DNA of 64,000 nucleotides, taken from NCBI GenBank assembly GCA_051362555.1, contig CM120644.1, positions 7,696,954 through 7,760,953 on the forward strand, given 5' to 3'. The stretch comes from Lingula anatina (taxonomy: Eukaryota > Animalia > Brachiopoda). The position numbers and the translations under genes were made by a program. Within the stretch, counting starts at the first letter, position 1. Each line of letters opens with the position of its first letter. Of this stretch, positions 1-64,000 are shown one piece after another. A model generated the notes under the pieces. It had not been told where the DNA came from and ran no database searches. It worked only from the letters and a program-made list of their open reading frames with translations.

Positions 1-1867
1 GTCCTGACGTGTTGGACCCATTTCACTCTCTCACTCCCTCCTTCTCAACATTAAGAATATGTGAAAAACGCATTTGATATGCCAACTCACTGCATTACTT
101 GACAAATTATGAAGTCCTCATGTTTATGCAGATGGTGAAAGGAGAGTATTGTACCACTGGTATGTGTTAACTCTCCGGACCACCTGTATAACATGAGCGT
201 GCTGTGTCAACCTGTCCGATGATAAATGTCCAAAGACACTGATGTGAACCTTCAGAGTTGTGTATTAGTTTTATCTACTAAATCTGAAATGAAAATTTTG
301 TTTAACGACTTCATAATCGGCAGCGCGTACAGAGTGTGAACGAAGAATGCTTATATACACGTAGGCCTACTAAATAGCCTTTACTTGTCAACCATCCTAG
401 CTTGATTTTGAATTTTTGAACAATAAATCTCATCTAAATTGTACTTTTAAAATTGTTACAAATTTAGGCGGCCGCTTGTGAATAAAGATATAAAATTTCT
501 GAACTATTCTTTAAAAATAATTGGATGTAAAATTGCACAAGGAGTTCAAACGACATCATTATCTTGTCATTTATTATGGCTGTCTCATGATCATACTTTA
601 CTAAAATTTTGAAAGCGCCAGATCCATTAACCGTGCGCTTTTTGATTAGACAAAACCATTTGGTATGTTCCACTATTTCTTAGTGGATCGTTTTGGCTAG
701 GGGGTGTCATTTCCACCCAAGGTACCAGTACACTCCGATAAGACACACAGTGTACATGCCACTTCGCTTAAGCTGCTAGAGTTGTGTTTCATAATTAATT
801 GTATGATATTCGAATTCAGACTAGAAAGAATTTCTGAAACGATAATATCTTTTTCTGTGAAAAAAGCTATGATAAACTTTAAAAAGTTCTGAGCCAAGAG
901 CACCATAATCTCTGTAAATTATCACAGTTATTTAGATGCAATCTAATGGGATGAAAAAGTTGATATAAATACCAGAAACACTCAAATAGCGACAGTTAAC
1001 TTTAACCAAATGAAAATACAGGGTGATATACTATAATATATGCGACTAGCCACAAAGATTACGATGAGTTGCACGCTTGGAAGCCACGTTATGATAAGAT
1101 TTATGACACTGATAAAACTGACATCCGTCTGCTACGAATAAACTGAGAGGTGACTGGGAATTTAGTATCAAGGAAATCATCAAACCACAGTCAGGATCCA
1201 TTGTAAAGTGCACAAACCGCGATACTGAGATTCGTGACGAGAAAGTAAATATACAAACCTCAAAGAGCAGAACGCCATTTTGACAGATCATTAAAGAGCT
1301 AAATAAAGATAATCAAAATAAACAAAGAAACCAGGAATAAGTTGACGGTGAAATTTATTAACTGTTGCGGTCGATAGAAATTGAAGTAATTTAGTGTGGT
1401 GTAGTAAGCTTTGGAATGGCTGCATGTGAAAGACACGCCTGGAAAATCCTGTCGCCAAACAGGTAACGTCCGTGTATTCATTACAGCTAGTTAGTCGCGT
1501 AGACATTTCATTATTCCAATGATTTCATCCAAACTTGATAACCTATATAATTAGCACTATCGGGCAGATTATCAGTGATTTAGAAAGCATCTTATCAGGG
1601 AATGGCGCTTAGCTTTTGTGCTCTTAATGCGTGCTGTGTCACTTATTAATTTTGCGTGACTTTCGTTTAAGATCTTGATCTGAGTAAACTCTATGTCAAT
1701 GGAGGTTTAAGTATAATTTTTATTGACATCTAATAAAAATGGTAATTATTCAACCTGTTTCATATGACTAAAATTGAGCCCCCCCCCTCTATCTCAGCAG
1801 CTGATATTTTTTACTAAACACAAAACAGACAATTTAATATCGCAAACTTATAAATATCTAAGCGCAA

Positions 1868-1875
1868 ACTCTCTC

Positions 1876-1956
<81 letters not shown>
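1868..1956. repeat. (CT)n microsatellite followed by poly(A)
   Basis: Directly visible. Confidence 0.9.
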
Positions 1957-1958
<2 letters not shown>

Positions 1959-3873
1959 GAATTGTGCACGGACACAATCACGCTCCGCACATAGCCCTTT
2001 ACCATTATTTCTCAGTATCGCGCCATTACTTTAACTTTCAACATACTGGAATGACAGAAAGTTGACTTATTTCACTACGAACATTGTAAAAGAATATGGA
2101 ACACAAAAATGGATATTGGGTTCCCACAATGTGTGATCACACAATATGGCCAAGGTGATGTATGTGCCGCTTATTTTAACTGAGACACAGACGGCCAAAA
2201 GGCATACATGTTTGATGTCCAGCCTTTCACCACAGCAATAAACTCAGGAAAATATACGCATGAAAGATTTCAGTTTTGGTAGGCTTAAACGGCCTGTATT
2301 TATATGTTTATTTTAGTGTTGTAGTTAGACAGAAAAGTCCTCTGTAATTGACCGAAACGTGTTTATAGTTCGAAAACATCAAATGAATAAATTATGTACA
2401 TGTACATGTACATGTATATAAATGGTAGAAATGTACTGTTAAGATATTTGGATTGACCTACAGAAGCTCCGTGTCTATCAGTGGTCATTGTCATGTGTTA
2501 AGCACGTCCAAGCCTGGACATACAGTAATGTAGGTACTTGTAGACAAACAATGCATCCATCTCCCTGTCGACCAAAATCAGCGACATCACCGGCTCGTGC
2601 AGCAATTACTACATGCGGCCTTTTATAACACTAATGGTTTAATGTTAAAAGTGGGCATTTATCATCAATTGTCTTTTTTTGTCTGAATTGTGTTTTATAT
2701 CAGGGTAAAATATGAAGGACTTCTGTCAAAAGCTGTGTTAATGCTATTTTGCTTGAATCATTTTGCCTTGGAATGTTTTTATATGATTTAGAAGAATCAG
2801 CCCAGTTTTAACTTCTAAGGAGACTCGTAAAGATCTAACATTTATTCACTGTGTTCTGAAGTAGGCCAGGCTAAGACAATTTGTACCATACCCGCCTTAC
2901 TTCAAAACAACAGCTCATATTTGTACCTCCTCTTAATGTTAGGCCTATATGTGAACTCTTGAAAATCAAGTCTAAAGATCAAGGTGTGAACGCCATTAGT
3001 AGTAGTTTAATACTCATCTGACGTGATAATAAAGTCATCTAGAGGACACGGGATTCTTTATGGACACCTTGTTCTATATGATGGAGTTTCCCAGGCGAAA
3101 TAACGGATAATTCTGCACCTGCTTGTACAAATACTGCTCATGTTTAAGTAACCAATGATCGTCACCGCCCGGTCTTGCATTTCCGACAAAATGGCGGTCA
3201 TTGCACCGTCCCGTCTTCTGCTATCGTATTTAGGTTTTTATTTAGTTAAACGTGACATGTGTGTGATCTTTGCCTATTTTTTTCAAATACTTCAACCACT
3301 AAACCAGTTGCAATTAGAGCTTGAAGTTTTTATATTACACAAACTATTGACAAAGGCCTAGCTACCTGTATTTTGATTACTTACTGAAAAATTCAGTCTA
3401 TTTCAAATAAAATGGCGCTTGATTATTCAAACCATAACTGTCTAATTTCATTTTAATGCAAAAGATCCCCTCCCCCAAACACCCTTGTCCTTTGAACGCT
3501 TCAGTGTTTGAACTCATTGACCGCTTGACGTTTAAATAAGGTAATGCTTTTTGACACTTGTGGCCTTGTTCAACAGGATGTTTTACAAGATATAAAACAC
3601 AGATATAAACAAGAACTAGGTTGTCGAAATCACTGATTATGTACTTGTACATGTCGAATGCGGACAGGTTTTTGGAATGAATTAATAAATGTGTAATGAC
3701 GAATGTGTATATTAAAATAAAAAATAAATACAAGAATTGTGTAACGTTTACGTATTACGGACATTACTTTAAAATTAGAATACATACCTGTACAAAGTCC
3801 ATGACCCAAACAACCTCTCCAAAATGGTGTTATTGCTTATTTGAAAATACACGAATTTATTTATTTATTTTAG

Positions 3874-4489
3874 TCCATCCCTGTCGTTTCTGGAACAACT
3901 ACATCCGTGACACCGTGGACCTGTGCGTATTCTGGCAGTGCGTTCCCCATCTGAGAGACTTCAGCGCCAAGGGGGGCTGGTCGTTCCGGCCGGTCAAAAT
4001 GCCCTGTGCTCCCGGCACCAGTGTTCTTCCTAGCTATAAAGACGGGAGGAAGAACATGTTCGACCCCTATATTGATGAGAATGGGAAGTTTATGAACGTC
4101 AATCCGTGCGTGGGACCTAGGATTGAAAAATGTATCAGGTAAGTGGACGCATGGACACGTACAAGCATGGAATGGAATAATCTCGAGATAGGATTTGTTT
4201 TCCCTATGATGATGAATTCAGCCTACCCTGCCCGTCACTTCCGTGAAATCCGAGTGTTAACAGTTATCATTGGTTGTCACTTGTTACATCCATTTCTTGT
4301 ACAAATATTATCAGTATATCAATATAGTATACAAAACCCCGCCTTAGACAGGCGGAACCGACCCCAGCAAAAGACAAGCCATAATATCTCGTCATTAAAC
4401 AAGAATGAAGCGTATTTTCTTGACTTGCCTTTTTTCGAAGGCAAGTCAAGAACTGTTCAAGTGCACCATTATGCATGTTCTGTAGAAAA

Positions 4490-4532
<43 letters not shown>

Positions 4533-7500
4533 ACCCCAGGGTGGAGTGGACTGCCTGGACGTCGTGGGGAAGCTGCAGCGAGCCGTGTGGCCCTGGTAAG
4601 CAAGTCCGTATGAGAACGTGTCCCAAAGCCGGTGCCTGCCCCGGAGACGAAACTGAAGAACGGCCCTGCGATTTAGGACCTTGCAGTAAGTAGATGTTTG
4701 CATACTTTCTATGACAGGGCTAGTCCTCTTTAAAAAAGTTCGCTCTCATTCTATTGAAAATTGTAGGTCCGTATTATACTTGGCAAGAGCATAGTTGTTA
4801 TAAGTCATATTTTTATGCACAATGGTAGCTGTACCATTATCCATCAGCTGTAAGATGTCTGTAAATACATGTATCACGATGTTCCATGCGGTAGGTACTT
4901 GTACTTTGGATGGTGAAGGTATTCCTGGTAGCGGGCTGTTATTGTCATTCCCAAAATCATCGACAGTCCCAAATAAATTGTCGAAGAATATTAATTTAAT
5001 TTAATTTATAAATCGTATTCCATGTAACGGCCCTCTCATGCAAAGACGTTATCTACGATTCTATACCCACGCAATAATACTAAGTAAAAAGTCTGGGTCT
5101 AAAAGACGCTCCGTGTTGGTCTCGATTTGTAAAGTGTTAGAAAATTAAGATAAAGAAAATATTAACTTCTGTACAACCTATTCACCTGCATGGCCGCTCT
5201 GCAGGGGGTAAGGTATAGGTGGATATCAAAAACGGTTTACAAACATCTATAAGCATTCTGAGGCAGCATTTCTCGGTAATTTAATCATTATGGTGTTCTC
5301 TACAAAAAGTCACTATAGATCCCCTATGTAACGGCTCATATCATCGATACTTAAAGTACACTTTGTCATGAAAGTGGCTCGGAAACATGTTTATGAATGA
5401 TGGACACGAATACACCATGGCTATCTTCCAAACAAGAAAACCTTGTTCAGGGAGATTGATGCTGTAAGGATATCATTAAGGGTGGTACGATGTACAATAT
5501 GGCCGTTGTCATTTCTATGGCAGTCATACGTAATTCGCAGAGATGCCCAAAACATCAACAGCAAATGAAGACACCATGGACACTACACATACAAACTATC
5601 ATGCAAGCAAAATATCTACTGAAAAAAAGTTAATCTTTATGGTCATTCATAGATCTGCTTTTGGCCAGTATCCCGCAACTTGTTTATTTCAAGAAAAAAA
5701 AAATGAGTTAATCCTCCAACAATTAAATAAAAATTGAATACTTTTTTCCTGATGATAAAAATCCCAAATAGCAAATCATACCAAATGACCATCTGACCAT
5801 CTATAACATGAAATACCATTATTTTGTTATCAACCGCGCTCTCTGGCACTAAGTTTTGGATATACTTTGCAGAACAGAGGGGGTTGTTGGGCTTTTTTTG
5901 CTGTTTAAGTTTCTAACACATGTTCATGTTGATTTGTCTAACCCCGTATTTTACCTCTTGGCAGTGAGTGAGTGGAGCGTGTGGGGTATGTGCAGCGCCA
6001 CCTGTGGTGGTGGGGAGAAACGCAGGACCAGAACATGTAAAGGGGACTGCTTGGGCATGTTCACGGAGGAAATTCGTGCGTGTGGGATGGAGCCATGTAG
6101 TAAGTGTGTGCTCATTATGGGAGTCAGGTACATGTACACCTTAAACATACTGTCTTGTTTCTTTGAAATCAGGGTTGCAGATTTCTGTTAAATTGGTGAT
6201 TTCAGATTGGTAACTTAATCCCTTGTTGTTTTGTGAGAGGTTGGTAATTTGTTTGAGGGGAAGGAGAAAGGGTTTCTTTTCCTTTTATTTTTTTTTCAAT
6301 GGAACAAGGACTTTGAGTTTATTCTTTAGATTACGTATTTGCATTATTTCACCGGTTGTTACGTCATATATGTGGATGACGTCATGAGGTGTTGGCACGT
6401 TTTCATAGTCTTTTCTTAATAGTTGGGGAGTGGGTAGCGTGGGAATCCGTTCAATGCAGCGCTCCCTGTGGTGGTGGCACTCAAACCAGAACGAGGCCAT
6501 GCAGCGGATACTGCGCTGACGTGGAAACGTCTCAGACAAGGGCATGCAATACGCAACCTTGCAGTAAGTATATAGCAGCTGATCAGTCAGGTAAATGTAT
6601 GTACGAACGCCAACGGGTACTGGCGTGTTCGGCAAGGCAATATGAGCTTGGCTTTCAACGCCTTTATGCTCGTGCCAATATATCACGAGTACATTGTTTG
6701 ATACTGGTATACAATACACTATTGCATATGGTCTTCTGCGATGTACATTTGCAACAAGGTTCCAGCAAGACCAAATATGTTGTATTATTAAAAAAATACA
6801 CTTTTTTGATGATTGAATACCAAAAAGCATACCGCATACCGTTGGAGAAAAAATTACCGTATGCTACGAACTTGCTATACTTCAATCATCAAACTTGGAA
6901 TCAGTCTCCAAAAATTTGGAGCTCATGATTTATAAAAAATCTCGTTTTTTTTTCAGTTAAAGAATGGACGATATGGGGCGCTTGCAGCAGGACGTGCGGC
7001 AGCGGTAGCCAGGTCAGAACCAGGCTGTGTACTGGCAACTGTGTGGACGTGGTCACAGAGGAGACACGCCCTTGTGGACTAGCACCTTGCAGTGAGTATT
7101 TCACAGTATATACCGGGATATATTTTGGAATCTTATTAGAAATTTGAAATTTCAATATTAATTGATTTTGTTAGAACAACGGTACTAATGAAATATGTTT
7201 GCTTCTCAACAGTTGGCGAGTGGGTGGCATGGGATTCTCTGTCACTGACCCAGACATGCAGCGCCCCCTGTGGAGGAGGCTTACAAACCAGAACGAGGCC
7301 ATGTGAAGGAAATTGCGCAAACGTGGAAACATCACAATCTAGACCATGTAACACACAGCCATGTCGTAAGTAGAAATTTGAAAAAAAGAAAGGAAGGAAA
7401 AATAAATTAACACAAAGTATGGTATTTTGCTTCATACATGGAGAGGGAATATACACTTTGTCTTTATGTTAGTGGCCGTAAATGCTAAATTATCGGGAAA

Positions 7501-10500
7501 AATCAATAAAAAGAAAAGGTTTCTCACAAATTTATCGATAAATTGTATCGTAAAGAAATGACAAGGAAGATCACTTGTGTTGAAATTAAGATAAAATAGA
7601 AGTTGAGACAAAATTAACGTGTCAATCCAACAATTCCTTTACATAAATCGACTTTTATTTCTCAAAAAGAACAGTTATACATTAATATTTCACCTTGCAG
7701 TTTTAGAATGGTCCTCTTGGGGCGTTTGCAGCAAGACATGTGGAAGCGGTAACCAGGTCAGATCACGAGTTTGCAATGGATACTGTGAGGGGAAAAGCTT
7801 ACAAGAAATGCAGTCTTGTAATATGCAGCCGTGCCGTAAGTCAAAGTAGCAAACCCACTGTTGCATATTATGTTTGATTTAAAATATGTACTCCATTCAG
7901 TAAGAGGGCTATGATGACTTCCCACAGTTTATCTAATTAAACTTTATTAACCGTAAAGGTTAGAAAACAGTGTATGTTTATTATTTGGAATTTTTTTCGT
8001 CTTACCTAAGAAACGACATTAAAAATCCAAATACCTTTGATGTAATATATAACACACATAATTAAAAAACCTGGTACTTTAATCAAACATTATATGGTCT
8101 TTGAATATCGTATCTGAAATTAAAAACTTTTTTGGGGAAAATAAATGCGTACATACACAAAACATGATGGCGTTTACACAAGCACGTGCACTTCAACGTC
8201 AGAGCCTCTCTTTCAGTGGGAATGTGGAGTGTGTGGGGCTCTTGCAGTGTAACTTGTGGCGGAGGTGAGCAGATGAGATCGAGGTCGTGTGAAGGAAGAT
8301 GCCAAGGGATCCAAACTCGGGAATATCAGCCATGCGCTCCACAGCCATGCAGTGAGTAACGATTAAACGAATTCTTCTTTTCAACAAAGAAGTTCTGAGT
8401 ATTCATATTTTGGTTTTCCAATCAGCACGATGTATCTAATTCTCAAACATTTATTTCCAACATAATTGTTATTAAATGACTGCCGTGGCTTTTAATGTCT
8501 GATGAAGGTCTGTTTCACTTGTAAAGATTTATTAGCACATTTTTGAAACTTTTTGCTTTAACCTTTCCAGTCGGTAACTGGGCACCATGGGGTAGATGCA
8601 GTGTAAGCTGTGGTGGTGGAAAACAAATGAGATCCAGAACATGTAGTGGAAACTGTCTTGGTGTTTCCACAGAGGAAACCAGAACATGCAGTGAACAGCC
8701 TTGCAGTAAGTTTGCACTAAGGCTTGCCATAACGAAGAAATGTGAATATGTAGCATCCGCAGAAAAAGGAAGTTTTTTTTTGGCGGCATTAATACGCTAG
8801 TTTTAACACAGTTTGAGCTTTAACACAATTGTGCTAAATCTAAATGAATGTGCAAAATATGATTTAATTGTTAACTTTATTTATTTATAACACTAATTAC
8901 GAACCTTTCAGTCGGTAACTGGGCACCATGGGGTAGCTGCAGTGTCAGCTGCGGAGGTGGCAGTCAGATGAGATCCAGAACATGCAGTGGAAACTGTCTT
9001 GGTGTCAGCACAAAAGAAACCAGATCATGCAGTGAACAGCCTTGCAGTAAGTTGGGGCTGGGATTTTGCCTAAATTTCGAACTGTGGGTTTGTGTCATTG
9101 TTTATGGTGCCATTTGAAATGCACGTTCCATCTGCGAAGAACATATTCACTTCCTTGTACTGGTGGAATTACACGTGTGTGTGACTACACTTAGCACGAA
9201 TCTCTCCAGTGAAAATAGGCATAACATGAATGCCTAACGAGTCCACTTTGATTGTATTGAATTTATTTATTTATTTGAAATGTCAAACTTTCAGTCGGTA
9301 ACTGGGCTCCGTGGGGCAGCTGCAGTGTTACCTGTGGAGGCGGCAGCCAGCGAAGAACTAGAACTTGCAGCGGAAACTGCCTCGGTGTCAGCACGGATGA
9401 AAACAGGGCCTGCAATGAGCAACCTTGTAGTAAGTTTAGACTAGCCATATGCGTACATGCACATTGCAGCTCTCAAACAATAAAAGCAATATGCCTTTTA
9501 ACAAAGGTTTTTCCGATCAAATCATAGTGGATTAGCGCAGTGGACCAACTGCTGCAATTATTATCTGTACAGCCTTGTTAAATTTTCTCTCAGATGAATC
9601 AAATATTTTAAAATTGTTTTTAAATTATTGTTGCATCTGAACCTCATTTTGCTGATTATCGGGCTAGGCTCAGAAACTCTAAACTCATACCCCTCAGAGT
9701 CAATGGGACTCCATGGGGTACTTTTAGAAATAACTACACAGCAACTTGGTTTAAAATGTTAATTTTATATGTGACTTTTTGTTAATTTGAGAATTATTCT
9801 TCACCTTCAGTCAGTAATTGGGCGCCATGGGGCAGATGTAGCGTCACCTGTGGCGGCGGAAGTCAACTCAGAAGAAGAACGTGTAGTGGAAATTGTGTTG
9901 GTGTCAGCACACAAGAAACTAGAACGTGTGGCGAGCAGCCATGTAGTAAGTTCACGTCCCATAGATTTTTGGATGCACTTTTTGAATAGTAGTGAGAGAC
10001 TATGATATCCGATTCGTGTATTAAATCACCCTGTTTTATGCGTTTTAAGATTTTTTCTTGAGACTTAATCTACCGTATCAATATTTTGAAGTTAACGTAC
10101 TTTGCTGTGCTTAATTTTTTCCTATCATAATCTCCTCTTGATTATCATTTATATATGAGTTTTTTTAATGAATAGCGCAATAGTTACCACGGTGACTAAT
10201 TTTACTCTCACTCTCGGAAACTCTACTCTTTCATACAACATACATTAGTCAATCCATTTCAATAATAAATTAATAAAATAAATACTACCCAAGTATATGT
10301 TAACAGTCAGTTTCTTTTTTTAGTAAGCGAATGGGCGTTGTGGGGCAGGTGCAGCGTGTCTTGTGGCGGAGGAATACGCATACGTGAACGGTTGTGTTCT
10401 GGCAACTGTGTGGGCGTGGTCACAACCGAGAAGGAGGCTTGTAATACAAACACGTGCCCAAGTATGTGTATATACGTTCGTAATTGTTATCATATTAATG

Positions 10501-11937
10501 AATTCATTATATTGGAGACATACATTTTAAAGTTCGCAAACAGTCAGTTAATTTTCTGTGTTCATAAGATTTATTAAGTTTATGTGCTAATTTACTTTTT
10601 TATATGTGCTTGTTTCTTTGTTTTCATATTTATCCTTTCATTTTTCACAACATTACACATCTAAGAGAACAGAACCTGTGAGAGGAATTATATAAGATTG
10701 TATAAACAGTATAAGATTGTCTTAACACACAACTTTATTTCAGTCTGGGCTGAGTGGTCGGAGTGGAGCCGGTGCTCAGTGAACTGTGACGGTCCGGGAG
10801 AACAGCTTCGCACGCGTACCTGCATGTACGGGGGCACCCCAGGGGTGGACTGCCCGGGCCTTGCGTCACAGACACAGATGGGCTGTAACCCACAAGCCTG
10901 TAAGTATACTACATATACATTCATATAACAACTAGGGATGCTTTGATCGGTAGAAAGGGTGGCTGGTCTTGTTGGAGTCAAAATGTAGGAGTACTCACGC
11001 CAGGCGCCATGAAATATCGCAACATTGCACCAGTATGCCCCTCGAGCACCGTAGCAGAAAATACACACAAAAAAGGCATGTTTATCCAATCCAATGAGGG
11101 TTCTGGTCATGGACCTTATATATTTGTTTATCTTATAAAAATTAATGTTGCCTCAATTGACATTCTCCGTACATTTCATTCAGGTAAATGTGAAAACATC
11201 GACTACAAGAACTTGGACACACCCGATGACGGCGATGGCGACTGGGAGATTGACATAGATAGAGTAGGTTCCCGTATTGACCTCACTCCCAACTGAGTTT
11301 TCATTTTGGCTCATATTATATGTAATTTTTGATTAAATTGTGTTTCACATAACGACGTAATTAGACTATACACAGAAGTCAATTGAAAAAAAAATCTCCT
11401 CTGTAAAAATAATCAACTTTTCCGGTTGCCCTACATGAAAATCGGACTTGATGGACTTAAGTTTTTTCAGTGCTTGTATGATGGTTCCATGTTCACTGTT
11501 ATCATAATTCTATTGTCTGACACGAAATATGATATTTAAAACCGATGATTTTTTTTTGAAAAGTTCTATCTGCTTCTCGTAAGGACTGTTAATAATATCT
11601 GATGTCATTTTAGGGTTGCCCACCTGCCGACGCTGACGGAATCCCTTACGTGGCAGTTGCTATTACCTGCAGACGCGTGGACACAAAAGAGGACTGGAGT
11701 CAGTCTATCCCCAATGCTCCAATGCCCCCCAACACCGACACGCCGTTTGCCATCCCTTGCCTAGCATCCGGTACCCCAGAGACCTTCTTCCTCAAGGGTT
11801 TCGTCTGTAACCATGCCAACGCGAAGAAGGTACCCGGATGGGAAAAGAAATGCCCGGATTTTGAGGTCGCCGCTAGGTGTTGCCAGCAAAAGATGCCTTC
11901 AATGCCCAATAATTCCACTTATGTTAAGAATAGATAA
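3874..11937 (+). CDS. Secreted-type matrix protein: divergent chitin-binding type-2-like module + 13 thrombospondin type-1 repeats + C-terminal Mucin2_WxxW/CysD-like domain (5' exon(s) not resolved)
   Basis: Phase-compatible GT-AG exons: 3874-4138 (CVFWQC...MPCAPGT), TSP1 exons 4540-4685, 5965-6099, 6423-6563, 6957-7091, 7213-7365, 7701-7835, 8217-8351, 8571-8705, 8912-9046, 9295-9429, 9811-9945, 10324-10461, 10744-10899 (typically WxxWGxCSxTCGGGxxxRxRxC...C...PC), then 11184-11263 ([12 protein letters not shown]) and 11614-11937 (GCP...ITCRR...GFVCNH...[11 protein letters not shown], stop TAG). Confidence 0.88.
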
Positions 11938-14900
11938 TTTCGTTAGATCGCTAGTGAAAGAATTAATTGTCATCGGTGCTATACACATTGCTCAAAGAAG
12001 TGAGGATCTTTTTGTTAATTACATGTACAGTAGGCCTAAAACGTCGGTTTTCCTTGAATTTTGTACTCGTGTTCTCGTAATTGTTAGTTAGAGACATATG
12101 AATTATATACGGGTAACGTCAAATTTGTTTCAGTTGTATACGGATTATTATTTTTCTCATAGTTTTTCTGAGCGCCTGCCAATTGCTCTGATATGACCAA
12201 AATAGATAGGTGCTACACGCTATATATAAGAAAACATTTTACAAAGTGGACATCTTTCATGAAAATGCCCGACAAACAAAATACCCCAGATCAAAAGAAA
12301 AAAGAAAGAAGTTAATTCTATTAAAAAGGAAATTGCATCATATGCATATTTTATGCTATTCTAGCAAAAGTCTTGGTAAACCATCAAGTCATACCTTATC
12401 CACACGTGTCTGTAAATTGTGCCAAGAAAATGTTGTGAGGGATATTACGTTTTAGTAAGTATACGATGCATACATATATTAGCGGTAGCTTCAATCGCAA
12501 ATCACTATCTCCATCTCTATGTGTACATGTACAGGATATATAACGTTGGAGTACAGTGATCAGCACAAAAAAACTGGATAGAGACAGATAGTGAAAGTAA
12601 AAACAGAGAGTTGATATTCTATTTCCTTCGTTCTTTCTTTCTTTATTCATTTATTTTATTCGGCAAAATTAAAAACTATTTATTAGGTCATTTTTTCTAG
12701 TTTTCTAAAACCTGTTACTTGTATGTTTGGCTGTATTAGCTCACAATATACTCGCAAAATAAAATTGATATCATTTTCATGGCACATCACTTTATAGAAC
12801 ATCATGAAGACTAACCATTTTGCTGACCTTAGGTTTGATGTCAAATGTGAAATGTGATATTTTCGATAAGAAAACTATTAGTAAATGTTCAGTCCTTTCT
12901 AATGGAAAAATGCATAAGGTCTCGTTACCATTAGCTCTTTTGGTCTTTGGAGCACGTTTACTTTTTATTTCTACAATTCTATGCGGCATTAAACTATTTT
13001 ACATCTACTGGGTAATTCATTTGTGTTGGTGTAAAAAATCGTCTTTTCTGTTGTTAGTCTGTTATTATTATTATAATAATAATAATTATTATTATTATTT
13101 TGGAGACAACCAATCTGTTGCCGCAATTCAACTCGATGCATATTCCAGTTTGCCCGGTCACATCCATTATAACTCATAGTCAAGATTGTATAGTTGAATC
13201 CAAAAGGTAATTTATTCAAGAATTGTATACAAACTGTTGAGCAATTAATAAATACCATCAGTTGTACGTGTTTCGCCTTTAGTCAACAAGAGACGCTTCA
13301 TAAATATGGAATGCCGCAAATTTCAGTTAACACAATGTTGTGATATTCATAATGACAATTGACGGGTGACATTGTTTGTATGTCATCTAAGAACATACAA
13401 TATATGACATTAGTCCGGACTAAATCTGCCACGGGCGCCGTATGATGGTACGATTTAATAAATTGTCAAGCGTTTTGGCATGACAAAATCTAGAGATTTC
13501 GTACAATTTCGCAAGGCAACAAGCCAGTCTCCGCAGAGACGCCGCACAAAAAGGGATTCGCAGGCAGTGTAGGAGCGCCGTACGGACATCGCGTGGCAAA
13601 TGTAATCTAGTCTTTTGGTGGGTTTGCTATGCACCCCACATGCGGCGGGAAACACCTTGTGACAAATATGATATAAAAAGTAAAATGGGCATGTAATTAT
13701 CTTATCCGATGGAAGTTTTGTCAATTTCATATCAAATATAATTCTATGAAAAATAATTAAATCGTGTGATTTCCATTCATGATCAGGTACATATTGTATA
13801 TGACAATACTTGATATAATAACATGACTTAGAATCCTCTGCACCCTAAGCGCTACCATCACAACCCAATATATATACATGTTCAAAATAAAATCACATTA
13901 TATAATTATGATCTTAATCAGATTACCTTTCCTTAACACGATTTACTTGTGACTAGATATCTCATCCTTTGTCGCCAAATTCCTAATTGTGACATTACGA
14001 CTTTAAAAGGTTTACAAAAATAAGTTCATGTCTTATCCATACTTAGTTTATAGCTAAATTTACATTGCAATTAAATGGTCGCGTCTTTTACCTCAGAGCA
14101 TGGGAAAAATAATCTCCATTTCAATTTGCATGATGGTGTTAATAACAGAGACATTGAAACGCAGGAAAAGAAACATATCACATGGAGAGGAGAGTAAATA
14201 TGAGGAAGTTTTAAGACTCCTACCACACGTCGGTAAAGTTGCTCTATATCCAATTATAAATTGGGGGCAGATGAACATGGAAATGTGCAGCTGGTGCTTG
14301 ACATGAATCACGATGGACATGGGAAGTGCAATAAATGAAACGATCGTGTCACTGAAAATATCTACTGAAGAATCTCTTGAAGAGGGAATGAGGTCAGCAT
14401 TTAAAATCTTGTAATGTTTGTTGAACTATGACCTATGAACTATGACCTTTGAACTATGATCTTAACGTAAATGCTACAAAATAATTATAGTGCCTTAGAT
14501 GCTATAATACTGCACTTTACCTGTCGTATCACAGAGCGCTTCGAAGTAATCTTGACAAAATGTGTTTAAACGAATTTACTAAAGTCTGATTTTTTGGACC
14601 TTCTATTTCATGATGCATCCATCGAAATTGGACGCTAGTCATCTCTTCACAGCATCACAATTTTCACAGTCTACCTGATTCACACGGAAAAATGAAATAT
14701 CTGTATCGTAGCTTAACCGGAGACCCTTTCGTTATCATGCCAACCGCCGACGTCATATATGGAAGGCAACAGTATTAATACATGAACCGTCAAAAAATGT
14801 TGAGGCCTATGACGATTACAAGCAAACTTTAACTACGTGGAAAGAAAAGCTGAGGTCCGAACACAATGATAAGTCCTAATTCTCAAATGAAAACCATCCG

Positions 14901-15727
14901 AGATAGCCCTACGTCGTGAGACTTAGCGCAAAATCGAACAAGATAGCGCGAGATTTGGAGGGGGTGGGGTCAGAAATAATGGCACCCGAGCTAGTATTGC
15001 GCAACCGCGAATAAAAACTGACAAAATTTACCAAGGGATATTTTTCTATTCGTTATCTCTTGAAGCCTGTGAATTATGCACAACAGTACGTATTCATTAT
15101 AAGAAGCATATTGTTTCTGTAATGCTTTTTGACGACTAAATTCCCAGCCCATAGTTTCAACATTACTGCCTATAAGGTTAGCCCCGCTTCACGCCGATTC
15201 TGACACGTTTACAGGTCTCGTATGATACACACAGCACCGACCGCCTCGTTTTGGCTTTTGGGCTTTTTTTTTTCGGATAGTTTCCATTAAAACGGGTTTC
15301 TTTATCATGTAAAATAACTTATTCTTTGTAGCTGCAGATCTTCCGCGAACTGGTATGACGGGCCTCCTCAAACCTGACATGTGTGGGTTACATCATACTA
15401 AAATCAGTATTAGGTAAAATCTGCAGCTACGTCGTTTTTTAACTATCGTGTTTTAATATTGCTATAGGAGCACCATATTTGACTTGCTTTGTACACAAAA
15501 CTATATACAAACACTTCTTTGAGTGTTATTGTGTACAACAGCAATGGTCGTTAAAGCTGTTTAAAACTGCTTACCTCAAGCAACATCAGTGATTTAGTGC
15601 CATTCTTAATACTATTACTTTTCTATACTTGTAAATGCAGTTTTTTTACATTTGCATATTTTACAAATATGTCCCTTGAAAATAAGACCAAGTCAACACT
15701 GAGGTTTTCAAACTATCTGCCTGTGCG

Positions 15728-18700
15728 TTACTTTCGTTTGGCGATGAGCTTCTCTATCTTGTTAATAATATCATTGACAGTGGGTCTTTCCTCTTCTTTC
15801 CTAGCAACGCACGTGATGCAAGTCTTCATGAGGTTGACGTCACGTATTGTGGTTGCTATGTGATGTATAGTGTATCCAAGGCTGTACACGTCAGAAGCAG
15901 TTGACGTAACGTAGCCGTCGTGCGCTTCGGGAGCTAGATGGGGGATCGAGAGACGCTCCGCTTCACTGGAGACTGCGTATTCAAATCCTCTTTTGTATGA
16001 AGCTAAACCCAGATCAATGTATTTAAGTTCAAAATCCTCATCGTCTTTTAATACGATAAGAATATTGCTGGCCTTAAAATCGTTAAAGAGGACATCTCTG
16101 GAGTGAACTGCTTTCATTGTCTTTGCCATGTGCAAGCATATTTCCCGCCACGTTTTCTTCAATTCGGCGCTGATCGGCTGTTTTCTGTCAATCTTACTAA
16201 TGGCATCCCAAAGCGTAAATCCGTCGGCGAAGTTCTCCTGTACAAGCCCCCACTCAAGCTGCGACCCGTCCGTGACGTTGGTGCGCACCATGCCAAACAT
16301 CTTGAGAAACATCCCAGTGCCCCTGAGAACATTCGAGATTCTGATCTCGTGCACTTGCTGTTTATACTTCGGTGGCGTCATGATCTTCACGGCAACACTT
16401 CTCTTCTTACCTTTAGTGATGTAATTTGCGCGATATACAACTGCGTGCGTTGAGTCACCTAATTTCACGGTCCTGTTCTGGTCGCGTTCAAACGAGATCT
16501 CGGAGCGTGGGATTCTCTTGATTACCGCCGCCATGTAAGGATCTCCATCGTCTGTTACATCAGCTTTAGTGTCATAGAAAGGAGGCTCAGGTAAGTTAGG
16601 AGACGCAGGGAATATATCCCCAGTCTTTTTAACCATGGACAGCAATACCTGGTAAAAATAAACCACATAATTTGTTAACATGTAATGCATTTAACGACTT
16701 GTTACTGCTTGAAGACAGAAGTGGGTGCGCCGCAAGAAAACGCAGTATATACTCCAGTGCAGTAGACTACTGCAATCATACTGCAAACATGCCTCAAAGC
16801 TGCTTCGAGTAGGGAGCTCATTAGCATATTTGAAACATGCTTTTATCATGCTGCTAATCTACTGCATTAATGCTCCTCCTCTGTACAACCCTATGTAAAT
16901 ATTGAAGTAGAATTGCAGTAGGCTATACTGCATTTCTACTGCAAATATGCTCCACACCACTACTGCGTTAATGCTTCTTTGCTACTTCGATACTACTGCA
17001 TTTTCGTGCGCGCGCGAATTCTTTTAGTTTTTAACATAACAATCAACGCAGATTATACATACATGTACAGTAGGATCGAGATATCATCACAAATTATCTG
17101 AACATATTGCAACTTTTTAAAATGCAAAGGGTAACCAGGACCCGCCTAGCTATGAAAACTGGACATTCACACATAGATCTGCTGTAAACCTTATCACTTT
17201 ACCTTTAGCTGATCAATCACGTAATCCATGCTAGGCCTGTCTTCTGGGGCCGATTCCATACATTCCTCAGCCAAATCCTTCAGCACGAATAACTGAGCGT
17301 AGTCGTAGACCTCATACAAGGCATAGCCTAGGGAGAACACGTCAGACGCCACTGTGGTCTCCACTCCATCGTGTGCCTCGGGGGAAAGGTATTTCATGGA
17401 TTCCCTCTCCTCGTCAGTAGACTCTGCGTATTCAAACCCCTGCTTGTAGGAGGTGTGTCCAACATCCACCAGAACGGGGTTCCCGTAATGGTCCTTGCCA
17501 AGCCTCTGGATGAGAATATTGTCCGTCTTGAAGTCATTAAATATAACGTCTTTGTCGTGGAACGCCTTGAGTCCTTCCGCCATCTTGAGGCAGATTGCAA
17601 GCCAGCTTTGGGCGTCGAAGTAGACCTTTTTGTATAGGAGATCCCACATGGTGAGCCCGTTCCCATAGTACTCCTGCACCAGGCCCCACTGGACTTTTTC
17701 CTTTACTGTCACTTTTGCCATGCCGTAAGTGACCGGGAACAAGTCGCTCCGGTTTATGTACTCATACATTCTTAATTCGTGAATAATTTGCTTTACACGG
17801 GGCTTTTTGAGGACTTTAACAACCACGCGCTTCTTGTCTCCGCCATCGGACGCTTTGAGATGAGCCAGATAGACGTAAGCGAATGTCCCCTTACCGACCT
17901 CCACGGGCCTTCCCCGCGTGTTCAAGATGATGGTGACGTCATTGCTGGGAATACGTGTCACGGGGGTGGTCACAAATGTGTCGTTGGTGTTGAATAATGA
18001 AGAGGAAACCTGTTCAAAACAAAATGTTGGTCAATGAATTTTGCAATTTCATTATCACTGCTGTGTTAACGTTTCTTTGATATCAGACAACTGCATGTAC
18101 TTCAAATAACGTTATGGTTCCGTGAAGGTACTTACATTTTGTATGGATTCGATAAATTACAGAAATAGACTCTATTGAAAACAATTGCACCACTACATCC
18201 ACCTATGGGAAACTTAATTGTTATCACAATCTGACAGGTAAGGCAGCACGTTTGTTTTACCTTACTTCTTGGCACGTTAGTCTCTGGCAGTGCCGGCGTT
18301 CTGGGGAACATCAGCGACGTCTCGCGGTCTAGCTCTTGTCCTATGCGCTTAAGACTGTTAATGATGTACTGGATGCTGGGTCTCTCCTGGGGGTCCTCCA
18401 CCAAACACTCTTTGCCCAGGGGGAGCAGCTTGACCAGGTCCGTCATGTCCCCAACTTCATAGATGAAGAAACCCAGACTAAAATGGATTGATCAATGGTT
18501 ATTCCAGTTAGTTAGTTCGTGGGCTTTCAAGCTTTAAACGAGTGTGAAAAGCGTGAGGGCCCCCTAGTTACAAAAGCATAGCATAGCTGCTTTCCAAAAA
18601 CTAAAAAACAAAAAAGCTACAGTTTACTTGTGCTCGTGGAAAGAGGGTTGTAAAACCCCGCACGTGCCCCAACCCACCTACCTGATACGTATTGACCTGT

Positions 18701-21700
18701 TATAAACTTGGTGGTTTTCATCCCATGTATTTACAATTTTTCAGCGTAATTATTTTATCTGCGAAGACAATCATTCATCTCATATTAAAACCATTTCCTT
18801 TGACTACTTTATAGTATCAAAATGACGGTCCGTTACCTTGTATTACTTTCAATCAATTTACAATCAACTTTATATGTACCTAAATATATCAGATGCCACC
18901 GTGGTCTTCTCTCCGTCGTGGGCCTCTGGGGCAATAAAATCCATCTCTTTCCGCTCCTCTACGGTCGACTTGGCGAAAGCATGTCCAGTGCGATACGACG
19001 AACAGCCAACGTCAATAAGCTTCATTCTGTACCGTCCGTCCTCCTTGGCAAGTAGCATATTGTTGGACTTGAAGTCGTTGAACAGAACGTGTCTCTCGTG
19101 CAGCTTCTGCATTCCCTCTGCGGCCTGAAAGATGGAGGAATGAGAATGCGTTTGATCTCAACCAGGCACAACTATCGCAATGGGCTTGTGGTTGTTCATT
19201 ATCACATTCTCATCAAACAAATGTGAAAAAAGGTTGAAACGAGTCCGTCAAGTTGAATTAGATTTGGGACCAAAGTTGATGCACCAATGATTAATTGTAT
19301 TACCAGTGATAAATTACATAATTCCTTTAGCGTGAGAACAAACATTTAAATTTCTAACAAAAGACCTTGCTCATCTAAGGCGATTTATTACACCCTTAGG
19401 TCCAAAAATTTAACGACCACTCCCATTCCCTCCATACTGCCTCCCAGGGCCGCACTTCCTTTTGTGAACCCCCAACCCATAAAAGTGTTTCCACTCACGT
19501 CTAGGCAGAGCTGCAGCCAGTTGTGAGGGCTTATAACATCATAAGTGTTGCCACGACTGTGGAGGAAATCCCAAGCCGTCTCTCCATCCGCATAGTACTC
19601 CTGCAATACAGAAATTACATATCTGAATGAGTGTAGGAATTCGACTGTGGCCAAATGATATGACAGGAGTTGAGAAAAGGCCATAGCTTAGCGCCTAAGG
19701 GAAACATCGAAATTGCGCCCCTGTCTAAACATTTGACATCAATTATCTAAGATAACTTTGCAATTTATCAAACTTCATCAGATATCAGTACTTGGAATGT
19801 GGCACCGATGGCACTTGCCCCAAAACGCCATTCTCTAGGTATGCCACTTACAATAACTGTCCGTGTATTTAAATGTCAGTACAGAGAAAAAAGAATTTGG
19901 GATAGATTCACTCTTACACTTTTACCAAAATGCCACAATTATGATTTATGAAATGTAAGATTAAAAAAAAAATGACCGCCTAACTCCGAAAATCGAATCG
20001 ATAGCCCCTTTCTTCTAAAAATAAAAGACCTATTAATCGCATCCCCATCGTACTATCCCTGACTAATCCAACGTATCAAGGAGGTAATTACCCTCCCATT
20101 ACAATAATAACATCGCAACCTTGCTACTAAAACATTTATGGAAAACCTGATGCAATATAAGGGGCTTTTTGAACAACTGCTCTAATTCTCGGGTAATCTC
20201 TCTGCTGAGAGTAAGTGGCTGCAATTGTAAGTATTGTGCTGCCCTCTCTGCCTGTTGTATCTGCCTATGCCCCAGAACCAACATCTACATTGTTAACCGT
20301 CTTTGGGCTCGTTCCAAATGAAGCTATCGTTGTACGTACGCGTAGATCGACCAAGTGAGTTGCGTGGAATACACAAAAGCTGGTGATTATACGAGTACGC
20401 TGGAAACAAGAGAAGGCGTGTTAATCTATTAATTTGATTGCATTCAGCGAGAGTCCCAGCGGAGTTGGATCGATCTACGTAGAACGATAGCTTCATTGAG
20501 AATGAACCCTTTAAGTAGGCGTCCAACCCATACCTGTACCAGTGCCCAGGAGTTCGCTCCCCGAATATAATTTCTCGCAACTCCATACAGATCAGGAAAC
20601 AGACCCGTATCCTTAAGGTACTCCAGCAACCTGGCTTCGTGAAATATCTGCATCGGTTTGTATTCCAAAAGAACTTTAACCGCGGCGTCCTTCTTTTGGT
20701 CGCCTATCGCAACTTTTGCCAGGTAAACGTGAGCAAATGTCCCCGAGCCAATGGCTACTGGTTTTCTTTTGTAGTCCTTGACGTAAGTTATGTTTGTGTA
20801 AGGTAACCTAGTAATGGCGGCGTTGACGTAAGGGTCATCCTTAGACAGCGGCTTCGCTTTTGTCTTGTAAAGTTCTATGGTCGGTAACATAGGGGTTTTC
20901 TTCATATCCCTATACCGCGGCGACTCCTCGGATCCTTCACCGTCATCGTAGAAGAAATCGTCAGGGTTTTCCATGGGGTCGTTTATAGCCGGCAATTCAC
21001 TGTCTTCTCCTTCGTTGTTGTCATCTTCTTCTTCACCCGCATCGAAAGAGTCATTTGTCTCATCAAAATCATCATCGAGGTCTTCACTAAAATGTGACCT
21101 GGATATCAGAAAGGGATCGCTGTCGTCTGCTTTGTTGTCGTGCGCATGCGTATATATACCGGAAGCTGTGGCGTTTCCGTCCGTTACAGGTGTCCCTTGG
21201 CTCCAATTGGACGAGGTAGAGCGTTTGGAGAGGTGCTGGTACTTAAAGAGTGGGTAGACGTTTGGACAGAATTGCGCATTTTCAATGAAATCTGAAAAAA
21301 AAAAAAAAAAAAAAACACAGATGAAAAGCAAAGACAAGAGGAATAATTGCGCGATCTGAAAATTTCTTGAAATTATTGTTTTATAGTAATTTACACCCGT
21401 AAGTTACGCCATCATTAAATGTGTGATATGACCTTTGATTCGGTGAGATCAGTTCATGTCTGCAGCAAATTTCGTGGTTTTACGTTTTATTCTGTAGAAA
21501 AGTCCACACATCAGCGCCTTCATAAAACGATAACCGGAAAAACTACATCTCGCTAATATAAATAGAGCATACAGAATAAGACTGGTGTGATAATAATTTC
21601 CAATTATTCGCAGTCGTCATCATGTCTCATGAGAATATCAATTTAATTATCGATCAAAGTCCCGCGACGCAGTTCTGTTATCAAAAGAATTTTTTATTGA

Positions 21701-23009
21701 CGAAAACACAATTTATCCATTCAGATTCGGCGTTGTATTCAATTAAGGTGATACGCAACACTGTATCTTAATTACTCAGAAGGACTTTTATCAGTCACGT
21801 AGAATGAATTCCCTAAATTCACTGAAATAAAAGCCTGGACTGCAGCCACTCGCGCGTCAAAGTCGTTTGCACATTTGACACTGTTTATTAATTTTTATTT
21901 GTTTTTATTGGGTTTGTTTTGTTTTGTATACATAGTCCTACAATTCAATAATTTAGTGCATCCATTGTTTATATATTAGCATTATTTCGTTCCAAGATAG
22001 TGGACAAACAAAGTCCATATTTGGATTCAATATTTTGTAGAATTTCACGGTTAAAACCTTAAACTGATGTTCGCAATTAATATTCTGTCAATTTAAGAAA
22101 AGAAGGCATCTTAACATAAATGGTTTTTTAGCGTTCATTTTCAATATAAACATTACAGATACAAGTATCTGTATGTCAATACAGCGGTGATTCTCATGTG
22201 TTAATAATATAATGCCCACTATAGATTCCTGTTCATCTGATAATAAATGTACTTGTCATACATTTATACAGTACCTAATCGCACGGGTATTAGTCACTCT
22301 GTCTTTTCATCTACCGAGTTCTTTTGTTCTACTTCTAAATTTTGCTCTAGTTCTTTTATTTGACGTCAGTCCTGCCCTACATGTTGTCTTTGGGGTTCAC
22401 CGCCGCCATGTTGGTTTGACCGTCTGTCTGCCTGTTTGTTCAAATCGATATTATGTGTGTGTGTGTGTGTGTGTGTGCGTGTGTGTGTGTGTGCGCGCGC
22501 GAGTGTGTGTTCGTGATTTGATAGAACACGTGTGCTAACGTGTGTCTGCGTGTGCATTTGTGAACGAGATCACTACTTTTTTGCATGAAAGTGTTATGTA
22601 GGAATGTGTATTTGTACGCCATAGAGGACAGAATCATACCAATTAATTAAATAACTTTATTCACAAATAGAAAAAAACCATCGTGTAAATTTAAACCTTG
22701 ATACTTTTGACACATGGGATTTTACAAACGAATACCAATTGACAGCAATTACATAAAATAAAAGAAATAAAAATAAAATGAATGCGATCACGGACTTTTT
22801 TTGACAAAAGTGCGAGGATAATAAAAAACATAGGCAGAGAAGAACACTGGTTTTGTTTGGATCCTGTACATAAAGAACGCCACAAGGAAGAAAGGTCTCG
22901 TATCTCTTTGCCGTAATTTGTTTTACTTACCAAAATTATACCAGGAGTCCCACACCGCCCCTCCATGACAGCAGACGACAGCGGAGAACAGCAGCAAGAT
23001 CCATTCCAT
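15728..23009 (-). CDS. Signal-peptide-bearing protein with three tandem protein kinase domains (~1042 aa)
   Basis: Exons 23009-22931 (MEWILLLFSAVVCCHGGAVWDSWYNF), 21291-20534, 19600-19499, 19124-18880, 18477-18261, 18009-17203, 16648-15728 join in frame with canonical GT-AG sites (3129 nt). Each domain has the beta3 Lys (AAVK/VVVK/VAVK), alphaC Glu (HE), FNDFKxxN catalytic loop, D[VL]G, [AS]PE and SD[IV][FY]SLG. Confidence 0.88.
16731..17010. mobile_element. MITE-like element in kinase-gene intron
   Basis: Imperfect TIR CGCAAGAAAACGCAGTA / TACTGCATTTTCGTGCG with repeated internal TACTGCA/TGCAGTA motifs. Confidence 0.5.
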
Positions 23010-25296
23010 GGCTTTGCTTCTCGTCCTGCAATATGATCATATAATGATATTTTTTTTCACTTATCAGATAACCGTTATTTCCGTTTAAGAAATCAGTTGC
23101 CACAGGAAAAAACACTTCAATTTATGGACGGTGACAAACTCTCTCTTGGTGTAATGACGAGCATAATTCTGCTTGGTAAAGAGATGCAAAAAAAAAAAAA
23201 AAAAAGATAAGCAAATCAAAATTACTAAAATTCCGCCTCTGATAGTGGACGTTACAAAACCTCCTCAATCCTATCTCAGAATTTAAGATGATGGTTTCGA
23301 TACCGTCCGATAATACTAATAAAAGACAACAGTAAAAGTGCCGCAGAGCTAGCCCATAGAACGGCACTGTACAAAACCTATCAGAACCCCCGCTGTGCAA
23401 AATTTCCCACCGTTCATTAGAGAAAAAGATCGATAAAACTCAACGTGATCATCCCAGACCAAAATTTAAGCAGCTTGTCTGGCTATTAGTTCGTAATTGT
23501 CATTAGGCAGTTAAGGTAATCACTTTTGCGGCTTGGATACTGGAGCCTAACTGGTTTCGATAATGAATTCATATTTACCAGTTGGACTTCAGTCAAATAA
23601 GAAAGGAAATGATCAAAGAATCCCTATGTCTGCATACGCAAATGTATTTACTTCAACCAAATTAATAAACTGAGTTTTCTGTTATTTCTTGTGGAAAAAC
23701 TAGTACGTGTTACAGTAGGTCGAGCGTGCTAAAATCACTTGGCATCTCCAGGAGAGACATGAAAACAGCTAGTGGATAACTATGGAGAGAGAGAGAGGGG
23801 GGGTTATTTGCGGGTTCTTCTCCTTTTTCGAAATCAAACAATACCTTCTCTATTTCAAATGTGCTGCACATATATCGATAAGGTCTTCACTAGATCCGTT
23901 TTTAATACGCACACAAATGCACAAACACACACACACGCAGAGAGAAAGAGAGAGAGAGAACGAAAGAAATATAATTAGTGTCTAAGAGAAGCTTCTATCG
24001 GACGTCATGTCGGGAACAGATAAGTTGCAGCCAAAGTTGATGCCATTTGTTAACATTCTCGGAAACACAGCGGCCCACATACAGGAGGTTTACTGATAAT
24101 GGATATTGTATTCAATAAAATCACATGGTAAGCGTACACGCCAGAAGAGGAAAAATTATTAAGTTCAGGGGAATGGACTGTTTGCAAGCCATAGAAGAAA
24201 AATTAGTAGAATTGCAGCATACGAAGCGCGCGGTTGCGCATAGAAGACGGGAGGTATGTCAATGAAAAGAAATGTCATTTTAATTTTTAAGGCGTACAGT
24301 GTGTTATCTATGAGCACTTAACATCTTTGTATCTCTCTCCTGGTCGAACCTCGTGATATTTTGCAGGGTTGGCTTGGCAATAACTGCGGCATCCAATGTC
24401 AAAAATGAGCAAATCTGAGACGAAGCATACCATTTATATGCACCTTTGTATCAGCAAGCCATTTCATTGTTCAACACGGTCTCTCTCTCTCTCCCTCTCT
24501 CACGCACGCACAATTTAGGCCTACATTATCAAACAGATAGACAGCCTGCTAAGGAAATGTTAGGTACTAAGATAATAGAAGTTATTTTTTTATCCTGAAA
24601 CAATGGGCCATAGCAACAAAATTTACGAACAGTGAATGCACTTCGTCTGTGAAGAAAATTGAAAATGTACCCAAAATGAAATTTCCTATATGGCTCTCTC
24701 TATATAGAAATTAGATTCAAAGTTCAAATCACCATAGCAACAAAAATATCATGGGTACCTACCTTTTTATAATCTAGTGCCAACTATTTATGCAATAAAT
24801 GTAAGAAAAATCTATCAGGCGGTGATATCATAAGGACAATATCTTAAAATGAATTTTAAGCTTACAGCAAGGAAAGCAGGAGATTGTTAATCCTCCTCTC
24901 CTCCTACCTTATCGTAATATAGAAATCCTAACTGTTGTCTGGGCAGATCTCTAATCTCTAATTATGATGATTGTAGCTGGGCAGTGTGTTATAAAAGTTG
25001 CGGTATTTCGTAAGTGAGACACTACTAACTATGCGCTATATACAGTGTATGAGAAATTTATCTCGACCGAACACACGCCAACAACTGAGATAAAGCCACA
25101 CGCACGAATCTATTCCATCCACTTAAAATGGAAATAAAGGCAATGAAAAATGGCAAGGTGTGAACCAGTTTCACCTGAACCTTAAAAAATCTCAGGGCTG
25201 TCTTGTTGATAAGAGGTCATCCTTTAACCATAAACATTCTTAAAAATCAACCTTTTGCTTTCTTTTTTACATTTCATGTAACCTTAATGTACAATT

Positions 25297-26470
25297 AAAA
25301 GTGTGTGCATCTATCAAACCGGCATAAAACGTTCACAATGTTAGTTTTGATGGTGATGCGTCTGTCTCCTTGTAAATTTGGATGAAATGCTGTACGTGGG
25401 CCAGATTTTTCGGGATAATACCGGTTCTGACCGGTTTTGGCTGGTTTTTGACTATAGTTTACCATGGTAACAAATGGCCTGTTTCCAAGGCGCACTCGCG
25501 TCATGCATGACGTCTGATACACATGCGTAGACATATGGCATGGAAGCCGCATTTGAACCTCACTATATGTAGCTTTTAAATCGACGAATACAAGCCGAAC
25601 AGTTCAACTACTAGCATTTAGATTCATCTGCGAAGAAACTAAAAAACATACGAAATAATGTCCTTTTTTTTACCTTTTTTACTTTTCTCCAGTTTTCTTG
25701 TAGCACTCGCGAGCTGTTGCTATGGCAAACGTAAACATCCGCGGCATACTTTTTATTTTCAGTAAGTACGCCTCACCCGCTGTTCTATTAAAGCAAACTC
25801 ACATGAATAATTTATAAGAAAGCACACTAAGATGACTGGATCTAGTTTTTTAAAACTATTTTTATTCCACACTTTTAACCCGTGTTTTTACATGTGGGGG
25901 TGATAGCAAAAGCGGGTGCATCCGTCTAACCGCATTTATTTATTTAGACGTCCAACCAGTAATGATTTTGATAATGTTGTGTCTGATGCGTTACTAATTT
26001 AAAAATAAAATGTTGTTCATGCGCTAAGTCGTCCAGGACATTCTGAACAGAATTTACCGCGCATACATTAACGAATAATATGTTTCCAAAGAGCACAACA
26101 GTCATGCATGTCGCCGAGAGCGCATGCGTAGACTCAGAGCTTGGAAGTCGCACGTGGGCCTCATAAAACTTAGCCGCTAAATCGTCGGATAAAAGTCAAA
26201 TAAATCAACATTTTGGTGGCATATTTAATGTGACCTAAATAATGCCCTCATTTTCCCTTTTTCATCATTCTCCCGATATAACCCTTATCACTCGCCAGTT
26301 GTTGCCATGGTAATTAAACGTAAACATCTCCGCCATACTTTTCATTTACAGTCATTTCAACCCACCCACTGTTTAACTACTGCATACTAACATGAATTAA
26401 AATTTTATGAGAATACCTGAGATGACTGCAACTATTAAAATAGACGTGGCTCTATTTCACATCTTAACTC
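25297..26470. repeat. Two diverged ~600-bp tandem units, probably internal to a transposon-derived region
   Basis: Shared blocks CATGCATG..CATGCGTAGAC..TGGAAG.CGCA (25502/26103) and CACTCGC..TGTTGC.ATGG..AAACGTAAACATC..CATACTTTT (25704/26289). Confidence 0.7.
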
Positions 26471-29415
26471 ATGCCTTGGACTTTCTTGTCTTTCACACTA
26501 TAGCAGTGGATGGGCAAAAATTGTGCTAAAATCACCCTTCCAATTCTATTTCTCTCTGATTAAAGGCAAAGCAATATGTAAGTCATGATAGTATATTGCA
26601 GTCATTCTTTGCTAGTGGTGCACTGCAGGGGGGCCATAACAAGAATGTTATTTAAATTTAGATAGCCAACCAAATTCTCATGACATCGTTGTGTATGTTT
26701 CAATAACAAATCAAAGAAGCTGCATGAGCAAGGAGGATGCTGTTATAAAAGCAAAATAAGAGAAAAAGCAGAAAATATATCAAAATTACCCTCAAAATGG
26801 CGTCCTTTTTTGTGGAATTTCGACCCTACCTCTATTTAGGAACAGTTTGTTTAGGGTTTGAATGAATTATTGAAGCAGGGAATACACCTACTGCAAGAAG
26901 ATATAATAAACAGAATGTGCAAATGGTTATTTAAATAAAAATTTATTTGAAGTGACTGAAAAATGATCACAAAATTAGCTTAACTTACGATACATGCGGT
27001 GTCCCACCCCGATGAAAATTTCATCTAATCCTATCTTTCCGTATTAAAACTGTTCAATCGTCCAAAGTAGTATGTCGGTTAGTTTGTGTCACGAAATCCA
27101 TGATAATATCAGTTTTCTTAAGAATTTCACATTTATTGCTCAGCAAGGTCGATTTTTCTTCACCGCGTCCCAATATAACGTTCGCAACGCTGAAACTTCA
27201 GAGATCGATTCTTATCAGACGACTTTAAAATGCCGCGTGAAAATTATACATCGATAGCGATCTTCTTCCATACTCACTAACTGATGACGTCTTACACACG
27301 AATGGCTTCTTTTGCACACTAAAAAACCAGCTCAAACTGGCGGGTGGCCCATTCTGATAACATGTCACGCAATGACGCTGTCGAGATAGGATGCAGGGCA
27401 CAGGTGTAATTCCCTCGATTTAACCGTCACAGGATTGTTTATTGGGATCTTCTTTGTATGAAGGTGAGAAATAATGAGTTTCGTTTCATTTTTCTTCAAT
27501 TGTTTCAACATATTTGTGTACCGATTGATTTTTACCATTCTATAAGTAGGGTGACTTCGTCTGAACTTTCGTTTTGCGTCTGTGTCACATGGGGGACTAA
27601 AGGTCACATTGAACATGGTGACGCGGTGATACCGTATTCATGTTCTCTTGTTCTCGAAAACTCAATCATCGAAATTGAATTACTTTTTTTTAGTTTTGTC
27701 TTAAATTAAGCTGCTACACTGTATTCCGTGCGTTTAAAATTTAACCGTCTGTAAAAACAGCAATAATGGATTACTAGCAACACTTACGTTACGCAATGAA
27801 GCACCGAAAATGGGTGAAGGAAATGTGTCTCAGTAATATGCGTGTTTGCCACTCATAATGCACTGTACTTTGTTTGAATAAGCAATAAACTATTTGTGAC
27901 CTTAGGTTATCCATTGTTCGTTATCAGAGTTAACAGATTCTTTGTGTGATTTTTTTCAGAATCCCAAGAGTGGATGCCTTAGTGAGCACAGAACAGATAT
28001 CACCATTGGTCCACATATGTCAGGAAGAATGTTATAATTATGAACTTTGTGTTACACTGAACTTCATTTTGTTAAATTTTGTATTTAACTGAACGTTATT
28101 GTGTTAAAATAATAATAAAAAAATAATAATTCAGATAAAAAACTACAATCTGGAACATTCTTTAGATCAACTTTGTTCAGTGTGTGTCCCATGTGAAAGA
28201 GTTACAGTAAATAAAATATGTGCATTATTCCTCTGTGTTTGTCAATTCCATTTTAAAAGCATGTGAAAGTGGTGTGCCCCTCATGATTGAAGTGTGTATG
28301 GATAATAGCAAAAATATTGTTATTATTTACATGATTATAAAAAGTTTTGTACCCGCGTCAATAACGTAACCGTGAACCCCATATTCACCATTTTTATTAA
28401 TTATGAAATGTGGATTAAATTCTTCAAACCCAGTTTTGAAGCATTGAGACAACACCCCCTTATGATTTAAACTAAAACTGAAAACATTCCATTAGACTTT
28501 CATTAGTTTGTGCAAAATATATTGCCCAGGGTAACGCGTCTTGGATTTGGTGGGTATAGCTGTTCAACTCTCCTGTGTGCCCTAAAAAGGGCAGCTGCTG
28601 TTTCCCTTTTTATGAAATGATAAACTGTGATGGTGTAGCTATCACATCGCAAAATTACAGCTTCCCAGAGAAAGTTTGAAATTTTCGGTCAAATTCAACA
28701 TTTTGTAACCACTAGCAAAGAATGACAGATTGGTATTTTCGTACGGTTCTGCCTAGAACGCATGATGAGAATGCTAAATATAAGAACTTGTGCATGTAAC
28801 GTACGACAGTGAAATGCGCATATCAATTTTAATATAGCGAGGTTGAAATTAATTTAAGGTTGCAAACAGTATTTGTTTCACCTTTGTTTACACAAACGAT
28901 ATATCAATAAGTAAGTGCATGTGGAATGCTAAATTAAGACTTGGTGGTTGGATTGGGAACTGATTTTCTCCCACCAACCAAAGAATCATTCATCTACAAT
29001 GTACATTCAAACTTCCACATAAAACGTTAAACAAAAACCACTATCTTTGTCTTCGAAACTTTCAATGTTGTATTAGTGTACAGATATACAGGTTAAAATG
29101 TAGGAGAGAAGCAGTCTAATTGGTAATTATATTAACGAATCTGACGTTTTGTTTCACTTTTAAAAATAAAGTAGGGGGAGATATCTTAAAATATCTATAA
29201 CAACTGTGGCTTTTAAATAGAGCCGTTTGGTCAATTAGCTACATGTACAAGTTTGTACTGTATATATACATGAACCGTTCTTTAACTCCCACACACCTCC
29301 GACCTAATTTGTGAAAGCGTCCCATCCTCTTCACATACCACAACTTGTAAGTAAAATAGAAATTCATCTGATGTCTTAGTGTTTATCGTTTGTCACATAT
29401 GCACACACAAACACT

Positions 29416-29458
<43 letters not shown>

Positions 29459-29556
29459 ATTGAGGGAGGGAGAGAGAGAGAGAGAGGGGCTTAATTCCTT
29501 CTTTTATTAACTGTAAACTGTCGATTTCACCCCGTCATACAGGTACATGTACAGCA

Positions 29557-29597
<41 letters not shown>

Positions 29598-31777
29598 TGA
29601 CACACACACACACACACACACACACTGACACACACACACTTCCAAGGGTCGGAACCATGGAGGTCCGTGGAGGCGCTCCCTCCACACACCAAGCTACATG
29701 TACATATGTATTCCATTTCTGTAGGTTTTGTGCTAATGTTTGTATCATGGAAAAGTCAGCTCTTAACATCTACAATGTATATAACGCACACACGCACACA
29801 CATGCCCACGCACATGCACGAGCGACACACACGTTATAAAACTCTAACCAATTAAACAAAACACCACAAAGAGGGCGCCACCGTATACTGCAGATCAGGA
29901 CCTCTTGCGGTTCACGGTTTTTAAAGCAATGTTTTACTTGCATTGAGGTTTACATTTAAGATTTACAGACCAAATTTTATTTTCATAAAGTAAACAGGAT
30001 GACATGTATCAGACGGTGTTTTATATGACGACGATTTGAGGAAATTTCGTGTTATATTTTCATTTTCATGATTTCAAGCTAATGCCTTATACACTGTGTA
30101 GTATCAGTGGTGGGAATTTTCGATCTGTGGCATTTACTGTACGTGTTCCAGTACAGCTCAGCATGACTAATCACAGACGTAAGGCGACTGTCCACAATAG
30201 ACGGGCAGCCTTAACCGAAGAAAACTCATTTAAAATAGCCTACCGGATACGGTAAACTCACCCTGGAGGGAAATGCCTCGGTTGTCCCGCCCCAGTGTAA
30301 TAATACTTGTAAGTGTGATAATAATAAGTAGCATTTTAATCATTGTACGCTGTTTACGAGTAAAAAAGTTCACTGCGACGGCGACACTAACGGTGACGAC
30401 ACTGGGACAGACACAGGTGTGCTTTATGTATGTGTGCACGCACGCAGTGCGTCTGCTTTCCGCCAGAGGAGGCCCTTCTAACCGTTAAAACTCCGGTTAA
30501 AGAACCTTTTACCGATTTTGTAGCAGCTGAAGCAGCCAAAAAGTCCACTGGTACAGATACGTGTCTGCCCGTAGAAAGGGGCATATATCTTCACTTCCAC
30601 CTACAGCTGGTAATCTCGACATTGTTATCAAAACGCATATCGTCACCTCTAACGCACTGAAGTCTTACCTAGGATGCTCTACATTAATGGTTTGTTAGAG
30701 ATTACTGTACATGGAAGGATGGCGCCCGCACTTTCTCTTCCTCTTTGATTGCTGTACTAGTTACCTACACAAATCTACAAAAAAGTCTTAACATGTCCAA
30801 CAATATATATGTAGCCACTTGAATATCTATCACAATCAGAACATAAACGCACGCGTATGCGGCCTACTGTATCTACAAGAAGAGTTAACAAGGTAGTGAA
30901 GCATCGTAACCATTGCTTATAAATGTAATGCGGTAAAATATCGCAGTCACATCACAGACGCTGTCAAAGTACCGTGTACGCAACAGGATGAGTTGAATTC
31001 TCATGTCCCGAGTACACGTTATTTCAACACCTTACCCCGAGAAGGTCACTTGACACACTTGACAGACACCGAAATATTGGAAAACAGTTACTTTAATCTT
31101 GGCAAAGTGACATAACAGAACGTACCGGTACAGCTAAATCTTGATCCCTTTTCTGTCCCTACCTGTACCGTGTAATTTTCCGCAGTAGATTACGCTATAC
31201 CGCCATGTTAGGTCGCCCAGTAGTTCGTAGTCTCAGCGTCCATATCAGAGTATATTCTATTTACAGTGCAGTGCTGTATCTAAGCCCCGCCTGGGAACTT
31301 ACAGTGTGCGAGTCAAGATAACGGACACGGTTATCAATGTGGGACTTAGATGCCCTGACAAGCTGGTACACTTTTGGTGACAGCGGGGGCGGAGGGGGAT
31401 TTTAAAATTCCTCATGCGAAGGCTAGATCCGTTTTCTTTTTAAAAATCTGCAAGCAAAGCCCCGATCCATTTGTTTTATTTATTTACTTATTTAATTTTG
31501 TGGAGAGCATATAATACTTCCAGCGCCTTGCCTCCACTTCATTCTTTTGAATAAAAGTTGTTAAAAAAAAAAAGCCCCGATTACACAACTGTGCAAGTCA
31601 TCGTTAGATAATTTTAATGTAACGGGAATGCAGCTTTTATTGAGGGAAAACTGTCCGTGGATGGGAGATCAGAACAGTGTGACGCATCACGATTTACGTG
31701 ACGGCAATGTCATGCGGAACACATCTGGCAACGAGTACACGCACAGTAATACATAGACTCAATTAAACAATTTACAA

Positions 31778-31816
<39 letters not shown>

Positions 31817-32100
31817 TAGGTGCTCGCACACACACATACAGTGTGAACATTTATTTAAAATAAAACCCCTTTAAGAGGGCGCCACCGTATAGGCCTACTG
31901 CAGACAAGGCTGCGTACATTGGTTCACAGTTTTTAAGCAATATGTTTAATGTGCGTTGAAGTTTACATTTAAGATTTACAGATTACATATTTAAAGTTTT
32001 ATATTCAAAAAGTAAACAAGACTGTCTTATGTCAATAGGCAGTCTAAAAAAAAAAAATCGACGAGAACTTGACGGACTTTTATTCCCTGGATTATCGCCA

Positions 32101-32221
32101 TAATCAGATACTTGCTAACTGTCTTATGCTGAGACGATTTCTAATCAGATACTTGCTAACTGTCTTATGCTGAGACGATTTCTAATCAGATACATGCTAA
32201 CTGTCTTATGCTGAGACAATT
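32101..32221. repeat. 41-bp minisatellite x3
   Basis: TAATCAGATACTTGCTAACTGTCTTATGCTGAGACGATTTC repeated three times, near identical. Confidence 0.9.
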
Positions 32222-33479
32222 TATGCTCCGTGTCTTCCGGTACTCACTTCTGCTTATCTGTGACTTATCTGTGACAATGTGCTTGGGGGGAAAGGTGGAA
32301 AATGAATGAGAACACCAAGCACAGTTATGAAAGAGTCTCTCGTCGTCATCATGCCCAGAGGGAATAGGTAGCCTTATAGTAGAATAGTGTACGTGCACTT
32401 TGTATTACAGCCAAAATACTGTAGGTACGTGGGCTATTAACAAGGATGAAAAACAGCAAATTTTTGACCTTGTTCAAATTTCAAGTTTTATTCCAAAACA
32501 TTTGTAAAAAGTATAAATTAATCTAGAAATAAACATAAAGAGACTTTAAAAAATAAAATAATAATAATAGTGATACTAAAACGAGGATGTACAATAAGAA
32601 TGTCTGTATGTTATGCTCGTCCAATATGTGGTAGCGCAAACATGGTAATCGGTTGCACACTAAAAAAAAATGTCATCAAAACTATTCAACTCCCTATAAG
32701 GTACCCCACCTATCTACATGTAGTTTGTGCTTGGAACTCCAAATAATTATTTTGGTGTACCTTCTGAAAATAATTTTAGACAAAGGTTCATTCCGTCTGG
32801 CAATTACCTGGGTATCAGTAGAGTACACATGTAAGACCTATTTCGGCAACGTACATTTACCATACAACATTCCTGGACATTATTGGACTCTAATAACAAA
32901 CCTAAGCATCAATTGGACAAATAGGGTGAGAGGACAAAGTGGAAGCTGTTGCACAAGACTCATTTATAAACCCCTACCATAAATACGATATTACAGATTA
33001 CAATAAACAGAACACGTTCATCGTCATCAACAGTGTTATTTACATTTTTATCAATTACCAACATTAGGACAACCAGTGAATAGGTCCAAAAAGGAGGCAT
33101 TTAACGCATGTACCCCAAAGTACAGTATTTCAGTTCAGATTTAATCTAATTCAATATCATTTAGCACTAATGGAGGCATTGCCGTGTCTTTGTTCATAGA
33201 CAATATGGTGAGTAATGTGTCTTATTACTTATGAAAAAATGTACGGATCGTTTGCTAATGAAAAACGTTGGTCACTATGGTTGAGATGGCTCCCCCAAAA
33301 TAATGTCAATAGCACTGAAAAATGTGGCCTTCATCCTCCGTGTTGACAATTATTGCGGTTTAGATTCAACTTGTTGACAAGTACATTTAGCATAAAATTA
33401 TCATAATATTGAAAGAAAATGAAAGTGTAAATTTTATATGGCCTTGACGTAAATAGTTATGCCCCCCCCCCAACCGCAA

Positions 33480-33522
<43 letters not shown>

Positions 33523-33995
33523 ACTCGGGCACGCGTCAAGGAAAAGAAATAAAGCGATCCAGCAGATTTTGTCCTTTGATTTGGAAAAAAAGTAAAAAAT
33601 CTTATCATATGCCAAAGCTTACCTACTGGTACTCTGTCGCCATGCCCAGCTTCATTATTATTAGATGAAACCAATGTAACGGTAGACTGAGATTTATGAC
33701 AAACCCCATTACAAATCCATTGCGGTTTGATGCGGTTTTCCTCGTTAGGATTGGTCGAAAGATTTATCTCTCAGTACAAAATGGTCTGCTTTGTCTTTAA
33801 AGAGGCTTAAGATCCTTTTTGTGTCGATATTTATATATTAACGATATAGATGTATCGGTTTAATATCAGTGTAATTATGCCCTACAGGGGACTTTACTTA
33901 CTGTCACAAGATTGTAACAGGAAAGGTAGGAACAGTAGTCACCTGTTTCTCGCTACCATCATATTGTACAAGCGTCATTGGCCTTTTTACCCCGG

Positions 33996-34237
33996 TGTAA
34001 CGTGACAGAGAGCCCCCCTCCCATGATAGAGAGTCCGCTTCCCATTCATTTGTACAGGTAAGCCTCGCCTTAGATTTTGACCCACTTGGGTCAGGCTGAC
34101 CCTAACCATTATAAATAAATGGAGGGCGAACTTTCTGACACACGGACCCTCAGTTTCGTAAGACCGGCTACCCCTAACATGTAATAATTGCCATGGGACC
34201 CTCGACTTTTATTCTTGGGAACGACATCCCTGTCACA
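33996..34237. mobile_element. Possible solo LTR
   Basis: Starts TGTAAC, ends GTCACA, flanks CCGG/CCGA, internal TATAAATAAA; more GC-rich than its surroundings. Confidence 0.3.
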
Positions 34238-36248
34238 CCGATAAAACTGCATCAATAAGATACAACGTTTGATGTGAAAAGACCGTTAGGCCATTCACCG
34301 GTATGGTTACATTACAATTACCGAAGTTTAATGATGATTTAGCGTACTTAAATCTGACTTGTATGAAAAATGATGTACTAGTTCACTGGCATTTTAGGAG
34401 GACAGCTTTAAAAAGATCTATTAATATATCGATTAGCTAATGGAAAAAACACGGGGAAAAACTGCGGATTTAGCTGTTACGGTAAATGTTATTAGCATGG
34501 TAATATAGATGTTAGAAAAATTATAATGATCTGATCTATAACTTATGTATGGAGTGAGAGAAGATTCCGCTTCAAGTAAAGTCTTTTGGAGTCCAAGACA
34601 ATATTTTCAAAACGGATGATAAATAATAAAAAATCTCAATTCCAGGAAAAACAAACAAACAGACAAACAAACAAACTAAACATGAGGTAGGCCGTAGCTT
34701 TAGCTTATCTCAAGCCTTACTCCACTATGTATTAGTGTCACTGTTTTTTTAGCTTTGTGAATGACTTACAGTTACATGTATAGTGTTTTAATAGGAAGCT
34801 TACGCTCGGTAAATCATGACAAAAGACAGCGCAGATAACGAAGAGGATATTATAACCAAGCTGGGGTACCCTCTTTCACATACCCTCTACAGGGCGACAT
34901 ATTGATTTTTCACAAGATATTCACAGATATGTCTTAAGATAAAAAGAGAGTCATTCGATTCTCTTACTTACCTTTCACTAACCCTTCTGTCTGGGAAAAA
35001 CAATGTTAAGAACAATGTTGATTTCACGGACTTTTTAACGAAGATGATCACCCCAGTTTAACTTGATCTCCGATGTAACTATTATCTGGGCTATATTCTG
35101 ATAAGTTCCAAGTGGAATAAATGTCACAGTTCGGTGTTTTGCTGCCGATCGCTGTCCTTGATAGTTGCAACCGGGAAGATGACTTCATAAAACAAAGAAC
35201 AACAATCATCAAGAGAACGTAAACCCTCTCACAAAGCCCTCTGGTACGTATACCTGTGATTCCTTTACCGAAGACGACGTCCACTGTGTCACTAAAATAC
35301 TTCACAAAGGGTATTTACTAAGTGGAATATCCCCGGGCACATGCTCTCGCCGCTTGTTCGGTCTCCCTTGCCGCAGGCTTATTTATGACGGTACATGGCA
35401 TTCTTGACGGCATGTGACTTGTTGTCATCACGAGTGGGGTCGGGACGTCCTCTTTATCTTTATAGTCGTTACGATCAAATGAAAGGTGGACAGTTGATGA
35501 TAATAATAATAATAGTTAATGGCCTTGGTTATGCCATTACAACGTGTGCTATTGCTACTGCCTAGTGCTCATCACTTGGAACAAGTTTATTGAGGGATTC
35601 AAGGCCTCCGGCCCATATTACCTACGCATGTGTATTACATACATACATGTACATGTGTATTACTAATACAGGTGTATATGAAACAATTAGCGAGTAAAGT
35701 TTTACTATTATAAAATTGCGGGCACTGAATGACATCCTATTATACGGCAAAGGGAACTTTACTCACTTTCACAAGTTCAACAAAAATAGTTGTCCGCCAA
35801 GAACCGTAGTCCCTTCCCCCGTTACTTCGTACAGGTGACGTTTGTCCTTAATAATCACTCCAATATTTCTGGCTAAAAACTGACCTGTAATAATCGTAAT
35901 TACCTTGTAGGGCTAGAATTTCACATTGGCCATGGAAAAATATATTCATATTTAAAAATTCAGTTTTTATTACAAAGGTGAATTGAAGTGTGAAACTACA
36001 ATTTTCTCTTCGTTACACTGCATCAAAAAAATGCAATAAAATTCATAAGCCAAAGACGTCCTGGATCCAAAGAAATGAATCACAAAAGATCATATGAGAT
36101 AATTAACAACCATGTTTCTGATCAACGTTTTATTAAAGATAATAATGTGTATTTGAAATAAGTGTCATTTTACCAAACACAGTTGTTATAAGCTGTTGTT
36201 TTTCCCATAGCCAACGGAAAGGATGATTCTTTGATTTTTCTCTTAATA

Positions 36249-37911
36249 CAGACTTGACATTTAATATGGAATATTTCAGTTTCGAGGGTATGCCTAGGTA
36301 GAAATGCGTTCTTTTTTCAAAAAACTCCAATCTCATATAAGATATGTGAATGGAGAAGGGTGAAGTCATGTGTGTCGCTTCCAATTAACTGAATATCAGG
36401 TTTGTTTCGCTTCTCTTTTATGTAATATGCAGTAATTTAATTGGGTAGTGCTCCTTTGGGCAGGTCAAAGCTTGGCTTTGGCTAAGCATGGTTCCGTCCA
36501 AAAAGTATCCATATGTCGGCAACTTCTGCATAGAAGAATTTGAAATTTTGCATGCAGGTTGTCGGTTAAGCAGTGTGTAAAATGAGCTATCAAGTGCTTT
36601 ACAAATTTGTTAATCTGTGGCAAAATGGCGCGAAAAAGACAGACATTGCCAGACAGATAATCGTGCCAAACGAAACGGTCCGCACAGTTTTATAGAGTAA
36701 TGCCCAGACTGATGTACCTACATAGAGGCCACACCCAATGTATTGAAATCTTACCACCAGGGTACAGGACCCACTGTCTTTCAGGATATGTTTTTGCAAC
36801 TAAACAAAAAACACCCAGTCCGTTCAGAATGAGGGGAAAATTGCCACCAAAACGCATATTTCAAGGCCCTTAGCGAACACCAAACTGGTTTTAGCAGGTT
36901 AGAATACCAAACGACCTCCGAGGAACCCACTGTAAACAGCAAAACATCGTTGTAAGTTTCTCTAATGAATTGGGGACCTTGACCTTTTCTGGGTTGAACA
37001 CTGAAACCTCGTGGCTTTCTTTATTGAGGTCAGATTTCACCTGTACCGCTCAACTAGTCAAAAAAGAGTTTACAGACATCCAGAAGAGGCCAACGACGAA
37101 GTGTGTGCCGCGTCTAAAGTGACTAAGGTCATTACCAGCGTCAGTATTTGGAGTGGATACCACATTGGTGCCAAAACACCAACGGCAGTCATCGACGAAA
37201 ACCTGAACCAGATCAAATAAAGGAATAATCTGGGAACCACTTGACTATCATTTGATAGGGGGCACCTTAGGAACAATTTTAGGTTGCACGGTGAGATTGC
37301 CGATTCACACAGAGCACTTTTAATAGCAGATAACTTACAGAACCAAGGGAATGAGCAGCTACCTTGGTCATCAAAACCGCCATATTTGAACCACATGGAT
37401 AGCATGTGAGTAGGCCATTACTCGCAGAATCAATGGCCTACATGCCGTACAACAAAACTGGACCAAATAGGACAGGTTTTGACTGATGCCTGGAATGTTA
37501 TTCCAGATTGAACTCTAAAAACCTATCCCAAGGAATATGCCTTGCCACTTAAAAGCGCTGGTAGCAGCCAGAAGAAGTCAGGCGTTACAGCGACCGTTAC
37601 TGTGACTAGACACTGACATGAGGGTCCTTTGGGGAGCGTGTAACTCTTTTACAGACAATAATTTGGAAAATATGGAGATCCAAAATATCTCTTTTAATGG
37701 TTGTCATATGACGTAGAATAGGCAATGTGTTTTTGTTTGCTTCTCTGGCCAATTCCATTAATGAACTGATGTCACAATGACATCAAAGAGATAATTAAAA
37801 GTTATTAGAAGACGATTTCAATCTTTATTTTCATTCATCAGTCAGCAAAATAGGAACAAACTGATGAAAAATGATTTGGAAAAAAATATTCCATATTAAA
37901 TGTCAAGTCTG
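36249..37911 (+). mobile_element. Tc1/mariner-family DNA transposon, defective (1663 bp)
   Basis: Perfect 28-bp TIR CAGACTTGACATTTAATATGGAATATTT (36249-36276; reverse complement at 37884-37911) flanked by TA on both sides. Internal decayed transposase fragments ~36850-37590: 'EVRFHL' (cf. DESRF), 'SVSIW', 'LPWSSKPPYLNHMDSM' (cf. LPWPxxSPDLNPIE), with stops and frameshifts. Confidence 0.85.
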
Positions 37912-38702
37912 TAGATATGTAGGTTTGTATTTTTTATAGATATTGTTGTGTGTTTTATAAGATATTTAAGAAATAAAAGTCACGTCTCGTACTCACTATC
38001 TACATGCATTGCATCTCGCAAATTATTACACCTGCTTTCAAAAGGAATGCATTAACTGTTAAAACATTGAAAGCGACAACTTGTCAATTAATTGTCAATT
38101 CATCAGTGAAAGTTATATGTCACAGGTGACAACTGAAAATGAACTCATGCTTTCTACTCCGATATTGTTATAAACGCAGCTTGTGGCTAGAGAATCCTAT
38201 ACACCCGAAGACGACTTCATTTTCGTCCACATTCAACAGGCACCAACAGTGACCCAGGCGATGCAAATGTAGGTTGTTGCCGAGATACAATTAGCCCCAC
38301 AGAAGTCATCTCACGGTCTATCAATTTTAACACAATGCACTGTCACTCTTTATCTCTCCTTGCCTGAAATGTGGTTGGAATTAAACCTACGACGGAGAAG
38401 TATTTGGCATTCTGTGAATATGAATATCATATATTTTCTTACATTTATCTATTGTCTATATAGTAGGTAAGTATTTATTACCAGACCAGCATTCCTTCAA
38501 TAAACTGTCTTGTTATTCCTGGATATAATCAACTGATCTTCTTGAGGAGGCAATAAAATTAAAACAAAGCTGATTGATTCTACACTGTATTGAAATTTCG
38601 AACTTTTTTTAGCGAAAATACATTTGAGAAATAGTTCTAGAATAAACAATTCTTATTAGTGTTTCCTCGTTAGTGGAACGGGAAAACACTGCAGTCAGAA
38701 CG

Positions 38703-40345
38703 TTATACTGATATCCCAACCCAAGTCGGCAAAAAATAATCCTCGTGGTTAGTTTCGTAGAATATTTTGGTGTTTTTCAGAGGCCAGTCTTTGTAGTAAA
38801 CGGCGTCGCCTCTCGCCAACCATGCACCCCACCACGAGTACGTCCCCACTGACATGATGGTGTGATTACAACTTGCCAGAAGAGCCAGGTCTAAGGCGCC
38901 ATCCTTAGCGAAGGAGCTATAAATAACACGTGGGTGTTGGACGTTGTCTTTGCACCATGCAAGATCATCAGAAACGACCACGAAAACTATATTGTTGTAC
39001 CTAGTTTCGAAATAAGCCATAGCTTTGGCGAAGTAGCCTGGTGGGGCGACGTTATAACCCTTGTCACTATTAAGCGTCATGCTCTTGCCGTGACGAACGT
39101 GAACGCCTACGTATACAACGTCGCCTTTGGCGGCATCCACGCCGACAGAAGAAGCTCCCGTAGTTAGGAAGTCGTCGATTTTGTTTCGGAATTCAAGCTC
39201 CTTTCTAAATCGAAAGTGTCGTCTCAATTCATCTCCAACGTCTTTGAAATATTTCCACGACTGGAAATAGGTTTTTAATTGGACACTCTTGCGTAGCGCG
39301 TGAAGTCCCTCCGTCCTGTTGTCGTAGAAGGCATATTGCTTCTCGTGGAATTTAGCCATTGCCGCACCTGCCGGCATTTCTCGTGGGACGCTCTCTGGGA
39401 TTTGAAATATTTTTCTGAGTATATCATTGCTTTGTAAAACAGGCGTCATGCCATTAGTTCGAGCGATGCCAATAAGAGAAGCATAGGCGAACATGTGGTT
39501 ACACAACTGTCCTTTGAATTTGACCATAATAAAATGAGTTGACTTTTTCTCAGTAGCTGGTTGTTTTATTGGGAGTGCCACGTGCTGGTGAGTAACGTTA
39601 GCTTTGTAGGGTGGCAGTGGTGTCGATGGTGGTAGTGTCCTTTCAGCCTCTCTGCGGGATTTCGATATATTTCGTAATGGAAACGTCCTTTCAACCTCTC
39701 TGCGGGATTCCGATATATTTCGTAATGGAAACGTCTTTTCAACCTCTCTGCGGGATTCTGATATATTTCGTAATGGAAACCAGTCCGTTTTCGAAAAAAG
39801 TTGAAGTCTAAATTGGGTGATGATGTAAACATAAAGCGCAAAAATCATAAGTCCTATTAACGGCGTACGCCACTTGCCAGGCTTCAAGACCGCCCATAGA
39901 TCTACATTTGAAAAAAAAAAAAAAATGAAACAATATTAACACTCTAAGTCACCTCGACAAACAACAGTATCGAGACGTAGAATAATTTTCCACCACAGGC
40001 AATAACACATACAGGCAATAACACATATATCCTAAAAGATTTTTGATTTTAATAGTAAGATAGGTCAGCCTCTGATAATGAAAATCTTAGTGGAGTAACA
40101 ATAAATCTTATTGAGACCACACAAAATTCATACATACATGTACGATTATATGAAAACTTACATCTATTAACGATGTAAAACAATGATCCAGTTAGATCAT
40201 ACTGACAGTCCCGCTGTAGAAAACTCTCTTCTCTCTGATTGCCCCTATACCCAACATATCAAGCTAATCCAATATCAAGTTTACTCTTAATCTATGTGCT
40301 TAACTTTCAGTAAAACTTACACTGAAAGTGTCTTCTATAAAGCAT
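38703..40345 (-). CDS. Galactoside alpha-1,2-fucosyltransferase-like (GT11 family) type II membrane protein, ~407 aa
   Basis: Short first exon 40345-40321 (MLYRRHFQ, donor GTAAG, phase 1) plus large exon 39901-38703. TM segment LIGLMIFALYVYII, stem, then GT11 motifs GQLCNHMFAYASL, YFQSWKYF, YVGVHVRHG, FVVVSDDLAWC, DLALLASCNHTIMSVGTYSWWGAWL, DYFLPTW. Confidence 0.9.
39637..39780 (-). repeat. Coding 48-bp repeat x3 in fucosyltransferase stem
   Basis: Encodes FPLRNISESRREVEKT / FPLRNISESRREVERT / FPLRNISKSRREAERT. Confidence 0.9.
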
Positions 40346-40648
40346 GGTCCCAATATGATAGTAATTGGTTATCTACACCTCCGATCCATACAGTTTAGTC
40401 AACGGCATGCAAGCTGTTGTGCATATATACTAGTATATTGTGTGTACCAGTATGCTATTCGGGGATTCCGTGGTTTCAAAGACATCAATTATAAATAAGC
40501 AAAGAATGCGACCTTAGGAGTCGTCAATACTAAAGCATACAGAATATTTTAATATGCGTCATTCTGCATTAAGCCGCCAGCCTCTTTTTCAGTTGGTTAA
40601 CAAGGGCATACTTCTTTACTGCAAGGTACATTTACACGCATATTACAA

Positions 40649-40702
<54 letters not shown>
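40649..40702. repeat. (AAT)n microsatellite
   Basis: Directly visible. Confidence 0.9.
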
Positions 40703-40704
<2 letters not shown>

Positions 40705-42290
40705 AGTTTTGATACAGTGACTGTAATGTAACCGGCCTGAGTATAGTTCGCACTTACAAATTAATATTTGTTTCAAGACACTTTTCTATTCGTGTCTTTC
40801 AATGTCTCTTGTCGCTGTTTTAAAGAGAATTAAAAAGCTTTTTCATTTAAAGAAATTCGGTTAACTTGTACAATTCAGTTTTAATTACTTTTGTAGTAGT
40901 TTTTGATTTATCTGTGCTTAGGTTTTATATACATAGGTACATGTAAACAGCGCTGAGACGCATGTGTAGCACGGTTTTAAGAAATGAATTATTATTATTA
41001 TTATTATAATCATTATTATTATTATTATTCTCTGCATGTGGTCATATTGTCCTGTCTGTTCTCAGATGCAGTATCCTTAACTCTTTCCTGATTCTGGTAA
41101 AATTCAAATTTTATAATATTCCCAAACATCCCAGTTACTTCACTCTGGTTTATTTTGGGCTTCCGTTGTTTTCGCTTTGAACTGATTCAAGATGTGTACC
41201 CCATTTTGTTGCTGTGTACACGAATTCCAATAATTCTCCGTGTTATGTGCATTATTCTGCCTATCCACGGTGTGCATAAAAAACTTTATAACACGGACTA
41301 AAAAGTTCGGACACCTAAATTATCCCTACTTGCACCGGGTGTATGACCGCATTTCTGGAAGTGTACTAGTACTTCATTTTCAAATGAAAATGTAATCAGT
41401 GGGATTAGGGGGGGTGGTGGCATTGCGCTAATCACCTACATGTATTTCGTGAAAAAAAGTTGCAGATGCTGCGTTGGTAGTCACTGCACATATGTACAAA
41501 AGATGGGAATGACTTATAACCGGAGCGCATGAAGTGTCACCCTCAACGAGAAGACTGATACTTTTTTTTACATTTTGAACTTACAGCATGGGCGATATTG
41601 TTAGTGAACAGGCCACTGCCCATAATACAACGCAGTAAGAGAAATATGGCTGCTTAATATTCGTGTTGTTGAAGTTAACAAATGTCCTTTTGTTCCTTGA
41701 TTTCGTCTGAAAACATCTAATTCCTAATGCAAAAATGTCAAGCTTATATTCAATGCTTTTATTGTCTGAAATAAGTTGGTTAATAGAAGACAAAAACATA
41801 CATAAAACATACAACAAAGTCGGGCTGGTATGGAGTTGCGTAAAGATATAATGGCAATTTTGATGATTTATATATACTGATGTTATAATTACTGGCGCTC
41901 TTCTTTTCTTGGAAGGGGCCCCCTTGGTTTGCGGCTCGCATTTTCTTGTCACGACAACGCTTTGGGAGACTTAAGCGTTTGGAGCGTGAATTCCCCCCTC
42001 TCTCTCCATAATATCACCTCTCTCTCCATAATATGTGTGGACTAATAAGGCAAGATCCACACTAAATAAAACAGCCATTTCGTCGCCTATGCAGCCCGTA
42101 CCTTGTAGTACAGTGGGGATTACATGTACAAGCGGTTTATACACATATCTTTAAAGACGTTTAATCTCAAAGAGAAAATAATAATTTTAAAACGTATATG
42201 CCTATAAATAATATTGTTTTATCAAGATCATTGTAAATAACCAAAAAAGCAGTTATTGCAGTTCATTCCAATGCCTTGAGAAGCCACCAA

Positions 42291-43640
42291 TTAGTAATAA
42301 TCCTCAAACGGCATATTTCCATGTCGATTATGCTGATGCGTTACTCCATATACGGGCCTCCTTTGCAAATGTCCATAAATGGAATAAACGGGTTTCCTGT
42401 AAGTGGACGTCATAAAGTTCGAGTAGGGATACAAATTGGGCTCGTGTGTAGTTGTCCAAATTCGGTTCATTCCTCGTGCTCGTGTCGCTTCTCCTTCTGT
42501 GCAGCCGTTAAAGAAATAGTCCTTCTCGGACATTGGCCAATCGGCACCGGATCGCGACCAGCGTCGCAAGTTGCACGTGCCCGGTTGGTACATCCATGGT
42601 CGCTGTCCTGGCTCACGAGGGTCAACCTTCCTCAGTTCTTCCTTGACATCGCGGCTCAGAGGGAATCCGTTGTCGTACCACTTGTCCTGCCAGTTCTGGA
42701 AATAAAGGAATCATCCTACTATGGATTTTGCATGACCACAAGCTACTTGTACCTGGTACAAGTAGAAATTAATTCCATGAGTCAGAGAGACAGTCTTTTG
42801 GTGAAGGATAGGAAATATTAGTCAAGATATCTGATACGTGTGCATCTGTCTGGAATATGTTCCGTTTCACTGTTAATTCTTGACATTCACAATGACCATT
42901 CATTTCATTTTGCGAAGAATCGTAAATAAATGAAGGTCTCGTTATCAAAATACATCAAACAATGACTAATGACTATTTTGACAAAGAAAGCTATCCTGTT
43001 CTACCTTAAATATTATGATAAATTAATATTATGATCTGTTTGCAAATAGTATACTAACATGAGTAACGTAATGCTACCTTTGTAAGTACATGTACCCCCA
43101 GCATTATCTATTTAATAATTCTGTTTAATAAATTAATATAATAGTATATCCTGTATGATTTTGCAGATCACAAGCCTACCTGGTAAGACTGCCTGCCTAG
43201 AGGTCTAGTGTACTTCTCAGGAACCTCGCGCCTGCAATTCAAATACGGTGCAAATGAAAATTATAATTCCAACAGTCAAATGAGTATAAAATTTTGAAGC
43301 GAAGCCGACCCCCCCCCCCCACCCCCCTTGACGTGGGATTCGGGGCCCGAATTTTTTTGGTATTTTAGAGGGTGAACGGTGTCCTTTGGTACGTTTTAGA
43401 ACTATGATTCAGTCAGTCAAAATTCTAATTTCAAGAGGGACCGTTGTTTTTTGTTCAGAAATCGAAGGGGGATGGGGGGTGGGCGGGACCCCCCTGACCC
43501 CCCCCCCCCAAAAAAAAAAAAATCCACCAATATGTACAAGTATTGGGTGTACAGTACTAGTGATATGGGGGTTCGTGAAATGCCTGTACATGTGAACTGA
43601 TTCTTAAGGAAAGAAACAATGCAGGAAGAATCAACTAAAG

Positions 43641-43678
<38 letters not shown>

Positions 43679-43971
43679 TCGAACTGAAAGCAAGAAGAGG
43701 GGAGGATACTCGACGAAATGACATCTAGCGTTCATACATATATCAGGAACTGTAAATGAATGGATAGGGTGATTTTCGTGCTACATGTACATGTAGCAGA
43801 AACAACCTCACGAAAATATATGATATGAGCACATTAGTTTTAATGCGACAAAATGCATGGCACTTACCTGAACATATCAGGTGGCATGGGGTACTTTGGA
43901 ACATTAGGCGGCACGTTAGTCCAGTACGGGTATTTCAGTTGATTTGTATTGTACACTGTCTGGGCAGCCAT
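42291..43971 (-). CDS. Uncharacterised 186-aa Tyr/Pro/Arg/Trp-rich protein (3 exons)
   Basis: Exons 43971-43868 (MAAQTVYNTNQLKYPYWTNVPPNVPKYPMPPDMF, phase 2), 43231-43180 (phase 0) and 42695-42291 join in frame with canonical splice sites. No recognisable domain. Confidence 0.72.
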
Positions 43972-44486
43972 GGTCAACGTTCTCTTGTCTCTGTTCACCC
44001 CAAACTCGCACCTTGTTTGGTTTCGGTCGCTTAGCTCATTCGTTGTCAACACACTCTTAACGCTTTGATTTTGGACGCGCTTAAATTATGTTTTGTTTTT
44101 CACATGCGCCATTTTATTAAAAAAATAACTGAAAAAAATTTGATGTCATCACTCTTTCTGATTTTGTGTTTTTGAATGAATTACAGAGAAAAAAATCGTC
44201 ATTTCAGGTAACACGTGAGAATAATGTTGTTAAGCGTAACTAGGAAGTATGTGACGCGTAAACAATAGCCGCTTATAACAATTTAATACAGTGTTCTTTT
44301 ATTTTAGAATTTGAACAAAATTCAGTAATGTCGTCTGGAGAATAATAATTTAGAGATCCAATTTTAATGTATTGTGCATTTTGATACATAGCATAAACTT
44401 CTAAAGCTTCAAAGGCAACCAGTATTTACAAATATTTTATGTGTTGTAAGCGACCTCAGCGTATAGCAACAACAACACACGGCAAC

Positions 44487-46220
44487 ATGGCGGGGAACCC
44501 AGCTGTAGCACATCTACCTGTGTCTTTAACATGGTCCCACGTGAGAGAACGACCGCCACCACTGGCAAGCATGCCAGCGATGTGGTAAGTGTTATCTCTG
44601 GTCTTTAAACCATAAATAAACTCGACTAAAAAAACCCGGTGAAGTTAAGTGTAGCACTCTAAGTGAAATAATTTTAATGGTCTTATCATCATGCACTGTA
44701 ACTATATATATATATATATATCCCAGTACATGCAATGATTTCTAGTAAAAGATCAACAATGTTATTTACTGACAAACATGACAACGGTGTACTTTTAGGG
44801 TTATTCATCATGCATATGAAGAGTCCTACAGAAATATCCCGCGTTCTTATAAATATAATAATAAATTGCAAATGCTAACAAAAGAATTCATTTCAAAAAT
44901 GCGTTTTCAAATAATAATAATAAAGGATTGAATGAAAAGTAATACTAAAACTTGTTCAAAAATCGTATTTCTCTCTTTCAAAGGCAAGCCAAACACCACC
45001 TCCACCCACCATACCACAGCAGTCACTGTGATCACGCCAAGGTAAGCTGACACTGCTTTATTAACTCTAGCTGGTACTCACTAGTTAATATTCACATGGC
45101 AGAAGAAATGTGTTCATTCTAATGTAAAAGGGACAGTATTTTATTTATATTCATCAGACATAAGCCTAGGTTTCCAAAAAAAAAAAAAAAAATCTGAACA
45201 TTTATCGAATCTCAGACAAGACGAATCTCAGGAACCATCAGAATTGAATTAAAAAACGCAGAACTTCGTGTTTCCAAGGAAAAAAAACCCTCATGTCTGA
45301 TTCATAGGCCTGGCTATATTTTACTTTGGAGTTCAAGTAACTAAAATAAAAAAAGGTGAAAAATAAAAATACATTCATACACGTAGCAAAAATTTAAAAG
45401 ATGTTACATATCATTACAAAAATTAACATAAAACAATAACGTAATTGCTGAACTTATTTTTGCATGTTACTAAAAGAAACACAAAAGGTGTTTTTTGTAA
45501 AAAAAAAAAAAAATCAATACTATTTCCACAGTAGTTGCCAAACTTTTTTTACCTTTCTTACTTTGCCTTTGTAATCATAGATTTTTTCCTGTTCGTAGGG
45601 AGGCTGGAAAAAGTGGTCTATGGGATGTGCAGGCCAACATGGCGACTGGCACGCTGCCAGACCCTTTGCTTATGAACCAGACTGGTATACAAGAAAGGTG
45701 GACTATATCAGAGAAGGTAAAAATAACCTCAATTCTTATGGAGAACTATTAAATTACACCAATAAAAGTGTAATTAGACAAATGTTTTAAATTTGCACTG
45801 GGCATATTTTAAGACATAAAGAGGCGCTTCATTAGCTGTACTATATAAATGTGATTGATAACAATAATGATAAAATAATAAAACAATAAATAAATTTAAA
45901 ATAACTGTCAACTTTTTTGATGTTTTAAGTGACCTGATTTTGTTATCATCAGAAAATAATATTACTTTGCAGGCAACTACAAGTACAGGTCTTGGCCCTG
46001 GGATCAAGCATCACACGCCACCACACGCAAAGGGGACGGAATACGCACATTCACAAACGAGACCATACGACGTGAGGTATTAGAGCCACGTAACATAGGC
46101 TACACAGGAACTCCACAGCAATTCCCGTATGAGGTCCCACCACCAAAGTGGGGCTTGTACCATCCACATAACTATGAAGAACCAATCAGGTTCAACCATT
46201 TTCCTCCAATCAGAGGGTGA
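44487..46220 (+). CDS. Uncharacterised 173-aa His/Pro/Trp/Tyr-rich protein (4 exons)
   Basis: Exons 44487-44584 (AACATGG start, MAGNPAVAHLPVSLTWSHV..), 44984-45041, 45599-45716 (GGWKKWSMGCAGQHGDWHAARPFAYEPDWY..), 45973-46220 (stop TGA) splice in frame with GT-AG sites. Not in the ORF track because the exons are short or lack a start codon. Confidence 0.75.
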
Positions 46221-47498
46221 AAACATTCAAAATGCAGACTGTCTTTATCATATGTCATTATTTGCATTTGCATTCCCCTCTTTTTTTGCTTTCTTAAAAA
46301 AGATTTTTACCATTGAAATTTATAATGATGACTGCTATTGTGTCAGTTTAAAACAGAGATCCCTTTTGATAACTTTCTTTTGGTCATGATCATTTATAAG
46401 GATTTCTGACTAACCAATCCACCACTGTGACACTGCATGTGACAAAACAAATAGGGAATGCTATATGTTCAAGCAGCAAGCTTTTTCATCAACACAAAAG
46501 ATAAATGATAAAAGAAAGCATTGCAATGTCCCCAAATACTTGGGAGGGGGATCACGGTTCTCTAGAGCACTGAAAGCAATTTCAAAGCAGTTTTCAGTCT
46601 AGCTGCTAATCAAATATTAGCGTGCATAAATTGATAAATATATATGCTAAAGTCAATATATCCCACCTTCATAATGCAAGCCTTTCACTACAAACTTCAT
46701 CTAAGTTAAAAAAGAAGAATGAAAGCCAGGAGATCTATGTGCCAAGTGTAACAATGCGCAGTAGCATGAAAGCACCAGAATAACTTTACATGTGTACCTT
46801 ACAGTAGTGTCAGTTACCGCCTGCTGGTGTCAACTTTTAATTTGGGTCTGTGGGTGCTTTTGTAAAGCTCCCAGTTGAATCTTTTTCAAAACTAATAACA
46901 ACAAATAAGCTGCTATAACTGCAGACACGTCTGATGGTAGAAGTGGTGACATGTTGTACATTATTCATGACTGTATGACATGCTGGTATGTTCATTCTAA
47001 GACGAATTTTAAAAAAGTCAGACCACCTTAATATGTGATATGTTTCTCTATTCGCTTGGTGAAATTGCCTGGTTTCTATTATAGCAATTACATGATTTAT
47101 TATTCACCATCATGCATTTCATATTGATATGGATGACTTAAGTCTTTTTTTGTTATGTATGTTTATTGTATTCAAACTGCAAAGTTTGTCTTGCCACTAT
47201 ATGTGTATATGTCCTTATTAATAAAGCTAATTATATGTAACATACAGGGTTTTGTGACTGACTAGAATATTACAAAATTTTCTTTAAAAAAATACATTAA
47301 ATGAGTGGTACTACAGCAAGAACTGTTTCCACATAATTAAATGAGTACTTTTTATAAACTACAAAAACAGCTTTATTTATGTTTGTCATAAAATGACATT
47401 CTTTTACTACAAGTCTCAGGGCTATGTTTAGTTACTTTAATGGCGCCGTTTGAATCCCTCTGGTTACAGAAAAATTGCCAAGACCATCCAAAGGTTTT

Positions 47499-50400
47499 TC
47501 ACCTTTTCAAATATCCAACCTGAAAAAATATTATACCGAGGTAAGTAATCAATCTTCAGAAGAAGTAGTAATCAAAGGAAAATTTACATTTGAATTCTGA
47601 CTAAAGTTAATGCCAGAGTTGATGAAGTGTTTCCAAACCCATTAGTTCCTACTTTCTTTCTATATTTCTGTTCGTATTACATTGAGGCACCATATGACAT
47701 TCTACTTGTAGTTACCAGGGGCGGATCCAGAGATATTTTCTGACAGTCTTTCAAATCATCTTTGTTGAACCATCCTCCATTTTGACCGTCTTCCGATAGA
47801 GAAAAATTAGATACCCATCAATGTATATTTGAAAATCTGACTGTCTTCTGGAAGACTCAAAAGACAGCCTCAATCCGCCCCTGGTTACAACAACAACAAT
47901 AAAAAAAAAAAAAAATCTTGTCAACAGACAGCCAAAACCACAATTATAACTGTTGCTGAAAAATAAAACAACAACAACTACAACAAAAAATAATAAATAA
48001 ATAATAATAATAACAAGAAATAAATATATAAAAGATTTGTATTTTTTCAACCATTCTTTTACTTTCTCTGACTTACATAAAAATCACTGGCCATCCTTAG
48101 AGACTGAGGTAAGATCTTGGTACTGCTAACAAGAGATGAAAACAGTGTAAGGCAGCTGGACTTGGGAAGATCTACACACTGCACTGTATCATCTTGTAGC
48201 CAGGTGCTAACTGTGCTGAAATAGATAAGAAACATTTCTCTTACACTCTTCAACTTTTCAAATTCTACACTTACTTGAGCTGTGCCTTAACAAAGCCTTC
48301 AATTAGTACTGTGACCTTCATCAGTGTGTGTTACTATAAAAGATTTGTTTAGGCACAGATCAAGTAATTCTCGAAATTGAAAAAGTTTAAAGAGTGTAAC
48401 ATTTTTGTAATCAAAAGACTACACATACGAATTTGCATATAAAAAAGAATTCTGCTGACCACTGTGATACAAGTATGAGACAAGAACTTTAAAAAATCAC
48501 ACTGAACAACTTTCTAGTCTAGTTTAAAACACTGTATCTCCCTATTAGAAACTTTATCCAGTCTGAAAACACCAAAAAGTCATTAACTAAACAAAATTGT
48601 GTGTCTGGAATTGTGAAATACAACAGGATCACTAAAATAAATACATAAATAAATAAATTAATATATTATCAATCTCGTCATAACAGAAAAAAAAATAGTG
48701 AAAAATATCATTTTTATTGATTTTTAAAAAACACACCTGTTGCCTGGATTGTCTCCACAGTACTGGTAAAGCACTTTCACCATGAGATCAGGGTGAACTT
48801 TGACCTTCTGTGAGCCACTGTCACCTATTGAGGACAAAGCCACCTGGGCACACTGGTCAAGAATCCAAAACTAAAAGTGGAGAATATCATGCTTTAATGC
48901 GGAGATCATTCATTTTCAAAGAAAAAAATATATATTAATTTCATTACATAAGTAAAGCTGGTCTCAATGCCTAGTGTCAGTCAGCAGTCAGAGCTTACTT
49001 GAAATTCACCTCTGTCATTTACATAAATCAGCTGTGGGTAGAGTGAAGTCATGGTCTGAGAGGCATAGATTTATATTTAACCAATGGACATTTATTAAGC
49101 CTAAAACATTTATTCATTTCAGGAACCATAAAAATGACCATTATCCCATGTGTTTGTTTTCCATAGCCCCACTGAATTCATTAAAGGGATAATAACTCTT
49201 CGTATGAGATCTATATTTCACAATAAAAACCTTGTGAATAACTCATAGAAATATAATTTATTCTGTTTTACCACAAAAACAGCAGTTATAGCTTTTATTC
49301 TGATATCTGAACTTGTCTTTAGACCACATGACCTCCATTGATGGCTATACTCTGTTAAAATCTCTTAAGAGATTTTAACAAAAAACCAAACTTTTTAGAA
49401 AAAAAACAGGGACTAACTTTGAATGTAAAAATGGATTCATTAACCATTGGTAAGTATGGGAAAATTGTTGTTTACTCCAGGAAAATTCATTTTTTGGCCG
49501 AAACAAAGAGTTATTATTGCTTTAAGCTGGAAATGGGTGACCATCATAATTAAATCCAATCGCAGCTCTGAACTACAAGAAATCAATTGCTATACATCGG
49601 ATGCATTCTCCAAGTGTGATAACCTACTAGTAAGTATGGCTTTGGTTTATCTGCTGGCTGCCTGTGTTCTATGATAAACCTGAAGCTGGTATACCTGTTT
49701 GATAGATTTAACATGTACTGTGTCAGGGACACCTCTGTTGACTTGACTCTGGGGAAAAGATGAAATACAGTATACATTTATTTCAAGATCCAACTTTTTT
49801 TCTAAATTAGCACTGGCATGTCATTAGCAGATTGCTAAAATAAATTAGCTTTATTTGGCCAACCTAAGCAAAATTGATTTGTTGTAAAGTCAATGAAAAG
49901 TGTGTGCCATTTAAATACTGTTTTAAGGCAAGTTACAAGCTGAATATCTATGACCTCTATCCTACAAATGCAACATTCAGAAAATAATTCTACATAGTCA
50001 ACACTGCCATTTATAATGATGGGCTTCCAAAAAATGTCTTTCAAATTTATCTTCCCAAGGCTTGACATGTATTTAAAAATCCATATCATTATTATGGCTA
50101 AACTGTTTTACCTCTCTGGCTTATTTCCATGTGGTTTCAATGAGACTGCATGCAAAAATACTTTAACAGCTAACTGATCACCCAGATGAGTTCCTGAAAG
50201 TGCGATGAAATAAATAAATAAATATTGAAATAAAATTGTTACATTAAAATAGAATGAACAACAAACGGCAAAATTTCTACTATATTTGGTAATCTATGGC
50301 CATTTTCACCCCAACTGTTGCAGTGGTAATTTATAAATCACTGCAAATAATTGTGTAAAGAAATGAAGGTTTGCATGAGTGGATATACACCAAAATTCCT

Positions 50401-51023
50401 AAAAGATGCACTTAAAATTACAGAGTAACCTAACTTTTCATCTACAGATACATAAAAATATTATCTCGCTAAACGTCAAAGAATCTTCATAAACTTACCC
50501 ATCATTTCTCCAACTTCACTGTGACATCTTCGACATTTTAAAACATTGCTTTGATTTTTTCTCTCCACTGTCTCTCTGCTGATCTGACACGGGTGTATAA
50601 GACAATATGTATCACCAACAAAACAATCATCTTCTTTAGGCCGAAAAGGTGCCTTTTTCAACAAATCAATTGCTTCTTTGTTGCCATGGTGTTTGTTCCC
50701 ATGGTGAATGTCATCAGTTTGGCATTTACTGGCATTATCATTTTCACTAGGGCTGTCGCTAAGTTTATTGCTTTCAGTCCCGTTGCCATGACAACTGTTA
50801 CTAGCACCATGTTCATGTGTATGGGTATGGCAGAACCAGCTGTCAGCAAAATCAGCCCACCCTTCTGAAGGTAATGGCAAGACACGGTGAAATTTCCTAA
50901 AATGTTTAGACAAAGAAAATAAAATTTCCCAAAATATGAAATGTGAGCAGAATACAATCAAGTCAACTTGTAATATTGCTACATCATAAAAGAGAGGACT
51001 CGTACAGGGTACACTTGTTTTCA

Positions 51024-51062
<39 letters not shown>

Positions 51063-52655
51063 GCAACCAGTCCACCCTCCCCCTTCCCTCAACAGGCGAG
51101 ACGCCTCTATCGTGCCAATCACGAAATGCCCTTTTCGGGCACCCATTGGAGATCGGTATCTATAAATCTCATACTTTGTAGGTGAGACACCTACCTTCCT
51201 ATCAGAGACGATCTTTCCTCATAATAAAGGCGAAATGCCTGACACATTCTAAGAGTCGCTCTCTACTCTACACAGCATGTCCTTTTCAGGGCACCCCATA
51301 TGTATCAGTAACCATAAATCTCATACCAGGCAGGCGAGACACCTACTTTCCTATCGGAGACAATCGTTGCTCATAATAAAGGCGAGAAGCCTAACACACT
51401 CAAAGAGCCGCTCTATTCTGCAAGGGGCGCTGTCAAAACTCATGTCCTCAGAGGCCCAGCTCTGAATCATGTTATTTTGGTAAAGAAAAACAACTTGAAG
51501 GGAACAAAACTCACATTTTTTGTAAAAGTTTCTCTCCACACATAGAACAGCAGCAAGGCCCACTACTACTCTTTAATACATCAACCATTTGGTCTGCTGT
51601 GCTTTGACCTTGACTGGTGAGGTTAGGGTCAGGGTCAGGGTCAAGGCCTCTATCCCCATCAGTCAGTAACTGCATCCTCCAGTGTAGCTCAGAATGTTCA
51701 CTGAGACTGAGACCATTACATGTGGCTGGAAGTACATAGGCTGGGCCCAGAGAGAATTCATAACATGGACCTGAGCTTTCATTTTCCATGGTTTGGATGC
51801 AAATTTTATCTTGGAAGAAGTCTACTTTCATATTTCTGCAGTTGAATCTGCCAAAAAAAAAATATGTAAATTAACAAATAAATAAAAACAACAATACAAT
51901 GGATGTATGATATTTTTCGATTAGGACTTGGTAAAGATAATTAAATAAAGCATGATATGACATAATTATGTAACTTTCTTTTAAACTTGCAATTCTCATT
52001 TTTAGATTGCCAAGTCTACATTTATCACAGCACTACAGATCATGCATTTACAGTGACACTTAATTCACAGTTGTTATACAGTGATACTTATTTTCACAGT
52101 AGTTATACAGTGATACTTATTTTCACAGTAGTTATACAGTGATACTTATTTTGACAGTAGTTACATTGCTCTACTGGTTAACCCCAAGCGTGCATGTTTC
52201 AATCATTTTCAAACTTCCACATAATGTATGTATGCATCACAATTCACACATGTACAATTAATGTACTGTACGTGCTCGCTTTTATTCAGTTGCAATACAT
52301 GTAAATACATGCATAGGCATAGAGTGTGACATTATGAACATGTTACTGATTGGTAAAAAGATACCAGGTGTTGAAAAATAACGTGTAACAAGCTATAGGA
52401 AACTGGCAGGAATTATCTGAAGTGAACTGGCCGGTTTTTAAAATACAACACTCCACAGTCGACGAGGTAAGTAACGTGCTCAACAAAGATACCATAATCC
52501 TGTACAAAACTCCAAAATAAATGCTATACGTACGTATCAGCTGGAAAGATAAGATAAAACTGTGCTATTCTAAGCCTAGTCTTCAGTTCCATGTACAGCC
52601 TAATATCAGGAAATACGTCCTTTTTGTTGGCAGCGTTTACTATGGTACAATCCAT
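47499..52655 (-). CDS. UBE3D: E3 ubiquitin-protein ligase E3D (HECT_2 family)
   Basis: Exons 52655-52534, 51847-51515, 50896-50499, 50193-50112, 49748-49628, 48870-48737, 48215-48077, 47519-47499 splice in frame. Hallmarks: CSMCG...RVLPLPSEGWADFADSWFCH, CRRC, SFRFII...LLFWILD, VKVLY, LPQSLR...FYVGYLKR*. Confidence 0.88.
47716..47883. mobile_element. Small MITE in last UBE3D intron
   Basis: Ends CAGGGGCGGAT ... ATCCGCCCCTG (11-bp TIR) flanked by the direct repeat GTTAC. Confidence 0.7.
51127..51425. repeat. ~152-bp tandem repeat x2 in UBE3D intron
   Basis: ATAAATCTCATAC..GAGACACCTAC.TTCCTATC.GAGAC..CTCATAATAAAGGCGA repeated at ~152-bp spacing. Confidence 0.75.
52049..52165. repeat. ~29-bp minisatellite x4 in UBE3D intron 1
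   Basis: TACAGTGATACTTATTTTCACAGTAGTTA repeated. Confidence 0.85.
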
Positions 52656-52845
52656 GCTTTCTAAATAGGTCAATCAAGACGTGCACAATTGTATGTTTAG
52701 TAGAATATTTAGACTTACGCACTCTATCAAAAGTAAATTGTACTTAACAATTTTCTTAAAATAAGATATAAGTGAGTATTTTTTTGAATTTGAAATATCA
52801 AAAAGAAATCAAATCATTTATTTTATCTTGTATGACCCAGATTAC

Positions 52846-52861
52846 TGACGTCACTCACGTG
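52846..52861. promoter_or_regulatory. Adjacent CRE (TGACGTCA) and E-box (CACGTG) in the UBE3D/HCN divergent promoter region
   Basis: Exact palindromes at 52846-52853 and 52856-52861, ~190 bp upstream of the UBE3D ATG, between two head-to-head genes. Confidence 0.4.
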
Positions 52862-53718
52862 CGAAATATGACTTCGGCGTTTGCAGCAATTTGCTATTTA
52901 TTTTACTTGCATAGCATAGTTTTATTTATTTCATTGTATTTGTTATATTCAGAAAACGGATGAATATAAAGGGAAAATATTGGATTTAAAAGATACCATT
53001 GTGTGTCGACCAACGTGGAAATAGAAGAAGAGAGCAGTCAACTTGCAAGGCAGGTGGAAATATATGGGTCACCATGATTATCCGTGGTCTTCCAATGCCC
53101 TGGCTGAGAGCAAAATTACAAAAGTTCTTAAATTTGCTCATAGTTAACAAAGCATGTAACCCGTAGACATACCTGTTTTTCCAAATTGTTGAAGAAGTTA
53201 GTGGTAAGACTGAAAAGTATAAGCCATAATTAATTTAAAGACCGGGGATATCCAAGCAAAAATAGGTAGTACCCTGCTTTGACACTGATACCCTCTTCCA
53301 GGGCCGGAGTTTTTATTATGTGAACATTTCACCTGGGGCAGTCAATATATAATAACTATGAATTTAACCAGAGACATATCTGTGAATATATCCAGTGGAA
53401 AAAAAAAAAAAAAAAAAACAATCTGTGGCCCTGGTAGAGGACAACACTGAACTCTTTGATGTATTAATTAAATAACATTTTGTCACAATCATATTAATAT
53501 AAACAGCTAATTTAAACATTTAAGAGCACTAATTATAATTTAAAAAGAAAGTGAATACACCTGTTTGATTAAAAATAAAAAGTTTTTCATGGTATGATTG
53601 ACATATGGGCTTTAAATTGAACGCATATTATGTAGACTATATGTAAGTACATGATATAGTCTATGCTTTTGATTATTATTAAGCTTTGTTCATTTATTTT
53701 CTTCAATATTTATTTCAG

Positions 53719-56700
53719 ATAATACAACAAAAAGAGCTAGTGTTGCATTGTGTGTAGATTCATTGAAAATTCCAACAGCTATAAAAAAAGGAAAAATTGA
53801 TAAAGGTAGTTCGGGTGAAGTGAATGATACTGCACCAAGTGGGATGGCGTTTCGCAGTTTTTTACCGAACACTGGGTCCTTTTTCTTGGCTACTGCCGAG
53901 CATTTCTTTCAGGCATCAGCAGCTAATAAGCTTTGTAGGTAAGATGAAGTGTTTTGAATATGAAATATGTGACAAATGGCATTTAAAAATTGCGGAAATC
54001 TTTCATTTTTGATATTAAAATATTACCTCGTTGTTTGTTTATATTAAATATTTCTTTGGTTTTATTCAGTTTGATTCTCTGTCTAATTAGAATATTCGTC
54101 ATTCATAGGAAAGTTTTAAGAAGCAAAGATGCTATAGAAGCAGAGCAGAAAAGACAACAAAATACAAACAAATATATTATTCATCCTTTTAGTAAGTTCA
54201 GGTAGGTTCTTTTAAGTGGTCAAACTACAAAATGTCAGTCATTTCAGAAAAGGATATCTTACTTTTTTTTTAATTGGACATGATTTGGGAAATAATATGA
54301 TGGTATATTATTATACATATAATTATGTTATTATACTGTGTGAAAAGTACTGAATTGAGGTTAAAGCTCTCTCTCCTTTCTTTCTCATTTTGCTTAGTAT
54401 ACTATCTTTATGGGTGTCCTCAAGCTGCAATTGGAAGTGTCTGATACATTCTTAATTCTTTAAAAATTACTTATTTACATGTGATACCACTTTCATTTCA
54501 ATTTGTGATAAAGTAATGTAAAGTAGTAGTTTGTAAAAAAAAAATTATGAATATTAGTTGTACTTCTTGTACTGCTGTTATATGGTAATGCTATTATTAT
54601 AATATACGTAGCACCTTGTTTTCTAAATTCAGATGGTTTTGGGACCTTTTCATGGTGGCAGTATTATCTGTAACATTGATAATCCTGCCTGTCAACATTG
54701 CCTTCTTCCCAAATGATCCAGACTCACACTGGGAAGGCATGAACATTGCAGTAGATGTCATCTTTTTTATAGATATAATTCTCAACTTCCGCACTGGATA
54801 TATCAGAAGTGAAACAGAAGAGGTAAAATCTGAGTTGTAATAGATTTGGTGGATGGGTCTGTTAGCCTTCCAAATGTTAATATTTTTCTAGAATATATAA
54901 ATCAATTAAAGTAAAAAATGAAAGATGAATATAGACTAAAATGAAACTTTATCTTGGCCTATTTGATAATTGACCTGGTGTCAGTTGTTTATTTTATTTG
55001 CTAAAACAAACAAATATATGTAAACAAAAATAAAATAAAATAAAAATAAATAAAAATTATGTGAAAGATACAAATGGACATTTTTTTACTTAGGTCATAT
55101 TGAGCAGTAAGAAAATTACAATTAACTACCTGAAAACCTGGTTCTTCCTAGATTTCATTTCTACAGTTCCATTTGATTATTTTTTCCTTGCTTCAACTGG
55201 GACAGCATCCAGAGCTTTAAATGCACTCAGGATGCTGCGGTGAGATTAAAATCTGCTTGATTGTCAGGAACTTTATTTTGATCAATATTGCTGTAAAAGA
55301 TAATTTAACCTAAAAAAAGTACTTAAATTCCAACATGCATTTCTCAGTTAAAGGTTACACAAGAAGTGTATTTATTTATTTCTTTATTTATTTAATGTAA
55401 GGCCACACTTTTTTATTTTTATGGATGACATCCTCTGGGTACCCCAAAATTGGTGCGAGAGGGCGAAAAAAAAAAAACAGTCCAAAAAAAAAAAAAACTG
55501 CTTAAGTAAAGGAATGCTGTCAGTACACAGCTGGAAACACAAATTTAACCACAGAAACACGTATCAAACTAACAATATGTCTTTATCCATGCTCTCAAAA
55601 TATTAAAGCATTGTGAATACTTCGTAGAAATGTAAAAAAAAAAGTCATGAATTGATATACTTCATATTACCAAATCTATTTGAGGTTATTTCATGCATTC
55701 ATTTGGTATAGCAATCAATAAGACAAATATCAATCAAACAGTGTGTCTTTATTTGTATTCTCAGAATATTAAAACATTTTGAACACTTCACAGAAATGTT
55801 TAAAAAATGATGCAAAGATATGCTTAATACTACCAAATCTATTAAAGGTCATTTCAGACGATGCCATTTTATCAACTTCAACTCACACGAAGCAGCTAAA
55901 CTGTCAGGTGGCCTGTCCGACCTTCAGCCCACCAAATACCTCGACGCCCTTGTCGACCCTTTTTTCGCTACAGAAAACCTATTATTACTAGTAATGTGCT
56001 GCTTTATACAGAATGTCACAGAAATGTTTCGGCCGCCGCCAGCCTTTCGCACAATTGTAAAAAGGTGATATCTCCAGGCCCAATATCAATGGCATACCAA
56101 TCCAAAACGATAGCGCCCGTTCTCTTTATGACTTTTATTGTTGTGTAATTTGAAAGTAATCCTAGAGATGAATTTGACAGCAAAGTGGCCGCATTTCCAC
56201 GTGGCGAAAATACGCATGCGCAGAAAGCTCATTTCCTTGCAAATTCAATAACAACGTTTGCGACAACCGACTTCGTTGGGGGCTGGGGGGGTTTTTTTTT
56301 TTTTTTTTTTTTTTTTTTTGGAGAACGGGCGAAAATCCATGCGTGCGCAGGATGTCATCCATAAAATTAAAAAAGTGTGGCCTAAGTTCTAATTTGGAAT
56401 ATTTCACCATTTGAAATTTTTTTGTAAAGTTTTACATTAAAAATGTGCATGTTGTGTTATACTTTGAATTTATATTAACTTGAAAAAACTAAACTATGAA
56501 ATAAGATTTCAAATCACTAAAATACTTACATGTGAAATAACTCTATGTTTTTAGGTTGACAAAACTTCTCAGCTTGCTACGGGTATTCAGAATGGCCAGG
56601 TTCCTCAGGTATATTAACAGGCTAGAGGAGGTATGCACTAGTTTACTTTGATCTTTATTATGGAGAGTGATGTACGTGGTAGTAGTTACATGTAAGTGAA

Positions 56701-59700
56701 ACTCCTTCCCTGTTTTATCCACAATGTTTCCCATTTTTTTTTATCAAAACTATTTTTTTTTTTTGAGAAAGCCCAAACTGTGCATAATACTGGGGTGTTT
56801 AGAAGAGTGCACAAAGTAACAATTTTCAGTTCAAGACTGTGTGATGGTATTAATTAAATAATGTGACTTTTACAAGTCCAGTGATTATTTTGTAGATTGT
56901 GCATTGTCTTTTTCACAGCTCTTAGATATACCTGGCAGTGTTCTCCGCATTATCAATCTTGTCATCATGATTCTCCTGTTGTCCCACTGGAATGGCTGTG
57001 TACAGTACTTAGTTGCGTTTATTGAAGACTTTCCGGAGAACTCCTGGGTAGTCAGGAATGGATTGCTGGTGAGTACAGTAGTTATTATTGAAAATGTGTC
57101 AATAAGTGAACAATATTTTTACAAGCTATTTACTTTAAGGTAGATTTTTCTATGATTTCTTATATTTTACGTATGTCATTTCTTTAGCACATAATTCTTA
57201 CATTCTAGGTAGGAGAATTGCCAAGCGCTAAATTTCATCATTTTTGAAAATAATTTATAATAGTTCAGAATAAGCATTTTATTTAATGTTCACATCATTA
57301 TCCCACAGACTTTTCTTTATATTTGGATTATTCTTGTGTATAGTACTGTGTATAGTGACGGTGCAGAAAATGAAGCTCTTTCTGTGTGTGGCAGCCTTGC
57401 TCAAAGATATTGTTGACAACACTATTTTTTCCTTTAATTTTGTAGCATGCCCCTGTGACTGACAAGTACATTTTGTCTGTGTTTCGTGCAATGTCCCACA
57501 TGTTGAGTATAGGGTACGGCCGGGCACCTCCACTTAACAACACAGAAGTATTACTGGTCATGATCAGCATGTTATTGGGAGCAACATTTTATGCACTGTT
57601 CATTGGGCACACGTCCTCCTTGCTTCTGATGATTGATACCTCTGGGAGAGCCTATAATGAAAAGGTAATTGTTTCATTCTTCTTTCCCTAGTTTTTTTTT
57701 CTTTTGTAGGCGCCTGAAACTACTTGGTTTGATAAGTACTTAATGTGCCTCTTCAGAGCCGTATCTCACATGATTACTATTGGCTATGGACGGTTTCCCC
57801 CTATCTCCAACACTGACATCATTGTCATCATGTTCAGCATGATCGTGGGTGCGATTTGTTATGCTCTCTTTGTAGCTTACTGCTCTTACCTGCTGCTGAC
57901 TTCTGATGCATCAGGCAGGCTATATGTTGAAAAGGTACATTAGTTCTTCTCTCTCTTTTTTAGGTTTTTAAATTTTTTTTTTTTTTTTGTATTTGTAAGG
58001 TGCTCAATATCCAGTACTCCCTGTTTAAAAAGCCATTTATCTAATAATTATCTGACAGCAAAATAATGAATGAATGAGGTATAAAATGTAACCAGTATAA
58101 TCATTATATAAGGACTTACTTAATTTGTCAGATTTGAAGTCAAATCTATGTTATATATCTTAAAATAGTATTCATTATTTATCTTCTATGTAGTACCAAT
58201 ACTTGTGCCTCTTTATTTATAGACAAATCAAGCTAAAGAATATATGCGATACCGGAGAATCCCAATTAAAACTCAAAGGAGGGTGATTGCTTATTATGAG
58301 CACAAGTATCAGCGCAAGTACTTTGATGAAGATGGCATCATAGGAGAAGGGAACATTTCTCCTGCTATCAGACAGGTAGGATGAGGTGAAAATTATGATA
58401 CCGAATAGTGAATGCACCCATGGCATGGTCTTTCCTTAAGTTAGCAGTAGCGTATCTGATAACAAAGCGCTTGGTCTCCACTGAAAATATAAACTGAGTT
58501 TTCTGAAACCACTGAAAAAGATGATGATCAAAATTTTTTGGAGAGCTTTTTTTTTTCCACTTGCAAAAATCATAGTAGTTTTATTTTCAAAAACACTGAC
58601 ACTTATTGGCAACAACAGTACACATCATCCCTCTAAATAGTAAGATAGCAATGATCTTATCGCTTTGCAGGAAATCTTGGTACACAACTGTAAAGATTTG
58701 GTGGCCAAGGTGCCTTTCCTGGCCCAGAGTCCACCAGACTTCATGTACGATATCATCAGCAAGCTGAAATTTGAGGTGTTCCTGCCTGGGGATACGATTA
58801 TTCAAGCAGGTGCTTTGATAGTTTATTATTTTGTTCGTTAATAAAACTACAGATAGATTGCTAGGTAACAGGTAGTACAAATAACGGTGAACTAAACTGC
58901 TCCATACTTTATCAGAATTCCTGTCGCTGGTCAGCCTTGTTGCTGTGGCATCACGTTAAATAATCTCTCATAAAAAAACATGATTTTGGTTGGGAATTGG
59001 AATTGTGAATTCTTTGATAGCACATATTAGTAGAGTGTTCACTGTGTTCTAGGCAGGCGAGGGGATGGTATGTTCTTCATAGAGCACGGCAGGGTGGACG
59101 TGAAGCTGATGAATGCTGGGGTGGAACTGGTGGTTAGCAGTCTGGGAGATGGAGCATACTTTGGTGGTGAGTCAGGTTTTGCTGAAAGGGTCACTGCACT
59201 GGCTGTTTGTTCAGGATTTTGATGGGAGAGAGGGAGATAGGCCTTATTTATTATTGTTTTCCATTGCTAAGCACTGCATGCAGAAACAATTTCATGGAAA
59301 CTACATTGTGTGTGTTTGTTGGAGGGGAGGGGGGGGATAGCTGCAGTTAAAAATTCACCAATAGTGATTGTATTTAAAAATTTGTCTGACAAAGACTTAA
59401 TGATGTAGTTAATGATCCATACTCATGTGTGCAATATTTGATTTTTCCTCCTCATTTTCAGAGGTATCTCTTATCCTTGACGAAAGAAGAGTTGCTACCA
59501 TTGTGGCTGCTGAGATTTGTGACGTTTTCTTTCTGTCTAAAGCTGATTTTGAAAACATCCTTGCTGAATATCCAGCTATGTCAAACATTATGAAGAAGGT
59601 TGCAGAGGAGAGACTACAGCAAACCACACAGGCCCTAGGAAGTACTTGGGAGTAAGTGGAATTCTGTGAGAACTGTGTACATAATACCTTACCATATGTT

Positions 59701-59961
59701 ATGTGCATATGTTACCATTTTGCCAACTTCTCCCCCTAAAATACTGCCACCACATTTACCCAAGCCTACTTCTCACGGCTAACACACACACACATCCATA
59801 TATACCTTCCTATCAACTTGAATGGGCTTACTCCCGCTGGTGGTACAACACCAGGAGATGCTATTGACTCTTCAATCCTGTAGTTATGATAAATGTCACA
59901 TTTGACTGGCTATTGGAGACAATATCATACAAATTTGCATTGTTACAGTAGATAGATTTAC

Positions 59962-60001
<40 letters not shown>

Positions 60002-60259
60002 TTCACTTTTAATCATTTATTTTATAGAAATGAGGAGACAGACCCCAGTATAATTCCAGAGGTCAGTATGAGATCGCAGTCAGCCCGTCTTAAAGATTTT
60101 GATGACCAGAGTGAGGGCACAGTGGAGGAGAGTGAACCCTCCCAACCAGATGAGGCTATTGTGGAGGACGAGACTAACAAAAAAGAGAAAAAAGTTTTAC
60201 CTCCATTGAGAACTGAGAGAAACAAGAGTGGCAAAATTTTGACAAATATAGATGTTTGA
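53719..60259 (+). CDS. Hyperpolarization-activated cyclic-nucleotide-gated (HCN)-like cation channel; 5' end uncertain (in-frame ATG at 53844)
   Basis: Exons 53719-53938, 54109-54201 (HCN-domain-like NKLCRKVLRSKDAIEAEQKRQ..IIHPFSKFR), 54633-54822 (S1-S2, WDL..LNFRTG), 55094-55239 (YLKTWFFLDFISTVPFD), 56555-56630 (S4 RLTKLLSLLRVFRMARFLRY), 56919-57068 (S5, SHWNGC), pore exon 57446-57664 or 57710-57934, 58223-58375 (C-linker), 58671-58809, 59053-59166, 59462-59651 (CNBD YFGEVSLILDERRVAT), 60028-60259. Confidence 0.9.
55401..56382. mobile_element. Non-autonomous DNA transposon, PIF/Harbinger (Tourist)-like, in an HCN intron
   Basis: ~34-bp TIR GGCCACACTTTTTTA[T/A]TTTTATGGATGACATCCT at both ends and TAA target-site duplication (55398-55400, 56383-56385). 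Confidence 0.8.
57446..57664 (+). CDS. HCN-like channel pore exon A (pore helix, SIGYG filter, S6)
   Basis: Phase 0-0 exon, 219 nt, TAG acceptor and GTAAT donor: HAPVTDKYILSVFRAMSHMLSIGYGRAPPLNNTEVLLVMISMLLGATFYALFIGHTSSLLLMIDTSGRAYNEK. Confidence 0.88.
57710..57934 (+). CDS. HCN-like channel pore exon B (duplicate; TIGYG filter, S6)
   Basis: Phase 0-0 exon, 225 nt, strong polypyrimidine tract with TAG acceptor and GTACA donor: APETTWFDKYLMCLFRAVSHMITIGYGRFPPISNTDIIVIMFSMIVGAICYALFVAYCSYLLLTSDASGRLYVEK; open frame, no stops. Confidence 0.85.
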
Positions 60260-60317
60260 TGTTGTTGACACACATTGTTGTTCACAGGTTGTCTTGCTTT
60301 TCTTTTCATGCCATAAG

Positions 60318-61129
60318 AAATGAATAGTTTGCTCCTTGGCCTGCATAAGTTTATGGAGCATTTTTTTTTGTCATGTAGAGTTTTTACCTGCATCGGAAAA
60401 AACCTACTTCATGGCTCTATAAGTAGCATTGTAAAGAATAGCAGTCATTTGTATACTTTCAATGCATATGTGTTTTCATTTAGAATATATTTCTGAGAGC
60501 ATTATGTATATTAGTGCCACGTAAGTGCCATTGCTAATTTATCGCCAGGTTCACGGCCACTTGTGTATGTATCAATTAATGTTAAAGATTCTTGTTTATT
60601 TAAGGTGTTTAATGATTCTCATGAGTAAGACAGTTGTGTGTAAAAGTATTTATAGTATTATTAATGTTGTTAAAGTAGAGATTTTTTAGGAAGGAAGGAA
60701 GGCCCTGTTTGTGATACACAATTGTAAATGAATAGTTTGCTCCTTGGGCTGTATAAGTTTATGGAGCATTTTTTGTCATTTTGAGATTTTATTAGCGTCG
60801 GAAAAAAACAGTTTACTACTTCATGGCGCAACACGTAGCATTGTAAAAATTTGTCAGCATGCAATGGCATTAATGTTTTCATTCAGAATATTCTTCTAAG
60901 AGCATTATGTATATTAGTGCCACGTAAGTGCCATTGCTAATTTATCGCCAGGTTGACGGCCACTTGTGTATGTATCAAGTGATAGTAAAGATGCTTGTTT
61001 GTTTAAGGCGTTTAATAATTTTCATAAGTAAGGAAGTTGTGTGTAAAAGAATTTATAGTATTATTAATGTTGTTAAAGTAGAGATAGTTTTAGGGAGGAA
61101 GGCCCTATTTGCGATACGCAGTTGTAAAT
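60318..61129. repeat. Two-copy ~408-bp tandem duplication downstream of the HCN stop codon
   Basis: AAATGAATAGTTTGCTCCTTGG at 60318 and 60726; long shared blocks such as GAGCATTATGTATATTAGTGCCACGTAAGTGCCATTGCTAATTTATCGCCAGG. Confidence 0.9.
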
Positions 61130-61197
61130 TGATAATTCTGGGCCAGTATTATATTGAAACATACTGTGCATCTGTGATCGTTTGAAGAATGCTGTTT

Positions 61198-61445
61198 TAT
61201 TACCTCCGCCAAGGAGGTTATGTTTTCACCCCTGTTTGTCTGTCTGTTTGTTTGTTTGTTTGTCATCAACATAACTCAAAAGGATATGGACCGATGTTGA
61301 TAAAATTTTCAGGGTAGGTCGGAAATGGGTTAACTTAGAAGTGATTAGTTTTTGGTGGTGATCCGGATCAATAATCAAACAATCAATAATAATCAAAAAT
61401 CGCTGCCTTGGCGGAGGTCTGCGCTCTCGGAGTGCTTTTCTAGTT
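61198..61445 (+). mobile_element. Non-autonomous Helentron/DINE-like (HINE) element
   Basis: Subterminal inverted repeats ACCTCCGCCAAGG (61202-61214) / CCTTGGCGGAGGT (61406-61418), internal GTCT/GTTT microsatellite, 3' hairpin GCGCTCTCGGAGTGC, terminal CTAGTT. Confidence 0.75.
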
Positions 61446-61744
61446 CACTGATAAGACTTTTCCCCGACTTTTTCAGGGTCATTTTGGGTCATTCTTGTGA
61501 ATCGTGTACCCTGGACCCCTGACCAATTTCCCTTCTTTTTCAATGAGGACTGGTCTCATTCCTGTTTATTTTTCCAGTCATCGCCATAATATTGTTAATA
61601 TTATTATAATTTGTATTTTACATCTCACTCACAAATAGCTAATAATGTTTAAGTAAAATGAGTGTAAATATTAAATGTTGTGTTTCTACTAGCAAGACGT
61701 AGTGAGGTGTAGTGTCACAGACTATTTTAACGTCTTAGGGAGCA

Positions 61745-61963
61745 TTCCCATAAATCTGTCGTACTAGCAGGATCGATCTATATCCGAGGGATTTCTCGCT
61801 AAAGTGCATTCAGTTTTTAAACTTAAAAGCTTGCACGATAATTAATTACCCCCAGCAGCTTTAGTAGGCGTGAAAGATATTTAAGTCGCTTAAACTGAAT
61901 GTAATTTAGCGAGAATCCGCACGGAGTTAGATCGATCATGCTAGTACAATAGGTTTATAGGAA
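61745..61963. repeat. Long imperfect inverted repeat (foldback/MITE-like)
   Basis: GTACTAGCAGGATCGATCTA..CTCGCTAAA..CATTCAGTTT pairs with AAACTGAATG..TTTAGCGAG..TAGATCGATCATGCTAGTAC; arms extend to TTCCCATAAA / TTTATAGGAA. Confidence 0.7.
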
Positions 61964-62690
61964 CCAAGTCTTAGGCTTAGCGAGATATGTTGATGCATGA
62001 AATTCTGGAATCCCTGATTTCATCATCTGGGCGCCAGTCACCAGGCAGTCAAGTGACTGTCATCAGTGAAGTAGAGCCCCGAGAACTGTTGCAGCGTGCG
62101 TCGCCCTCTCATCATTCGTGGAATGAGTCGAAATTAACTCGCGCGGAAATAAGTGCAAAGATCCAAGTTGTGCCGCGAACTGTAACCGTCACGGCGTCGT
62201 TTCTGGCTAATTCAAAACGCAACAACTGGCAGATTGAGATAACCACATAATTTCCTGCACCTTTGCAAAACAAATGCAAATACATTTTCACATTGTAGAA
62301 GAATCACTTTACTTACAATTGATAAATGTTTCGGTAATTAAAACTGGAAGTAAGTATCATTAGAAAATGATTCACGGGTATGGTGCTGGAAAAAAGGCAA
62401 GTGATAATAATGAAAAGAGAAAGGAAACCACAAGTGATCTCTTTACACGTAGATCTAAGATTTATATAAATTAATTTAATTTAAAAGGAATTGGCGCTCT
62501 TCACCATTTATACACATCTTCGTTGCGTATAAGACCTCTCGAGACCTCTCGCTTTGTCACAGATCTTTTATAACCACGTTCATAGTCAGTTTGGACAAAG
62601 TTATGACTGGCTATTTTGCCTTTCTTTTTTGGATAAGAAACGCATTACTGACATGCGCCGGGTGTCACTGTCACTTGCACTTTCGCCACA

Positions 62691-62791
62691 ATGTTAGGCA
62701 ATTTCATTTCAACCGAGTTCCATCGTAGAATCGAGTTCTCGAACCTGCTGAGAGAGACAGAGATCCTTGTGCTGCTTAACTTGTGCTCGTG
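62691..62791 (+). other. Possible first coding exon of a downstream gene
   Basis: ACAATG start, open frame MLGNFISTEFHRRIEFSNLLRETEILVLLNLCS, strong GTGAGT donor; no continuation identified in the window. Confidence 0.3.
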
Positions 62792-63219
62792 GTGAGTACC
62801 TGAACTACAGCTTTGATTATTACTTATTTTGTAACTACTCTGTATTGGAAAACCTTTGGCAGATTTTTAAATCTTATGCCCGTTTTATGTAACAGCTAAT
62901 AACTTTTAAATATTTTTGGGGAATGAATAGATAGGCCACTTTCCCATAGAACAGTTCATTTATCTAAGCATGCACGGAGTCTCTTAAACTCACAAACGTA
63001 TTTATTTGAACTAGTACAGAAACGGTCTCTCTCTTTCTCTTTTTTTTTCTCTCTCTCTCACACGCACACACACAAACACTTAGTTTTAAATAGATAAATA
63101 AAAACTGATTTGTATCTCTGAAAGCACTGAAGTACACTGAATTATACGTACAGTAGAAATAAAGGCACTACAATGTGAAACTGTGCACAAAATGGCATGC
63201 TTGGTAAACAATCACTTTT

Positions 63220-63284
<65 letters not shown>

Positions 63285-64000
63285 CAAATTAACCCTCAAT
63301 CACCTTTCAGGGGCCTCGCAGGCCCGGACCCATGTATCTTTTGCTCTCTCTTCGTTCGCATGAGGTTTTGAGCCTGTTCCTTTCATGTAATCCTCAAGCA
63401 ACTTATACCCCATCAATGGGTAAATAATTAGTTTTGAAATAATTTACAACATATGTAGAAATTAACTTTTCCAAAAGTTAGTCCCATTTCCTGGAAACCG
63501 GGCCTCTGAGGCCCGGTCGCTTGATAATTTTACTTCCACATGGGATAAGTAAGTCCATGTTACCTCAAATAGCTTTGCTATAAAATGTTTTACACAAGCA
63601 ATATCATGTGTGCTATGACTATCAGTATGGTCAATGAAATCTGCCTGTGAAAGACCTGGAGAAATAATTATTTATGAGTAATCGGTCACCTTGGTCACCT
63701 GATATGCAGATATGTAATATCATTATTACATACCTGATAGACTGCTCTACCTTTGCGAAACTTTCCATTTTGAGAAAAAAAAAACGTTTTTCATACACAG
63801 TGTATACTCATGCACCCAGGTGGAGGTAAAGCGAGCAAGGGACTGGTGTAACATGAAAATCTGACTCCCCCAGTCAGATTTTCATAATGAAAATCTGACT
63901 CCCCATGAAAATTTGACTCCCCCTCCACAAATGTTCATAAATCTTATTTTATTTGAGTATATGACTGTGATATTGTAGTATGTAAAATGGAGGATACTTT

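Follow-up and report, generated by a model that had tools for sequence, protein, structure and literature searches.

The HCN-type channel gene of the brachiopod Lingula anatina contains two tandem copies of its pore exon, a feature that is real and, judging from sequence comparison, very likely functional. Both copies have open frames within one gene structure, their duplication is old, their divergence is asymmetric, with the second copy (exon B) evolving faster than the first (exon A), and the B branch has been constrained. We consider it probable that the copies are used singly: splicing of A or B would give two channels from one gene, both hyperpolarization-gated cation channels that share a voltage sensor and a nucleotide-binding domain, and exon B would likely alter gating, conductance and cesium block and make the pore somewhat less K+-selective.

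The gene was assigned from L. anatina contig CM120644.1, in a 64,000-nt stretch of DNA (the window) whose numbering is used throughout; all parts of the gene lie on the + strand. It spans positions 53844-60259 and includes 13 coding exons, both pore copies counted. The first coding exon of the RefSeq model (53844-53938) was placed by its match to RefSeq XP_013401461.1 (P0003 in our protein collection) and starts with the ATG at 53844, although the frame stays open upstream as far as an acceptor at 53719. It is followed in the gene model by exons for the HCN N-terminal domain (54109-54201; also identified by Pfam as Ion_trans_N), S1-S2 (54633-54822) and S3 with the start of S4 (55094-55239), by the S4 voltage sensor (56555-56630, from the alignment), which reads RLE where canonical HCN channels have QWE, and by S5 with most of the turret (56919-57068), the putative common donor for both pore copies. 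Pore exon A (57446-57664; 73 aa), the conserved and annotated copy, encodes the pore helix, a SIGYG filter and S6; a 45-nt, pyrimidine-rich GT...AG spacer intron read from the sequence (57665-57709) separates it from pore exon B (57710-57934; 75 aa), the faster-evolving copy, which encodes a pore helix, a TIGYG filter and an S6 with FVAYC. Downstream, the gene model continues with the C-linker (58223-58375), the putative common acceptor, the C-linker end and start of the cyclic-nucleotide-binding domain (58671-58809, with Pfam), the cyclic-nucleotide-binding domain (59053-59166, with Pfam), the phosphate-binding cassette (FGE...RR) and C-helix (59462-59651, from alignment and Pfam), and the last coding exon, stop codon included (60028-60259). 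No internal stop occurs in any splice model, whether with A (598 aa), B (600 aa), both (673 aa) or neither (525 aa).

Exon A is a 100% match to XP_013401461.1, and the complete exon-A model differs from that protein at one of 598 residues. This sole difference, at protein position 520 (window position about 59643), is Thr in the window and Ala in the RefSeq protein, and is apparently due to another allele or assembly. The exon-B isoform was absent from the protein collection searched: it would be about 94% identical to the exon-A protein, yet the RefSeq 90% cluster has one member, with exon A. A homologue search with exon B alone gave 35 candidates, none at E ≤ 0.001, a result that carries little weight. 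Public annotation therefore probably misses an isoform of this HCN gene.

Several other features were observed in the window. On the - strand, positions 15728-21403 hold tandem protein-kinase-like genes or exons, with two long ORFs matching Pkinase, and positions 38703-39935 hold a single-ORF glycosyltransferase of family 11 (alpha-1,2-fucosyltransferase-like) whose stem contains a short tandem peptide repeat. Several similar short exons at 5853-10577 (+) encode thrombospondin type-1 repeats, as identified by a Pfam run on one of them. Upstream of the channel, two small genes form a divergent pair, one at 42291-42710 (-), which had no Pfam match, and one at about 44487-46130 (+), read by eye; an Atlas look-up of a neighboring ORF returned only scores of 0.80 or less. 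Shortly after the channel's stop codon, an imperfect direct duplication of about 400 nt was seen by eye at about 60320-60700 and 60725-61120 (+).

The original prediction of two intact, consecutive phase 0-0 pore exons of 219 and 225 nt, 45 nt apart, was confirmed at the positions given above, as were the filters SIGYG and TIGYG and the S6 motifs FIGH (A) and FVAY (B). Both exons are open and flanked by AG and GT, have equal phase and each complete an intact frame, as expected of mutually exclusive tandem exons. The entire turret had also been ascribed to each exon; the pore helix, filter and S6 are indeed there, but of the turret each exon holds only the final residues (seven ahead of the conserved Tyr in A, nine in B), and the preceding exon at 56919-57068 encodes most of the S5-pore loop. 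The copies are 57% identical in protein and 62% in DNA, and differ at 30 of 68 aligned positions. The best PDB match for both was HCN1/3/4 (E = 8e-18 for A and 1.4e-16 for B), while hERG matched A far more weakly and was absent for B. A pore profile built on 42 homologous pores plus exons A and B, and scanned against the window's six frames, matched only these two exons (108 and 94 bits) and revealed no third copy. The 288-nt intron downstream was suspected of harboring a decayed third copy, but this was rejected, as the intron had no profile match and its DNA scores fell within those of shuffled sequences (69 and 246 of 300 shuffles scoring as high).

All three HCN Pfam domains (PF08412, PF00520 and PF00027) were detected above cut-off in XP_013401461.1. 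The alignment shows a long S4 with basic residues at every third position, interrupted by Ser, and the gate residues are present, with Arg/Asn in S5 and an Asp in S6 that is kept in both pore exons. The QWE motif reported at the S4 end of canonical HCN channels (PMC7078272) is replaced by RLE, while close relatives read KLE, KME, RPE or RLE, and P0059, which appears to be the hyperpolarization-gated NvHCN1, reads RFE. These sequences without QWE imply that the motif is not required across the HCN family; its replacement in Lingula is shared in kind by the clade, and is common to isoforms A and B. By sequence, the gene is thus a member of the HCN family, for which hyperpolarization gating, mixed Na+/K+ current and modulation by cyclic nucleotides are predicted.

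Within the family, the gene belongs with little-studied relatives of the sea-urchin channel SpHCN2. A tree of 35 proteins without the pore segment (quick search, midpoint root, no non-HCN outgroup; two of 37 rows were dropped as missed by the motif pattern) grouped the Lingula gene with Tubulanus, Owenia and two further proteins (SH-aLRT 99). This group is sister to echinoderm channels including SpHCN2 (SH-aLRT 100 for the resulting 11-row group), and the SpHCN2-like group stands apart from canonical Ih/HCN1-4 in the same tree. SpHCN2 (NP_001028182.1, P0318) resembles the Lingula gene at the S4 end, in the phosphate-binding cassette and in having Ser in its filter, which reads SIGFG rather than SIGYG or TIGYG. 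One pore version was present in five of the seven listed members of the SpHCN2 cluster, those for which a sequence was printed. SpHCN2 is a flagellar protein (Galindo et al. 2005, as cited in PMC7024835), whereas the Lingula gene is known from sequence alone. Sea-urchin flagella are described as containing about 18,000 HCN2 copies, with the flagellar HCN driving recovery from hyperpolarization (PMC7024835), and the ion selectivity of SpHCN2 itself is described as not established (PMC9614928). A starfish paralogue in this clade (P0043, P0045, P0048) has a GIGFG filter. The fish HCNL proton channels (PMC7306766) were also considered, by description, and set aside; exons A and B both keep the GYG filter.

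The SIGYG filter of exon A had been read as a deviation from CIGYG, a view that no longer holds, Ser being the normal state in the SpHCN2-like clade. Among 313 pore motifs from 323 fetched proteins, a redundant and vertebrate-heavy set, the first filter residue was Cys in 255, Ser in 53, Gly in 5 and Thr in none, so that TIGYG was absent from all 313 fetched motifs of other HCN-family pores. This distribution marks exon A as the ancestral type and exon B as the odd one. Literature searches, which did not use Lingula as a term and mostly did not cover subscription journals, found nothing on this brachiopod gene.

Comparison of the copies over 68 aligned codons gave a saturated pS of 0.78 and a pN of 0.26, with pN below pS in all 2000 bootstraps and only two of 17 four-fold sites identical. 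The saturation of synonymous sites implies that the A/B duplication is old, in support of the tandem duplication proposed at the outset. Constraint on B was also apparent in a conserved-column test based on 42 non-redundant, ungapped pores from 310 segments: at the 49 sites where A equals Tubulanus, B has changed in 2 of 25 conserved columns vs 15 of 24 variable ones (p = 7e-5). Of the 23 near-invariant columns, 20 are unchanged in B. This avoidance of conserved columns indicates that B has been under selection and, together with the pS and pN values, bears out the suggestion that selection has acted on both copies. B has nevertheless diverged faster than A, with 17 vs 4 changes relative to Tubulanus (p = 0.007), 12 vs 2 relative to Owenia and 10 vs 5 relative to SpHCN2 (not significant). 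Its branch in the pore tree is 1.03 long vs 0.098 for A, and seven of its residues are absent from the 42 non-redundant homologous pores.

Faster evolution could include recent relaxation, and exon B might have been used formerly and now be silent, a recently abandoned relic caught before decay. This scenario would be consistent with the absence of B from the RefSeq model and from every protein of the collection searched, and with its donor, GTACAT, which is further from consensus than the GTAATT of exon A; an unconstrained copy would moreover have about an even chance of remaining open after 0.1 substitutions per site. However, the frame and length of B are intact, its acceptor is strong with a long pyrimidine tract, its changes are confined to variable columns, and other donors of the gene are just as far from consensus. 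We therefore regard a silent relic as improbable.

Single use of the copies is suggested by the spacer between them. A steric threshold of about 50 nt has been described for the distance from 5' splice site to branch point (PMC7969005), and the entire spacer, at 45 nt, falls below it, whereas the remaining 11 introns, compared within this one gene, are 170-1315 nt long. Apart from those of the splice sites, the spacer holds three A's (positions 4, 12 and 26); our guess at the branch point would be position 12 (57676), ahead of the long pyrimidine tract. U1 at the donor of A and U2 at the branch point of B would be unable to bind together, and A and B thus could not be joined. Retention of the spacer would bring in an in-frame stop. 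Joining the two exons would keep the frame, so that nonsense-mediated decay would not remove the product and a physical block would be needed. The 17 inverted repeats listed were weak, short and AT-rich, without a convincing docking/selector pairing (no shuffle comparison was made). The steric, either/or use put forward in the original prediction is in this way supported by inference; exon B is presumably used, and used in place of A. Exon A would provide the main isoform, and that with exon B would be minor or confined to certain tissues. Sperm is one possibility, suggested by the grouping of the gene with the flagellar SpHCN2 in the tree.

The HCN-type channels have a six-transmembrane topology, and a second pore module after S6 would begin on the wrong side of the membrane. 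Although an A+B product would be in frame, two pores were found in none of 163 homologues of at least 450 aa. Similarly, the locus was seen in one assembly, but copies with 62% DNA identity and saturated synonymous sites are not alleles. An assembly artefact or allelic collapse, or routine inclusion of both exons in one transcript, is accordingly a highly improbable account of the pair.

The original prediction held the Thr copy to be more K+-selective, TIGYG being the K+-channel signature; exon B alone fits the T-[VI]-G-Y-G filter of K+ channels. A markedly more K+-selective, inward-rectifier-like pore, by which splicing would alter the electrical effect of the channel, would also be in keeping with the absence of this filter from the 313 other fetched HCN-family motifs, and further changes near the filter, such as M to V and L to I in the pore helix, could compensate in a way that single mutants do not. 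The available mutants nevertheless point the other way. HCN4 C479T is less K+-selective than wild type, with a PNa/PK of 0.49 vs 0.29 (PMC2766643), and so is HCN2 C400T, which shifts the reversal potential by about +12 mV and activation by about +10 mV and alters Cs+ block, while C400S keeps the wild-type reversal potential (PMC3506978); Ser and Thr at this HCN2 site are the residues of exons A and B, respectively. Two Trp and a Glu have been named as pore-helix differences of K+ channels, where HCN channels have F plus a basic residue and Ser (PMC2766643). Exon B lacks the Trp pair and its acidic partner, and keeps the HCN-type F-R and Ser in the pore helix and the Arg after GYG. The predicted gain in K+ selectivity is thus at odds with the C-to-T mutants of HCN4 and HCN2 and with the HCN-type pore helix, and we consider it unlikely. 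Since the mutants come from mammalian HCN2 and HCN4, and 30 of 68 positions differ between the two exons, their effects may not transfer.

In S6, the cavity-lining positions described for HCN4, Y507, I511, T515 and Q519 (PMC8294335), correspond to Y-I-S-L in A and to Y-V-S-L in B. Substitutions from A to B at 512 (G to A), 513 (H to Y) and 516 (S to Y) are larger but fall outside the cavity lining, and more likely affect packing and gating. A difference in blocker sensitivity had also been anticipated; a large one now appears less likely, as the four cavity-lining positions hardly differ. In the explanation that we prefer, both pores would stay mixed Na+/K+ pores, with B fine-tuning the pore through the filter Thr and the bulkier S6 residues off the cavity lining.

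The same residues could instead indicate that exon B is spliced in but yields a poorly or non-conducting subunit that assembles with A or another HCN into mixed tetramers and there modifies or restrains the current. Its long branch (1.03 vs 0.098), the bulky S6 substitutions and the replacement by Ile of the conserved Thr before the S6 Tyr would be consistent with such a role, as would the second copy in Owenia, which is more altered still (16 of 23 near-invariant columns kept). Sea-urchin sperm also hold two HCN subunits whose assembly is described as an open question (PMC7024835). However, B keeps the filter GYG, the equivalents of Y507, F510 and D522, and 20 of 23 near-invariant columns, and its AYC at 512-514 also occurs in a Nematostella channel (P0079) that, from its tree position, is apparently NvHCN2, reported as functional with weaker Cs+ block (PMC4640657). 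The AYC motif thus appears to be tolerated, and a poorly conducting B is a minority reading, slightly ahead of the K+-selective pore in our estimation.

The arrangement had been thought undescribed in HCN channels, which proved incorrect: in both the Owenia orthologue and decapod Ih, the homologous exon is exchanged between annotated isoforms. Ouyang, Goeritz and Harris-Warrick in 2007 reportedly showed that the P-loop and the whole of S6 are alternatively spliced in lobster (Panulirus) PIIH. Like the Owenia pair, the decapod isoforms examined here are database gene models. In decapod Ih (e.g., Cherax XP_053632939.2 vs XP_069941625.1), the homologous 73-codon segment exists in two tandem copies that are used singly in the models; annotated isoforms swap the copies in Cherax and two other decapods, and among 22 decapod Ih proteins, pore I was found in 19, pore II in three and both in none. 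A profile search listed 150 proteins, four with two matching stretches. Two of these matches were ORFs whose frame runs on from a first decapod-type pore copy to the second across 18 and 19 codons (54 and 57 nt), and a Portunus model contained one pore copy together with a portion of its partner; the fourth, P0298, was rejected as a two-pore protein since it looks like a single pore split by an intron. The decapod spacer (54-57 nt in the two read-through ORFs) is thus very short, as is the 45-nt spacer of Lingula. Decapod Ih belongs, however, to the canonical Ih clade and not to the SpHCN2-like clade of the Lingula gene, and its copies are both CIGYG, with 63 of 73 residues identical in Cherax, whereas the Lingula copies are 57% identical with SIGYG and TIGYG.

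Two further observations concern the arthropod channels. In the decapod isoform pairs P0309 vs P0311 and P0310 vs P0307, a short block of the C-linker/nucleotide-binding region differs in addition to the pore exon, so that decapod Ih has a second alternative segment. The insect pore P0062 (Cryptotermes) groups with decapod pore II (P0305/P0306, Cherax) and not with pore I (99/76), hinting that the arthropod duplication may predate insects, or that pore I may be the derived copy.

In Owenia fusiformis, a member of the same clade as Lingula, CAH1788600.1 (P0326) and CAH1788601.1 (P0044) differ only in 30 N-terminal residues and the same pore exon. As in Lingula, one copy is conserved with SIGYG and the other is fast-evolving (1 vs 20 changes), but the divergent Owenia copy has CIGFG where Lingula B has TIGYG, does not group with B in the best tree, and is known from isoform protein models, whereas the Lingula pair is known from genomic layout. 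This second Owenia exon is strongly altered (SQM, CIGFGS, no post-filter proline and no S6 Asp) and may be a non-conducting or decaying copy. Searches that did not use Owenia as a term found no print description of the isoform pair. The best pore tree joins A and B (96/92), and both have lost a Trp and a Thr that relatives keep; B and both Owenia copies share a turret two residues longer. A shared origin of B and the divergent Owenia copy is compatible with the AU test (p-AU 0.37), although these tests have low power and reject no alternative, even B with the crayfish exon (p = 0.37, 0.33 and 0.21). A second pore might have been kept or re-invented repeatedly among the lophotrochozoans of the sperm-type HCN clade (brachiopod and annelid), with a truly K+-selective B by which splicing switches between a depolarizing pacemaker and a hyperpolarization-gated K+ current; we hold this extended scenario to be just as unlikely as the K+-selective pore considered above.

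A comparable design has been published for NALCN, whose tandem pore exons 15a/15b and 31a/31b are mutually exclusive and alter a filter residue; in a lophotrochozoan, their use is biased by tissue (Senatore et al. 2013, PMC3557258). NALCN is a four-domain channel in which one domain is swapped with an E/K charge change (PMC3557258), whereas in the Lingula HCN each subunit of a homotetramer would have its complete pore module swapped, with an S/T filter change.

On these comparisons, the Lingula pore pair is an unannotated, unusually divergent form of a known splicing design; what is new here is the far greater divergence of the copies, their occurrence in the little-studied SpHCN2 clade, and a natural Thr filter unseen in fetched relatives. 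The duplication of the same exon in two distant HCN clades, with a spacer of 45-57 nt where measurable, suggests that pore swapping may be a recurring route to diversify HCN channels. Why these channels pass Na+ despite a GYG filter has long been asked, and mutants engineered to carry Thr shifted in the 'wrong' direction. A natural comparison would be offered by isoforms A and B, in which the voltage sensor and nucleotide-binding domain are identical while the filter has Ser in one and an evolved Thr in the other; they would thereby test which residues of the pore determine selectivity, gating and Cs+ block. The probable missing isoform also concerns a poorly studied HCN clade that is linked to sperm signaling.
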